Part shown: positions 1-64,000 of the stretch, piece after piece | How positions within the stretch are numbered: the first letter of the stretch is position 1 | Layout: the number at the start of each line of letters is the position of its first letter | Assembly (NCBI GenBank): GCA_054600435.1 | Contig: BAAIJX010000010.1 | Coordinates: 186,001-250,000, forward strand | DNA: 64,000 nucleotides | Direction: 5' to 3' | Source: Neophaeotheca triangularis | Lineage: Eukaryota | Notes under the pieces: model-generated | Seen by the model: the letters and a program-made list of their open reading frames with translations, nothing else | Databases searched by the model: none | What the model was told of the DNA's origin: nothing | Program-made: the position numbers and the translations under genes

Positions 1-3000
1 TAGATGAGGCGGCTCATGTCGTACTTGGGCTCAACCTTAACGAGGGTATTAGTATTTAGACTACCGCTGAATCAAATGGCATATGTGTACGCACCTGTGC
101 AAGAATAAGTGCAGGGAGTACAGTCGTCTGGAAAATGACAAAGACGCGGTATTGCAATGCGGACCGAGAGTTGTCAAGCTAGAAGACCGGGTTAGCATAG
201 AGCATCGCAGGAAGAAGACCAGGACTACAAACCTGAAGGAACATCAGGCCAGTCAGCAGCGCAATCGTCACATGATTGAAGAACCTCGTAAAGCCATAGT
301 TCGGCGCCCGCCAAAAAGCCTTCTGTTGACGAGCATTGACAACACGAATCTGATGCCACAGGGGCGTGGCAAATTCCTTTTGCTCAATCTGCGGTGTGTT
401 ACCGCAATCCTCAGCACGTTGGCGTTTGATACGGGTGATTTCGTCCTTGGTGGCGGCCAGCTCGTCAGAGTCCCTCCATATCTCGCCCCAGTCCTTGTCG
501 CCGATTCTCGGGGCTTGGCCCGCTCCAATGGCGTCGAGCATCCATTCTGCTGGGTTGGCGTCGTGAGGGCAGTGCGCGCCATACTTGCTGAAATAGGCGA
601 GCAGAGTGCTGGCGTCGCGGCCGATGTCGCCGAAGTAGACGGTCTCGCCACCGCGCTGGAGGAGGAGCAGACGGTCGAAATTTTCGAACAGGGAGGCGTT
701 GGGTTGATGGATGGTGCAAAGGATTGCTTGGCCTGCAGCAGAGAGTTTGCGCAAGAAGCGCACAATGTTGAAGGCCGACTGGCTGTCGAGTCCAGAGGTG
801 GGTTCGTCGAGGAAAAGGAGTAGTTCTGGTTTGGCGGCCAGTTCGACACCGATGGTCACTCGCTTTCGCTGTTCGACGGCCAAGCCGGACTCTGGGTCGC
901 CAATCACTGCGTCGGCCATATCTTCCATCTCCAACAAAGAGATGATCTCTTCGACATAGGCGTATTTCTCTTCGCGGCTGGTCTCGTAAGGTTGTCTAAG
1001 ATCGGCGGAAAACCTCAAAGCCTCTCGGACGGTGGCTGAAGCTTCGTGGACATCCAACTGCTCTGCGTAACTTGTTCCACGCTGAAAGGCCGTGCCAGGT
1101 GGAGAGCCATCTACCAACTTGTCGCCACTGATAACACCAATGTTCTTGCGAGAGGCTAAAACATCCAGCAGAGTCGTTTTACCAGCACCACTAGCTCCCA
1201 TCAAAGCAGTCAGCTGTCCAGGCTTTACGTATCCAAAGATGTTTTTTAAAAGCCGCAGCTGCCCAGAAGGCACTGGCACATCATAGCAAAGATCTTCCCA
1301 AGTTAAGACGGCTTCGGACTCGATTTTGAGGTCGGATCCAGCATCGCCGGCTTCTTTATTCAGTCGACGCTCTTTTCTTGCTTTCAATTCATCGTTGAGC
1401 TCCTTGAGTTCCTTGTCTTCCTTGGCGAAGAATGTGATTGTCTTTCCGCCAGCACCCCATTGGACGTACTCTCCGAGGGTGGTATTGGCTATGAGGAAAC
1501 CAATGATGAGCGCCACGATGATGCCAAAGTTGCGCCACAAGTCGCTTCTAGAGTACCTAAAACCGGCTTCAATGTAGCTGGTCCCTGCAACGATCGGTTC
1601 ACCGGGACTTGAGCCTTGCAAAGTACAGACTTGGTTCTCAATGTTGTAGTCGGCGTTACCAGTTAGGTCATACGGAATCAGGGATGTACCATCGCAGCTG
1701 AGATCTATCCTGCCGAACTCGTTGGCCATTAGAGCAGCGAAGCCAAGCCCAAGAGCGTTGATGTAGAAAATCCAACGCAGCCAGACTTGCTCCGACTGCC
1801 ATTGAATCAAATAGCCGGAAGTGAGCACGAAGAGCGTGATGATGACAGCCGCGAATTTCATAGCGTAATCAAAGTCTGGACAGAGACATCCGACGGTCCT
1901 GAAAAATAGTGTCATTGCGAGGTAGCCTGAGACGATGATAAGGTAGAAGGTGAAGAAGGCGCCAGCGTCCAACACGAGGCCGCACATGAAGTAGACAATG
2001 ATAGAAAAGACCAGAATTTGTGCTGCTGAAAAGGCCGTATCGACGAGAATCTGTGCTATCCAGAGGGCTGAAGGTCGATGAAATGTAAACGCTCTGTGTT
2101 TGTTGATGATCGGACGGCCAAGCATTGTGCTCCCAAGTTCGCCAAAAGCCTGGAAAGCGTTGAAGAGGAGTGCAATGAACAGGAGACCACCACGGGTGAA
2201 AGCACCGTCGCTCGATTGAGGTAGTTGAAGCCAAACTGTACCCAAAACGATGGCGATGACAATGCTGGTGATCCAACTGACGACAAGCGAGAATCGATCC
2301 TGCCATTTGAGGATGAACTGGCGCTTCATCAAGGCCCAAATCTGCAAGTGAAAGGGGATCGTGTAGACGGATTTCTTCGGGGCGTGCCGCTTTCCTTCAA
2401 CGACGGCCGTTTTGAAGTCCTCGTAGACCTGCTGCTCTTCTTTGACGACTTTTCGATAGCTTGCCATGTCGTCGGCTAGCTGTGTGGCGTATTTGGACTC
2501 TCCGAAAGCTTTGACAAGTCCGTCTGGCGATGACGGGGCATTGGTCTTGTCGCGGCCTTCTTGATACTCTCTCTCAAACGGATCCGTACATCCTGTCAAG
2601 TAGTCTGGCGTGGTTTGGCGGGGCTTTTCACGGAAACCCAAGCCTTCAAAGTACGATCGAGCCTCCCGAGTTGGACCGAAGAAAACCTGGCGACCCTCGT
2701 CGATCACGAGGACCTTGTCGAACTGCGAATAGATGTTCTCCGAAGCCTGGTACAGCGAGACAAATGTCGTCGTATGGTATATGTTCGTCATAACTCGCAA
2801 AGATTTTGCGTAGTCAAGCGCAGTACTGGCGTCCAGACCCCTCGTCGAGTTGTCGTGCGAGCAAACGGCAGCACCTGTGCAAAAAAGCTCAGCAATTGAG
2901 ACGCGTTTTCGTTCTCCGCCGCTGATTCCACGAACGAAGGGGTTGCCAACGACCGTGTTCCTCGTGTGTTCAATGTTGAACATGCGAAGGAGCGTGGTGA

Positions 3001-3951
3001 CGACTTTCTCCTTGAACTCCTTGACGCCTAGCCCTTCTGGTCTTTTGCCAGGAACTTTGGTCTCCAGGGCAAATCCCAAGGTTTGACCAACAGTCAGAGT
3101 TGGATGATGGACCTCGTCTTCCTGGCAGTAGACTGCTTCGCCTCTGTATCGTTTCTCAAATTCCTTGCTGGTGAAGGGGCCGTAGAGAACCTCCCCATCG
3201 ACACTCGTATACCCGAAGCGCTGATTCGCAATCACCTTCAGGAACGATGTGCAGCCACTGCCCGGTCGCCCGAGCACCAAGACCATTTCGCCCGGCTTGA
3301 CCACACCATTGAAGTTTTGCAGAATCTCAATCTCCTTGGTTTTCTTGCCCAACCCAAACATGTGCATGATGGTACCGGGAATGTTGAAGAATGAGACGAA
3401 AGCGTCTGGGAAAGTGGGAATGATATTCTTGACACCACCAACACCGCGAACGGTCAAGTTCTCCCAAATGACCCCAATCTGCTTCGCCTTGATGCCAGCC
3501 TCGTCTTCCATGTCTTTATTCCCCCTCAACACCTCCTCGAGATTGAAAGTTTCTTCCTCGCTAGGGTCACAGAGACGGCCTTTTCAACATCCACCACCCC
3601 GAGCTTGGCACTTTTGTGGCTCTGCGCTCTAGACATCCTCCGTGATCGTTGGCTGATACCTGTGAGTTCGCGCTGCAATTGCGCGAATTCGTTGGTGGCA
3701 TCTTGGACGTTGACGTGGCTTTCGCGGCGTTCGACAGGGTGTTGGGTGGAGGCTCGAGATGAATCGGCGAGGGCATCTTTCTCGAGGAGTGCAGGATCGT
3801 CTGGGGTGGTTTTTGCGTGGGTAGGATGGTTGGTAGGCTCGTTCATGTTGCCAGTGGTCGTCGGTCGGACGGCATGGTGGTGGCCCGGGTGATTGAGGTT
3901 CAGCGCCTCCTCGACCTTCTCTTCGGCCGCGCCAACGGCGTTGCTTGCCAT
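1..3951 (-). CDS. PDR/ABCG full-size ABC multidrug transporter (SNQ2/AtrF-like); 3' end runs off the window; apparent frameshift near 3570
   Basis: NBD1 GRPGSGCTS, ISGGERKRVSIAE; NBD2 GASGAGKTTLL, AVEQRKRVTIGVELAAKP, LFLDEPTSGLDS; multi-pass TM domains. Introns 179-232 and 36-94 splice to FLQ|LDNSRSALQYRVFVIFQ...LAQ|VEPKYDMSRLI. ATG at 3951 (MASNAVGAAEEK) is in a different frame from the main ORF. Confidence 0.93.
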
Positions 3952-4995
3952 ACCTACCTGGCTCTTCAAGTGGAAGACAGCAAGCGCAAGTATCAAAGTC
4001 GGCTTGTGTTCAGCAATCCAAGCATACCTACTTTGCCTTTGAAACCCACAGCACCCCCAGACCAGCTTCCTAAAGGAAGCTTGAGTAGTATAACAAGAGA
4101 AAGAATGACGTGAAGAGTAGGAGGTAGCGAGGGAGGAGAGTCTGGAAGAGAAACAGACGCGAGATGCGAGATAGTATTGTCGAAACAAACCTGACCAAAA
4201 CGTAGCACTGTATGCCTTCCTTACCTTACCTTATATCTGTGAGTTGACTGCCGCGCCGGCTAATGGGATGAGTCGACATGAGAAAGCGCGACCACGACAA
4301 ACACGGCTCGCGGCGTCGATGCCCTCCCTGCTCGGCCTGCTCCTGCTTCTTTGGGGCTGGCGGTGTTGATGCCGACAAGAAGGACTCCACTTTTTGGAAA
4401 TTGGAAGGCGCGACTCAACGCACCCCGCAGGCAGCCAAAACAAAGACCCTGTCTTTCTGACACGTGACCCTCCTAAGGTTTTCTTCTTTTTCACAGACAT
4501 ATTGGAGTACTTGACGTGATAATCGGTGCTTCGCTATGGAACAAATATCCGTACAAACGTCCGCATCCACTCAATGGCCATGAGCACCCACCGCTGCGCA
4601 TTGGATGTCTCTAAACTTGCCCTAACTACTATCTCGGTGCAATTAACAAGCGAACGAAGCTCCGCATTGCTAAGCCCTAATTCTCATCTGATAACGCGGC
4701 TTCTAATCATCACCTTATCTGATCCTCCCGAGCCTTCGCTAACGTTTGACAATCCTGCCTCAGGCACTTCACTGAAGTACCAGGATCGCATATGCCGAAT
4801 TGACATGTGATAGTAATAGACACCCGTGGACGGCACACACACCAGGTATCTGCACTCCTTCCGACTCTCATCCCCCAACCCTCTGCAGATGAGTGTCGTT
4901 ACGAATCCTTGCCATCACCACTACTGACACGCATCGTCCATGCACTGCTTGGAGGAGAAAATACCACCGCCGTCACCCTATCACCAACCTGAGTT

Positions 4996-6744
4996 ATGGA
5001 GCTCCAGCGCGAACGCCCACCTGCTTACCACTCCCACGACCCTGATACTCTGAAACTCCCCTCAGTACCCTCCCACGATTTCAATACAACTTCGCAGAAC
5101 CAACACGACCTCCGCTTGCCAAATCTACAAACTGTCCTGTCTCCCGATTTCCAACGTGCTGACTCCCCTCCTCAAGATGGCACCCGCTCACCACTCTCAG
5201 TCCGCAGTCTGCCTCGGATGGACCCCGGTGACTCGAACAACGAGGCTAGGAAGAGCATGGATGGTGTTTTAATCAGTCCTTCGGATAATGGCAGCCGAAT
5301 GAGTGGAGAAGAGCGAGGGCTACGATCTGCGAGCGTGTTGTCAATGGATGATCCCGACGTGCGACTGGCGGCAGAGGCACTGTCTGGGCTTGGTAATCCA
5401 GGTGAGCAGTCTATTGAATCCTGACGTAAGAGACACTTGCTGATGTTTGTAGGCATGATGCGGTCTCCGCTGCACAATGGAGGCAGAGATTCCCGTCAAA
5501 CTTCGTCACCTCAAACTGCGCAGGATGAACGCATGGCATACCGCGGCTCACAGGACGGTCAACAGGAAGCAGAGCCGTTGCTCGAACTCTTTACGCAAGC
5601 GCACCCGTGGCTAGGGGGGACCATCAACGGTTCCATGTCTGCATATTCTACGACAAAGTACTACTCCCCTCGACTAGTGCAGTATGGTGTCGGCTTGATG
5701 GAGCGCAACGTTGGCATGCCTATGGTCAACACGGTTGGTAACGTCGGCAAGTACACTGGTGTAGAGAGCGGGTTTAGAAGATATCTTGGTGCTAGAAGGC
5801 CAGGGGACGTTGAACAGGGACTTGGCGGCGCAAGTATAGGAAAGCGACGAAGACTTGCTACAGGAGAAGACGTAGAAGATGAAGTCATGAGCCCATCCAG
5901 GCGAATCAGAGGCGACTCGCAAGGCTCGCAGATAGAAGGCTTACCACCGTGGAGCGCCAGCAAGCCTCCATCATACCGCGAAGAACAAAGTCCTGCAGCA
6001 GTGGACAGGAGACCGCAGAGCAATCGCAGCTGGTCCCGAAACGCTGCTGGTCAGCTTTTCGTCATGACATCGGGGCTCACTGTCGCGCTGAACCAGACAT
6101 CGCGTAGGACGCTTGCTTTGATTCTGCAAATGCTGAGCCAAGCCACTCAGCACATTACGACAGTCATGAACGCTCTCAAAATGGTGCTAGAGCAGTACGA
6201 CGAAGCTCGCAACCACTTCCACGAGAAGCAACACCAGTCAATGGAGAAGGGTGAAAGGCCGCAAACCCCAGACCAAGACGAAGCGGCTCGATACCTCGCC
6301 GCCATCATCAAGAAGCACTCCGACGATATCTGGCACACGATGAAGACTGTCGTCGACCACGTCTCCAACACGGCTGGCGGTGCTTTGCCCGGAAATGCTC
6401 GCCAATTCGTGCGTACGCAGCTCATGTCTCTGCCACAACGATGGCAAGTCGCGTCAAGCACGTCGGACAATCAGACTGCTGGGAACGGCACAGCTACCAG
6501 CGAGACGAGTCGATCTGCTCACAGAATGATTGCTTTTGGTATGGAGGCGCTGGACATGATGAGCCAGGTGTCGCAATGCGTGCAGGCTACTCTCGATTCT
6601 GCCGAGAAATGGCTGGCTTACGGTGGGAGGAGGCGTGTGCCCGATAAGAGTGCCGATGACGAGAGTCATGAACCATACCGGGACAATGTTGATGAGGAGA
6701 TGGGAGAAGCTGGTGCTGTAGAGGACGAGCAGACGCCTACATGA
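4996..6744 (+). CDS. OPI1: Opi1/ccg-8 family transcriptional regulator (exons 4996-5401, 5453-6744)
   Basis: DPDVRLAAEALSGL motif, AYSTTKYYSPRLVQYG, AGGALPGNARQFVRTQLMSLPQRW, TLDSAEKW; GTGAGC...GCTGAT...TAG intron 5402-5452 joins the two ORFs in frame. Confidence 0.85.
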
Positions 6745-6864
6745 AAGTTGAGTGTCGTTTAAGAAGACTGCAAGCTTCTCGATAGTCCGAAGACCACTGG
6801 ACCCGTCCATCGATGAGTGGCCAAGGTCAACGAGACCAAGCAAACTCGAAGCCTCTACCCATCT

Positions 6865-6896
6865 GCATCTAGCTTTGGTGGCATCTAGCTTTGGTG
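6865..6896 (+). repeat. Perfect 16-bp tandem duplication (gcatctagctttggtg)x2 in the Opi1 3' region
   Basis: Read directly from the sequence. Confidence 0.9.
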
Positions 6897-8621
6897 GCTA
6901 CTTACCATTCTGCGGCATCTGGAATATACGAAAATCCCCCGGCTCCTCGCCCAATTTATTGTACCTGGGTGCTCACATCTTTCGGGCAGGATGGGCGAAC
7001 AGAGCGCCTCGAGCCATGAATGGCTCTATGTCGCTCACCAACTACAGGCTTTCGCTGTGCTCGAGACGCCGTTGGAGGAAGTCTCCCTCAAAGCGAGCCT
7101 TTTGCTGGGCGGAGAATCTCCAGGCTTCTCGTTCCCCTGGGCTGGCGAAATAGGTTGACACGCGAGCGAGATGGTGGTCGTCTGGGCCCGCGAGGAGTCC
7201 TGTCGCCTATTACCGTAATTAGATTATCACACGGAACATTGACTGGACATCAAAGAAGCGTCAGACGGAGCTCTTCAAGACTGAAATGGGCAAGTGCCTG
7301 AGGGTAAGGTGTGCGACACTTGGAAGGTATACGGCCTGGAGATATACTAGCTATAGGAGATTACTTAGCTATAAGACAATGGATGGATACACTGCTATTA
7401 TCTCTTGCGACGCGCTGTCCACAACCGCCGTCATGTTATTTACCCACGGAGAGCAATGCAGCATCTCCCGTAAGGCCTACCGCGCTATATGTCGCCCCAC
7501 TGTTAGAATCACGTACCGAGATGTCCAGCACGGGATCCTGTGTAAAACCTCGATCATTTGATAGCGCCATGCTACTCTCCTTTTCGCGACCCAGCTTCTG
7601 GTTGCTGTACCTTCCCCTCCACAACATCTTGCACACAGAAGAGCTGTATCAACTACGCCAAGACCAGCCAGGAGTTGTACTGAACCATATGAGCCGCCTA
7701 TTCCAAAGGAGCATCCTACCGAGGTCGCGTTTTGAAGGATAGAGGACAGAACAAGACGTAGACATTCGGCAAAACGGATCGATACGTCTCCAACGGATTG
7801 GGCTCAAAGCGACAAATGACAGAAATCCACCGTTGTTTTGTCTAGTCAAACCCAAACCGCGATCATTTCCCAGCGCGACTTACAAGTCTGTACCCGGGCT
7901 GGTTGTAGAAGATTGATACATTCTGGAGCTACAGGAGATTCGTGACAGACTGGTAGGAAGATGGAGTCGTCCCAAATCGGGGAGGTTCTAGTACTGATGC
8001 TCTTTATGGGTCTACTACTGACCGAACAGCTAACGAGGCGGTTTCTAGTTGCTTAGAGAGCTTCTAGATCTAAATCATGGAGTCGTCTGCTTCCCTTAAT
8101 GACTACGTGAATGCTCTAGCTCAATGGGGTGCGGCGTGTAAGGATTGGAAATTCTTGAACGAGCTCTTAGTAGCAAGATTCGCTCCTATGTCCCTAGACT
8201 CAAGTAGATTGAGCCCTGAAGTGAAGTTATGCGCGGCCATGAGGATAGCTTCCTAGCCAAGTGACCTCGCTCCTGGGCCTGGGAGCATACAGTTGGTGGT
8301 TGGTGATGATCGATCGGTGTGATCACACGCGAGAGACTCTCTGCCAACCGGGAAGTTTTAAGTTGTCATCAACCAGGCCGTATTTACGAAAGGGCTTTGT
8401 TTCGGCGCAAGGCCTCTGTAATCGGCGTCTCAACTACCCAGGTACCCAGTCCGAATCGATCGCTCATGTGTATAACTATTTTGTGCAAGCTCAAATTTAT
8501 GTATGTTCGAGTCAGTCAGGCCAGTCTGCCAAGCCACGGCAGTCCCCGCGAGCTTCACCTCTCGACGACTCCAAACGACCCGCAACTACATTACTTCTCA
8601 AAAGCCAACACACACTCAACC

Positions 8622-9419
8622 ATGCTTCAACGAACATCGCGAAGGCTTGCGCCGGCGCTCCAGCAGCGCGCACAGCTGCTGTCGGCATCCCGGGCCTACA
8701 GTACCAACACCGATAACCCCGTGCCGGCCAACAACCCGAACCCCCAAGGGCGCAACTCCCCCGTCTCGAGCACCAACGAGCGCCCCACCTCCTCCGAAGG
8801 CTCCTTCGACAAGATCCTCCAGGAGTCTGTTGAGAAGGGAGAAGAGCGACGTGTGGCGCAGTCTCCCAACCGTCAGGGCATTTGGAGTAGGAGCCAGCAG
8901 CCGAGGGAGAAGGCCATGGTTGGGCCGCGGTTCGAGCAGACGATTATGGAAGATCAGGTATGGCCTTATGCCAGTGGAAGCAGGCTCTAAATTTATGCAG
9001 TATGAGGGCACAAAACTGACGGATGTCCTGCAGCCTCGCCCTCTGGCCGCCATCGACCTGATCCACAAACAGCCTGTGCGCTGGAGCAAGACCAGCTCCG
9101 TCTCATGCGACGGCGGCGGAGGCCCATTGGGCCACCCGAGAATCTTCATCAACCTCAACAAGCCGCAAATCTGCTGGTGCACTTACTGCGGAGTGCCATA
9201 CGTACGTCCATCCGCGTCGGGGTGACTTGGCAAAGTACTAACAAGTTCCGATAGGCGCACGAATCGCACCGCAAGCACCTTGAAAGTCTCCCTTCCACTA
9301 CCTACCCACTCGAACCCACTGGAGATGCCGCACAAGCAGATCTGAAAGAGATTGGCGCTAAGACGGGTGCCACTGAGCCATACCAGAGCAACACCGGCGC
9401 GCCGTTGGAGCAGAGATAG
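8622..9419 (+). CDS. NDUFS6: NADH:ubiquinone oxidoreductase 13-kDa Zn-finger subunit (NDUFS6/NUMM); exons 8622-8957, 9034-9201, 9255-9419
   Basis: Mitochondrial presequence MLQRTSRRLAP...RAYS; QSPNRQGIWSRSQQPR, GPRFEQT; zf-CHCC CDGGGGPLGHPRIFINL...CTYCG; two canonical introns. Confidence 0.93.
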
Positions 9420-10020
9420 AATTGAATTGCGTTGCTGTACATATTCTTTACGAGTTACATTATACCTACACTTCTTGAAACACTGTGTCGGAAAGTATGA
9501 GATGCTCGCGAGCGAAAGCGAGACCGATTTTCAGGTGTGATGCGCCATTCATGGTTGTGCGAACCGTGGAGAGCCTTGCACTTAATTCCTGCGGATGTGA
9601 AGTCAAAACACACCCCTTGATGTCTTGCCAGATTCATCGACTACCCTAAAGGCGGTGGCTTGTAAGCTCACCGACTTCTCGCCTTCCTTTGCACATCTCC
9701 GACGACAGGAGTTGAGCCCCGGTGTTACCCTGTGGGCCGGTATGAGATACTATTTTTGGTTCTGAATGCAGCTTCCAGCATCCCAAAGCAGCCTCTGAAT
9801 GGAACCGTAAACTATTGCTACAAAGCAATCGCAATGTCGCCTCCAGCGCCATGCTAGTTATCATCCCGTTGCTGACCCGCATCCACCAAAACCCCCTTAG
9901 AACCACGCTCCACTCTCGTTCAAAACGCCGCGTCCAGATACCAGCACCATAACTCCACGCTAAATCAATCACTCTCCACTAAGCTCCTCTACATCCACCC
10001 CCCCCTCTCCCCGAATCCCC

Positions 10021-13000
10021 TTACAACCAGGGCATCCACAACAAATCCGTCTGCGCCAGCTTCTCAGGATTAGTAGCCCTGGCGATCAAATCCAACACGC
10101 TCTGACTCGCGGGCAAATTCGGCGGCGTAGGCTCCTTGGCAATCGCCAAAGCCTTGTTGACAATCGCGTCCGCATTCTTGGAAACCGTTTCCCGCAGTTC
10201 ATCGGACTTGACACTCGGACGGTGCGCTTGTGTGTACCAGAAGGACATCTCGTCGCGCAGGAAGATGGAGAGCTGGTGCTCCATTTCGCAGTTGGTGTTC
10301 TCGAGGATACCGCTCGGGGCCGGAGGCGCGGGACCGCCGTTTGTAGCTGCTGGTGTAGGTGTGGAGGAGTTGTAGGAGCTGTCGGCTGTGAGGCAGCGGG
10401 CGATGGCCATGAGAGCGCAGGCGAAGATGCCCTCGGTGTGGATGGGTCCCATAAGAACTTGCAAATTGGGCGTCAGGCGGAAAGGCACCATCTCTGAGTT
10501 CTGGAAGTAGGGCCGCGAGCTGCCCATTGTGGGGATCAGTTCGGAGCCCCAGACGTTGCCGTTACGACGCGCAATAGACATCTTGTGTGGGTAGCGCTGC
10601 GTCATGTGCATTGTGAAGGTGATGTATGTGAGGGCGGCCAGCTGGTAGGCGAACTGCCTGCGGAAGAGCCAGAAGGCGTCGTAGGACGGAAAGGTGGAAG
10701 AGAAAAAGTCACGGACGGCCGTCTTGGGCACCATACGCTCCTGGATGTGGTTGAGAGCCTCCATCCGTACCGGCAGGTATTGTTCTTGCTTTTGGGCACC
10801 CAGAGCACGCATCTTGTCCATGGTGAACATTGTAGGCTGGTCCTTGTCGAACTCGTTACGGCGGCAGTGGTCCTCGTAAATGCCTTGTAGCGTCATGTAC
10901 GAAGCGTCATCCTCAATCATACGAATGCTGGGTGAAAGTGGAACCATGACCGGCAGATGGAACTGCAGATTCCTGCGCCTGCTCTCCTTCTTCCTCGCAA
11001 GAGTGCTATTGAACAATCGGAAAAGCTGCAAGATGCGCTCTTCACGACGACTGTTCCTCGGCGCAGGGTGCTGGATTGCAAAAGGATGGATGCTTCCGTC
11101 GTGGCCACGAATCTTGAGGCGGCGGTGGCAGCTGTTCACGCCACGGACGAGGTCCACTAGCGGCAAGAAGCGTTCGATCCTGACAAAGTCTTGGTTCTTG
11201 TCACGATGCTGGAGGTACTGTCCAGGCACTTCGACCTCGTCGAACCAAACGAATCTGAACCCGCTGAGGTGAGTTGTCTGCTCGAGGTGGAAGACCGAGG
11301 CCCTATGATCCAGACGCTCGGCAAGCTTGTCACGCCATCTGCGCAGTTTCTGAATGTACTCAAACATCGTCGGCTTCCTAGAGACAAAGTCCTGCTCGAA
11401 AGATTTCCTCGTGTGCGGCGGCAAGATGTTTTCGGCGAAGCGAGTGATGTTGGCTTCCGTCTGCGCCGGCAACTTATTGTCTTGATGGAAAGCGTGCGGC
11501 GAACGACCAACGTAGCTGAGAGCGTCGTTCAAAAGCGCGACGATCAATCTGTAAGCATCTTCGTCTGGTGGGCACTTGAAGTGCTTCTGAATCTGCTCGA
11601 CCATGGCTTCCATAGACGCATACAGCAATGGGAACGCCGTGCGAAGCGTGATGACCAATGATTCTGTGTGCTCCCATGGCTTCTTTGGACGAGGGGTCTC
11701 GCTGTTCGTGTTGTTGGCCGGCGTGCCTTCCTGGCCTTCTGTCTTCATTTGCGGTCCGTCTTGCGTTCCAGTCATTTGTACATCATTGCTGGTACCAGTG
11801 CCAGGTCTAGCGTTCGCACCGCCTGCGCTCTCCGGCCTCTGTCCAGGCGAGCCCTGCTGGCCGGCGTTCTCACCGCCACTCTGCTTGAGCCTGGCAGCCT
11901 TTTCGCGCTGTTCCTTACTGAGCTGAGCCTTACGGATAACTTGCATGTCATCGTGACTAGTTCGAAGCTGGAAGTGCAAAGCTTGAGGATAAGTCTTGGC
12001 CAGCTTGGTGAGGATCTCGTGGGCAATGTTGGCCTCACCCTCTTTCCGCGAGAGGTTGTTGAGCAGCTGGGGGATAAAAGTGACCCAGTACCAGAGCGGC
12101 GACTCTCCCTTGAAATTGCCGTAAGTCTTTGCGAGCGTACCTTCATCATCGTCCAAGCTCAGCAGCCACAGGATGCGGCTCAACAGCTTCCTCGACTTGG
12201 CACTCTTGTACTGGCCAGCGGCTTCAAGGTAGCAACTGAGAGCATTACCCGCCAATTCCAAGTTCGTCGGTTCCTCCTTGAAGAGATAGTCGCTGTACCG
12301 GCCCCATTCCGCCCAAGCCTTCGGCAACTTGATGTCAAAGAACAGAGCAGTGCCGAAAGCGTCGTGCGCCTCGTCCTTTTGATTGAGCTTGCTCAGGAAC
12401 ATACCCTTGAGCGTATAGAACTCGGCTTTTTGCTGCTGACCAAAGTAGTTGAGGTTGGTGTTGTTGATAACGTCCAACCCGCTTGTTAGCTCGGCGCGGT
12501 TCTGGTAGTGGCACTTGGCTTGCTCTCTGAGCTTGAGGAAGGCTTCCTGGATCTCAATATTGGGCAGAGTGTAGATCTTGCTCAGCTGTGTGATGCAGAC
12601 GTCGGGCATTTGGTGCTTGCGTGCCACATGAGCGAAGCGGTTAATGATCCAGGCAGTCTCGTGGTAGCCGCGATAGGCATAGCTATTGCCGGTCGCGTTA
12701 CCGTTGGTCTGAGGCAGCAGGTTCAGGTACGTCCCGTTGATGAGCTGGAAGATGTGTTGACGCCAAGTGACAAGGTCTTGCCAGGCATTGATATCGTCCC
12801 ACAAATTGGGCAAGCGGTCGCGCCAGGTGCTGAGCAGCACTTTAAGCTCTTGAGACTTGACGTCGAGGTTTGCAGCGTTGGTCTGGGCGAGGCTATTGCA
12901 GATGACGCTAGCATCGTGGAGCTCGACCAACTGCTGGAAGTTTTGCAAAAGCCCAATATGCGCGTTGGTGACTTGACGAGGCAGCTTGTGCCAGTTCTTG

Positions 13001-16000
13001 ATGCTCAGTTGTATGTTCTCGTCACAGATACGATTGAATTCCTGCGGCGTCTCCGTCTTGTTGTGCAATTTGAGCAAGCCCATGAAAGCCTGGAAGAACA
13101 TGCGCCTGGGCGTGGGGGCGTCGGATACCGCCTTGATAGTAGTGTCGAGGTTCTCCCGAGTCTCGGCATTGTTCCAAGCTTCGTAGTTGCGCCACATCGA
13201 CTCGAGCACCAGATCGTTGATGTTTTCGTGCTTAGCGAAGTCGCCCAGGATGTCCCACTGCTGAAGTTTCTGCGCGCAGAGTACCCACTGATCCTCCCAA
13301 AGCATGTACTCGCCCTGAGAGAATGGCAAGGAGCCAGTACGAGCCTTGATCTGCGCTTGCTCGTACATTTGCTGAGCCTTGTCCCAGACACCATTCTGCT
13401 CATAAGACAGTGCCGCATTTGTTTCGACAAACTGAGCTCTGCGTCGCCACGTTCCGTAGAAAAGATCTTGCTCCTCCAAACCAGCGTAGACCTCCACCAG
13501 AGCGTCGAGATTGCTCTCCCGAACAGTAGCGGTGTCGACCTGAGGTTTGAGCGCAAGATCCTCCATGTACTGCGCGGCCACATACCAAGCATCGTAGCTC
13601 TTGGCGAGATACTTCATAACATGTGGCGGGAACTTGCATACCGGCTTTGCCCTCCCAATACCCTCGAGCAGCGTGGACACACAGTTGGGTCGCTTGTCCA
13701 CCTGGCGCTGGTGGTAGTCCTTAGTGAGCAACGCTACAAGGCCTTGCTCGATATCCTCACGATCATCCCTCAGCAACGTGGACCAACACATCGGGAAATA
13801 AGCGAGCCAGATATCGTGCGCGAGATTCCAGTCCGTGTGCTGAAGATCCGCAAGCGGGACTAGAATGTCCTTGGCCTTGACACTCCCGACTTCCCACATG
13901 AAGTGCTTTTCCTCGGCCATCATAGCCTCGAAAGCGTCGTCGAGCATCACGTCGTTAGCACGCTGGTCCCCGATGTATGTTCCGAAAATCTTGCTCGGTG
14001 CCAGACACTTGAAGTCCTCTGGGTGCAGCCTGATGGTCGGGTTGTGATCAATGGAGCCAAACATCAGCTGAATGATCTGGCTCAACCAATAACTGTCACC
14101 AAGAATGTCCCATTGCTGCTCAGAGATAAGTTTGTACAGCCTCTGCGACGTTGTTCGGCTGAGCGCTTTGTCGAAAATGGCGGTAAAGCGTGCGCGCATC
14201 TCGATGTCTGGACTGCGCAGACCGATGAGGAAGGCATGCTCCATGCGCACCGCCAACTCGGAGCGGAAAATCTTGGGATCCTCGTAGATTCGGATGACTA
14301 GGTTCATGAATTTGGTGTACAGGGTTGGGTCAGTGCGCTGTTCAAACAGAAGCATCTTTTGTAGAACGGCAGTCTTCTCCTTGAGCGTGGGGACTGGCTC
14401 CGTGGGGTTGAAGACCCAGGTTTCGACTTGGCCGAGAATCTTTTCACACAGTTGGTTGTTGTTGGATCGCTCCACGAGCGACGCTAGCACGCTGAGGTAC
14501 GGGCGGCGCTGTTCGCCTAGAGCGCTGATTCGGGCTGAGAGCATGTCGATGACCTTCATGATGAGCACGACAGTCACTTCAGCTTCCAGAGAGTTGACTT
14601 GAGGCACAGGCATGCCCTGCGCCATAGCAGCTTGTGGTGGCATCTGAGCCGCCAGATGATCCTTGGCCAACTTCACTTGGAGGGTCTTCAGCAAGGCCGG
14701 AATATGCGTGTCGATGTCTTCCGGCTTGCGCTGGGAGATGATCCAGAGCACATTGATGCCAGCCGTGTGACTCCCATTGTTGATGACATCGCCAGCCAGC
14801 GTGTTGAGGTAGTTATTGAACTCCTCGGTTGGACTATCCGCGTCCGGCAAGTCATCCTCTGGTCCAGGCAGCGGTATAGCTTCCAGAATACGTTGCAATA
14901 GCGGTGGCAGTGTCGGCACCACATCCTCCGCAAGGTTAGAGTTGTGCAGCGCATCCTGAATTTCAAAGTTGTCGCTGCGTAACGGCTTGCTCAGCAATTT
15001 CTGGAACTGTGGCAGACGAGCGACAATCCATTCATCGCTCTTCGCACTAACAAGCACTCGAAGCACTTGCAGCGTGTTGACCACCCGGGTCCTCCAAATC
15101 TCCTCCTTCTCCTCCTTCTGATCAGACATGAGAATCTGCTCCGTTACCTTGGGAAACATGGCGTCCACATCTACATCGTCCCAGTAAGGTGGCGAGAGCA
15201 ATTTGTGCAACAAGTCCAATGACTTGGTAACTGTCTCGGTCGGCGGCGGTTGGGTTTGAGTGTGCACCGAATTGTTGTTATCTTTGGCTCTCGGTGGGCT
15301 CACAGGGAAGCGCTCCGGCAGCGTGGCGATGAACTGCACCATGTATTTAACCAACATCAGCCTCATCGAAGGCTGAGCAACAGCGCCCTTCTTCTCCACC
15401 ACGCCTTCGTTCGCGCCGTCAGCAGCAGGTGAGCCAGTACCGTTGAGGCTGCCCTGCTCCCTCACGGTTCGCTCCTCCCAGTGCCACATGGTAGTAAACA
15501 AATTCAAAGCCAGCCTTCTAGCCTCGGCCGAGGGGTTCGGCAGCTGTGCGACCTTGTTGACACTCGGAATAATCATTTGAGCAAATGGCTCGCGTGCTTC
15601 GTAAAAGATATCTGGGTGCTTAACCACGAAATGGTAGATGCTCGTCAGCTGCTGCACATTTCCGACCTCCTCGCTCAGAATCTTGCGCGGGAGACGCGCC
15701 CACACCGACTGCCGGCCGTCCGGACCTCCTAGACGCTTTTTCAAGACTGGCTCGAGGATCTCGAGAGATTGCACGACTAGGTTCCGGCCTTCGTTCTGGT
15801 GGGCACGAAGAAGAGCGCCGTACACTTGCATTGCGATCTTTGACGGTGTATCGTAGTGATTGATAAAGTAGGCGATAAGTACGTAGGCGGCGTACTTGTT
15901 GATGATGTCGTCAAGACGAATGTAGTTCCAGCCGAATTTAATGATGTCCTTTCGTGCGTCTTGGAGCATGCTGTGGTGGTATTTGAGCAAGAACGCAGTG

Positions 16001-19000
16001 GTCTGCAGCAGCTCCATGCGCGAGTGGTCGATACCTTGCGTGCTGTCGTCGGAGATATCTGTAATTGACTGTGGGCTCCAGAGACGTTCGTGAATAGCCT
16101 TTGTCAATGCGCCGTTCATCAAGGCAGTGCCCTTGTTGGATTCAAACACCTCATTCCAGTTGATCATCACGTCGTTGGCGAGGATTGGGTTGAGAACGTT
16201 GTGGAAAGCGAACCACTTCAGTTTCTGCGAGGTCTGTTTGCCAGTGTAAATGTCGATGCACCGCATAACCACTGAGCGCTGGTACTCGACCGAATTGTTC
16301 GTGATTACGTGAGTGTAGAGATAGGAGAAGAGCGAAGGACAAGCGTGCAATTCGCCAGTCGTGCAAGCCCCTAGAATCTCGAAAAGGCAGTCTAAATCGT
16401 CCTGGTGTGATTCCAGATAATAGGTCATGATGTCCATGATTTGTTCGGCACCTTGCACAGCAGCAAGACGGAGGTGACCATCCAGTTGACCGTGCTGTTG
16501 GGCGAGCTGCAGCTGCTTGGCAGCAGCCATGAGTTCGCTGCGTACGTTTGCCCGTTCCATCAGCTCCTTGCCCACGGCAGGATAGAGGCAAATAGCATCG
16601 GCTATGCCAATCACATTGACAGCTGCTTGCAACTTTGCACCAGTTTCCAGCTCCTGCACCCTTCGAAGGTACTCGTCAAATTGCTTCGTGACCGTCTCCC
16701 TCAATGTGCTGCTGCCCTCATCGCGCAGGATTTGCGCGAAGAAGCGACCCTTGTGTTCGTCGGCCAAAGCGTCCTTGAAGTACGCCAACGACTCCGTGGG
16801 ATAGTGATCCAGGTACCTAATCAGAGGCTCCCGGAACGGACTGCTTCTCGTTCTTCTCAGCGCCATCTCGAGTTTCAGAACTCTGTCCACAAGGTCAGGC
16901 AAAAATTGCACAGCCGCCGGTGGCAGCAAATGGAAGACAGCAAAAATCGCAGTCACGACCTTCATCTTGGGCTGGGCTTCAACGAGCGCAAAGGAGACCT
17001 TTTGCAGGGTCTGTGGATCCGCAATTTGCCTCATGTGGTCTAGCAATCGCGTGCCTATTTCCACCTTGAAGTAGTTCGTCAACAGCTGGAGCAGAGTACG
17101 TAGACCCTCGAGACCCTCAACGCTGAGCTTCCTCGGGTCCTGCACGTTCATGAGTATTGGACGGAGGCCATTCTGCAGAAGGTCTTTCGGCAGCTTTTGC
17201 GTGGCAGCGAGAACGATCTTGAGACCAGCATTAGCAGCACCAGCGACATCAGGATTTTTCGAGTAGAGGGATTTGAAGAAGATGGCGATGATGCGGGAGC
17301 GGTGATTGGTCTGCTGCTGGGTGTTAAAGCCAGGAAACCGTATCGCAGTTGTGAGCAAGCGGAGACAAGCCACCCGGAGGTTGACGATAGCTTCTGCGTT
17401 GCGGTGCTCGTTGGGCTTCGCGGCGAGGCTGTCATCGTCGGCATCTACCAATGCAAGTGTCTCGTAAAGGAGACGATTAAGCACTTCATCGAAGGTGAGC
17501 ACATCATTTTCCATGTCGAGGCAGAAGTTGATGGCATCGATGTAGCCTATCTGAGCTGCAAAAGGCAGGGCACGAAGCGGCTTGTTGAAGATGGGCGCCA
17601 ACAAGAGATCCTTGACTGGCTTGACCACCTCATGGATTTTGACATTGATAGACTCGGCAAGTGTGCGCAGTGCGTTTTGTGCGGCCTCGCGAACATGGCG
17701 ATTCATGTGTGAAACCTCACCAATCAGCCGGTTGCATAGTAGATACAGCTTGCTCTGCTTGTCGTCGAGCTCCTCAGCCTTGGCATTGGCGCCGAAGCGT
17801 TTGATGAGCGCCTGCAACGTGTCCTTGGACTGGATCCTGATATCGGCCGGCAGATCTTGCGGCATGTCTTTGATCACGTAGAGCAGCGCACGCACTATGT
17901 CCAACTGCCTCTCAATAAGCCATTCGTCACTGAACTTGAGTTTGGTGACCAGCATGCTAATTCCAGAGGTGCCTCCAGATTTGACGAACCACTCTGCCTC
18001 GTAGCAAGCGTGTATTAGGGTTTGCGCGAGTTTGCTGAAGAATGGCAAATGTTCAACTTTATCCTCAGAGCCGAAGATGGTGGCAGCGATAGTGCGGCAA
18101 CTCTCCATTGCGTTCGCTGCCGTCTCTCGCACAACGGCATGGTCCGAAGCAAGAGAATATGCAATAGCGTCCGTGAGAACGCTTGTATCGATGTAAACCG
18201 GACCTTCGCCCATGCGAACGTCGAAGTTGCGGCGCTCATGCTTTTCGCGGCCCAAGGCGCTGCCCAATTCGACGAGCATGAAATGTCGGTAGACACCTTG
18301 CAAAAACGCAGAAGCTTCGTCGGCCAGACATGGTACGCTTGTCGCAAACATGCAGGCTTTGAGGAGCTTCATCAACTTCTCTTGCTGAGCATCCCGTTTG
18401 ACTCCAGACTTGTCGCGCTCAGAGACAGCCATCCAGTCCGACCCGAAGGAGAACTTTTGCTCATGGAGATCATTGGCTTGCAGACGCACCAGTCGAGCGA
18501 GATCGTCGGGGATGTTATCCGGACCGATGAGAAGCTTCGCGTGCGATAAGATGAGTTTGAAGGCTTGCTTCTTGTGGAACTCATCGCTCTTCTTCGCGGC
18601 CGGCTGCTTAGGTATGTCACGCAGCTTGTCGACTGCAGTGTCAATACCCAAGCGAGCTGGCATGGCGCGCTCGCCAATGGATCCGATCAAACGAATATCG
18701 AAGCTTGCTTCGTCATCGGCGTAAGGCTTGTACTCAAGTTCGGGAGGTCCGCTCATGAACTTCCTGTTCCTGCCACCAAGTTTGCCAAGGATGCGCATGG
18801 TAGTGTGGGCGTGGAAGTGGCTGTAGGGATTGGGCTTCAGGTGGTCCCAGAGTGCAGACATCAGCTCGTCGATGACGGGAGCCATGATCGGGTCCAGGTA
18901 GTCTGCTGTCAGGTTGTCGACGCAGAGTTCAAGGGTACGGAGACCTTGCGCGATAAGCTCGGATCCTGCCCTTAGCGCGACCACCAGAGGGCGCATGAGG

Positions 19001-21526
19001 TAGCTGAGATGTGGCAAAAGGTGACTCAGTCGAGCTGGAACGGTGAGGGACAGCTCGACAAACAGATCTCGCTGTTCTGGTTTCTGCGCCGAGATCAGGA
19101 GGTTGTTCAAGACTTCAAGCAACATTTCCAGCAGTGGCAAGATCTCTTTGTACAAGTGCTCGAATCTACCACCCCCGATACTCCTGAACAGTGATCTTAG
19201 CAGCAGGAAGTAATTGGTCGAATCCTCGGCCGTGATTGAGAGCTCGATGGATTTGGTGATGAGCCTGGTGACGTGCGGCAGTAAGACCTGCTCGTTCTGG
19301 GCGCTAAACAGCGTGACAGCCATGAAGCTGAGCTTGAAGAGCCGAAGCAGAATTGAAGACTTCATAGCATCGGCAGTGCCGACTTCTTCGATCTTGTTCA
19401 TCAGGAATTGCAGCAGCATACCCGCAAAAGCAGGAGAGGTCGCTTCGCTAGCCAGAAGAAACTGTGGTATGTGTAAGAGCGCAGCGTGCTTGAAGCTCTG
19501 CTCATAAAGAAATGGTATCTCCGACTGGAACACTTCGTGAAACGTTGCTGGGTCGAGATGGTGAAAGATCTGTGCGAACGTCTCAAGAAGATCCTTCTCC
19601 TCCTTGCCGCTAGATGCCATGTGCTGGCTTGACAGGAGCTCAGGCGTAGCCTGCGTATCGGGCTTCTCAAGACTGTAGTACTTGAAGACCTGAGCACCCT
19701 CGCGGAAGAGCTTGATGAGAACGTTGACCTCTTCGGCTGTGAAGCCAATTGAAAGGTCTTGCCAATTAAGCGGGACGTTTGCAGGGTCCATCTCCTCTTT
19801 GACGGCGGGAGAATTGGAATTCTTCAACTGGTAGAAGAAGGTTTTGAGGCCATGCAACAGGTTCTTAAACAAGAATTTGTTCTCAGTGACAGGATCCGTT
19901 GCGCGATCGCGAGGGTTCATGCTCTTGATGGGCGTCGCAGAGAAGATGTCGGTCTCATCCCAGTTCGGGGGCTGCTCCTTATCGGCCAGGAAATTTTCAG
20001 GAATAGCATCCACTGAGATGTTCTGCTGTTGTTGCGACAACTTAACAGCGTTGGGGTATTGTCGATTCATCGCAGCAAACTTGTCGGCAATACCGTTGAG
20101 GACAAGCATCATGTAATGACGCGCATCCTGCTTGTTTTCCACCTTCGACATGCATTCGGCCATGTTCAACAGCAGCTTCGCACTCATAGTTTGATAGCTC
20201 GTGCCAGGAAATTCGTCGTGAAGATTGCGAATGTACACCACTATAGTTGCTCGTATCTGCTCTGGGGACAGCAGGTCGCGAACGTGGTGTATAAGATCAG
20301 CGAGCATGGTGTAAGCCAGCGGTCTGAGTCCCTCATACGCGGTGAGGCCGTCGCCGACCAGCGTACGCTCGTCAAGCAGCTCGATAATCTTAGGAAGGAA
20401 GATTTGACGAAAATTGAAGTTGATAATGTGTCTGATGGCCACAAGCAGCTCCTTACGCGTTGCAGATTTCTCCCGTGGACAGTCCTGAAGTAGACGCACG
20501 ACGATACCGGGTAACTCTGAGAGAAAATCATTGAGCAGGTTCTGATGCGCTCTAAGCAGATAGGCCAGAAAGCTCATTGTCTTGACTTGGGCTGTTACCA
20601 GCTCCCCAAAAGCCGCCCGATTCTTGATATCCTTTGCGACACCGGTGAAAATCGTACCAGCGGCTTGTGCCTCCTCATGCGCTCGTTGTTGGGGTCCTGC
20701 CTGGAGCTGTAGCGCCATCTTGATCCGAGGCGTGAACTTGGGCACATTCTTGGGCGCAAGGGTTCGATGAGCCTGGAAGATGGACACGACGATAATGGGA
20801 CATTCAGCGACAACCTTGAAAGATTGCATGCCCCTGACAAGCTGCCTGGTTGTAGGCTGCTCGACACCCGGATCTGTGGTAAGCGAAGAGGTGGTGGAAG
20901 CGACAGGTGAGCTGGGCTTGGGCGAACTGTTCTGCGGTGTCCCTTCGGCCGGTGCTGATCCGTTTTGAGGAGCATCGAACGTATCCTTGACCGTTTGTTC
21001 CGCGCCATCGAACAGCTCAAGGATAAGGTCCAGGAAGGGCTGTGCTCGATCCGAGAGGGTCTTTGTGTGAAAGCGTTCGAAGTCCAATATAATCTTCAGG
21101 CACAGCACTGCATTATCCTCGTTTTCCACCCTGACCAGTTCCAAGCACTTGTCTACGATGGCGAGCGCGTGGGGTTCGGTAGCCTCACCATTGTTCATGG
21201 GCAAACGATGGAGGATCTCGAGCACATTATTCCGGACCCTTTGTTCGGGGGAAGTACTGACGAATACGGGGGGTCCACTGAGGAGATTCAGGAAGATGGG
21301 AACGAACTTGTTGGTGAACTGGGCGTAGAGGGCGCCTTGGGAGAAATGTTCGATGCCATCGCGGACTTCGGTGAGGACTGTAGCCTTGGACTTCGCGTCT
21401 GCGCGAGTAGAGTATTAGTTTCAGTTCTCATATTCGCGGTTCGCTCATGATGTGCCAAAAGGTGTGCTTACCAAGGCTCTGGTCCGACAGCTTGGCCTCG
21501 TAGGCCTCTAGACTTCGCTCTGCCAT
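10021..21526 (-). CDS. TRA1: Transcription-associated protein 1 (TRRAP; PIKK pseudokinase of SAGA/NuA4); exons 21526-21472, 21398-10021
   Basis: ~3800 aa HEAT/FAT/PI3K-like/FATC protein; [34 protein letters not shown], C-terminal LAQTDLLWMPWL; first exon MAERSLEAYEAKLSDQSL, intron GTAAGC...CTAAT...CAG at 21471-21399. Confidence 0.97.
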
Positions 21527-22421
21527 GGCGCGATGGCCCTCTTCATGCGCCGGTGTGGTTCTCTGGTCGACCAGACCTTAAACCATGTTTTGTCCGAAGG
21601 CGGGAGGGGACGAAGCTGCCACGACGGAGAGCAGAAAGATGGTGGAGCGCGAGCGGGCGGGCTCAGTATGGTGGGATATGTAGCAAGGCTGAGGGATCGT
21701 CGAGAGTCGTGAAGCCAAGTCGTATGCTCGAGCAGTCGCGCCTGCCAATCGCGAAGTGAGAAACTGCTGTTGCTGTTGCTGTTGCTGCCTGGGAGGAGAG
21801 TGTTGTGATTGCGCAATAATAGCAGCACGGACAGTCAAGGCGTCTGCTATTCGGTGTCGTCAATGGGGGGAAGCCTGGTAAGGTAGAGTGAAGGGGTCGG
21901 TATTACAGTAGGTTACAGTACGAGCAGAGACGTCGGATCTCTACAAAACGCTGCGAGCTTGAGAGCTGGCGATTGATTCAACCCCGACAAACCAAAGTGG
22001 TTAAGCGTGCATGGTTCGGCCCGCTAGTGCCCGTCTGACGGCTCCAGTCCGAGTCCACCTAGCCGGACTTGCCGGAGTAGTCACTCCACTCCACCTTGGC
22101 AACTTCCGTCGTCACCAACACCACATCAGCTACCATCTACCTGTATACCTACAGTACCTTAGGGAGGTATATATAGAGGACGACCTTACAACCCAACTTC
22201 AACTTTTTCCTCGCAAACGACTTCAGTACCCAGATAGTTGTCTAACTCTCTTCATCTGTGTCATATATCTTAATTGGCGGGCTCTTCCAAGTTCCATCGG
22301 CAGGCGCTGGGATTCGTGTCATCCGCAACAAGAGGTAGGCGTAAGAGACAGGGAGCGCACAAGGTAGGTTAATTGGTGCCCTCAATGGGCACCGGTAAAG
22401 CCACTAACCAAATCAGTTGCC

Positions 22422-24749
22422 ATGATGACTTCTGAAGGCTACCCTCGTCCCGACTTTGAACGGACCGAATTATGCTGGCAGTCACTGGATGGGGGATGGG
22501 ACTTTGTATTCGACGATGATGATCAGCTTCTGAGCGTCTTCGAGAACGGTCGTGGCGGTCCAGAAGCTCTTCGCCAGGCCAAGTCCACAACTATCAAAGT
22601 ACCTTATGTTTTCCAGACACAGGCCTCCACCATCAACCAACAAGGTCGGCACGAGGTTCTGTGGTATTCGAGAAGCTTTCAGGACCTGCGAACGCCTGCG
22701 AACAGACATGATGACAAACGTATGCTCCTACGTTTCGGAGCCGTGGACTATGAAGCCATGGTCTGGATTGATGGTCAACTCGTTGGATCCCACCGCGGCG
22801 GTCATGTCCCTTTCGACGTCGACGTCACTGGGGCGTTGCAAGCAACGGATCCTGCGCATCAGTACTCGATCATTGTTAGAGTCTTTGATTCCGCTGACGA
22901 CTTGACACAACCTCGAGGTAAGCAATACTGGGGACCTCAGCCTGAAAGCATCTTCTACCACCCATCGAGCGGTATTTGGCAGCCAGTGTGGCTTGAGCTC
23001 GTTCCTCGAACAAGGATCTGCAATAGCTCAGATGGTACTGTACTTCGATCAGACGATATCGAAGGAGGTGAGCTGCACGGTATCTTCTCCACTACTGGAA
23101 GGCAAATTGGTCAGAAATACGAGGTCGAGCTTGAAGTTGGCTTTCAAGGCACGGTGATCAGCCACACGACCCGCCAAGAGCTGCCAAATACAAAGCGCGT
23201 CCGGGTAGATGCCAATATGCGATTAGATCCCGAGCACTTTGATACGTTGCCTGCAAACGCTACTGAGTCTGCGCCAGTGGATGATAGTCGTTGTTGGCTG
23301 AATGGTGTAGCTCTTTGGTCGCCTGAGCACCCGCAACTCTACAGCCTCACCATGAGACTGTACAACAAAGAAGAGCTGATAGACGAAGTCAAGACAACAA
23401 TTGGAATGCGCTCTATAACCTGGGACCACGGCGACGGCTCGTTCCGCTTGAACGGTCATCCACAATTCCAAGCTCTGCTTCTTGACCAAGGCTACTGGCC
23501 CAAGACACAGATGACACCACCTTCCTCGAACGCGCTCCGCGAAGACATTCTGCTATCCAAAGCGATGGGCTTCAACGGCTGCCGCAAACACCAAAAAGTC
23601 GAAGACCCACGCTTCATGTACTGGGCCGATCAGCTCGGCTTCCTAGTCTGGGGCGAAATGGCCAGCACCTACCGCTTCAGCCAGGAAATGGTCTCGCGTT
23701 TCGACGAAGAGTGGACAGCAATGGTGAAACGCGACATCAACCACCCCTGCATCGTCGCGTGGACTCTCGCGAACGAAAGCTGGGGCTACGACGACCTGGC
23801 ATCCAACGAACAGCACCGCAACCACCTCCGCTCCCTCTACTACGCCACCAAGACCCTCGACCCCTCCAGACCCATCAACGACAACTGCGGCTGGCAGCAC
23901 GTCATCACCGACCTCAGCACTTTCCACGACTACGCCGACGCGCCTGGGATGCGCGAGCGCTGCGAAACCGAGACCTCAATCCTCAACGGCGGCAGAGGCA
24001 TGTTCCTCCCGTCTATCGCCGACCGCGACCCAGGCAGCCGCCACAACCCCCACGCCCCCATCATCTGCAGCGAATTCGGCGGTATCAACATCGCCGCGGC
24101 CGGCGGGGGAGATACCGAGCACGAGCGCGGCTGGGGCTACACGACGGCCAAAGACGGCGACGACCTCGTCCAGCGTCTCGAAGCTCTGTGCATGGCGGTC
24201 GTGGAAGAGGGCCACTGCTGCGGTTTCGTGTACACGCAGCTTACGGACATCGAGCAAGAGACCAATGGGTTGTACACGTTCGACCGGAAAGCGAAACTCG
24301 ATGCCGGCAAAGTGAAAGCGGTCGTCGAGAAGGCTGCGCAGACTTATCTCACTATGCGGGAGCGGAAACACGGGGTGAATCGGGTGCAAAGGGGGTTTAG
24401 AGCCCCTCTGAGCAGCGCGTACGTCAGGGCTCTGAGGCTCGAGCAGGGCAGGTGGCTGGTTGCAGAGTGTGCTACCGCCGGTACGCAGGGGCTTTGGCAG
24501 CGGTCGAAACTGGACCTTGACGACTGTTTGGCGAATAGTTGGGGACGGTTGGCGTGGGCGAAGGGCGGGAACTTCTGTGCTAGTTCGAGGGACGTGAGGC
24601 TTGAAGATGCTTCCGGAGTGGTTTTGCGGGCTGAGGTTGGGACTGGGGGGGAGGCTGAGGCTGGGACGGGCGGTGGCGGGTGGCGGATGGATTGGGTCAA
24701 GCTGGGGGAGAGGATTTGGAATCAGGGGGGAAAGCTAGTGTTTCGTTAA
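22422..24749 (+). CDS. Glycoside hydrolase family 2 protein with C-terminal CVNH (cyanovirin-N homolog) domain; intronless, no obvious signal peptide
   Basis: YPRPDFER, LRFGAVDYEA, GKQ...SGIWQPVWLE, LDQGYWP, RKHQKVEDPRF, acid/base NESWG, nucleophile SEFGG, YTQLTDIEQETNGL; last ~120 aa follow the CVNH pattern (LDLDDCLANSWGRLAW...GNFCASSRDVRL...LGERIWNQGGKLVF). Confidence 0.9.
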   Translation: MMTSEGYPRPDFERTELCWQSLDGGWDFVFDDDDQLLSVFENGRGGPEALRQAKSTTIKVPYVFQTQASTINQQGRHEVLWYSRSFQDLRTPANRHDDKRMLLRFGAVDYEAMVWIDGQLVGSHRGGHVPFDVDVTGALQATDPAHQYSIIVRVFDSADDLTQPRGKQYWGPQPESIFYHPSSGIWQPVWLELVPRTRICNSSDGTVLRSDDIEGGELHGIFSTTGRQIGQKYEVELEVGFQGTVISHTTRQELPNTKRVRVDANMRLDPEHFDTLPANATESAPVDDSRCWLNGVALWSPEHPQLYSLTMRLYNKEELIDEVKTTIGMRSITWDHGDGSFRLNGHPQFQALLLDQGYWPKTQMTPPSSNALREDILLSKAMGFNGCRKHQKVEDPRFMYWADQLGFLVWGEMASTYRFSQEMVSRFDEEWTAMVKRDINHPCIVAWTLANESWGYDDLASNEQHRNHLRSLYYATKTLDPSRPINDNCGWQHVITDLSTFHDYADAPGMRERCETETSILNGGRGMFLPSIADRDPGSRHNPHAPIICSEFGGINIAAAGGGDTEHERGWGYTTAKDGDDLVQRLEALCMAVVEEGHCCGFVYTQLTDIEQETNGLYTFDRKAKLDAGKVKAVVEKAAQTYLTMRERKHGVNRVQRGFRAPLSSAYVRALRLEQGRWLVAECATAGTQGLWQRSKLDLDDCLANSWGRLAWAKGGNFCASSRDVRLEDASGVVLRAEVGTGGEAEAGTGGGGWRMDWVKLGERIWNQGGKLVFR

Positions 24750-25287
24750 GTAGGACACCACGAGTGTGCTGTGTTGGGAGCATCCAGACGGACGAGGAGG
24801 ACATTAGAGGGGTCGCTACGGAAACTCGCATGCATCAACGTAGTATTCTGTCAATACCAATCAGCGTTCTCAACCAGAGAACGAGCCACGGTGTCAAGCA
24901 AAAGTCAAATCTCGCTCTAAATTTCGTACAAGCTAGATCGTAACAGCGTGCGCGCCAAACATCGTCACAAAGGCCCAGATAGAGTCATCCTGACATCGTC
25001 CGTTGTGAAGAGTGCATAGGCCCAGATTTCTTCGGTAGAACGCCATTAAACTCCTCGCTCTGAACGCAATCCACTCGGAACCGAAAACAGGCCTCGCAGA
25101 GAACCGCGCCAATTGGGTTTACTCGCGGTGACCAGACGATCGCCAAAACCGTGGAAGAAAAAGAAAGAGCTCCAGCGATCTTATCATCAAGCCGGAGCCG
25201 CGAGTCATCGCCAGGGCTCCATCGTACACACCAACGCCTATCCATCCCACCGCTCGAACTACCCCGCCTCCCTCCCTCCCTTCAAAT

Positions 25288-26523
25288 TCAAGCCCTCGAC
25301 AAAACCTTGACAACCCACTCAAAACCCCCAACACTCTCCGGAAGCTTAAAAGCCTGCGCAAGCGGAAAACAATGCATCTGCTTGTCCCACTCCAACCACT
25401 CGCCCTCTATCCCAGCATTCCTGCACTTCTCGCGAAACAACACGGCATCGGGCGATAAAATATCGTAACCACCCGTCAGGCCGTGGACTTTGACAGCGCG
25501 TTTTTGTAGCGCGGTGAGGTCGGAGTTGAGCGGTGAGACGCGCGGGTCCCAGGCGTCCCAGTCGCCGCGCCAGGCGCGAGCCGTGGCGTCCACGAACCAT
25601 TGACGAAGGATCGGGTCGTGGGGTTCGATGGATGGGATTGCGGGATTTGAGCGGCGGAGGTCGGTGGAGGGTGCCATGACGAAGAGGACGGAGGGCAAAG
25701 GGGCGAGTTGGGGGTCATCGGAGTTGCTGCGCAGGGCGTGGAGGGGGAGGCAGAGGGCGAGGTTACCGCCGCTGCTGTCACCGCCGAGGATCACGTGTTC
25801 GTTTGCCGCGGCGGATTGGGCGAGCAAGGTTGTGTAGTTTGCGTAGAGTTGGGAGAAGCAGGAGGAGGCGGGGCTGTTGGGCGCGAGCGGGTAGGAGATG
25901 ATGGAGATGGTTAGGTCTGGAATGCGGCGTGCGAGGGCTAGAATAAAGGACCAGTGTTCGCTGCTTGGGGACATTTGCCAGCCGCCGCCGCAGTAGTAGT
26001 ACATGCGGCGCGTACGGGGAGGTGGTCTGGGGGAGTGGGGTTTCTCGTTACTGCTGGAGGTGCCAGAACGCGGGCTGGGTGAGCGGCCGCGGCGGGCGGA
26101 GCTGTCGTTTTGAAGCTGTGTCTGCTCTTGTGAACGGACATCGTAGACCCATATGCCTTCTACTCGTCTCTCCTCGACGGTGCAGTGTTTGTACGCTTTT
26201 TTGGGTATGTCAAGTTTGTTGCTGCCCTCTGGCATGATGGTTCTGGGTTTAGCGATTTTGCCGCCGAATGGTCGGAGCAGCTTGTGTAAGAGGAAGGTGT
26301 AGATTGAGCGGCGGGTTTCGTGGGTGATCTTGATAGAGGACGTGGCTTGCTGGAGCGGCGTTGGACCATTCTTGTGGCTTTTCGAGGCAGTCGTTGGGGC
26401 AGATGGTTTGGCCGTTATCGGATCGACGGAGGAATACGTGGATTCGGGAAGGGCATTGGAGTTGTGGGTGGCTTGAGGCAGCGTAGAGGTGTTGGAAGGT
26501 GGAGGTTGTTCTTGGTCGTCCAT
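25288..26523 (-). CDS. Alpha/beta hydrolase, HSL-like (Abhydrolase_3) esterase/lipase
   Basis: CGGGW oxyanion-hole region, YPLAP, nucleophile GDSSGG, DIL (Asp), MHCF (His). Confidence 0.9.
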   Translation of the reverse strand: MDDQEQPPPSNTSTLPQATHNSNALPESTYSSVDPITAKPSAPTTASKSHKNGPTPLQQATSSIKITHETRRSIYTFLLHKLLRPFGGKIAKPRTIMPEGSNKLDIPKKAYKHCTVEERRVEGIWVYDVRSQEQTQLQNDSSARRGRSPSPRSGTSSSNEKPHSPRPPPRTRRMYYYCGGGWQMSPSSEHWSFILALARRIPDLTISIISYPLAPNSPASSCFSQLYANYTTLLAQSAAANEHVILGGDSSGGNLALCLPLHALRSNSDDPQLAPLPSVLFVMAPSTDLRRSNPAIPSIEPHDPILRQWFVDATARAWRGDWDAWDPRVSPLNSDLTALQKRAVKVHGLTGGYDILSPDAVLFREKCRNAGIEGEWLEWDKQMHCFPLAQAFKLPESVGGFEWVVKVLSRA

Positions 26524-26634
26524 GTTGCTGGGGGGTTAGGTCTTGTCTGTAGTGGTTGTAGTAATCCACGTTTGGCCTGTTGTTAGAGGTGAGAGAAGAG
26601 GGTGTGTGGAAGAAAAACAGAATGGGTCAAGATG

Positions 26635-26704
26635 GTAGTAGTCATAGACATAGACATAGTCGTAGTCGTAGTCGTAGTCGTAGTTGTAGTCGTAGTCGTA
26701 GTAG
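26635..26704. repeat. Imperfect hexanucleotide microsatellite (GTAGTC/ATAGAC)n, ~110 bp upstream of the esterase ATG
   Basis: gtagta gtcata gacata gacata gtcgta gtcgta gtcgta gtcgta gttgta gtcgta gtcgta read directly. Confidence 0.9.
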
Positions 26705-27203
26705 TTAGGATGTACTAGGAGGTAGAGACTAGGTAGAGACGGCACGGGTATGCCTGGACCTGGACCGCCTCAATAATTCCATGTCCGAGAAGTCAGAAGT
26801 TACCTAGAACGTCATGGACCCTGAAATGATCCAGATCTGAAATGGATCCATGCACTGTCGACGATACTAGTAGCCCACCCACCCTATAGGTGCTGTGCTG
26901 TACTGTATGTGGAGATTGGAGAGCCGACTTTAGAGTCTGGACCTTTGACTTTCCACCTCTCAAAGTCTTTACTTTAAGCATAACATACCAAATCATCAAT
27001 ATATCTGCACTATTTACTACCTTTGTCTCTACGACGAAAACATTGCATTGTTGCACACAAATCATCGAAGCATCTCCGAAAGACATGGGATATTGTATCC
27101 TCTCAAATGTACACTACATCACCTTGTAGACAAACTCCAATCTAACCAAAACCAAAACGATGTCTACAGGAATACACCAAATCCCAGTACTTGCCCCAGT
27201 CTT

Positions 27204-29261
27204 TCAATCAAAATCGTACTCACTAGGATCCTCCTCGATAACCAACCGACTCGCCTGCTCATCCTCATCCTCCATTCGTTTCTGCTCCCGACTCCCTTGC
27301 ACCTTGACGTAAACCACCAACATGACGCCAAACAACAGCCCTAAACCCGCCATGAAAGCATTAGTAGGAATAGGGTTGTCGTTGAAAACATCATGCGTAG
27401 CGGCGTCAATTGCCGGCTGGAACAAATTCACCAACCCGGAAAAGCAGATGATGGTGCCGTAGACGCGCCCGAAAGTCGCGAACCCAAAGACTTTGGCCGC
27501 GTAGTCGGACATTGCGCTGTAGTAGAGCGGTCGCAGCAGGACGAAGAGGACGACGTTGACGTAGCCCGCCCAGGCGTAGGGGAGCGAGCCGAAGAGGCCA
27601 ATGGCGGTTGTCATGGCCACGAGGATGGCGAGCAGGTTGCCCGTGCTGATGGAATCGAGGAGAAAGCCGATGACGGGTGTTGCAGCTACGCCTCCTATAG
27701 GTAGTGCGACGTCGAAGAAGGTGTTGATGCGGCGGGCGGCGTGTTGGGAGCCCAGCATGTAGGTGTATTGGGCTTCGATTGTTGCAATGAAATAGTTCAT
27801 ACGCAGCATTTGAAGCACGGTTAGGAGGGTTATGAGGATGAACCAGGGGGAGAGCATTTGCTCGTGCGCGGCCTTGCCGTGGAGGACACCCCAGACACCG
27901 CTTGTCTGTGGAGGTGTGAGTATTCAGATTCCTTTACTGCGCGTAATCATAGTATGAGGCATCACTTACGTGGTGGACCTCCTCTTCGTGCTCTTCTTTG
28001 GCCTTGCGGTCGTTTACGTCCCCAATCAACGATTCAATCTCAGTCAGCTTCGACTCCCGGCGAACTCTCCGCTGCCTACGCAAACGGGCGACTTCGCCGT
28101 CGCTGTCAATCTCGTCGTCCGAGTCGTGGACCTATAGACTGTTAGCAAAACCCGCTATCCAAAACCCGCCGAGGAGAAAAAGGCAGGCTTACATCACGAG
28201 TGGTGTCCTGAGCCTTTTCAATCTTCTCCTCCAATTGAGTGATAGTCTTGTAACCATCCCTCGGCATTACAAATATCTGAGCTAGCAGTATGAGCGCTGG
28301 CACGATTAGATATCCAAAGAAGAATTTATCAGGCGTAAATTTCTGGCCCGAGCCATCGTACACAATACGGAAAAGCAGAAAGACCGCGGCACTCGCATCG
28401 AACGCTCCAGTGACAGTCGCTACAATAGTTCCCTTCAAGAACGTCAGCACGGTCATCTCAACGACTGCCAATTGGCACATTGCCCAAACTCACCGAAAAC
28501 TTGGGAAAGGCATTCGCAATTGAAAAGGATGGTACAAAGATGAAAGTCCCGCCGAGCGCCAGGAAGATGTTGCCAGCAATGTAGCCGTCAAACTCCGGGA
28601 TGTAAAAGGCATACGCCATGAGTAAGCTACCAATGGCCAGACAGACACTACCAATGATGGCGCAAAGCCTCGGACCGTAGCGATCGAGAATGGTGCCCAC
28701 GGGCAGGGCTGAGACATTGCACGTGGTGCTGGCAATGGCAAAGAAAAGGTTCAGCCTCAAGTCCTGTTCGTAGCACAGCTTCACGTCCAATTTGATTTCC
28801 TCCGGCGTGCACATTTCGCGGTAGACTCCCTGGTCGACCAGAATCGGCTTCAAGGCGGCGAAGCCAAAAACAATACCACTGGCCAACCAACATGCCAGCA
28901 CCGTCACCGTGACTTGGGCGAAACGCCAGCTGGGGCTGACTTTCCACGCACTGATGCCGCCGGTGGGGTGGACGGCCTTGTTCGTGTCCTCGTGGGGTTT
29001 GGGGATGGCATCGTAGGAGATTACACGGCGGATCGACTTTACGCTGCCGTATCCGCCATATTGGCCGCCAGCGTAGCCGCCGGCAAAGCCGTTGGCGTTG
29101 TTGTTGATGCTGCCATAATTTGGTTGAAAATTGGGGCGGAAGGGCACGCTCGCGCTCTCACGTCTGTTGGAGAAGTTGTCGGGGCCGCCGCCACCGCCAA
29201 ATTGGGCTGGAAGTTCGCGGTCGGTGCCTTCGATGGAAGTGACACGCTGCACCAGCGACAT
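27204..29261 (-). CDS. FMP42: FMP42-like MFS transporter (SLC43/LAT3-like); exons 29261-28494, 28432-28193, 28131-27970, 27905-27204
   Basis: LASGIVFGFAALKPIL, ILDRYGPR, TGAFDASAAVF, SGVWGVLHG, QMLRMNYFIATI, RPLYYSAMSDY, FGFATFGRVYG; three canonical introns restore one frame. Confidence 0.88.
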
Positions 29262-30658
29262 AGGGGATCTTTCTAAAAATTCGGGCTGCTGCTTCTGTCG
29301 GAGTAAGTATTCGGATTCTTGCTGCTGTTATAGAGGCGTTGGACGGCGTCGAAAAGCGTGGAAGCGTAGAGGCGGCGATAGGCGCTGAGCTGGGTTGATA
29401 GCGACGGCGAAGAAGAGGCAAGAAAAGGTGCTGGAGCCGTGTTCTTGTGCTTGTTCTCGTTGTATTGTTAGCGCAGTGATACAGACGACAGGCCTGGGCT
29501 GGGTGGGTGCGAGGGGCGAGGGGGAGGCAAGCAGAAAGCGACAAGGTTAAGGGAAGAAGAATAATGGAAAGTACAGTAAGATGCCGAGTCCAAGCAAAGA
29601 CCGGTGATTTGTTCCAAATAGGAAGGGAAAAGGGACGGGACCGATCGATGGCAACTCGGCACGTGCCATACGGTATCCGCCCTATCGACTTTCTAGATTC
29701 CAACAGTCATGACAGTCTAGTACATTCAAGGTTATTCCACCTATCCTATCCTATGATTCCTACCTACCTTATCCCAAGTCAGGCACCCGGTGCATTCGCG
29801 TTGTAGAGCACACTATGCATTCCACTATAATTATTGCTAGTACCTCCTACCTACTAGTCTCTGGCAATCAAGGTCCGCTAAACACGACTAGAGGCAATCT
29901 CGCCAAGGCGGCGAAACGAGGGCATCATCTTCCTTATCGATACACCGGCTTCATTTTAAGTATTATTGGCAACTCTCCTGGTCCGTCCCTCCATCGGCCA
30001 CAGAGCCGGCCATCGACGACGCCCATCGTGAAGACAACCGAGGAGACAGTCCCGCTTTGTTGTGCACTCGAGTCGTGATTGAGCGGGTGGCCACCTCCGT
30101 CGCGTTTCACCGTTAAGTACTTGTATTGTTGAAAAGAATTGAATGGTCGCAGCCGCAGAACAATCAAGATTATTGAGGCAACGCCACCTCGGGCTGTATG
30201 CAGTGTCCGGTCGCAAGATGTGGGGCGCCATGCATGCCGGAGTGATGTGTCCTGGCAGTCTTCCTGAGGTGTTCAGGTCACCAACGAGCAAAGCGCCTGA
30301 AATTTCACCCATCGCAAGAGTACCGAAGAGCCTTTCGAGGGCTGCAAGTCTTTGCAGAAAAATTTTGCTGAGAGATATGAAGCTCCTTAAATGCATGCAT
30401 TCAAAGGGGTTGGAGCGGTGAAGCTCACGATCCGGTCAAAAGAGAAGCTAGCAAGAGACGAACCCCGAGCATCAGGTACCTGTTTGACAAAAGTATCTGA
30501 CCATGTGATAACGACAGCCAGATACACGGTTTTCTCGACTCATCCACCACAGCGATGCAATTCAACAGCCTCGCAGACCTCCGAATCTCTTCCCGTCGTG
30601 ACGCTGTTTCGACAAAGAAAGACCCCCTTCACCATGCCATCATACATACCAACCACTT

Positions 30659-31057
30659 TCAAATACAATTCAACCACCCACTAACCTCCCTCCACCTTCC
30701 CCCAGCGAAAACATCAACATCGACACAAGTCTCGCCCTTTTCCTTTCCAAGCTCCCACTCAACCACCTCGCTCGCCTCCCCGGCCCTGCAATTTGCCGTC
30801 CCGTAGTAGACCACAAAGGTGCACTGCGCGCATTCGACCTGACCTAGGGCGATCGATTGGACTAGCAGTGGTTGGCAGCTTGAGAGCGTGAGTTGCCCCG
30901 AGATGACCGGTTGCAGACTACAGTGCGGAGTTTGGTAGTGGGTTATGGTTGTGTTGAGCGGGATGGCGGCGTGTTGGCGTGGGTCGAGGGGCCGGGGTAG
31001 CGTGAGGGCTAGTGTCAGGGGAAGAGTAGTCAGGAGGGTTTGGAGGTGGTTGAGCAT
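30659..31057 (-). CDS. Small secreted cysteine-rich protein (132 aa, 7 Cys), effector-like
   Basis: Hydrophobic N-terminus MLNHLQTLLTTLPLTLALTLP, LDPR|Q Kex2-like site, 7 Cys, TATAAAAG ~120 bp upstream. Confidence 0.65.
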   Translation of the reverse strand: MLNHLQTLLTTLPLTLALTLPRPLDPRQHAAIPLNTTITHYQTPHCSLQPVISGQLTLSSCQPLLVQSIALGQVECAQCTFVVYYGTANCRAGEASEVVEWELGKEKGETCVDVDVFAGGRWREVSGWLNCI

Positions 31058-31173
31058 GTTGAAGAGCTTGGTCGTGTAAGTTTTGTTGGGCTTTTGCTTT
31101 GGTTGAGGAAGTGGGTTCAGAATCGGTTTGATGGATAATCGCCGCAAGAGACAAAGGTCGAGGTGCGCGTGCA

Positions 31174-31181
31174 CTTTTATA
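31174..31181 (-). promoter_or_regulatory. TATA box (TATAAAAG) for the small secreted protein gene
   Basis: Consensus match ~120 bp upstream of ATG 31057. Confidence 0.5.
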
Positions 31182-32654
31182 TTCGACGGGCATCGTACTG
31201 CAGTCTGGCTCCGCGGCGGATTATTGGGGAGCTGACCACTGACATGGCTGTGTTGGTGCGATCGGCTCTGCCTTTACCAGCTTTGTCCAGACGGGCAAAC
31301 GGCCGTGGATTATGGTTGCAAGCGTGGAGTACAATGACCCGTTCAAGAAGACCGAGGCCTGCGACAAGGTGACTCTGGTAGGCTGCATCGGTGAGCAGGA
31401 TGCCACCGTCTGACCGGTTTCGAAGCCGTGCTCGATACTGGAGCTCCAACCCTGGTCATTCGATAATGCCTACGAACAAGAGAGCCCGCGGCCTAGCCGG
31501 AAAGACACAGTAGCTGCAACAGTGCGGTTGCATGGCATGCTGGCCCCGCCGTATCATGAGGTCAGATGAACGACAGATAAACGCGATGATGGTACTGAGG
31601 CACGCCCGCGGCCGGCTGCTTACTCCGAGCGACTCTGCTTCGAGCAAGAGGTGAAGTGCGCACAAGCAAGATGGGTGGCGTTTTGATGCCGGTCTTTTCG
31701 TGAGTGTGGTGGTACTGTGAACGCTACGCGGGGGTTCAGGAGGAGGTTGACTCTGCTTTTAGAAGCATGACATGTTTGGTACCACGTCGGAGTGCGGTAC
31801 TGTGGCTTGCTCGAGGCTCTGAGCTAAGGATGGTGGTGCAAGACTCCGTAGCTTTCTCTCAGCGAACGGCTTTGGGAGATCAAGGCGCCAGATGACTTGT
31901 TTGTGAAAATATGCGCGTACGGGCCAGGGGCGCCAACACCTCCTTGGGTCAAATAAAGCCTAGTTCTTGGGACAAAAAGGTCGTCATAATGTTCAATAGT
32001 AGCGACATCTTCGTATCTCTCACACCCCATGAACGATACCCTAGGCCATCCGCAATAGCACGCATCGTGGAGGTAAGTGACCGAGAAATGCGATCTATGG
32101 TGATGGATGCTGCACTCGACCCAAACGACACTCACTGAGCGGGATCACTCAAAATACAGTCGAGTAGTCTCCAAGGAGGGAGCGCTTCTTTCCATCCCTT
32201 GTATACTCTACTCTCACATCTGGTGATGCTTTCGGCAACACGACCAGTAGAAGGTGAGGTGAGCTGTAGAACGCACAAGTGCACTCCATGTGAATTGCAC
32301 TATTGTAAGGAGCCACTTCGCAGCACGCCTTCTACAAAGCAAACTAACTCGGGACGCTTTATGACTCCTGCTCTTCGCCGCATGTTTGCTGCAAAAGGTG
32401 ATGGATGACCAAGCCAGGAGGGAACCTTGGAAGTTGGGCACGTCCGGGGCCGGGTCAAAGTTCGGCGAAGTTTCGGCGACAGTCAGAACGCCCGTGCTTT
32501 CCAAGGTTAAGCTCTGTGTGACAGAATCCGGGGTAACCACGTGAAACTTCTAAGGTTATGATCACTCACGAGAGCCGAGGCACCCGGCTATGGCATCTCA
32601 CATGCCTAGCTAGACAAGTACAATAGAACGCGACAAGATAGACTATCGTCCTCC

Positions 32655-32661
32655 TATAAAG
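32655..32661 (+). promoter_or_regulatory. TATA box (TATAAAG) for the nitronate monooxygenase gene
   Basis: Consensus match ~60 bp upstream of ATG 32716. Confidence 0.5.
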
Positions 32662-32715
32662 AACGCAATACAATACTTTACACATTCTCCCATTCCAACT
32701 AACAAGCAAATCAGC

Positions 32716-33956
32716 ATGCCTTTCAACACAGCACTAACCCGCAAGCTGGGGATCAAGGGTAAGCCAACTGAGCAACAACCCCCAACTCGACAAACTCACC
32801 AACTGACACCACCTCCTCAACAGTCCCCGTAGTCCAAGGTGGCATGCAATGGGTCGGCTACGCCGAACTCGCAGCCGCCGTTTCCAACGCTGGAGGCCTC
32901 GGAATCCTCACAGCCCTCACGCAACCCACACCCGAAGACCTACGCAAAGAGATCCGCCGCTGCCGGGGCATGACCAAGAACCCCTTTGGCGTAAACCTCA
33001 CCCTGCTGCCCGCGCTCAACCCCCCAGACTACCCTGCCTACGCCCGCGTCATCTTGGAAGAGGGTATCCGCATTGTGGAGACGGCTGGCAACAGCCCTGG
33101 ACCCGTCATCAAGCAGTTGAAGGAAGCCAGCCCGCCCTGTGTCATCTTGCACAAGTGTACCACTATCAGGCATGCGTTGTCGGCTGTGAAGTTGGGAGTG
33201 GATTTCCTGTCGATTGATGGCTTCGAGTGCGCTGGACATGTGGGTGAATCGGATATCACGAACTTCATCCTCCTGTCGCGGGCGAGGCAGACGATGCCCG
33301 TGCCTTTCATCGCTTCGGGAGGGTTTGCAGACGGTCAGGGGCTGGCTGCTGCGTTGAGTCTGGGGGCTGAGGGTATCAACATGGGTACCAGATTCATGTG
33401 CACAGTTGAGGCGCCAATTCACGAGAACATTAAGAAGGCGATTGTCGAGGCGCAGGAGACGGATACCGAGTTGGTTTTGCGGAGGTGGAAGAACACTTCG
33501 AGGTTGTTCAAGAACAAGGTTACCGAGGACGCTGTCAAGGTTGAGAGGGAGAGCACGACGGGCAAATTCGAGGAGATTGCGCCCTATGTGAGCGGGCAGC
33601 GGGGACGCAAGGTCTTTCAGAACGGTGACAAGGACTACGGTGTAAGTGTGCTTTACACCAGTCAACCACAACTCGGATACTAACGGTGTTTCCAGGTCTG
33701 GACTGCAGGCCAAGTCATCGGTCTCATCCACGACGTGCCGACATGCGAGGCTCTCGTCAGCCGCATCGAGAAGGAGGCCATCGAGACTCTGTCCACGGCC
33801 AACAAGTTGATTGTCGACCAGCAGCCGGAGCCGGATATTGTTGGAAAGGCCATTGGCGACACGACCTCAGACCCGAGAAGCGAGCACGGCAAGGTCCGGA
33901 GCAATGAGAACAACCCAGAGGCACAGGTCTGGGGCATTGGCAAGAGCAAATTATAG
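32716..33956 (+). CDS. Nitronate monooxygenase / 2-nitropropane dioxygenase (FMN-dependent) with C-terminal PTS1 SKL; exons 32716-32758, 32824-33641, 33696-33956
   Basis: LGIKVPVVQGGMQWVG, VSNAGGLG, DGFECAGH, IASGGFADG, GAEGINMGTRF, VWTAGQVIGLIHDVPTC; two canonical introns; ends GKSKL*. Confidence 0.92.
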
Positions 33957-34405
33957 ATGAAGGTCCTTTGGTTTGTATGTTCGTCTTGTAGAGCGTTAGA
34001 AGTGATGCTTTTTTCCAGGCACCGTTCACCATCCCTCTCATTCTTTTTCTCGTCAGCTATCTGTTCTAGTAACGGCTAAAGCAAAGACTTTTGAATCGCT
34101 CCTCCTCACGGCTAAGACAGAGTATCGTTACGACTTGCGAAACCGGTTGTCTCAACTCCCCAAAGTCGTCGTTTGAACAGAGGTGCGCCAGCGGTTAAAA
34201 GCGAGGCGCGGCATCCTTCGCTGCAGGGGTATAAGCTGGCGCCGCAGAAGCGAAGAACCTTGAGTCTGGACCCGCGATCAAACATCCTGGTCTGTATTTA
34301 TAGTGACGCGTCCCGATCACAACTACAATAATGCCATAGCGCAACATTAGAACCTCTTTGCGCGTCCCCAAGTGCGACTCCGATACGATCCCACAAAATG
34401 CCACC

Positions 34406-35171
34406 ATGATGCGACGATTCTTCACCATCACCCTGTGCACCCTCCTCACCCTAGCCTTGACCTTCATTCTCTACTGGGACATTACCAAAGCAACGGGGAC
34501 GTCGCTGATACCCTATACCAGCTGGTACGAAGCTCCTCCACTAGGCTCAATCGTCGGCGGTACCGACCTGGTACGTTGCAAAGACGACAATGGCGAGGAA
34601 TATCCCAACGCAGACGACCTGTTTGCGTTGTACGAGTTCATGATCCGCCCTGAAAACGTCAGGTCTTAGTATGTAGACAGAAGTTGGCACCGCATTGCTT
34701 TCAATGATATGCTAATGATTTGTCCTCGTAGCATCGGTGAAGCCGCCTTCCCACACAACACCGTGGTCGCAGTGACAGCAGTGGGACATTTCCTCTCCCC
34801 AAACATCAGCGCGAACGCCACAGCGTCGTTTTTCTATAGCTATGGCGGTGAAGAATTCAGGGTCCGGAGCGAGAAGCTTTCCGTTATCGTTGACATTTTC
34901 CGCGCTGACCAAGGCGTCCCTGACACGCGTTGGCCGCCCGAGGAGGGTTGGGCGATGATGATGGGGGAGTATGTGCCTCATGATGACTTGCGAGAGGTGA
35001 GTTCGATTGCGTTTCCGCGTGCGATGGTCTGTTTGCTAATGGGTACATGTGTAGGGCAAGTGGCATGTGCGACTTGAAGTCAGGGATGGCGTTGATGAGG
35101 ATGGTGAGGCAGATCTTCAGGTGGCCAGGATTTTTTGCGTCGAAGGGGAGATTGTGTATCGGCGGCCGTAG
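34406..35171 (+). CDS. Hypothetical signal-anchored protein, possibly divergent ML/NPC2-like lipid-recognition domain; exons 34406-34668, 34732-34996, 35055-35171
   Basis: N-terminal TM/signal segment; introns GTATGT...GCTAAT...TAG and GTGAGT...GCTAAT...TAG join three ORFs in frame; C-terminal GKWHVRLEV...IFCVEGEIVY resembles the ML-domain end. Confidence 0.65.
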
Positions 35172-36191
35172 GGTCATCAATATTTGAGATGGATGGAAGC
35201 GTAGGAGCCATGGATCGACGTTCCGAGAGCGATGCCCAGGGCGATGGCTTTGTGTTTCCAGGACCTGTCCGCTACGAGAAGCGAGCATCCATTCGTGAGT
35301 TCGAGGACGTCTTTTAACAGCTGCAGCACGCTTCTGACTGACCAAATCGTTCTCAGAGTTCCCGGCGCGGATCTCCAGGCATTTCCGCAAGCTACAAGTC
35401 GAAGAAGTGGAGGTGCAGATCTCGCTGCTCTCTAGTCATGTGAATGTGTTCGATACATATACCGAGAACTAAAGAACTGCCACGCAGCTACCTGTACTCT
35501 GAACAGAGGCTAGGCCAGGCGTACTTGGGAAACGAATGCTGCTACGTGTAAAGGACCATCGAGATTCCTGACGTTGCAATCACATCACAGTCTCAAATCT
35601 GCGATGCTTCACCGGCTGCCGTTGTGGCTTGTGCTACATATGTTGAAAGCTTTGCAGCCCAAGTCTTGGATGTCTCTTGGATATTTGTCTCCTTCCAACA
35701 GACGCCTGCTGAACGAGTTTATCCTCCCGAATGGACGAATCCATGGATACTAACTAAGGCTACCGGTTCTTCCCAAGCTGGCTTTCGTTGCGCAGACCAA
35801 TGTCATTGATCCACCACCGTGGGCTTCCTGAGCTCTCCGCGGCTTGCGTGCATACAGTTCGTAAGGTCATTACCTCTTAGGGAGGTCGAATTGCCAAGAG
35901 AGTACTTCTGGTCCATGCGCAGTCTCGTATTCCGTTTGCAGCCAATGCTGAGTGCAAGCACGGCTCAAGCTGAATTGTCTGCAGTCTTAGAGCCGGGGAA
36001 GCATGTGCGGCTTGGATATATGTCCACAGGTCCTTATTGCGAGCAAACTTTGTCAGAATCCACCCCGGGCACCCTATGCATAATAATTCTGCTGCAGCGA
36101 AAGGGGCCCGGTCGGGGAAGCCTAGCAATGCTCCTCCCCGGTGATGCAAAAGTCCCTTGGCCTTGGAAACATAGCCGACGTGGCTAGGACC

Positions 36192-37082
36192 CTACTTCTT
36201 TCCCTTCCTTTTCCCACCCTCCTTCCCCTTCTTCTCCTCTTCGACCACAAACCCGCCCTTGACTACAGCATCTCGAGCACACATGTTGATGAACCTAAAG
36301 CGATCGGGTCCCAATTGCACTCCGCCGTACCATCGCGTCACCACAACCATGACATCCCAGACACCCATTAACTCCAGTAAATGCAACATTCGGCCACCAG
36401 CAGCAGTCTCACCGTCGTCATCGCAATCTTGGAACTGCACGCCGTTCGGCCCCCGAATACGCCAGGCAGTCATATTGTGAGTAGCCTTGGCAACCTTCTT
36501 ATCCGAGTTCAAGAGATGCGCAAGATAAGATTTTGCCTGATCCACAGACTCCACAGCAGCAGCACGGGCAACAAAAACGGACTTTTTCTCAGAGATTGGC
36601 TCGGAAATTATCCAAGGCGGCGGGTCGGTCAAGGAATCGAGAGCCTGGTCTTCCGGGTCAATATAATAGCCGTTCGAAAAGTCGATATTGGGGTCTTCCT
36701 GACCACTCGCTTCAGTAGCTTGTTGCCCCTCGTCCCTTGCGCTCTGGTCCAAGCCGAGCTGCTCAAGCTTCTGATTGGTATCTTCGATAAGATCAAAGAT
36801 ACAAGGCTCGCCTGGACGATACACCTCTGCGAGGACGCCGCGAACGGCGTCGACGATTTTGGCACCTTCGCCTTTCGCAATGTCCGCGCCAACATGGTGG
36901 GTTCCGGTTACGCTTGGTGGCGTGTCGGGGTAGTCTGGGCTGAACTCTATGCTCACTGCGACTGTCGGTCGAGAAGGGAGTGTCAGGGCGTATGAGTGAG
37001 AGCCACTGGAGGTCTTCACGAGAGTCTCGTCGCCGTAGATGGAGTTTATGGATGTGACCTCGTCGTCCAGTGCTTCAGACAT
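36192..37082 (-). CDS. YIH1: IMPACT family protein (RWD + UPF0029), Gcn1-binding Gcn2 regulator
   Basis: DEVTSINSIYG, DYPDTPP (RWD); EKKSVFVA, ATHNMTAWR, QDCDDDGETAAGGRML, VVVTRWYGGVQLGPDRFRFI. Confidence 0.93.
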   Translation of the reverse strand: MSEALDDEVTSINSIYGDETLVKTSSGSHSYALTLPSRPTVAVSIEFSPDYPDTPPSVTGTHHVGADIAKGEGAKIVDAVRGVLAEVYRPGEPCIFDLIEDTNQKLEQLGLDQSARDEGQQATEASGQEDPNIDFSNGYYIDPEDQALDSLTDPPPWIISEPISEKKSVFVARAAAVESVDQAKSYLAHLLNSDKKVAKATHNMTAWRIRGPNGVQFQDCDDDGETAAGGRMLHLLELMGVWDVMVVVTRWYGGVQLGPDRFRFINMCARDAVVKGGFVVEEEKKGKEGGKRKGKK

Positions 37083-37264
37083 GATATCGTAAGTTGCCGG
37101 CCATCCAGAAGACTTTTGTCGCTGGAAACGCTCAAAGTCTTCAAAGCATCGCAAGCCACATCTAGCGTGAGCAGAGACGGCTGGGGGAATGGGAATAGAT
37201 ACAGTATCCCCTTCCTTGCTGGGGTTTAGATGTCGAGGTGTAGGAAGAGAAACGAGAAACTCGA

Positions 37265-37285
37265 GTCGCTGTCGCTGTCGCTGTC
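37265..37285. repeat. (GTCGCT)3.5 repeat within the ~340-bp divergent YIH1/PRP45 promoter
   Basis: Read directly from the sequence. Confidence 0.75.
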
Positions 37286-37421
37286 CTTATCTTATCGTTG
37301 CCAAGCCACTATCAAGCGCGAGTCATGTGGAAAGCGCGACCGCGGACCGTCACTTTCTGAGATTCTTCCACTCCTTCAACCTTCGACTTTAGCAACCAAC
37401 ACGATTACGCTCTTCACCGAC

Positions 37422-39221
37422 ATGGCGGCTCGTGTATCAATCGCGAACGCTCTACCGAAGCCGAAATACAACGGCAACGATGATCGCGATTTGTCGCAGC
37501 CCAAACAACAAGCACAGCGAGGCCCGCGCCTGGTCGACTCCCGCCAACTCGAATCTTCGCAACTGGTAGTGAAGCGCTCCGGCCCTCCTCCTTACGGTCA
37601 ACGTGCATCATGGCGTCCACGTAACCCAGAGGACTTTGGTGATGGCGGCGCATTTCCGGAAGTCGCTGTCGCGCAGTACCCGCTGGACATGGGCAAAAAG
37701 GGCGCTTCCTCGAATTCGAATGCGCTGGCGTTACAGGTGGATGGGGAGGGCAAGGTCAAATACGATGCTATCGCCAAGCAAGGTCACGCCGACGGTCGCA
37801 TTGTCCACGCCTCATTCGCCGACCTAATCCCAAAGAGGCAGCAAGCAAATGCAGGCACACTCGACTTGAGCAAGCCCAGTGAGGAAGATATTCAGGCTAC
37901 GAAAGAGAAGACTCAGAAAGCGCTTCAAGGTCTTGTCGACGGTGCACTCGCCGCACAGAAGCCCAAGAATGTCCGTGGCACAACTAGGCCTGAGCCCACC
38001 TTCGTCCGCTACACGCCCTCCGATCAGATGGGCGCCAAGGCAGGCAAAGACCGCATCATGAAGATTATGCAGCGTCAGCAAGATCCCATGGAGCCTCCCA
38101 AGCACAAGATGAAGAAAATCCCCCGCGGCCCTCCATCGCCTCCTCCTCCAGTAATGCACTCGCCTCCCCGCAAACTCACCGCCGAAGATCAAGAAGCTTG
38201 GAAGATCCCTCCACCAGTCTCCAACTGGAAGAACCCCAAAGGATACACGGTGCCACTGGATAAGCGTCTAGCGGCGGATGGCAGGGGCTTGCAGGACGTC
38301 ACCATCAACGACAAATTCGCGCACTTCGCCGAAGCCTTCAATGCCGCCGAAGTGCATGCGCGAGAGGAAGTCACTCAACGCCAGAAAATGCAGCAACGTC
38401 TTGCGGAGAAGGAAAAGGAAGAGAAAGAACAAAACCTGCGCAACTTGGCCATCAAAGCACGCGAAGACCGAGAACGCACACAGCTCGCATCTCACGCCCA
38501 CCGCGAACCACCCCGCCGATCACGGTCGCGCTCATCTTCTGCCGACTCTCGCTCCTCCTATTCCTCACGCTCTCGTTCTCGCTCCGGCTCTCCTGGGGAA
38601 TCCGCGGCCGAAAAGGCCCGCAAAGAACGCGAACGCCAGCGCCAAGAACGCCGTGAAGAAGATAAGCGCGAGCTCCGTCAGAAGAACATGGGCCAAGAGC
38701 GCCGTATGCAGCAAATGGCTCGCACACAGAACCGCGACATCTCGGAAAAGGTCGCCTTGGGTCTCGCCAAACCGACGCAGAGCAAGGAAGCCATGTACGA
38801 CTCGCGACTGTTCGATCGCTCTTCGGGCTTCGCTGCGGGTTTCAATGAGGATCAACCGTACGATAAACCGTTATTCGCGGAGCGTGATGCGCTCAATAGC
38901 ATCTATAGGCCGAACGTGGGGAACGATGATGACGAGGAGGGAGATGGTGGGGAGACTTTGAAAAATATCCAGGGTACTAAGAGGTTCGATACCTTAGGCA
39001 AGGCGCCGAAGCAGGGGTTCAAGGGAACGGAGGCTGTGGAGGAGAGAAGCGGGCCGGTCATGTTCGAGAGGGATAGGGGTGGGAAGCCCACGAAGGAGGA
39101 TGATCCGTTCGGTGTTGATGGTATGATTGCTGAGGCCAGCAAGGGGTCTGGGAAGAGAGGTGCTGACGGCGATGCTGGGAGAAGCAACGGGAAGAGGGCG
39201 AGGGTCGACGATGACGACTAG
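37422..39221 (+). CDS. PRP45: Pre-mRNA splicing factor Prp45/SNW1/SKIP
   Basis: DFGDGGAFPEVAVAQYPLDMG, DPMEPP, PPSPPPPVMHSPPRK, SNWKNPKGYTVPLDKRLAADGRGLQ, RDISEKVALG. Confidence 0.96.
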   Translation: MAARVSIANALPKPKYNGNDDRDLSQPKQQAQRGPRLVDSRQLESSQLVVKRSGPPPYGQRASWRPRNPEDFGDGGAFPEVAVAQYPLDMGKKGASSNSNALALQVDGEGKVKYDAIAKQGHADGRIVHASFADLIPKRQQANAGTLDLSKPSEEDIQATKEKTQKALQGLVDGALAAQKPKNVRGTTRPEPTFVRYTPSDQMGAKAGKDRIMKIMQRQQDPMEPPKHKMKKIPRGPPSPPPPVMHSPPRKLTAEDQEAWKIPPPVSNWKNPKGYTVPLDKRLAADGRGLQDVTINDKFAHFAEAFNAAEVHAREEVTQRQKMQQRLAEKEKEEKEQNLRNLAIKAREDRERTQLASHAHREPPRRSRSRSSSADSRSSYSSRSRSRSGSPGESAAEKARKERERQRQERREEDKRELRQKNMGQERRMQQMARTQNRDISEKVALGLAKPTQSKEAMYDSRLFDRSSGFAAGFNEDQPYDKPLFAERDALNSIYRPNVGNDDDEEGDGGETLKNIQGTKRFDTLGKAPKQGFKGTEAVEERSGPVMFERDRGGKPTKEDDPFGVDGMIAEASKGSGKRGADGDAGRSNGKRARVDDDD

Positions 39222-39585
39222 TAGAGAGAGGCTGTTGCTTCAGACGAGCAAGGATAAGGCGCACGGCTATTCCTTATATGAAGTTCAGAGCAGCTCAAAT
39301 TCAGGAAGAAGGGACGGGCAATGAGGGACTGGCTGGCGAATTGGCGTTGTCACGCTTGTTTCATACGTTACGCTGGGCAGAAGGGTGAAGTTTGTTTGAT
39401 AGTGACCGCTTTCGATAACGAACAGTGACTTGATATTCCTACCTCTGCTATCGCTCCGACCGTTGACCATTTCCCAGTGACTGGTCTCCCAATTCACGCT
39501 GCTCCTCTTCCAAACTCTTAGTTATGGCACCCTTCCAGTCTCACAGAACACTTCATCCCCAACACAACACCAAGCACCGACAACC

Positions 39586-41061
39586 ATGCCCCGGCTCAGA
39601 GCTTCTCCCCAACTAGGCGCAGACTTCGCGAGAACCCCTGTTGCTTCCTTACCACCCGCACCTACTATTACACAAACTCTTGATCACCTAAGTCGTGACA
39701 ACAACAGCCCCTTGGATGCGCAGGCACCAGCACCTTCACCAATCCTTCCAGACGCGGCACCGACACCCGACCTCCTGCAACCTGACACACACAGTGTCCA
39801 CAAAAGTCGGCCTGAACCACAAGTGACCCCCAACATCTCTTCCAGCGGTATCGAACCTTGCATGACACTGGAAACCATCACCTTCCCGCCCTCGCAGACC
39901 CTCGTACCTTTCAAATACCTCGCCAAAAGCCAGCCCAGAATCCGCGTCCTTCACCACCCAGCCTGGCAGCGCGATTTTGGCAAGGATAAGGAATCGGCTT
40001 CCACGGAGCCAAGAGAACGACCAGTAAAAGACATCTCTAGAGAGCTGCAAAACACTACCATTAAGACTCCCGCAGGGGAATCGAGCTCGACGACCAAAGG
40101 CCCTCCCATGGCGACGGGAGCGCATCCAGCACCCCAACCCACCCAGCCAAGAGCGGAAATGCATGGGTTCCGCACTTTCGCCACTCCAGTAGAGACCACT
40201 TCTACTCCCGCCACCTCAATTCTGGCGCCCACCATCACCGCTCGCCCATCCCTAGGCCTCACAAATGAAGCGCTCTCGACGTTTCAAGTCCTGTTCCTCT
40301 CGCTCTTCCTGCTGGGTTTGCTTCTCACGTCGGTAATGCTTTTTCTGGTTAACTTCCCTCCTTCGGCGGGGTCGTGGGTTGCCGCGCCCTGGTTGAGAAC
40401 ACGGAGATGGTTTCAGGGCCTCGCGAGGACGGCGCCAAGGATTTTGCGCCAACTAAGACGTGTCGATGCGCGCCGTGGGGGTGGCTATAAGGTCCTTGAG
40501 AGTACCGCGGAGGGAATAGAGGAGCCGGGATCTGACATGGATGAGGGTGACGGGGTTTTGGATCGAAATACGAGAACGAGCGCAGGCCTGTCACCACTTT
40601 CGTCTGCTGTGGAACTGGTTTCGAGTCCGAGGTTTAGTCCAGGACACGGTCTGAGGTATCGACGTTCCCCACGGGTTGAGCAGGCTGCTCGGTTTGAGGG
40701 TATTGCGGAGCACGATAGCCCTCCTCTGCTCTCGCCGACACTTACCGATCCTGAGAACTATCGCGTTTGGCTGCTGGCTGCGAGGCAGAACGCGGATGTC
40801 GAGTCGGGAACTTCGCCGCTGGAGGAGGTTTCTTTGATTTCGCCATCGGCTGTGGATGCTTTGGGAGGTGGTGACGGTTGGCTTGCTTGGGTCGCAAACG
40901 GTGTGGATAGGGGTGCCGATAAGTTGGCGGAGATGATGCATAGGCATGTTGAGAGAGGTGGGGCGGAAGAGGGGCTGTTGTTGCCCGTCCGGGATGAGGA
41001 GAGGGAGGGAAGTGCTGCCGGATGGAGGGCAAGGGAGTGGGAAGATGGGCGGAGTGATTGA
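39586..41061 (+). CDS. Hypothetical single-pass membrane protein (Pro/Thr/Ser-rich N-terminal half)
   Basis: 491-aa ORF, ATG in good context (acaaccATG), one clear TM segment FQVLFLSLFLLGLLLTSVMLFLV. Confidence 0.65.
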   Translation: MPRLRASPQLGADFARTPVASLPPAPTITQTLDHLSRDNNSPLDAQAPAPSPILPDAAPTPDLLQPDTHSVHKSRPEPQVTPNISSSGIEPCMTLETITFPPSQTLVPFKYLAKSQPRIRVLHHPAWQRDFGKDKESASTEPRERPVKDISRELQNTTIKTPAGESSSTTKGPPMATGAHPAPQPTQPRAEMHGFRTFATPVETTSTPATSILAPTITARPSLGLTNEALSTFQVLFLSLFLLGLLLTSVMLFLVNFPPSAGSWVAAPWLRTRRWFQGLARTAPRILRQLRRVDARRGGGYKVLESTAEGIEEPGSDMDEGDGVLDRNTRTSAGLSPLSSAVELVSSPRFSPGHGLRYRRSPRVEQAARFEGIAEHDSPPLLSPTLTDPENYRVWLLAARQNADVESGTSPLEEVSLISPSAVDALGGGDGWLAWVANGVDRGADKLAEMMHRHVERGGAEEGLLLPVRDEEREGSAAGWRAREWEDGRSD

Positions 41062-41499
41062 AGGAAACTGTCTCTGGTATTGCATGATAACCTACCTCAG
41101 AGAGACAAGTAATTCTAAACAAATGTATTGGCATCGATTTGCGTTCCCCGTTGTCGGTTCTGGAAGTATCTGACAAAGAATATTTCATGTCCGTCTACGA
41201 TTGGCAAAATGCCGTCAAGCCGGGTGATGCCAAAGGTACGGGTGGACACTCTGGATTGATGTTGAAGACTGCGGTAACCATTATGTCTACTCAAACTCGA
41301 GCCCTAACGAAGCTAAGGTGGTATCGAAAGCGGTCCAAGCGCCCTCGAATCCCGGCCCCCACCCTCCAAGAGCCTGGCACAATCCACCACCACAACAACG
41401 ACAACAAACAAATCTTCAAAACTCCCTAAAAAATCACACACTCGCTCAAAAAATACGACAAGACCACCTTAGCAATCGCAAAGTTTATAGCAAAATAGC

Positions 41500-41602
41500 A
41501 AAAAAAACTTTGTAGCTCACTTTACTTGCATGTGTCATCCTTAGTGCAGGGGCCATGCTAATCTTCTCTGTATTGTTTCAAATTGACCAAATGCCCGAAG
41601 GC
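41500..41602 (-). ncRNA. SNR6: U6 spliceosomal snRNA (intronless)
   Basis: Minus strand reads GCCTTCGGGCATTTGGTCAATTTGAAACAATACAGAGAAGATTAGCATGGCCCCTGCACTAAGGATGACAC...TTTTTTT: ACAGAGA box, AGC triad, ISL, 5' C(UUCG)G hairpin, oligo-T Pol III terminator. Confidence 0.96.
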
Positions 41603-41623
41603 AGTGAGCTTCGCTGGTCTGGC

Positions 41624-41632
41624 ATAAATATA
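41624..41632 (-). promoter_or_regulatory. TATA box of the U6 gene (TATATTTAT at about -22 to -30); internal A box TGGTCAATTTG
   Basis: Position and sequence fit the yeast-type SNR6 promoter layout. Confidence 0.7.
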
Positions 41633-42750
41633 CTCTAGAATCCGAACTATGGGTTTCTGCACTGCACTTTAACAATTACTTGCCCATCCAACTGTGCGGG
41701 ATGCACTATTTTTCTTGCTCTTTTCAACGGTGGTGTTCATTTCTTTCTTGCGTCGTCGTCGCAGTTTGCGCCCGCTGAACAAGATTCGCGACGACCTCGG
41801 GATCGCGCTGCACTGTGAGGGCAGCGATGTGTAGAACCTCATCGATCCTATATTTGATTCTATCGAGCAGATTAGAAACAGCCATACGCATTGGTCGATC
41901 AGACTACTCTATTCCAAAAAACTCACACCGTCATCCAAATCATCGGCAGCACTCTCCGCGAACGTATCACTGCGAGAATGGAGAAATCAGATCGAACTCA
42001 CGACTCACCACTGCCTCGTATCATCTCCCGCACAATTCCCACCGCGCAGCATTATTGACGCTGTCGTCCTCGACCCCGGTAAATCGCGACAACTTGACGT
42101 CAACCTAGTCAGAATTGACAAAAGCCTTTCAACACTCCCTTCTTAGTTGCTCGAATCACATCATGCAGCATAAATGGCTCGATGGGCAACAATAACTCCG
42201 GCTCCCCTTTTGTAGGCGACGAGGCGTGAGCCCCTCGCATGCGCTTGCAAAAAAATCCGTGACTCGTGAACAAGTCACCTTCTCTTCTTCTTCCGACAGA
42301 ATAACATTGAGCGCCCGTGTATTTTCGGAGGGTTACGCGAAAGAAAGGTGTAAGAGCTCAGAATAATGAAGCAATTGGGTTCGTAGTGGGGGAGGGGAAA
42401 TGATTCGGATTTCGCCCCAGTGCGCCAGGGAAACCCCGCTACGTGCTAGTTATCACGCCCCCACCGGCCGATAAGGGAGCCTGAGGTACACAAGGAGGTT
42501 TGAATGCCAAGACAACGAAGACGACGGGGTACATGGAGAAGGAATCAACAGTGTGAAAGACGTTCTCGACAGATTTACGGTACGGAAAGAGCGATCCCGT
42601 TCCTTCGCCTTCAGGACAACCGAACCGAACACCATGAACCACCCGATTAGCCTCGCGGCCACTAGTACTCCTCACATTCCCATACCCATCCCATAGTAAT
42701 GAAATCCGTAACTCATACAATACGTGTTCCCATAGTCTCGCGCGACTTCT

Positions 42751-44107
42751 CTAAGAAGAACAAGAAGAAGCAGTCGCCTCCTCCACCGGAACGGCGTTCT
42801 CATCGCCCTCATCTGAAGCCTCGCGCTTCCTCTTGTCGCCAGTACCACCAAAAACTTTGGCGATGGCGGTAGCAGCGGGTGACATTGTCTCACACTCTGC
42901 GACTGTCTCGTCCTCGAAGATGGGAATGTCGTCCCCAGCCAGGACGCTATCCTGCAGAGGCGACGGTTTGGTCTTCTTGCTCTTGGCCTTGGCTGAGCCG
43001 CCGAGGAGGGAAAAGGCTTCCGGCTTCTTGACTGGGGCTTGCTCAACTTCAGGTTGCACGACGATGTGAGAGTCTTTGTTGAGGCCTTCGGAATAGAAGT
43101 GTTCGGTCTCGAGGTCGTTGAGGGCGGCGCGCTCGCCGTCATCCATGGTTTCGACTGCGATTTTCCTGCGGATGAGGTTGGTCTTCTTGGTAATAACAGG
43201 AGCAGACATAGCTGGTGCAGCAAGCACGCCTTCGGTAGTGGTGGTTGCGACAGAAGCACGAGAGGCAGCGACGGCATCGTAACCCTCTGGAGCTACGTTC
43301 TCCTTGCCTTTGTCGCTGCGCTCCCTCTTCCTGCCCTCCTCGTCCGAGCTCAAGTCCAGAGTCAGAGTGCTGTGCTCCATGATGGTCGCGGCTTCCTCTT
43401 CGGGAGAATCTTCGTAGATCTCGAAGAACCAGTTCTTGGGCATGGGTGCCGCGGTAGTGGAAGGCTCGGCCGCCTTGGGAGCAGGTGCCTTGGAGGATAA
43501 GGTACCGCTAAGAGCCGCATCAAGGCTGAAGGGCATGCTGCTGGAGCTGGAGCCAGTGGAGCGGGAGAAGGGAGGGTCAACGCGGGTGTATGGAGCGGAG
43601 ATACGACGGGAAGTCGTGGTCTTGCGTTTCGGAGAGCGTCCTGCGGGTGCTGTCAAGGGAGCACGAGGCGAAGACATATTGGCGCGGGCGGGAGTAGAGA
43701 CGCGAGCAGTGTTGCTGGATGGGGCCATTGGCTTGGACGGAGTGAGGGAAAAGGTGAAGGGCTTGACTGGCGTGTCAAAAGCGCTGAGTTTGTTCTTCTT
43801 GCTGGGAGAGCTGAAGCTAGACGGATCGACATTCTCGCCGTCGAGATCATCAAACGGAGACGGCGAAAAGGCTCGCTTGCCGGTGGTGACGGTCGTCTTG
43901 GAAGCTGAGATGTTGGCTTTGCCACTGCTGCCGAGTGGTGATTTCTGAGAGTTCAGGCCTGCTTGGGTAAGTCATGGGCTTTGATCACGCGTCATATGCT
44001 CGATGGAGCATACCATTCTGCCTGTTCTTCGCGCTGTTCAGGTGCTGCAGACGGGGACCGTCAATGGCACCAAACGGCTGCCTGGCTACTGGGGAAAGAG
44101 TAGCCAT
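42751..44107 (-). CDS. Acm1-like disordered protein with ABBA, KEN and D-box motifs (candidate APC/C-Cdh1 inhibitor); exons 44107-44014, 43958-42751, 433 aa
   Basis: Intron GTATGC...CAG (44013-43959) joins MATLSPVARQPFGAIDGPRLQHLNSAKNRQN to the main ORF; FFEIYEDSPEEE, GKENVAP, RAALNDLETEHF, IPIFED; many S/T-P sites. Confidence 0.8.
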
Positions 44108-44179
44108 TGCGAAAGGAAGTAGAAGAAGATTTCTGGCGAGGCGTGCGGTGGAGGGAAGCTCGACGATAGGCGGGCACTT

Positions 44180-44213
44180 CGCGAAAGGGAGATAGATGCC
44201 CGATTCCACGCGT
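44180..44213. promoter_or_regulatory. SCB-like CGCGAAA (44180) and MCB ACGCGT (44208) elements upstream of the Acm1-like gene
   Basis: Exact motif matches 70-110 bp upstream of the ATG; a second ACGCGT at 43987 lies in the intron. Confidence 0.5.
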
Positions 44214-44872
44214 GGGTGTCGGCGGCGTATGTGTGCCGTCAGTAGTGATGTTCCTAGTGAGTTCTGGTATATGATGATGTCGAGTACTATGTAGTAATGA
44301 GCGTGGTAGGTCTGAAAGACGGGAAGAGAGATGGAGTCGAGTCGAGAGTTGGGCGCGGTCGAGATGCGAGATGCGAAAAAGGAACGGTCGTCTTGGTTTC
44401 GTGTCGTGAACGCGCTGAGCGGAGAGGATTGATACGATGTCGCTGCTCCATTGGAAGTCGCGCTAATGCAAGACGCGGTCGTGCCTGCTTCGTGACTGGG
44501 GCAACGCTTTGACCCTTGCCAATCTCTACTTTTGACTTTGTGCCTACAATGCGTGAGAGTACACATCAGTATCTACATGTAGGTACATTTACACCCCAAA
44601 ATATATGCGGTACAATGAGAATCGCATTCGTATCTACACTCGGGATATACTGCCACTCCCAACTGTACTGAATTCTTATTGTAGTGAACTAGCTATCTGA
44701 TGCTGCCCCTTGGTGCCCACGACTGAACGACGATTCTCGAGCAACAGGAAGAGTCTCTGCTGAAGACGCCTCATCTTCCCAGGTGTCTTCGACATGACCC
44801 CCCTTCGCAAGGGCTACGCTCAGATGTCGCCGTCTCGGCCAACTCGGGCTCGGCTCTCAAAGCGCTCCCGAG

Positions 44873-45915
44873 TCAAACCGCGTCTTGACGAGCGTGAACC
44901 CAGCACCAGCGAGCTCGCCTTCTACCTCCCTCCAATTTAGGCACTACGACCTCGAAAGTCTGCTGAGCGCGCACGCCGAGCAATTTCTTCAGAATCCCTA
45001 GCTCCCGCGAGTCAGAACGCTCCCTGGCTATACGCTCCGTGGGTGTGGACTCCCCGGGGGCCGGGTGGGAAAAGTATCCCTGGGGTCTCCTGCGCGGCAT
45101 GGGCCACAGGGCGGGAGAGCTGAAGAACTTGATGTGGCAGGTCAGCAAAAGCGAGAGCGTGCGCAAGACCTTACAGGTTCTTGACCAGGCGAGTCGCAGA
45201 GCCTGTTGTTGTCCAGGCTTGCCGCTGCCAAAAGAGACGTGCAGTCGGATGTGTCGAATCATCCGCATGTTCTCGGGGTCGATGAATTGGGTGAAAGCTA
45301 ATTACTGCGCGCTTGACCGGTCGATGAGGTTTCAATTGGTGCGGTGACATCTCGTGCCGAGGGAGTAAGGCGAGTGCCTGTCGCAGCTGTAATTGCTGTC
45401 GAATTGGAAAATGAAACTGCCGTAGAAGAGGCGAAATACATAAGATTGTGTTTGCAGAGTGAGCTTCCCTTTCTTACCGTCAAAGAGTTGTCAGTCGTGC
45501 TTGGCTTGTACTTGTGCTTTCATTTCGCGATTCACTCGCAGCAGCCGTGCCGTAAGAGCTCCAACTCAGCGTAGGCACCTTCCTATCCTCGTCCTCAATG
45601 CCCCTGAGCCTGTGTTGATCATGAACACTTCTCGCATCGGGTCGTGCACCGTAACAGCAGCCGAGATGGTACCTCACGACGGCCTCGTGGCGCGGTCCAG
45701 CTGACAAGACTCACCCACTCCTTGCGCTCCAGCTCCAGCTCTGAAGGGGGATAATGCGAAGCTTCGAGCCGTGGCCCGGGCAAACGCACACGACCTGGCT
45801 GTAACAGCCGCCAGAGTAGCAGTGATGCTCGATAAGAATTCCGTAGGCGGACTCTATGCCTAAGAGGAAGGTGCGCTCGCGCAGTTCGATGGGTAGTCTG
45901 AACATGGGTGCTTGC
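44873..45915 (-). pseudogene. Probable decayed gene of the fungal 'LxxLPxELRxxI' F-box-like family
   Basis: Fragments in different frames: MFRLPIELRERTF (45905), ALTARLLRVNREMKAQV (~45560), FTQFIDPENMRMIRHIRLHV (~45290), separated by stops and frame changes. Confidence 0.4.
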
Positions 45916-47616
45916 GGGCTCTACAGACTTATGCGCTCAAATTGCAAGCGTTCGAGATGCCGTAACCGCCGTAAACGCCAGAAACGCGACATGTCCCAGT
46001 AAATTGCTTTCTTGCATCGTACGTAGACCAAAACAACTCTTCCAGACCGCGTCCGATACCTCCGCATGAGTATCTCCCTGATCCGACTGGGGACACCTAT
46101 GAGCAAGCATATCAGGGCAAACGGATACCCTAGCGGGAGAAAGAACAGATAAGGGTACACCATGCACTTCTCCAACAGACTGAGTTCGATTGTACATGAC
46201 AGGAAGGTTGGCAAAGCAATTCAGCGTGCGAAGGCAAACGACCTTCCTTAACAAGGCCGGAGATAATCAGTTGGTTGAATGCTTTAAACATTGCCTCTTG
46301 TACAAAACAGCCCCGTTCGCCACTTACCTTGAGTACAGTAGGAAGGGTTCTGGCTTGCTCAGCCTTGACCAGCTTTTGTTTGGTTGTTGGCCAAGGATAA
46401 CTGGCCGCTGGCAGTCATGCTGAGTCCAAGAGGTTAGTTGGGGTGCCCTCGAAGCCTGCGCCTGCAATCCGAGATGTCTACGAGAGCCTGGAAACCTCTC
46501 TGTGCCTTGGGGTTTAGCATCATGGCTAGGTGAACACTTGATCGGCAACAGTGCGGCTCTTGCTGTACCCTGGCATGTCAGAAGAGAGTTGAGAGAGGAG
46601 AATGCAACGGGAAAAGACATGTTTAGCAAGGAAGAAGTCGTCTGCCGAAGCGAATGTAGCTGTCAGTGTATCAATGGATGTAGACTCCGCGTTGAACACG
46701 GCTTTGAAACTTTATGCCTGTAGAGGTCGTGACATATTTTAATCATACCTTAGGAATGCTAAGTATGTACATACCCAGATAGATGGCTACCTAGGTGAGT
46801 AGGATTATTCAGAGTTGCCGCCTTCCTTGCCGACCTCGGGATGTAACATGACGGATATATCACGCCACGAGTCGCGTGATGCCTCACGCGCGCATGAATT
46901 CCGGTCCCAAGCGTACCTAACTGTACAGCCCTGGGGTAGGTAACTGCTCGTCACTTCAAGCTCCACAAGTGGTCTGCTCTTCCAGGTTAGATTGGTCTTG
47001 GTCTTGCTCTTCGGCCTGGCGGTTGCAGCGCTCGACTCTGTGGCAGGCAAGACTAGATCTAGTGCTGCGCTGCAGTTTCCCGTTCGACGTCTGCCTGGCC
47101 GAGACAGTTGGGCGACAAGGCTAGTGGGGAGTCATTCTGAAGATTCCATTGCGTAGAAATCGTATGAGCTCGTCTTGTCGGTCAATTGGTTGAGTGTTGT
47201 CCCTTTAAATGACCTATCAACAGCTCCCCTCGCCTTTCACCTGCTCTTTCATGTGCTCTTGACTTTTTGTATCATTGTGAAGTCAACTTATTGATTGCTA
47301 TTATCTCCTCCAAGCCTTGAACGAACTCGGTGAATGAAACCCCTTCGACTAAAGCTCCTGACCCTGCCCAGCCTGACAAGACGGACAACATCAACCAAAG
47401 GAATCCGGAAGCTCTGTCATACCAATCATCCTCTCTGCACCCACTTCCAAAAGCCCCAAAGAAGGTAATTTCACATTGCTCTCCCACCTTGTTCCTTCTC
47501 ACTGCTAACTTTCCGACCAGCCAAACACCTCGAATCAAGAGCTAATCAAGAGCTCCGTTCGCCGTCCTTGGTCCAGACGCCTGCGCAACCCGTGCCATCA
47601 CGAATACACACACGCA

Positions 47617-47862
47617 ATGCCCTTCCCAGCTGCAATCAGAGCCTACTCCACCACCTCTCACGCCACGCGAGGAGGCTCGCTCGGCGTCGCAGTAGCCATG
47701 GGGTACTGCTGTCTAGCTTTCAGCGCGCCATTCGCAGGCGCCGCATTTGCCAGTAGGAGAGCCGGCAAGGACGAGCGGTACGCCAAGTTAAGGCCTTTGA
47801 CGTTCCGGGATTGCTTGAGGTGTTCGCCTTTGGACGATTACGCTGGGATGAAGTTCAGATGA
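47617..47862 (+). CDS. Small (81 aa) putative mitochondrial single-pass protein
   Basis: ATG after an AC-rich leader; presequence-like MPFPAAIRAYSTT; hydrophobic SLGVAVAMGYCCLAFSAPFAGAAFA; basic tail. Confidence 0.45.
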   Translation: MPFPAAIRAYSTTSHATRGGSLGVAVAMGYCCLAFSAPFAGAAFASRRAGKDERYAKLRPLTFRDCLRCSPLDDYAGMKFR

Positions 47863-48149
47863 ACGACGGTCGGCATTGTTGGTTTAGTTCCCTAACGATT
47901 GATGTGGCCGGGCGTTGGTGTGGAGATCTATGGGCAAGAACGGGATTTGATTTGTCCGTGGGAGTTGGGGAGTGAGGTTCCATATATACAAGGCTCGTTT
48001 TTTTCACAGAGCTGTGGGGTATTCCTAGACAGCATTCTTCATTATCCTACAAAAGTGTTTCCATACCATGCTTCTTCTCTTGCTCGTACGCTTCAAATGC
48101 TTCGCTCAAACTCGCGAACATGTACAATCGATCCATCCCCTCCATCCAT

Positions 48150-48594
48150 TCAACTAAATCGATCCCCCTTCCGACTCCTAAAAGGTTCCGCAGCCTCATA
48201 CTGGCCCTTAACCGCCAAGCTCTCCTGCTCATGCGTCACAGGCGCCGGGTCGCCCTGAGCCTGCCGACTCGGGTCCTGATGCCCTTCATGCCCTTCCTGC
48301 CGTTTCGCATTCGCCTGTCCGGTGATGCTCGCTTTTGACTGTGAGGCCGCTGCCGTCTGCCGGGCGTGCATTTGCTCCGCTACACGCATGCGCTCGCGCT
48401 GCTGTCGTCGCTGTTCTTCCAGTGCGGCACGCTGTTCGCGGTCGGAGTTGACGCTGCGTTTGGCGAAGTAGTAGGCGCCGCCGCCTGCGAGGATTAGAAC
48501 GCCCCAGCCGTAGCCGACTGAGCGGACCTAAGAGAGGGTGCGTTAGAGGTGGGGGGTCGGGTTCTGGGACAGAGCAATGGCGTACTGTGTTCAT
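48150..48594 (-). CDS. Small conserved fungal membrane protein (DUF4748-like), 128 aa; exons 48594-48586, 48527-48150
   Basis: 9-nt first exon plus intron GTACGC...CTAAC...TAG gives MNTVRSVGYGWGVLILAGGGAYYFAKRSVNSDR...YEAAEPFRSRKGDRFS. Confidence 0.8.
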
Positions 48595-49029
48595 TTTGCG
48601 GTTTAAGACTTGTGGAGAATATTAGTTTCAGAGCGGATGCACAAAGTCTCGAGTCTGTCGTTGAATGTGAGGGTTGTTATTATGTTCGAGAGAAACCTTG
48701 AGGGGCTCCAGCTCGAGAGATAATATCCGCCTCACTAGAACGTATGAGGCTACTTCAGTATGTACCTGTAAGCACGTGTAAGCGATCTCGGAAGTAGGTA
48801 GTGCTAAAAAACTCTCGCTGGGGCCGCCAACGGCTCGGTCACTGCCGAATACCCGGCACATGAGTCAGTGGCAGTCAAGTCAACCACGACTGGAACTCGT
48901 GCAGGTGCCTAACTTCCCTCAGCTGCACTTCATCCCTACCCAAGTCTGCAGTCCTCCAAACACACCACCCGTCGCTACTAAGGTGAGGTATTCGACAAAC
49001 ATCCCTTCGCCCCGACAACCGTACCAAAG

Positions 49030-51597
49030 ATGGCTCCGAAGCGCAAGGCTGGTCCATCAACCGGGCGGGCGAGCAAACGGGTGGCGTCTGGTGTAGGCAC
49101 GCCAGTGAGTAGGAAGTCAGGCACGCCGACCGACAGTGAATATGCCTCAGAAGACCCAGAAGACAGTGCGGATGAAGAGATCGAGAGACAACCGCCGAAA
49201 GCCCAACAGGACTTTGTCGACCGCTACAAAGTCTCCCACTACGCCGATAAGCACCGCCCCTCCCCTCGAGACGACACAGCGAGCGCCCTATTCCGCGCCG
49301 ATCGCGACCTCTCCGGCCTCAAACTCAAAAGTGATCATCATGTGCGGCCGATCTATCTTAATGCCGAAGACGGGCGAGTGGTTCTTGAGACCTTCTCGCC
49401 CAGCTTCAGACAAGCGCAGAATTTCCTTATCAACATTGCTGAACCTCAGAGTAGAACGACAAACATGCACGAGTATACGATTACGCCCCCAAGTCTACTC
49501 GCTGCGGTTTCTGTAGGCCTGACTCCCTCGGACATCATTCGTGACCTGGAGCTTTTCTCGAAGGTTGAGATACCCGAGCACTTGAAGCAGTATATCAAAG
49601 ATCATACGGAGTCCTTTGGTAAAGTGAGATTGGTTTTGAAGCATAATCGGTATTATATCGAGAGCTCGGATCCTGCTGTGCTGCAGATGCTCCTGCGCGA
49701 TCCAGTGATTGGCGCGACTCGGATTGAAGACACAGACTTGGTGACCGAGAAGGCGGCAAAGAAGGGCGGCCTGGTAATTCCTGGAACAAAGGATGCAGCC
49801 GGGTACAAGGAGGCGGAAGCAGCGAGTGAGCAGAAAAAGAAGCGAGACAATAACGACTCGGACGATTCAGACGATGAGTTCGGTGGTAAGGATGCCGAGG
49901 CGGATATGATGGAATACTTGAGGGAAGAGGAAGAGGACGACGAGCTCGATCAAGTCCATTCCTTTGAGATTGACGGCAACGAAATACAGCAGGTACAAGA
50001 GCAGTGTATCAAACTCGAAATGCCTCTCACCGAGGAGTACGATTTCCGAAACGACGAGATCAACGCAAACCTAGACATCGATCTTCGCCCCAACGTGCAA
50101 ATTCGTTATTACCAAGAACATGCTCTCAGTAAGATGTTCGGTAATGGACGCGCCAGATCCGGTATCATTGTATTGCCCTGCGGTGCGGGTAAGACACTTG
50201 TCGGTATCACAGCCGCCTGTACGGTGAAGAAGAGTGCAATCATCCTCTGTACCAGCGCCATGAGTGTGGTTCAATGGAAAGAAGAGTTCAAGAAATGGTC
50301 CAACATCAATCCCCATGATATCGCTATCTTCACATCCGGCGAAAAAGAAAAACTCAACCATAGGGCCGGAGTTATCATCTGCACTTACAGCATGGTTACG
50401 CAGAACACTCGCCGCGCTCACGACTCGAAGCAAGTCATGGACTTCATCACTAGCCGTGAGTGGGGGTTGATGGTGCTAGATGAAGTCCATGTTGTACCGG
50501 CCGAAATGTTTCGACGCGTGACAAGCAAGATTAAAACCCACTCCAAGCTCGGTCTGACAGCCACTCTTCTTCGCGAAGACGACAAGATCAAGGACTTGAA
50601 CTTCCTTATCGGGCCCAAACTCTACGAAGCCAATTGGCTGCAGCTTTCCGAGGAGGGCCACATAGCACGGGTCCAGTGCGCCGAAGTCTGGTGTCCCATG
50701 ACAACCGAATTCTACGGCGAATACCTCAAAGCCAGAACTACCAACAAACGCTCTCTTCTCAGCACAATGAACCCCCGAAAGTTCCAAGCCTGTCAGTTTC
50801 TCATCGACTTCCACGAACGCCGCGGCGACAAAGTCATCGTCTTCAGCGACAACGTTTACGCTCTCAAACGCTACGCCGTCGACCTCAAGAAGCCCTACAT
50901 TTTTGGCGACACGCCCCAACACGAGCGCGAGAAAGTCCTCCAAAACTTCCAAATGAACGACGCAGTCTCGACAGTCTTCCTCTCCAAAATCGGGGACACC
51001 TCCCTCGACCTCCCCGAAGCCACCTGCCTGATACAAGTCTCCAGCCACTACGGTTCCCGACGTCAAGAAGCCCAACGCCTCGGCCGCATCCTCCGAGCCA
51101 AACGCCGCAACGACGAGGGCTTCAACGCCTTCTTCTACTCTCTTGTCTCCAAAGACACCAACGAGATGTTCTACTCAGCAAAACGCCAAGCTTTCCTCGT
51201 CGACCAGGGCTACGCTTTTAAAGTCATCACGCATCTCAACGGTATCGACCGGATGCCAAACTTAGCTCTAGCATCCCAGCAAGAGCGCATGGAACTGCTG
51301 CAGGATGTGCTGCTGCAGTCGGAGACGGCGGGCGATGTCGAGGATATCAAGGATGATTTGTTCAGCGATAGGAGTTTTGCGGCGAAAAGGGGGGCCAAGG
51401 CTAAGAAGGGGGGTGTGAAGCGGCAGGCGGGTACACTTAGCAGCTTGGCTGGAGGCGAGGATATGGCTTATATGGAGTACGCGAAGGGAGGGAGGAACAA
51501 AGAGTTGACGAGTGCTAAGCCGAAGAATGCGTTCTTTAAGAAGGAGGAGAGAGAGAGGGAGAAGAGGCGGAAGGCGGCGAGGGATGGGACATTGTAG
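49030..51597 (+). CDS. SSL2: TFIIH helicase/translocase subunit XPB (Ssl2/Rad25)
   Basis: IAEPQSRT, EEYDFRND, SGIIVLPCGAGKTL, LDEVH, LGLTATLLREDDK, SSHYGSRRQEAQRLGRILRAK. Confidence 0.97.
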   Translation: MAPKRKAGPSTGRASKRVASGVGTPVSRKSGTPTDSEYASEDPEDSADEEIERQPPKAQQDFVDRYKVSHYADKHRPSPRDDTASALFRADRDLSGLKLKSDHHVRPIYLNAEDGRVVLETFSPSFRQAQNFLINIAEPQSRTTNMHEYTITPPSLLAAVSVGLTPSDIIRDLELFSKVEIPEHLKQYIKDHTESFGKVRLVLKHNRYYIESSDPAVLQMLLRDPVIGATRIEDTDLVTEKAAKKGGLVIPGTKDAAGYKEAEAASEQKKKRDNNDSDDSDDEFGGKDAEADMMEYLREEEEDDELDQVHSFEIDGNEIQQVQEQCIKLEMPLTEEYDFRNDEINANLDIDLRPNVQIRYYQEHALSKMFGNGRARSGIIVLPCGAGKTLVGITAACTVKKSAIILCTSAMSVVQWKEEFKKWSNINPHDIAIFTSGEKEKLNHRAGVIICTYSMVTQNTRRAHDSKQVMDFITSREWGLMVLDEVHVVPAEMFRRVTSKIKTHSKLGLTATLLREDDKIKDLNFLIGPKLYEANWLQLSEEGHIARVQCAEVWCPMTTEFYGEYLKARTTNKRSLLSTMNPRKFQACQFLIDFHERRGDKVIVFSDNVYALKRYAVDLKKPYIFGDTPQHEREKVLQNFQMNDAVSTVFLSKIGDTSLDLPEATCLIQVSSHYGSRRQEAQRLGRILRAKRRNDEGFNAFFYSLVSKDTNEMFYSAKRQAFLVDQGYAFKVITHLNGIDRMPNLALASQQERMELLQDVLLQSETAGDVEDIKDDLFSDRSFAAKRGAKAKKGGVKRQAGTLSSLAGGEDMAYMEYAKGGRNKELTSAKPKNAFFKKEEREREKRRKAARDGTL

Positions 51598-52358
51598 GGG
51601 ATTTTGTTATCCACCATGGGGCTGCGGGTGTTGGTATTATCACGCAGCAATTGTACCATTAGTGGGGCTCGATACGTTTAATCTTGCCCCTTGTCCCAAA
51701 GAAGCGTGGTCGGAGGGAGCACACCGTTTGTTTGAGTTGTTCGTCGAGCATGGGAAGACTGTCGTCGATTACCTTAGGTAAAGTACCTTACCTAGGTAGG
51801 TAGGTAGGGGATAGTAGTATTCCAATTCATCGAATCGCTTGCCCTTGGCCTTGGCTGACGTCGTATTGTTTATTGTTCATGTGGGAGGCCCGTTCGGGAA
51901 GGAGGCTGGTCATCGCATGGAAACAGCGAACATGACCCCGCCACGTGCCCCGCCAAAAGATGGAACACGCCGAGGGTCATGAAAGCTTCCTTCCAATTCC
52001 ACTTGCATCCTCCCTTCATGCTCCCTTACCTACTACCTTACCTATACACACCGCTCTTTTACGAACAACGAGACAAGGCTGAAGAAACAGTACCGTACCA
52101 CCTCTGCTAAATACTGTTACACGCGCAAGTAAGCCACACAAGCAACAGCACCTACCTACCTTACCTAGTCACTGCATCGCTGTCATCCTTGTTCGTTCCT
52201 GCATCGACCCTGGCTCCGTCATCTTCACATGCTAATCGTCACGCCGACAGCCCGAGAGCATCAACCTTCAACCACCTCAAACCTCCTCCTTTCTACTCCC
52301 ACCTTACGCGCCTTCTTACCTTCAGGATCAGGTTCATACCAAATCACATTCAGCCAAC

Positions 52359-53436
52359 ATGGCGAACACATCCACCACCCACCACTCACCCTCTGCCGCG
52401 CCTAAGAGGCCAAAAGGTACACACAACCAGTTTCTCCTGCACCACCGACTTGCAACACAACGAAAGCTAAAACCCACCTCACAAGGCATTCTCAAAAACT
52501 CCAACTCTTTTCAAAATGCTCCACCAGAGCCTCACAGCGTCTCACCAACCTCGACAGAGCGGCCACCGCTCACGGCGGTCGAGTCCAGCGACAGCACAAC
52601 CGCCCTTCCAACCACAAAATCCTCCTCTCCGCAAACCAACGCAGCAAACCGCCCGAGCATGCCCTCACGCGAGTTAAGCGAGAAAGAAGTCGTTCAAATG
52701 AACACAAACATCAACGCCGGCCACCGACGCAACAGCTCCAACCCCGGCCGTGGCAGCATCTCCCGCCGTCAGAGCGGTCAATCCAACTCTTCAGACCAAG
52801 CAGCAGACCCCACGACAACTGATCAGCCGCGCCTGAAGTGGGATGAGGCCAACCTGTATCTGAACGAGGGCCAGATGGGCGGCAAGATGAAGATCGATGA
52901 ACCCAAGACGCCTTATGCTAAGCAGTATGATCCTTCAGAGGATGAGGATGAGGTTGCGGCGCTAGATGCTCAAGGCTTGGCTGTGGATGAGTTGGATATG
53001 GCCAAGACTCGGAGTGGGAGCGGCAGTGGAGGGAAGAAGAAGGAGCAGGATATTCCGGACATCGACTTGGGAGAGCCAGAGATGGATGTGGATGTCAAGG
53101 CTGCTGCTGGTGGCGATGGGGAGAGGAGGGTGAATGTTGCAGGTGGTCAGGGTGGAGATGCTATGGATGTCGATGAGGCGGTCAAGGGTAGTGATGAGGC
53201 CGTGCCGGAGACAGAGGGGGGCGCGATGAGTCGCGAGGAGAGAGATAAGCATGCTAAATTCGAGGCTATGCGGAAGAAGCACTACGAGATCAAGAACGTT
53301 AAGGGGCTGCTTGGGTACGTGTCGCCATTTCTGACGTCTAGCAAGCTTTTTGCGGCTGCTAATCTTTATTCTGTACAGACATCCCGAGGAGCTCGAGGCA
53401 ATGGATGATGATGAGGACGAAAGCGGGAAGCGGTAG
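52359..53436 (+). CDS. GLC8: Protein phosphatase 1 inhibitor-2 (Glc8); exons 52359-52416, 52486-53314, 53379-53436
   Basis: KGILKN (SILK), LKWDEANL (RVxF-type), MKIDEPKTPY, FEAMRKKHYE. Confidence 0.88.
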
Positions 53437-53929
53437 GATAGATCGGGTGTGATCATCAAGAATCAGAGGGGGACAGACGATGGAGCGGGGAAGATCTCTG
53501 GACGCATTATGTCACTTTACGACCATTGAGTTGCTTTCGTGGATTGGCGGCGCTGAGCAACGGGTATGTAGTCCCGCTCACTTATCCTGCTGGTTCGATC
53601 GTTTTACATAGATGACAAGCCTTGAATTCAACGACTGACGGAACCATGATTTTCCTCTCAAGAGCTTTGACGGCGTACAACATTCATTCAATCTCCAAAC
53701 GGAAGTCACACTGGGAGTACGTAGTGATTTTGACCTTGAGGTCTTCAGAGTTGCCTAGACAACAGGCACATATGGCCGTTGAAGTGACATCAAAACCCTA
53801 ACCCTACTACAAAGCTCAATACGTCACGAAAGAGGCAGGAGACCGGGATGGAGCTCCCACAATTTAGGTTGATCGCATTAACTTCCGCAACCATCATCTT
53901 CAAGATGAAGCTATCAAGTCACCATAATA

Positions 53930-55096
53930 ATGTTGGCGCGCTCAATATCCAAAGCAGCTTTCTCGCCCTCCCGATACCTCCATAGGCACCCCAACGCGAT
54001 CCGAATGTTCTCCTACACCCCTCGAAACGCCAAACAGCTAAAGATTGGCTACATACCTGGTATTCAAAACACTCCCCTCTGAACCACACTTGCCAACGCA
54101 GCACCATCCTAATAAAGCGCCACACAGAACACTTCTCAACCCCGCTCCACTTCGCCCAGACCCACTTCTCCCTCGACGCGCACCTGATACCCTTTCCCAC
54201 CGGCACGGGCGCTTTAACAGCCGCTCTTAAGAAACCCCAAAATGCCTCTTCTGATGACGGCGACGAGGGCGCTATCGATGTCGCGATTGGTTTGACCGAG
54301 GGCTTTGTCGCGGACATGGGTAAGACGAAGAGTGCAGGCCAGCAGCGGGGGTATGGGCTCGTTGGGACTTATGTGGAAAGCCCACTATGCTGGGGCATTT
54401 CCACTGGAGCGGCAAAAGGGGGTCTGGGGTCGGTGGAGGAGTTGAGGAGGACGAGGGTCGGGGTTAGTAGGGTCGGCAGGTGAGTGCTTTTACCTTTTGG
54501 AAGGTCGTGGTTCGACGACAATGGGAGTGCTGATGAAGGATGGCAGTGGCTCGTATGTCATGGCCCACGTGCTGGCCGACCAGCAGGGCTGGCTATCGCA
54601 GTCTTCCGACAAGCCATTTTCGGACATTGTGCCTATTGGCGATTTTGCCGCTCTTAGACGCGCCGTCAATGATGGCGATACAGCCGATTTCTTCATGTGG
54701 GAGCACTTTACGACAAAGCACTATTGGGACAACGGCGAGCTCAAGCGTGTAGGCGAGATTTACACGCCTTGGCCGAGCTGGATGATCGCCGCGAGAGATC
54801 CGACGGATTCAGCTCTCGAAGATATGGCGCAGAAGATTAACCAGGGGGTCGTGTGGTATAGGGAGCATGCTGAGGAGGCTGTCGAGCACATTTGTGGGAC
54901 AATGAAGTATTCGAAAGAGGATGCGAGGGAGTGGATGAAGACCGTGAGGTTTGCGGATGATGTTCGCGGGGTTGATGTGGGTGTTGTCGAGAAGACTATG
55001 GGTATTTTGAAGAAGGCCGGTGTGCTTGGGGAAGAAGCTGGGGAGGCGGGAGAAATGATTGATGTCAAGAGGGCTGAGAAGGGGAGGGAGAGCTGA
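53930..55096 (+). CDS. Periplasmic-binding-protein-like II / NMT1-THI5-like protein; exons 53930-54059, 54128-54479, 54547-55096
   Basis: Spliced LKIGYIP|EHFSTPL, FPTGTG, DVAIGLTEG, YVESPLCWGISTG, GVSRVGS|GSYVM, ADFFMWEHFTTK, GEIYTPWPSW. Confidence 0.85.
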
Positions 55097-55605
55097 GGGT
55101 AAGTGGGAGGCTGGAGGTACTAGTAGTGAGGTTTGACGAAAGCGCTGTGTTTCGGATCATTTGCTGATATCTTGCAGCTTCAGGGTCAGCTGAGTAGGAG
55201 TGTTTCTTCATGCAGTATAATATCAAACGCAAGTTTTTAAGGTACGTTATCATCACTGCATTCGCTCCAAACCCTTGCCCTAGGTTTTCAATGGCTTCGC
55301 TGTGGCGCTACTCCACACGCTAGAGTTTGAAGATTGCGGGGAGAGCTCCCTGGAATCGCGGGGCTTGTAAACATCAAAGGCGGGGGTTGTGACTGATCAC
55401 GAGACGAGGAGCTTGAGGTGCAGGTGGTGTCACGCGATGACAATCGAAACCGTAACAAGAAGCTTGACGTGTACCTGAGCTCCTCACCTCCAGCTGCAAA
55501 TTCCCGCAAAGCTGACTCTTCTCTTCCTCTTTCCCTCGCACAACATCCTCAAGCCATTGAGTCTATCAACCCCTACCACAACCGACCAAACACAACACCG
55601 GCAAG

Positions 55606-56550
55606 ATGAGTGCAATCGTCGAGGAGGATGGCACCGGCATGGAGCCCGTCAAGGTCCTCATCCTCCTTCATGAAGGTTTCGACCTCATGGATGTCTGTGG
55701 GCCCCTCGAGGCCTTCGACCACGCTTGCCACGTTAAAGGCAACAAGGGTGAGCTTACAAGGCACATTGAAAGGCGGCAATGCAAGTCGACATTAGCTAAC
55801 TTCACTCACGCAGACACCAAAGCCTTCCGCATCATGCTGGCCGCCGGCAGCGAGTTCACCGAAAGTGCTCAGAAGATCGCCCTCCGCGCCAATGCTTCCT
55901 TCGAGGAAGCCATGAAGCGTCTGGCCGACATTGACGTCCTCGTCGTCCCGGGCGGCAACACCGAAGCCTTGCTCAAGCAAAAGGCCACACAGCCCATCTC
56001 CTTCATCAAAGCCTTCGCCGAGCTGCAGAAGAAGAACCCCTCCCGCGAGCGCACCCTTATGAGCGTCTGTACGGGCTCCTTCTTCCTCGCCGAAGCGGGC
56101 ATCCTGGCCGGTCTTTCCGCCACCACGCACCCCGACTTCATTGTCAAGTTCGAAAACACCTGCAGCAACGTCGTCCAGCGCGACATGGCCGAGCGTACCG
56201 ACGTCGTAGAGCAGCGCTACGTCGTCAACAATCTGCGTTTCGAGCTTGGTGAGAACGAGGACGAGAACCCCTACATCCGCCGCAAGTCTGACGGCCGCCG
56301 CACGAGCAACGCCCGCAAGGGTAGCATGAGCTGGAAGGAGGCGAACACCAGGCGTGAGAGCATTCTCAAGCGCTCGGCGTTGAGGCTGGGGGGCCTGAGG
56401 GTCGTCACTACCAGCGGTATCACTTCTGGTATCGACGGTGCTCTGTACATGGTGGGGGCGTTGGTGAGTGATGATTCGGCGAAGGAGGTGGCGAGGATCA
56501 TGTGCTATGAGTGGAACAAGGGCATGGTTGTTGATGGCACTGACGTGTAA
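55606..56550 (+). CDS. DJ-1/PfpI (ThiJ) family class I glutamine amidotransferase-like protein; probable intron 55748-55813
   Basis: GFDLMDVCGPLE, DVLVVPGG, SVCTGS (catalytic Cys), ATTH, TSGITSGID. Confidence 0.9.
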   Translation: MSAIVEEDGTGMEPVKVLILLHEGFDLMDVCGPLEAFDHACHVKGNKGELTRHIERRQCKSTLANFTHADTKAFRIMLAAGSEFTESAQKIALRANASFEEAMKRLADIDVLVVPGGNTEALLKQKATQPISFIKAFAELQKKNPSRERTLMSVCTGSFFLAEAGILAGLSATTHPDFIVKFENTCSNVVQRDMAERTDVVEQRYVVNNLRFELGENEDENPYIRRKSDGRRTSNARKGSMSWKEANTRRESILKRSALRLGGLRVVTTSGITSGIDGALYMVGALVSDDSAKEVARIMCYEWNKGMVVDGTDV

Positions 56551-57493
56551 AACTACTACAAAGCTGTCGTCATGCCTTGTTGAGGGCCTACCGGTCTTGC
56601 AACAGCTTGAGTCTTGCGCGCTCTCCAGCTCCAGACTTCGACGAGGGCGCAGGCGATACTTCAGATCTCGAGATGCAACCTCGATTCAAAGCGGCGGGTA
56701 GCATGGGCTTTTTCTAGCTTTGATGCAGATCAACGAAATGATGTGCTTCACGATGTTTCAAACGACCGACTCCATCGTATTTTCAACCAAAGCTAATCTA
56801 TTCCACTCTCTGCCTAGGTAGCCAGGAACTGTCACAGTGTTCCCTCTTTTCACTGACAGGGGCGTGGCTTTGCTAAAGTGTGGGATCATCTTTGCAGAGC
56901 AAGACTGCAGACACGGCGTCACGATTGAGCTCTCACTCCGCACGATGTTTCTTCATCATAACATTTGTATGGGGGAATTGTACTCTAAATTGATGTCACA
57001 AATACTCATTTAGTCTGTGATGACCAGGCGAAGTATTGGTCTTATTGTAGTAATCATCCCCTGCCGACTGCTCTACGTGGCCGAAAGTACATCAAAATGC
57101 TTGCAAATTATCCTTGTAAGCTGCAAAGCAACGCACCAAGTCCAGTCTTGGGCAGCCTATCCCAGGGCAAGGAGGCTCCCAGCGTTCTTTGGGTGCACAG
57201 CATCACAGGACAGCGATGCGCTCCCTGCGTCCTGGCGTATCGCGCCGAGTGCTCGTTCAAACGTACGACCGGTAGTACCCCCTACCTCTGACGCCTACCC
57301 CCCGAGGCCAAGATGGCGTGGCGCTGTGGGGGGCTCCGTGAGAGGAGGGAGAGGGGGGGCTTCAGGGCTGGGCATTCGACGGCAGTGAGAAAGGCAGAAT
57401 CTTATATCATGTATCGAGCTGGGGGGGTCCCGTCGTGTGCCATTTCTGAAGGGTCAATCACAGAACACACATAGGCAGATGAGAACAGTGACC

Positions 57494-59566
57494 ATGGCGA
57501 GTTTCACGAGTCAAAGCACCATGTTGCAGCATCAGTTCTTCGACAAGAACGGTCGTCGTTGGCCTCCACTCTTCTCATTGGACGCGCAGACGGCGGCCCC
57601 CACCTTGACTACCAGCGCAACTCCAATGCAGCACCGCCGTCCTAGCGAGACAACTCTAACTCACACTTCGTCGCCATCGGGCGCGATGTCACCCCATTCC
57701 AACAATGGCACTGCCGGCAGCACCAGCACCACAAACGGCGCCACCTCCCAAAGCGTCGCCGGTGTCAAGCGCTCCCACAGTCCGCCGCAAGAGGACAACC
57801 ATTTAGCGGGCGACAACGCCCCAGCCGACCACGAGAACTCCGCCGGAGGCCGCCAACGCAGCCGCGCAGCCTGCGTACCGTGTCGAACGCGCAAGAGGAA
57901 ATGCGACGGCCGCCACCCGTGCGCGACGTGCGTGCGTTACGAATACCAATGCGAGTACTCCAACGGCAAAAAGCCTTCCATCTCGCACCAGCAATCGGCA
58001 GACGCCCCCGCCGAGCCCGCTCCCCAGATGCCCGTGGGCAACACGCCGTCGTCGATTATCCAGCTGCAGGCGCACCCTTTGACCGCTCCCGGTGCCCGCT
58101 TCCACCATAGGAGCATTCTGGATCCCGTCAAGACGCGTTTTGTGCGAGCGAACTCGGCGATTGCCTTCCCCCGGATCCTGGGCATGGACTTTGAGAGTGA
58201 GTCCATCCCGCGCTTGCACTCCTTTGCCTGGCATGTTGGGATCCGGCAGGAGCCTAGGCATCGCCACATCGATATCACCAACCTGATCAGCTGGCAGGAA
58301 TTCCAGGTCTATGCCAGCGTCTACTTCCGTACGATCCGCGTGGAGATTGGGATCCTGGAGGAGACTGAGTTCACGGAGCTGGCGCACGCGAGGTTCCTCG
58401 ACCCTAGCGGGTACAAGGATATAGATGCTGTGTGCTTGGGTGTTGCGTCTTTGGGCTCGTTTTTCTCGCAGAATCCCCATCCCCGCGAGCAGGAGATGAT
58501 TGATGATGCGCAGCTGTTGCTTGTGCAGCGGAGCGTGGAGAAGTCGCCGAGTATTAACAATGTTGTGGGTTGGATTTTGAGGACGATCTATTTGAGACTG
58601 ACGGGAAGGCCGCATGCTTCGTGGCTGACTAGCTCGATTACTATGCATCAAATTGAGGCGAATGGACTGCACAAGGAGATGCAGACGATTGCGGTTGTCT
58701 ATCCAGCGGCACCCACTGCGGACCACAAACTCGCCAAACTCAGGAGGAGGCTGTTCTGGATCGCTCGAGCGCTCAACGTTATCTTCTCCTTCGACTTTGG
58801 CCGCCTCCGGACTAACTTTGACGTGGTAACGACTAAAAAATTTGCCCCCGACCACAATGGATTCGCGCACCAATTTGTAGAACTCGCCGAACTCCTCCCC
58901 AATGACAACGTCGACCGCGAACGCGAGCCCGATCCCCCAGCGGCCCTAAGCCAAGCTCTAACAAAAATCGAAGAACTACAATCCGATTCCAACTTCATCA
59001 ACCTCCTCAAAGCCGATCTGGCCTTTGCCATATACCGCCGCCTTTGGCTCATGTCCCTCACCGACGCCAAAGACCGCACTGACACTATCCTGGCTCTCGG
59101 CCAAGCCTCCCTCCAAGCCTCCGCCAAGTGCCTCGAGAGCCGTACCCCTTGGTGGAACGTCCTGCACTCGCCCTTCCAATTCATCCTCTGCTGCCTGGCA
59201 ATCGGCACCCCCAAAGCGCTCGCTTTCGTCCATTCTGGCATGGCGCACTTGCAAACCATCACGCGCGTCTACGACACTCACATGGTGCGCGAGGCCTACA
59301 ACCAGGCCTTGGCTGTTGTTAAAATGAGTCGCGCGCGCAAGGAGAAGGAGCTCGAGGCCCTGGATGGGCTGGGAGATGCTCCGCCGTTTGAGGATCCGCC
59401 CAGTGCGGCTGCGAGTTCAGTTGCCTTGACTGAGGCACCGAATACCGATTGGGCGGTTGATCTGCCTTTCGAGTGGGACATCTTTTTAAATCCTGATTTG
59501 GTGCTGCATGCTGCCCAGGGGCATAGTGCTGTTGATGCTAGTTTCGGGGGGACGCTGGGGTTTTGA
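57494..59566 (+). CDS. Zn(II)2Cys6 fungal transcription factor with middle-homology region (start codon uncertain)
   Basis: ACVPCRTRKRKCDGRHPCATCVRYEYQC; RLHSFAWHVG, LRTIYLRLT, RRRLFW. Confidence 0.92.
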   Translation: MASFTSQSTMLQHQFFDKNGRRWPPLFSLDAQTAAPTLTTSATPMQHRRPSETTLTHTSSPSGAMSPHSNNGTAGSTSTTNGATSQSVAGVKRSHSPPQEDNHLAGDNAPADHENSAGGRQRSRAACVPCRTRKRKCDGRHPCATCVRYEYQCEYSNGKKPSISHQQSADAPAEPAPQMPVGNTPSSIIQLQAHPLTAPGARFHHRSILDPVKTRFVRANSAIAFPRILGMDFESESIPRLHSFAWHVGIRQEPRHRHIDITNLISWQEFQVYASVYFRTIRVEIGILEETEFTELAHARFLDPSGYKDIDAVCLGVASLGSFFSQNPHPREQEMIDDAQLLLVQRSVEKSPSINNVVGWILRTIYLRLTGRPHASWLTSSITMHQIEANGLHKEMQTIAVVYPAAPTADHKLAKLRRRLFWIARALNVIFSFDFGRLRTNFDVVTTKKFAPDHNGFAHQFVELAELLPNDNVDREREPDPPAALSQALTKIEELQSDSNFINLLKADLAFAIYRRLWLMSLTDAKDRTDTILALGQASLQASAKCLESRTPWWNVLHSPFQFILCCLAIGTPKALAFVHSGMAHLQTITRVYDTHMVREAYNQALAVVKMSRARKEKELEALDGLGDAPPFEDPPSAAASSVALTEAPNTDWAVDLPFEWDIFLNPDLVLHAAQGHSAVDASFGGTLGF

Positions 59567-60636
59567 TCATGGATTGACTGGGATGAAAAGTGAGAATTTT
59601 GGCACACAACTCACGAGGGCTTTGCCGATCTTGGCGCTGGCAGTGCCGCTTACGTCCGATGACCTCTAAATCGTACCTTGAGTGGGTCGTTGTGGCCATG
59701 GGGAGCTTTGACGTTATGGTCTGCGCTCTGCGGACCAGTTTTGAACGACCTTGGAAACATATCTAGGTCGAGCGGGGACCGTACGCCAAAGAGACTGACT
59801 TTCGGTAACCAGGCGATGAGGATCCCACTGCTTCCAGACAAGGAACGAGGGGCATGTAGTAGTCAGAATGACAAGCTTAGGCGTGGAGTAACGAAGAGAC
59901 GACTGGCTAGGGGGAACCCTTGGGTCTATCGATTTGATCGACAAGACGAGATTCGCGCGAACAGGCGATCAGAAGCGGTGGAAGGGATGGGACGTTGAAA
60001 TTTGGAGGACGGGGATAGGTGGAAATGAGCGGGAGTCGGCGTGAACAAGAAGATTGTTTTGGAAAAGTTTCATGAGCGATGTTACTGGGTTGGTGTTTAG
60101 GAATGAGCATTACGGACGGGCGAGGTTTAATGACTTGGACGGCTCGCATCGGAATATGGATGAACGGGGGAAAGGGGTCTGGCTGCTTTGAGCGAACTGC
60201 AGTCGGGATAGAATCTACGTGCCTAGCGCACTTAGTATGGACTTCGAATGCCATTCACATAAGAATCGGAACATGCTGTCAGCCACTTCTAGTATGTCGT
60301 GTTCCGTTCTGTTTCGTATCATTGACTTGATAGGTTATCTTAAAACATCCCCATAGTCCGATGCGTATAGCCCGAGAAGGAGCCGAGGCCTGGGGAACAG
60401 GTCCAAGCCTGAGCTTCCGGATCCTTTCCCCACCAGCTGCGTCGTGCCCCCGCCAAGCTGCCAAACCAAACGTGGAGCTCCCAGTCCAGATCGCATCGTC
60501 TCGACGTCGTCTCGTCTCCACCGCTCCGACCATACTTCTACCCCCACCTGTACTTGTTCAACTACAACAACCTACCTGATCGCCGCCAATCAAAGAAACA
60601 GTCTAGTCGCGCAGTGCCATCCTCTCGATCTCCAAC

Positions 60637-62748
60637 ATGGTCCGCAAGCCCGCATCTCTAGTCCGAACAGCCTCCCACCCTAACGAAAGGCAAGCTATGT
60701 TCAATCCCAACGCGGCCAACGCGATAGCTGCCTCGTCGCAAGACACCGGCGATCTGCACAAAGATCAGGAGGTCAGACCAGACGCGAATGAGGGTCTTGT
60801 GGAAGAAGAGGAAGGAGAAGAAGCGCTTCACCACGTACCCTCGGACGATCGCAAGCCTATTTGGGCCGCACGGAACGAGCTGACGGAGCGATGCTTTTGG
60901 AAGACGATCGATGAACTTCCCACTACAAAAGAAAGACCATGGCAGCAGCGACTAGCTCAAGGTGCAGGGAAGATGGACGATTCCCAGGCTCCAGGCAGGC
61001 GTTGGAACGCCAATGACTCCGAGTTCTCTTACCTCAATGGTGCTCAAGCCGACCTTTGTGTCAAGAGGGATGCTCTGGCCGAAGTCCTCAAGCACCATGC
61101 TTGCGAGTTGCTCTATGATCCTGGCACCGATTCCGCCAAGGGCGAACCGATTTTGGCTAAGAGGATCATCGACTACACTCACGAGGAGAGGAAGCTCTTG
61201 AGGAGATGTTACAAAAGCCACCACAAATGTATCGATAGGCTTGCGGCTCGTCAGAAGAGCGCGAGGAAAGCCGAAGAGCAGGAAACCCTTCGGTTCCCGC
61301 AAGCAACGAGCAGCAATGCGCGCAAGTACGCGAAGCCGTTTTGCGATTTCCTCACGGAGAACCCGACCGTGTTCCACGCTGTTTCTGCGTTGAAGGAGCA
61401 GATGCAGGAAGCTGGCTGGACGGAGCTGAGCGAGCGGGACGATTGGAAGATTGATCCGAGTGGACGTTACTTTGTGGAACGCAATGGCTCGTCGCTCGTG
61501 TCTTTTGTGGTCGGCGCGGAGTACAAGCCCGGGAATGGTGCTGCTATTATTGCAGGTCACATTGACGCTCTGACCGCGAAGTTGAAGCCCGTATCGAAGG
61601 TCCCGAACAAAGCAGGTTATCTCCAACTCGGCGTCGCCCCCTACGCAGGCGGTATGGGCAACACTTGGTGGGATCGCGACCTGGGTATAGCAGGTCGCGT
61701 CCTCGTGAAGGAAGGTGGTAAGATCGTGACGAAGCTAGTCAACCTCAATTGGCCCATTGCACGCATACCAACGCTGGCTCCTCACTTTGGAGCCGCCGCT
61801 CAGGGTCCCTTCAACCAAGAGACTCAGATGACTCCGATCATTGGCCTTGACGACGACCCCAGCCACGACGAGCACAGCACCACTGCTCAAGAATTTGCCA
61901 AACCCAGCTCCTCCGACTGTTACGTCTTCACAAACACCCAACCGCCCGCACTTGTCAATGCCATCGCTTCTCAACTCGACCTCCCCGCCTCTGAGCACTC
62001 CAAAATCCTTAACTGGGAGCTCGAGCTTTACGACGTCCAACCGGCAACGCTCGGCGGTCTGAACCGTGAATTCATTTATGCCGGCCGCATAGACGACAAG
62101 CTCTGCAGTTGGGCAGCTCAACAAGCGCTTCTCGAAAGCAGCGCGCACGACACAAGCCACAGCAGCCTAATTAAAACCGTCGCCCTATTCGACGACGAAG
62201 AAATCGGCTCACAGCTCCGGCAAGGCGCTCGGGGCAACCTCCTCTCCAGCGTGCTCGAACGCGCAGTCGGCTCTCTCGCCAACACTTCCAACGCGGCCAG
62301 CACTCCGGTTCCCTCCGACCAATTCGGCCGCTTCTACGCCAATTCTTTCCTCGTCTCCGCCGACGTCACGCATGCTGTCAACCCCAACTTTCTCCCCGCC
62401 TACCTCCCCAACCACTCCCCCCACCTCAACACCGGCCTCGTCGTCAGCGCCGACAGCAACGGCCACATGACCACCGACGCCGTTTCCACCACTATTCTGC
62501 AACGCTGCGCCGAAACTGTCGGCGCGAAATTGCAAGTCTTCCAGATCCGCAATGACAGTCGATCTGGCGGAACGGTTGGACCTATGCTTTCGAGCGCGCT
62601 GGGTGTGAGGGCTGTCGATGCTGGCTTGCCGCAATTGAGTATGCATTCCATTCGCGCGACTACGGGGAGTTTGGATCCCGGGTTGGGGGTGCTCGCTTTT
62701 GTGGGGTTTTTGAGTGGGTTTGAGGGGGTGGATGCGGAGATGAGGTAG
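60637..62748 (+). CDS. M18 family aminopeptidase (Ape1/Lap4-like) with long N-terminal extension
   Basis: NPTVFHAV, GHIDAL, WWDRDLG, IPTLAPHFG, GRIDDK, FDDEEIGS, SADVTHA, SRSGGTVGP, LSMHSIR. Confidence 0.92.
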   Translation: MVRKPASLVRTASHPNERQAMFNPNAANAIAASSQDTGDLHKDQEVRPDANEGLVEEEEGEEALHHVPSDDRKPIWAARNELTERCFWKTIDELPTTKERPWQQRLAQGAGKMDDSQAPGRRWNANDSEFSYLNGAQADLCVKRDALAEVLKHHACELLYDPGTDSAKGEPILAKRIIDYTHEERKLLRRCYKSHHKCIDRLAARQKSARKAEEQETLRFPQATSSNARKYAKPFCDFLTENPTVFHAVSALKEQMQEAGWTELSERDDWKIDPSGRYFVERNGSSLVSFVVGAEYKPGNGAAIIAGHIDALTAKLKPVSKVPNKAGYLQLGVAPYAGGMGNTWWDRDLGIAGRVLVKEGGKIVTKLVNLNWPIARIPTLAPHFGAAAQGPFNQETQMTPIIGLDDDPSHDEHSTTAQEFAKPSSSDCYVFTNTQPPALVNAIASQLDLPASEHSKILNWELELYDVQPATLGGLNREFIYAGRIDDKLCSWAAQQALLESSAHDTSHSSLIKTVALFDDEEIGSQLRQGARGNLLSSVLERAVGSLANTSNAASTPVPSDQFGRFYANSFLVSADVTHAVNPNFLPAYLPNHSPHLNTGLVVSADSNGHMTTDAVSTTILQRCAETVGAKLQVFQIRNDSRSGGTVGPMLSSALGVRAVDAGLPQLSMHSIRATTGSLDPGLGVLAFVGFLSGFEGVDAEMR

Positions 62749-63677
62749 GTGGGTAGGTAGTTAGGTAGGGAGAAGCTGGCAAGAGGTGTCGCAATGGTGT
62801 TAGGCTCCGTTTGTCCTGTACATAAGCGTTTCTGGGACGATAGAGCTGTTGCAAACTACGCCGTGGCTGCCGAGTACGTCATAACGTTCGCCTTGACTGT
62901 TAGCACACCTTGGTTTACAAGTCACTCACACTCAATCGCACTTGCCCAGAGACACACGCACCCACCGAGAATCAATCACGAAGGAAATCCTTGCAAGACG
63001 TGTCTCAACCTCATAGCGTGGTTTCTCTAGTACATCTCAAGCCGCCCAACACGCCATGCCAAACGACATCACCGTGTACCAGCAGCAGCAATACAGTTAA
63101 AAGCCTCGCTAGCCTCGCTAGTGACGGTTGCCCCAAAGAGCAATGCTGCGCAACAAACAACACGCACCGCACCGCACCGTGCAACCCATCAATCATTTCA
63201 TCCCTCTATGCCATCGTCTCACCATGAGAAAGGAAAGAAACCAGCGCCTCACAAAGAAAAGTAACCCCCTCCAGCGCCGTCAGTTCCATGATTTCGGCCG
63301 TGTCATTGAAAGGCAGCGCGAACAAGAGAAAAACACCACACTCCACGCAATTGAGTAAGAATGACCGCATAACCCGAGCAGAATGGATAATGCTCAGCAG
63401 TGTCGCTCGTCAGCGTCTACGAGGAAACGGCCCGGGGGTGACACTAGTTGCCATCTTCATAAGCGCAAGCGCATAAGGGGCATCCGGGTCGCCTTTGAGG
63501 GTCATTGTTTCCACCACCGCGGCCATTGATTCCAGCACCGCTGGCAACTGGTCCAACGCCAACTGACCTGCGGGGCGTCCGCAACCGGTCCGAAAGATCC
63601 ATGCGCCACTGCGAATAAGGTAAGGAGTGTGAGCAAAAGGGTTCGTTTCATCGTCTAGCAAGGCCAGGTAGGCGAGA

Positions 63678-64000
63678 TCATCGGATGTTCAAACTCTCGT
63701 ACTTGACCCAACTGGCTTTGGCCTTGTTGGCATGTTCGAGGCCGAAGTGGTCGTCGGGACCCATTCTATCGGCGAGGATTTCGTCTTCGTTGGCGGTTGA
63801 GTTAGCTTTTGTGTGATGCTTTTTGAATGACTTGAACCATTGCTGGAAGGTACATAGACTGGCGGGGGAGTAGTAGTACTCACCATTATCCTCGACCCAC
63901 GAGGGGCGCGAGTAGTTTTGACCACCCTTTACGATGGCGAAACGGATTTTCTCAAACTGCTTGCCCCTGAGACCCGTGCGTTTGCTCAGGCGTTCCTTGG
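63678..64000 (-). CDS. UBP15: 3' end of ubiquitin C-terminal hydrolase USP7/Ubp15 (partial; exons >64000-63884, 63784-63678)
   Basis: KERLSKRTGLRGKQFEKIRFAIV...RPSWVEDN|DEILADRMGPDDHFGLEH...LNIR*; intron GTGAGT...GCTAAC...AAG at 63883-63785. Not in the ORF track. Confidence 0.8.
   Translation of the reverse strand, partial: KERLSKRTGLRGKQFEKIRFAIVKGGQNYSRPSWVEDNGEYYYSPASLCTFQQWFKSFKKHHTKANSTANEDEILADRMGPDDHFGLEHANKAKASWVKYESLNIR

Follow-up and report, generated by a model that had tools for sequence, protein, structure and literature searches.

Near-invariant ABBA, KEN and D-box motifs in a disordered protein family of the Pezizomycotina, a candidate APC/C-coactivator ligand

Introduction

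How APC/C-Cdh1 is shut off from G1/S to mitosis is poorly understood in filamentous ascomycetes, which include major crop and human pathogens as well as industrial moulds. A. nidulans is reported to lack any evident homolog of Acm1, Emi1 or Rca1 (Paolillo et al. 2018), so the niche for such an inhibitor is open. A counter-point comes from the same study, since the lethality of a pucA deletion was read there as a sign that no other sufficient inactivation of CdhA exists. Acm1 itself is known only from Saccharomycetales (Di Fiore et al. 2016).

A locus of Neophaeotheca triangularis raises the question whether a protein of this kind is present in the Pezizomycotina as well. It is situated in a stretch of 64,000 nucleotides (contig BAAIJX010000010.1, positions 186,001 to 250,000), here referred to as the window. 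A preliminary description based on the letters alone had taken the product for a diverged Acm1 ortholog or analog. To answer the question we analyzed the gene, its relatives and their promoters.

Results and discussion

Gene structure and distribution of the family

The coding span (42751..44107, minus strand) consists of two exons and encodes 433 amino acids, starting with an ATG at 44107-44105 and ending with a TAG stop codon. Exon 1 (44014..44107, minus strand) contains residues 1-31 and the first base of codon 32, and exon 2 (42751..43958, minus strand) contains residues 32-433 and the stop. Both are separated by a GT..AG intron of 55 nt in phase 1 (43959..44013, minus strand), which is required for the 433-aa product. 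The N-terminus was readable in 45 orthologous loci, and in these exon 1 ended after KNRQN. The spliced protein, as it had been proposed initially, was confirmed: it matched the NCBI entry P0003 ('hypothetical protein MBLNU230_g0507t1 [Neophaeotheca triangularis]') with 100% identity and coverage. The earlier wording of an unannotated control module does not hold, since the gene is present in the NCBI annotation as a hypothetical protein.

Five short RNA contigs (151-333 nt) from four metatranscriptome runs were located on the coding sequence and on 44136-44365, and none of the five crossed the intron. Structural prediction (AF2) resulted in a mostly disordered protein with a mean pLDDT of 48 outside of a helix at residues 217-231. 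No Pfam domain reached the threshold in the 433-aa protein, where only sub-threshold noise was found.

The family comprised 590 clusters at 50% identity. Among the matches listed it was distributed over six classes of the Pezizomycotina (Dothideo-, Sordario-, Eurotio-, Lecanoro-, Lichino- and Arthoniomycetes). It appears to be single-copy. All conservation counts given below refer to 413 distinct aligned members; at the median position of this alignment the commonest residue was found in 38% of the sequences.

The ABBA-KEN-D-box core

The ABBA motif together with its preceding Trp (WFFEIYED, W208-D215; 43408..43431, minus strand) fits the consensus Fx[ILV][FHY]x[DE] (Di Fiore et al. 2016). F210 was invariant (413/413), I212 was found in 409 members, H, Y or F at position 213 in 411 and D or E at position 215 in all 413. 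At the latter two positions the family varies precisely as the published consensus does. The ABBA motif and the stretch downstream of it (FFEIYED..MEH, residues 209-227) occupy 43372-43428 on the minus strand. A predicted alpha helix (residues 217-231, pLDDT approximately 75) follows directly and leads into an acidic stretch of the form LD[IL]SSD[ED]E; helix and acidic stretch span P217-E239 (43336..43404, minus strand). Within the acidic stretch L232 and D233 were each conserved in 411, S235 in 405 and D237 in 408 of the 413 members.

The KEN box GKENxxP (GKENVAP, G249-P255; 43288..43308, minus strand) had K, E, N and P each present in 412/412 sequences. Position 254 was P in 357 and A in 53 of them, and neither Ser nor Thr preceded P255.

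The D-box RxxLxx[LM] (R308-T316) is extended by [FY][YI]xEG (43084..43131 in total, minus strand). In the N. triangularis protein residues 308-319 (43096-43131) read RAALNDLETEHF. R308 (P1) and L311 (P4) were each found in 412/413 members and L, M or V at position 314 in 410/413. The remaining positions were restricted to few residues: P or A at P3 (315 and 90), G, S or A at P5 (174, 123 and 67), E or D at P6 (207 and 149) and L or M at P7 (233 and 171). P1 and P3-P7 agree with the published preferences (He et al. 2013), and P9 is non-consensus, being A, T or V and not N.

The order ABBA, KEN and D-box was maintained in 407/413 members. In these 407 sequences the distance from the ABBA Phe to the KEN box was 38-47 residues. 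The distance from the KEN box to the D-box was held loosely when compared to this, ranging from 14 to 75 residues. Twenty positions of the alignment were at least 97% identical, and nine of these define the three motifs: W208, F210 and I212 in the ABBA motif, K250, E251, N252 and P255 in KENxxP and R308 and L311 in the D-box.

The positions of the three motifs reported in the preliminary description were thus found again in the sequence, and their order is that of the central inhibitory region of Acm1. Conservation in orthologs had been named there as a check on the motifs. Their residues were present in 409-413 of the 413 members compared to 38% at the median position. The three motifs are well above background and near-invariant across the Pezizomycotina.

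Further conserved modules and CDK-type sites

A module at the N-terminus (R9-N31; 44015..44083, minus strand) is composed of a D-box-like motif RxPFxx[LVI] and a predicted helix RLQxLxSxKNRQN, which AF2 placed at residues 17-26. The D-box-like motif reads RQPFGAI in N. triangularis (residues 9-15, 44063-44083), as stated before. In the family the motif differs from a D-box in carrying F, not L, at P4 and P, not D or E, at P6. Approximately 305 members had exon 1 modelled, of which 287 carried R9, 298 P11 and 293 F12. Further downstream, a degenerate KEN-type motif [DN]xENxxP (D71-P77; 43822..43842, minus strand) was found with E73 in 399/399, N74 in 395/400, P77 in 402/402 and D or N at position 71 in 395/399 sequences. 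NEN and GxENxP are able to bind the KEN receptor, D or N being favoured at position -1 (He et al. 2013).

Two modules are located between this motif and the core. The module S128-K144 (43621..43671, minus strand) has the pattern SP[RK].P..APAGRSPxRK and includes a full-consensus CDK site at S140; G138 was conserved in 401, S140 in 404, P141 in 401 and R143 in 318 of 412 members. The module R149-T184 (43501..43608, minus strand) combines RR...P[FY][TS]R[VI]DPPF with PFS[LI]DAALxGT. Here, R157 was found in 400/408 sequences, P160 in 395, S176 in 411/412 and A180 in 408, while the part [FYW][ST]R was limited to 211/413. The modules 128-184 and 232-239, equally conserved as the core, have no equivalent in Acm1 and suggest that the protein has an additional partner.

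A second ABBA-like motif [FI]x[LVI][WFY]E[DS] is present near the C-terminus (IPIFED, residues 376-381; 42910..42927, minus strand), likewise as described initially. Position 379 was W in 337, F in 35 and Y in 7 of 401 sequences, E380 was found in 382/408, and position 381 was S in 261 and D in 132. The fit to the ABBA consensus is partial because W and S are outside of it. The many CDK-type sites mentioned before amount to 13 S/T-P sites in the 433-aa protein, five of which have the form [ST]Px[KR].

Promoter elements

The preliminary description had named two G1/S promoter elements just upstream of the gene, ACGCGT and CGCGAAA. The MCB-type ACGCGT is located 101-106 nt upstream of the ATG (44208..44213, no strand assigned) and CGCGAAA 73 nt upstream (44180..44186, no strand assigned). 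A second ACGCGT is situated inside the intron (43987..43992, no strand assigned). The window as a whole showed no excess of ACGCGT, with 8 sites versus 13.96 expected; two of the eight are at the 5' end of the 433-aa gene.

ACGCGT was enriched in the orthologs. Within 500 nt of upstream sequence from each of 33 non-redundant orthologs, 36 copies were counted in total, compared to 5.8 +/- 2.4 in dinucleotide shuffles of the same promoters (maximum of 14 in 300 shuffles), an excess of approximately 6-fold. The density was 2.18 per kb upstream versus 0.13 in the coding sequence, 0.15 far upstream and 0.06 downstream. Seven further copies were located downstream of the ATG of the orthologs, within 250 nt (0.85 per kb). 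CGCGAAA was not enriched in the orthologs, with 5 copies in 16.5 kb upstream and 5 in 20.1 kb far upstream, and was rejected as a promoter element. Of the two proposed elements only ACGCGT was retained. The MCB elements are an indirect hint that the genes of this family may be transcribed at G1/S.

Comparison with Acm1, BubR1 and Mes1

A profile search starting from the ABBA-KEN-D-box region had been proposed initially as a check on the relationship to Acm1. For Acm1, a crystal structure of its complex with the WD40 domain of Cdh1 has been published (He et al. 2013). Neither the profile of the whole family nor that of the ABBA-KEN-D-box region detected an Acm1 chain among the PDB sequences at E-values up to 10. 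The searches resulted in one match and four matches, respectively; these were spurious (complex I 24-kD subunit, ubiquitin and ribosomal protein). Since there was no sequence homology to Acm1 among the PDB chains, the term ortholog is unsupported, whereas an analog is plausible.

Several features are shared with Acm1, in which the A motif (residues 61-70), bound in the groove of blades 2/3 of Cdh1, is followed by a helix up to residue 80 and then by NEN, KEN and DB3 (He et al. 2013). Both proteins are disordered, and the D-box-like motif at the N-terminus may correspond to the N-terminal D-box of Acm1 (DB1), which serves Cdc20-dependent destruction. In both, the A or ABBA motif is followed directly by a helix, which is predicted in the present family. 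Both contain a degenerate xEN motif (NEN in Acm1, [DN]xENxxP here), a KENxxP downstream of the A motif and, after the KEN box, a D-box with a non-consensus P9 (V in Acm1; A, T or V here). Many CDK-type sites and a putative expression at G1/S can be added. However, the N. triangularis protein has 433 residues compared to 209 in Acm1, and its xEN motif is located far towards the N-terminus and not between ABBA and KEN. Acm1 has a CDK site (S102-P103) within its KENxxSP, whereas the KEN box described here lacks one, and the linker from KEN to D-box is longer and variable. The modules 128-184 and 232-239 as well as the C-terminal ABBA-like motif are extra to the composition of Acm1.

The ABBA-KEN-ABBA cassette of Mad3/BubR1 has a constrained spacing and presumably engages two coactivator molecules (Di Fiore et al. 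2016). [quoted passage not shown] In contrast to BubR1 there is no TPR, Mad3_BUB1 domain, GLEBS motif or Pfam match, and the second ABBA-like motif, with W and S outside of the consensus, follows approximately 130 residues after KEN. Mes1, the meiotic APC/C inhibitor of S. pombe, was compared by description only. It is a small protein, disordered as well, and its pseudosubstrate KEN and D boxes follow the arrangement of Acm1, with no ABBA motif being reported (He et al. 2013). In contrast to the family described here, it is restricted to its genus.

Proposed function

That three APC/C-docking motifs are kept nearly unchanged suggests that the protein is probably a decoy inhibitor or a special substrate. 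Based on the sequence features we tentatively favour a ligand of an APC/C coactivator that most likely regulates as a pseudosubstrate and is Acm1-like in its action without demonstrable kinship, and we hold this with a confidence somewhat below even.

The product would be an intrinsically disordered, nuclear and CDK-regulated binder of an APC/C coactivator, most likely Cdh1. MCB elements would drive its transcription at G1/S, and the protein would then build up and be phosphorylated at the conserved S/T-P sites. One coactivator WD40 domain might be clamped at all three docking sites, with the ABBA motif and the helix in the groove of blades 2/3, KENxxP on the top face and RxxLxx[LM] in the groove of blades 1/7. 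Real substrates would be shut out by this clamping, resulting in pseudosubstrate inhibition. The C-terminal ABBA-like motif may grip a second coactivator molecule. Finally, the N-terminal D-box-like motif and [DN]xENxxP might mediate the protein's own destruction in mitosis, by which the coactivator would be freed.

A more far-reaching version of this model, which we consider possible and rather doubtful, would see in the family the stoichiometric APC/C-Cdh1 inhibitor that is 'missing' in filamentous ascomycetes. Driven by MBF and convergent in origin, this pseudosubstrate would combine an Acm1-like ABBA-helix-KEN-D-box clamp with a second, ABBA-like site as in BubR1 and be destroyed via its own degenerate N-terminal degrons, and the modules 128-184 would connect APC/C control with another partner, for which separase and cohesin are possibilities.

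Neither a WD40 coactivator nor a separase was found among the 16 large ORFs of the window. A scan of genome contigs with a short Cdh1 WD40 motif gave 46 loci, of which 43 were bacterial or chance matches and three were Cdh1-like exons (44-61 aa) of eukaryotic genes split by introns. The motif was found neither in viral contigs nor in 402 kb of orthologous loci.

Alternative explanations

The main rival, in our opinion unlikely, is that the family represents the securin of the Pezizomycotina. The N-terminal degrons would then lead to destruction by APC/C-Cdc20 at anaphase, [DE]-I-[HY]-E-D-[TS]-P would start a long separase-interacting segment that acts as a pseudosubstrate in the active site of separase, and the ABBA, KEN and D-box motifs inside the protein would act as additional degrons that might be accessible only when securin is free. 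A securin family of the Pezizomycotina has indeed been published; according to Cromer et al. (2019) it includes C. globosum XP_001225358.1 as a named member, a C. thermophilum securin called 'experimentally probed', KEN and D boxes and an (almost) invariant Glu in a conserved patch. The 433-aa protein family is likewise Pezizomycotina-wide, disordered and without domains, carries a D-box-like motif at the N-terminus and has an acidic patch with E214 in 387/413 members. The disorder, the presence of APC/C degrons, an acidic patch with a nearly invariant Glu, the conservation within one clade and a similar size range are shared with the securins in general (human PTTG1, S. cerevisiae Pds1, S. 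pombe Cut2 and those of C. thermophilum and C. globosum). Furthermore, [HYF]E[DE][TS]P, an ExxP, was present in 320/413, and the 7-mer of the patch shares its first two and its last residue with the human pseudosubstrate EIEKFFP (Rosen et al. 2019). By language-model features the best named Atlas cluster (69 members; score 0.78, a lead only) included PF04856 Securin in 55% of its sequences. Securin genes would be expected to be expressed at G1/S, which is a point for the securin reading as well. The Chaetomium member P0427 belongs to the family described here and differs in accession from the published C. globosum protein, C. globosum CBS 148.51 was absent among the 120 matches listed in the family search, and the accessions obtained from three clusters were others as well. 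However, none of 20 members matched Pfam Securin (PF04856) at E-values up to 10, no securin chain was detected among the PDB sequences by profile search, and a separate cluster of Ascomycota carries Pfam Securin, which indicates a different securin-like family in the phylum. The patch itself suits an ABBA motif better than the acidic-Ile-Glu start of a pseudosubstrate. If the acidic residue and Ile are taken as P6 and P5, the place of the substrate-like Glu (P4) was occupied by H or Y in 410/413 members, and the alternative register places Ile at P6. The truly invariant residues are those of the ABBA motif, whereas position 217 is not fixed (P 332, A 32, E 28) and members from Onygenales lack both E214 and P217. 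An [LVI]PE 8-20 residues downstream was found in 1/413; the LPE motif of securins follows 11-14 residues after the pseudosubstrate and is conserved only in some lower eukaryotes (Rosen et al. 2019). Moreover, the canonical KEN box and the best D-box are C-terminal to the patch, whereas they are N-terminal in the described securins (Cromer et al. 2019; Rosen et al. 2019). Only the D-box-like motif with F at P4 and [DN]xENxxP are N-terminal to it.

An ordinary, unusually well-marked APC/C substrate, for which the motifs only time the destruction and the modules 128-184 serve another function in S/M-phase, possibly that of a Sororin-type cohesin regulator, appears unlikely to us. An ABBA motif together with a KEN or D-box is also known from plain substrates, for example cyclin A and Clb5 (Di Fiore et al. 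2016), and the modules in 128-184 are as conserved as the degrons. Vertebrate Sororin is an APC/C-Cdh1 substrate with a KEN box and binds PDS5 via [KR][TS]YSR[KL], and a weak Sororin-HMM match (E 0.089) to an uncharacterised Pezizomycotina-wide family has been reported (XP_001941430.1; Prusen Mota et al. 2024). KEN box and CDK sites are shared with Sororin and Sor1 of S. pombe, the [FYW][ST]R of 211/413 members might correspond to a PDS5-type [FY][ST]R, and members from Dothideomycetes carry a Lys-rich stretch 10-25 residues before the C-terminal hydrophobic motif. On the other hand, the [FY][TS]R motif was absent in members from Chaetomiaceae and the longer [FYW][ST]R[VIL][DNE]P was also limited to 211/413. 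No Pfam Sororin match was found, FGF was present in 4/413, and the core of the Sororin domain (F299, V302, D303 and Y305 in Sor1; Prusen Mota et al. 2024), searched as F..[VILA][DE].[FY] in the last 80 residues, in 1/413; from these motif counts an identity with Sororin was mostly rejected. For a substrate of any kind, three near-absolutely invariant motifs in fixed order and spacing over six classes are beyond the usual degrons, and short motifs have been argued to be normally transient (Di Fiore et al. 2016). Chance matches in a gene without any role in the cell cycle are highly improbable. Short motifs do arise easily in disordered sequence rich in Ser, Pro and Ala, and the window alone has no excess of ACGCGT, but the motif residues are invariant far above the median position and the count of ACGCGT in the promoters of the orthologs exceeded all 300 shuffles.

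Implications

As an APC/C-coactivator ligand the family would be a concrete candidate for the factor that shuts off APC/C-Cdh1 from G1/S to mitosis in filamentous ascomycetes. If true, the ABBA class in fungi would extend beyond Saccharomycetales and MadBub proteins. If the family were securin instead, ABBA, KEN and D-box would be located in the separase-binding half and would point to a connection of free securin with the APC/C that has so far gone unnoticed. The family also provides a clean case of a motif cassette that is kept while the remaining sequence drifts.

Names in the databases

Many relatives are misnamed 'Thymidylate kinase' in UniRef and NCBI records. This identity was rejected, as no Pfam match above threshold was found in 20 members and in 6 further members, one of them bearing that name. 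As a by-product of the analysis, hundreds of family records can be pointed out that carry this unsupported name.

Gene structure and annotation

The gene is located on the minus strand (42751-44107). Its ATG at 44107 opens a first exon of 94 nt (44014-44107), followed by a 55 nt GT..AG intron (43959-44013) and a second exon of 1208 nt with a TAG stop (42751-43958). The spliced product of 433 residues is identical to the family protein P0003 (protein search: 100% identity, 100% coverage), named 'hypothetical protein MBLNU230_g0507t1 [Neophaeotheca triangularis]' at NCBI. Hence the gene, considered unannotated in the preliminary description, is annotated, with its function unassigned in the record.

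Exon 1 ended directly after KNRQN in 45 metagenome loci (among L047-L126), and the intron position is therefore conserved. A gap at R9 was present in 109 of 413 aligned family members, approximately a quarter of the gene models; here the short first exon was missing or the N-terminus was different (e.g. in the family proteins P0119 and P0122). The first exon of the family genes is probably often mis-called. No intron-spanning RNA was found among five short metatranscriptome contigs. Two metatranscriptome runs contained contigs identical to 44136-44365, 29-258 nt upstream of the ATG. The stretch belongs either to a long 5' UTR, in which case the ACGCGT at 44208-44213 would be part of it, or to the gene upstream (ORF 44876-45301, same strand) as its 3' UTR.

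Distribution and naming of the family

A word-based search yielded 303 relatives. A family profile built from 18 Dothideomycete members and run on a library of 50%-identity representatives matched 590 clusters at E ≤0.001, 262 of them at E ≤1e-30. Among the matches listed (the best 150 of the 590 profile clusters), named members span at least six classes, all of Pezizomycotina: Dothideomycetes (Capnodiales/Mycosphaerellales, Dothideales, Myriangiales, Pleosporales, Botryosphaeriales), Eurotiomycetes (Onygenales, Chaetothyriales), Sordariomycetes, Lecanoromycetes, Lichinomycetes and Arthoniomycetes. No member from outside Pezizomycotina was among these matches.

Pfam gave nothing above noise in the 433-aa protein or in 20 relatives. 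The records of the family are named 'hypothetical' or, very often in UniRef and in some NCBI records, 'Thymidylate kinase' (e.g. P0250, P0289, P0305, P0347, P0437). Neither a thymidylate kinase domain nor a Pfam domain of any other kind was detected in the sets of 20 and six members tested, the latter including one so named. This naming seems to be an annotation error that has been propagated.

Conserved motifs and predicted structure

All motifs of the preliminary description were recovered at their positions in the 433-aa protein, and the observation is confirmed far beyond chance. The alignment comprised those 413 of the 448 collected proteins that were distinct and had 300 residues or more, the remainder being shorter or two exon translations. 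At the median position the commonest residue occurred in 38% of the sequences, against which the motif residues were near-invariant. Only 20 positions were at least 97% conserved: P77, K85, G138, S140, P141, S176 and A180 in the N-terminal half, W208, F210 and I212 in the ABBA region, L232, D233, S235 and D237 in the stretch behind the predicted helix, and K250, E251, N252, P255, R308 and L311 in the KEN box and D-box. Nine of these 20 are defining residues of three docking motifs for APC/C coactivators.

Within the ABBA motif (residues 208-215), F210 was present in 413/413 and I212 in 409/413 members, position 213 was H (305), Y (105) or F (1) and position 215 was D (400) or E (13). As aligned, this variation reproduces the consensus Fx[ILV][FHY]x[DE] given by Di Fiore et al. 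(2016), including the allowed alternatives. In the KENxxP motif K, E, N and P were each found in 412 of 412 sequences. R308 and L311 of the D-box were each conserved in 412/413; P3 was P (315) or A (90), P5 was G (174), S (123) or A (67), P6 was E (207) or D (149) and P7 was L (233), M (171) or V (6). These preferences match those explained by the Acm1-Cdh1 structure (P3 small, P5 G, P6 D/E, P7 aliphatic), while position 9 was A, T or V instead of the preferred N; P9 of the pseudosubstrate D-box of Acm1 is described as likewise non-consensus (V) (He et al. 2013). The order ABBA, KEN, D-box was kept in 407 of 413 sequences, with the distance from ABBA to KEN confined to 38-47 residues and that from KEN to D-box varying from 14 to 75.

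Three further elements were conspicuously conserved. The N-terminal RxPFxx[LVI] (residues 9-15) resembles a D-box, although P4 is F and P6 is P; among the roughly 305 sequences with exon 1 modelled, R was present in 287, P in 298 and F in 293. A [DN]xENxxP motif (E73 399/399, N74 395/400, P77 402/402, D/N at position 71 in 395/399) fits the degenerate KEN-type motifs NEN of Acm1 and GxENxP of Xkid and the reported preference for D/N at position -1 (He et al. 2013). The C-terminal [FI]x[LVI][WFY]E[DS] (376-381) is conserved, with only a loose match to ABBA. Additionally, CDK-type sites were present: 13 S/T-P, five of which are [ST]Px[KR].

The AF2 model, based on a 20-sequence cross-class alignment, was disordered (mean pLDDT 48, pTM 0.20) with four short predicted helices (17-26, 177-181, 217-231 and 316-319). 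Helix 217-231 (pLDDT ~75) starts two residues after the ABBA motif. The invariant [TVI]LD[IL]SSD[ED]E at 43336-43365 (residues 230-239), with Ser and acidic residues after a hydrophobic core, resembles a phospho-regulated SUMO-interaction motif. In the Chaetomiaceae members P0427 and P0437 the P[FY][TS] part (aligned to 152-156) of RR...P[FY][TS]R[VI]DPPF was lost, and is thus dispensable in this group.

Comparison with Acm1 and alternative assignments

The 433-aa protein very probably binds an APC/C coactivator as a genuine ligand, and its motifs, their order and their spacing match those used by pseudosubstrate inhibitors. On paper the likeness to Acm1 includes an N-terminal D-box-type motif, ABBA plus helix, a degenerate xEN, KENxxP, a D-box with an odd P9, CDK sites and a probable G1/S expression. 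The A motif of Acm1 (61-70) directly precedes a helix packing on blade 3 of Cdh1 (He et al. 2013), and a helix is likewise predicted right after the ABBA motif in the 433-aa protein.

However, the protein is twice as long as Acm1, its KEN box lacks the CDK site embedded in that of Acm1, and the invariant modules SP..APAGRSPxRK, R[VI]DPPF, PFS[LI]DAALxGT and LD[IL]SSD[ED]E have no Acm1 counterpart. Profile searches of PDB sequences (E ≤10) with the whole family and with the ABBA-KEN-D-box region found no Acm1 chain. Of the proposed "ortholog or analog" the former is therefore unsupported; an analog is plausible, and the likeness in motif order, helix and CDK sites stands. The known range of Acm1 and of the Clb5 ABBA motifs is given as Saccharomycetales (Di Fiore et al. 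2016), and A. nidulans is described as having no obvious homolog of Acm1, Emi1 or Rca1 (Paolillo et al. 2018). In literature searches on Acm1 together with Cdh1 and filamentous fungi we found no description of such a protein.

We tentatively favor a convergent, Acm1-like pseudosubstrate regulator, which would be expressed at G1/S, would act on the APC/C, probably on Cdh1, and would be removed through its own N-terminal degrons. The rival that matters, although we consider it unlikely, is the securin of Pezizomycotina. Cromer et al. (2019) describe such a family, centred on C. globosum XP_001225358.1, whose members have KEN and D boxes together with a conserved patch holding an almost invariant Glu; with reference to Lin et al. 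2016, they call the C. thermophilum securin experimentally probed. An acidic patch with E214 in 387/413 and ExxP in 320/413 members, loosely resembling human EIEKFFP, would be in line with this. Yet its invariant residues are those of ABBA, with H/Y where a substrate-like Glu is expected, Onygenales have lost both E214 and P217, and an LPE-type motif follows in only 1/413. Furthermore, the canonical KEN box and D-box follow the patch, in the part of the chain that a securin would wrap on separase. Pfam Securin is carried by the nearest of the named Atlas clusters (score 0.78), which again speaks for securin, although with 5/10 best named matches in one family the search's own grading rates this as probably the wrong family. 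Against securin, PF04856 matched 0/20 members, while it is present in another Ascomycota cluster.

It is also rather doubtful, if a little less so, that the family is an APC/C substrate with another main function, for instance of the Sororin type. Prusen Mota et al. (2024) report a weak match (E 0.089) of a Sororin HMM to an uncharacterised Pezizomycotina-wide family (XP_001941430.1). The KEN box and [FYW][ST]R in 211/413 members, which recalls the PDS5-interaction motif, agree with such a role, but few members have FGF (4/413) or the Sororin-domain core (1/413), and the [FY][ST]R part is missing in Chaetomiaceae members. Unless the published securin accession is a family member, the family would be new among regulators of a known kind.

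Promoter elements

ACGCGT is the MBF/MCB G1/S element of yeasts. The 64-kb window showed no excess of it (8 sites, 13.96 ± 3.75 in shuffles); two of the eight (44208-44213 and, in the intron, 43987-43992) lie within 226 nt at the 5' end of the gene. When the family alignment was used to scan metagenomes, 256 stretches matched; 138 of them were confirmed and 80 loci retained, 68 with a match starting by residue 12 and 45 with a readable ATG and RxPF N-terminus. Including the window, 39 loci had at least 300 nt upstream, and 33 were left once loci with over half of their 12-mers in common had been dropped.

The 500-nt upstream regions of the 33 orthologs held 36 ACGCGT sites (2.18/kb). Densities elsewhere in these loci were 0.13/kb (CDS), 0.15/kb (-1500..-700) and 0.06/kb (downstream). 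Dinucleotide-preserving shuffles gave 5.8 ± 2.4 (maximum 14 in 300), and the half-sites ACGCG/CGCGT numbered 136 versus 48.5 ± 6.9. The control hexamers GCGCGC and CCGCGG were not enriched upstream of the 33 loci. At least one ACGCGT within -500..+250 was found in 22/33 loci; as the loci are related to one another, they do not represent 33 independent events. Of the two proposed G1/S elements, ACGCGT was retained, whereas CGCGAAA (44180-44186) was not enriched upstream of the orthologs. By analogy with yeasts, ACGCGT may serve as G1/S element in these fungi as well. The 11 loci without it fall in a few related groups; the low-GC loci L081, L093 and L097 had no CGCG at all, so the element may differ in their lineage. 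TCGCGA, too, was more frequent within 500 nt of the gene start on the upstream side (0.85/kb) than in CDS or flanks (0.19-0.44/kb).

Genomic neighbourhood and additional observations

The neighbouring genes (179-3583, 5425-6744, 10021-21414, 36192-37286, 37230-39221, 48982-51597, 52236-53408 and 60607-62748) are ordinary housekeeping genes, encoding a PDR-type ABC transporter, Opi1, Tra1, an RWD/UPF0029 protein, SKIP/SNW, XPB/Rad25 helicase, PP1 inhibitor-2 and aminopeptidase I. No cell-cycle gene cluster surrounds 42751-44107 in the 64-kb window. On the plus strand, a 793-aa open frame (22368-24749) encodes glycosyl hydrolase family 2 domains and, at the C-terminus, a CVNH (cyanovirin-N homology) lectin domain, an unusual pairing.

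Contigs assigned to bacterial MAGs (labels Desulfosporosinus, Rickettsiales and Gammaproteobacteria; loci L037, L043, L045) contained exons, split by introns, of a eukaryotic WD40 protein related to Cdh1/Fizzy; these contigs look like eukaryotic contamination of the bins. A bacterial family of ~800-880 aa (L003-L044), mostly from Bacteroidota, Gemmatimonadota and Acidobacteriota MAGs, carries the octapeptide of the Cdh1 motif in a conserved context (...FGFSKT.DETLRFWN...). The octapeptide common to both is chance convergence, and this family would swamp Cdh1 motif scans.
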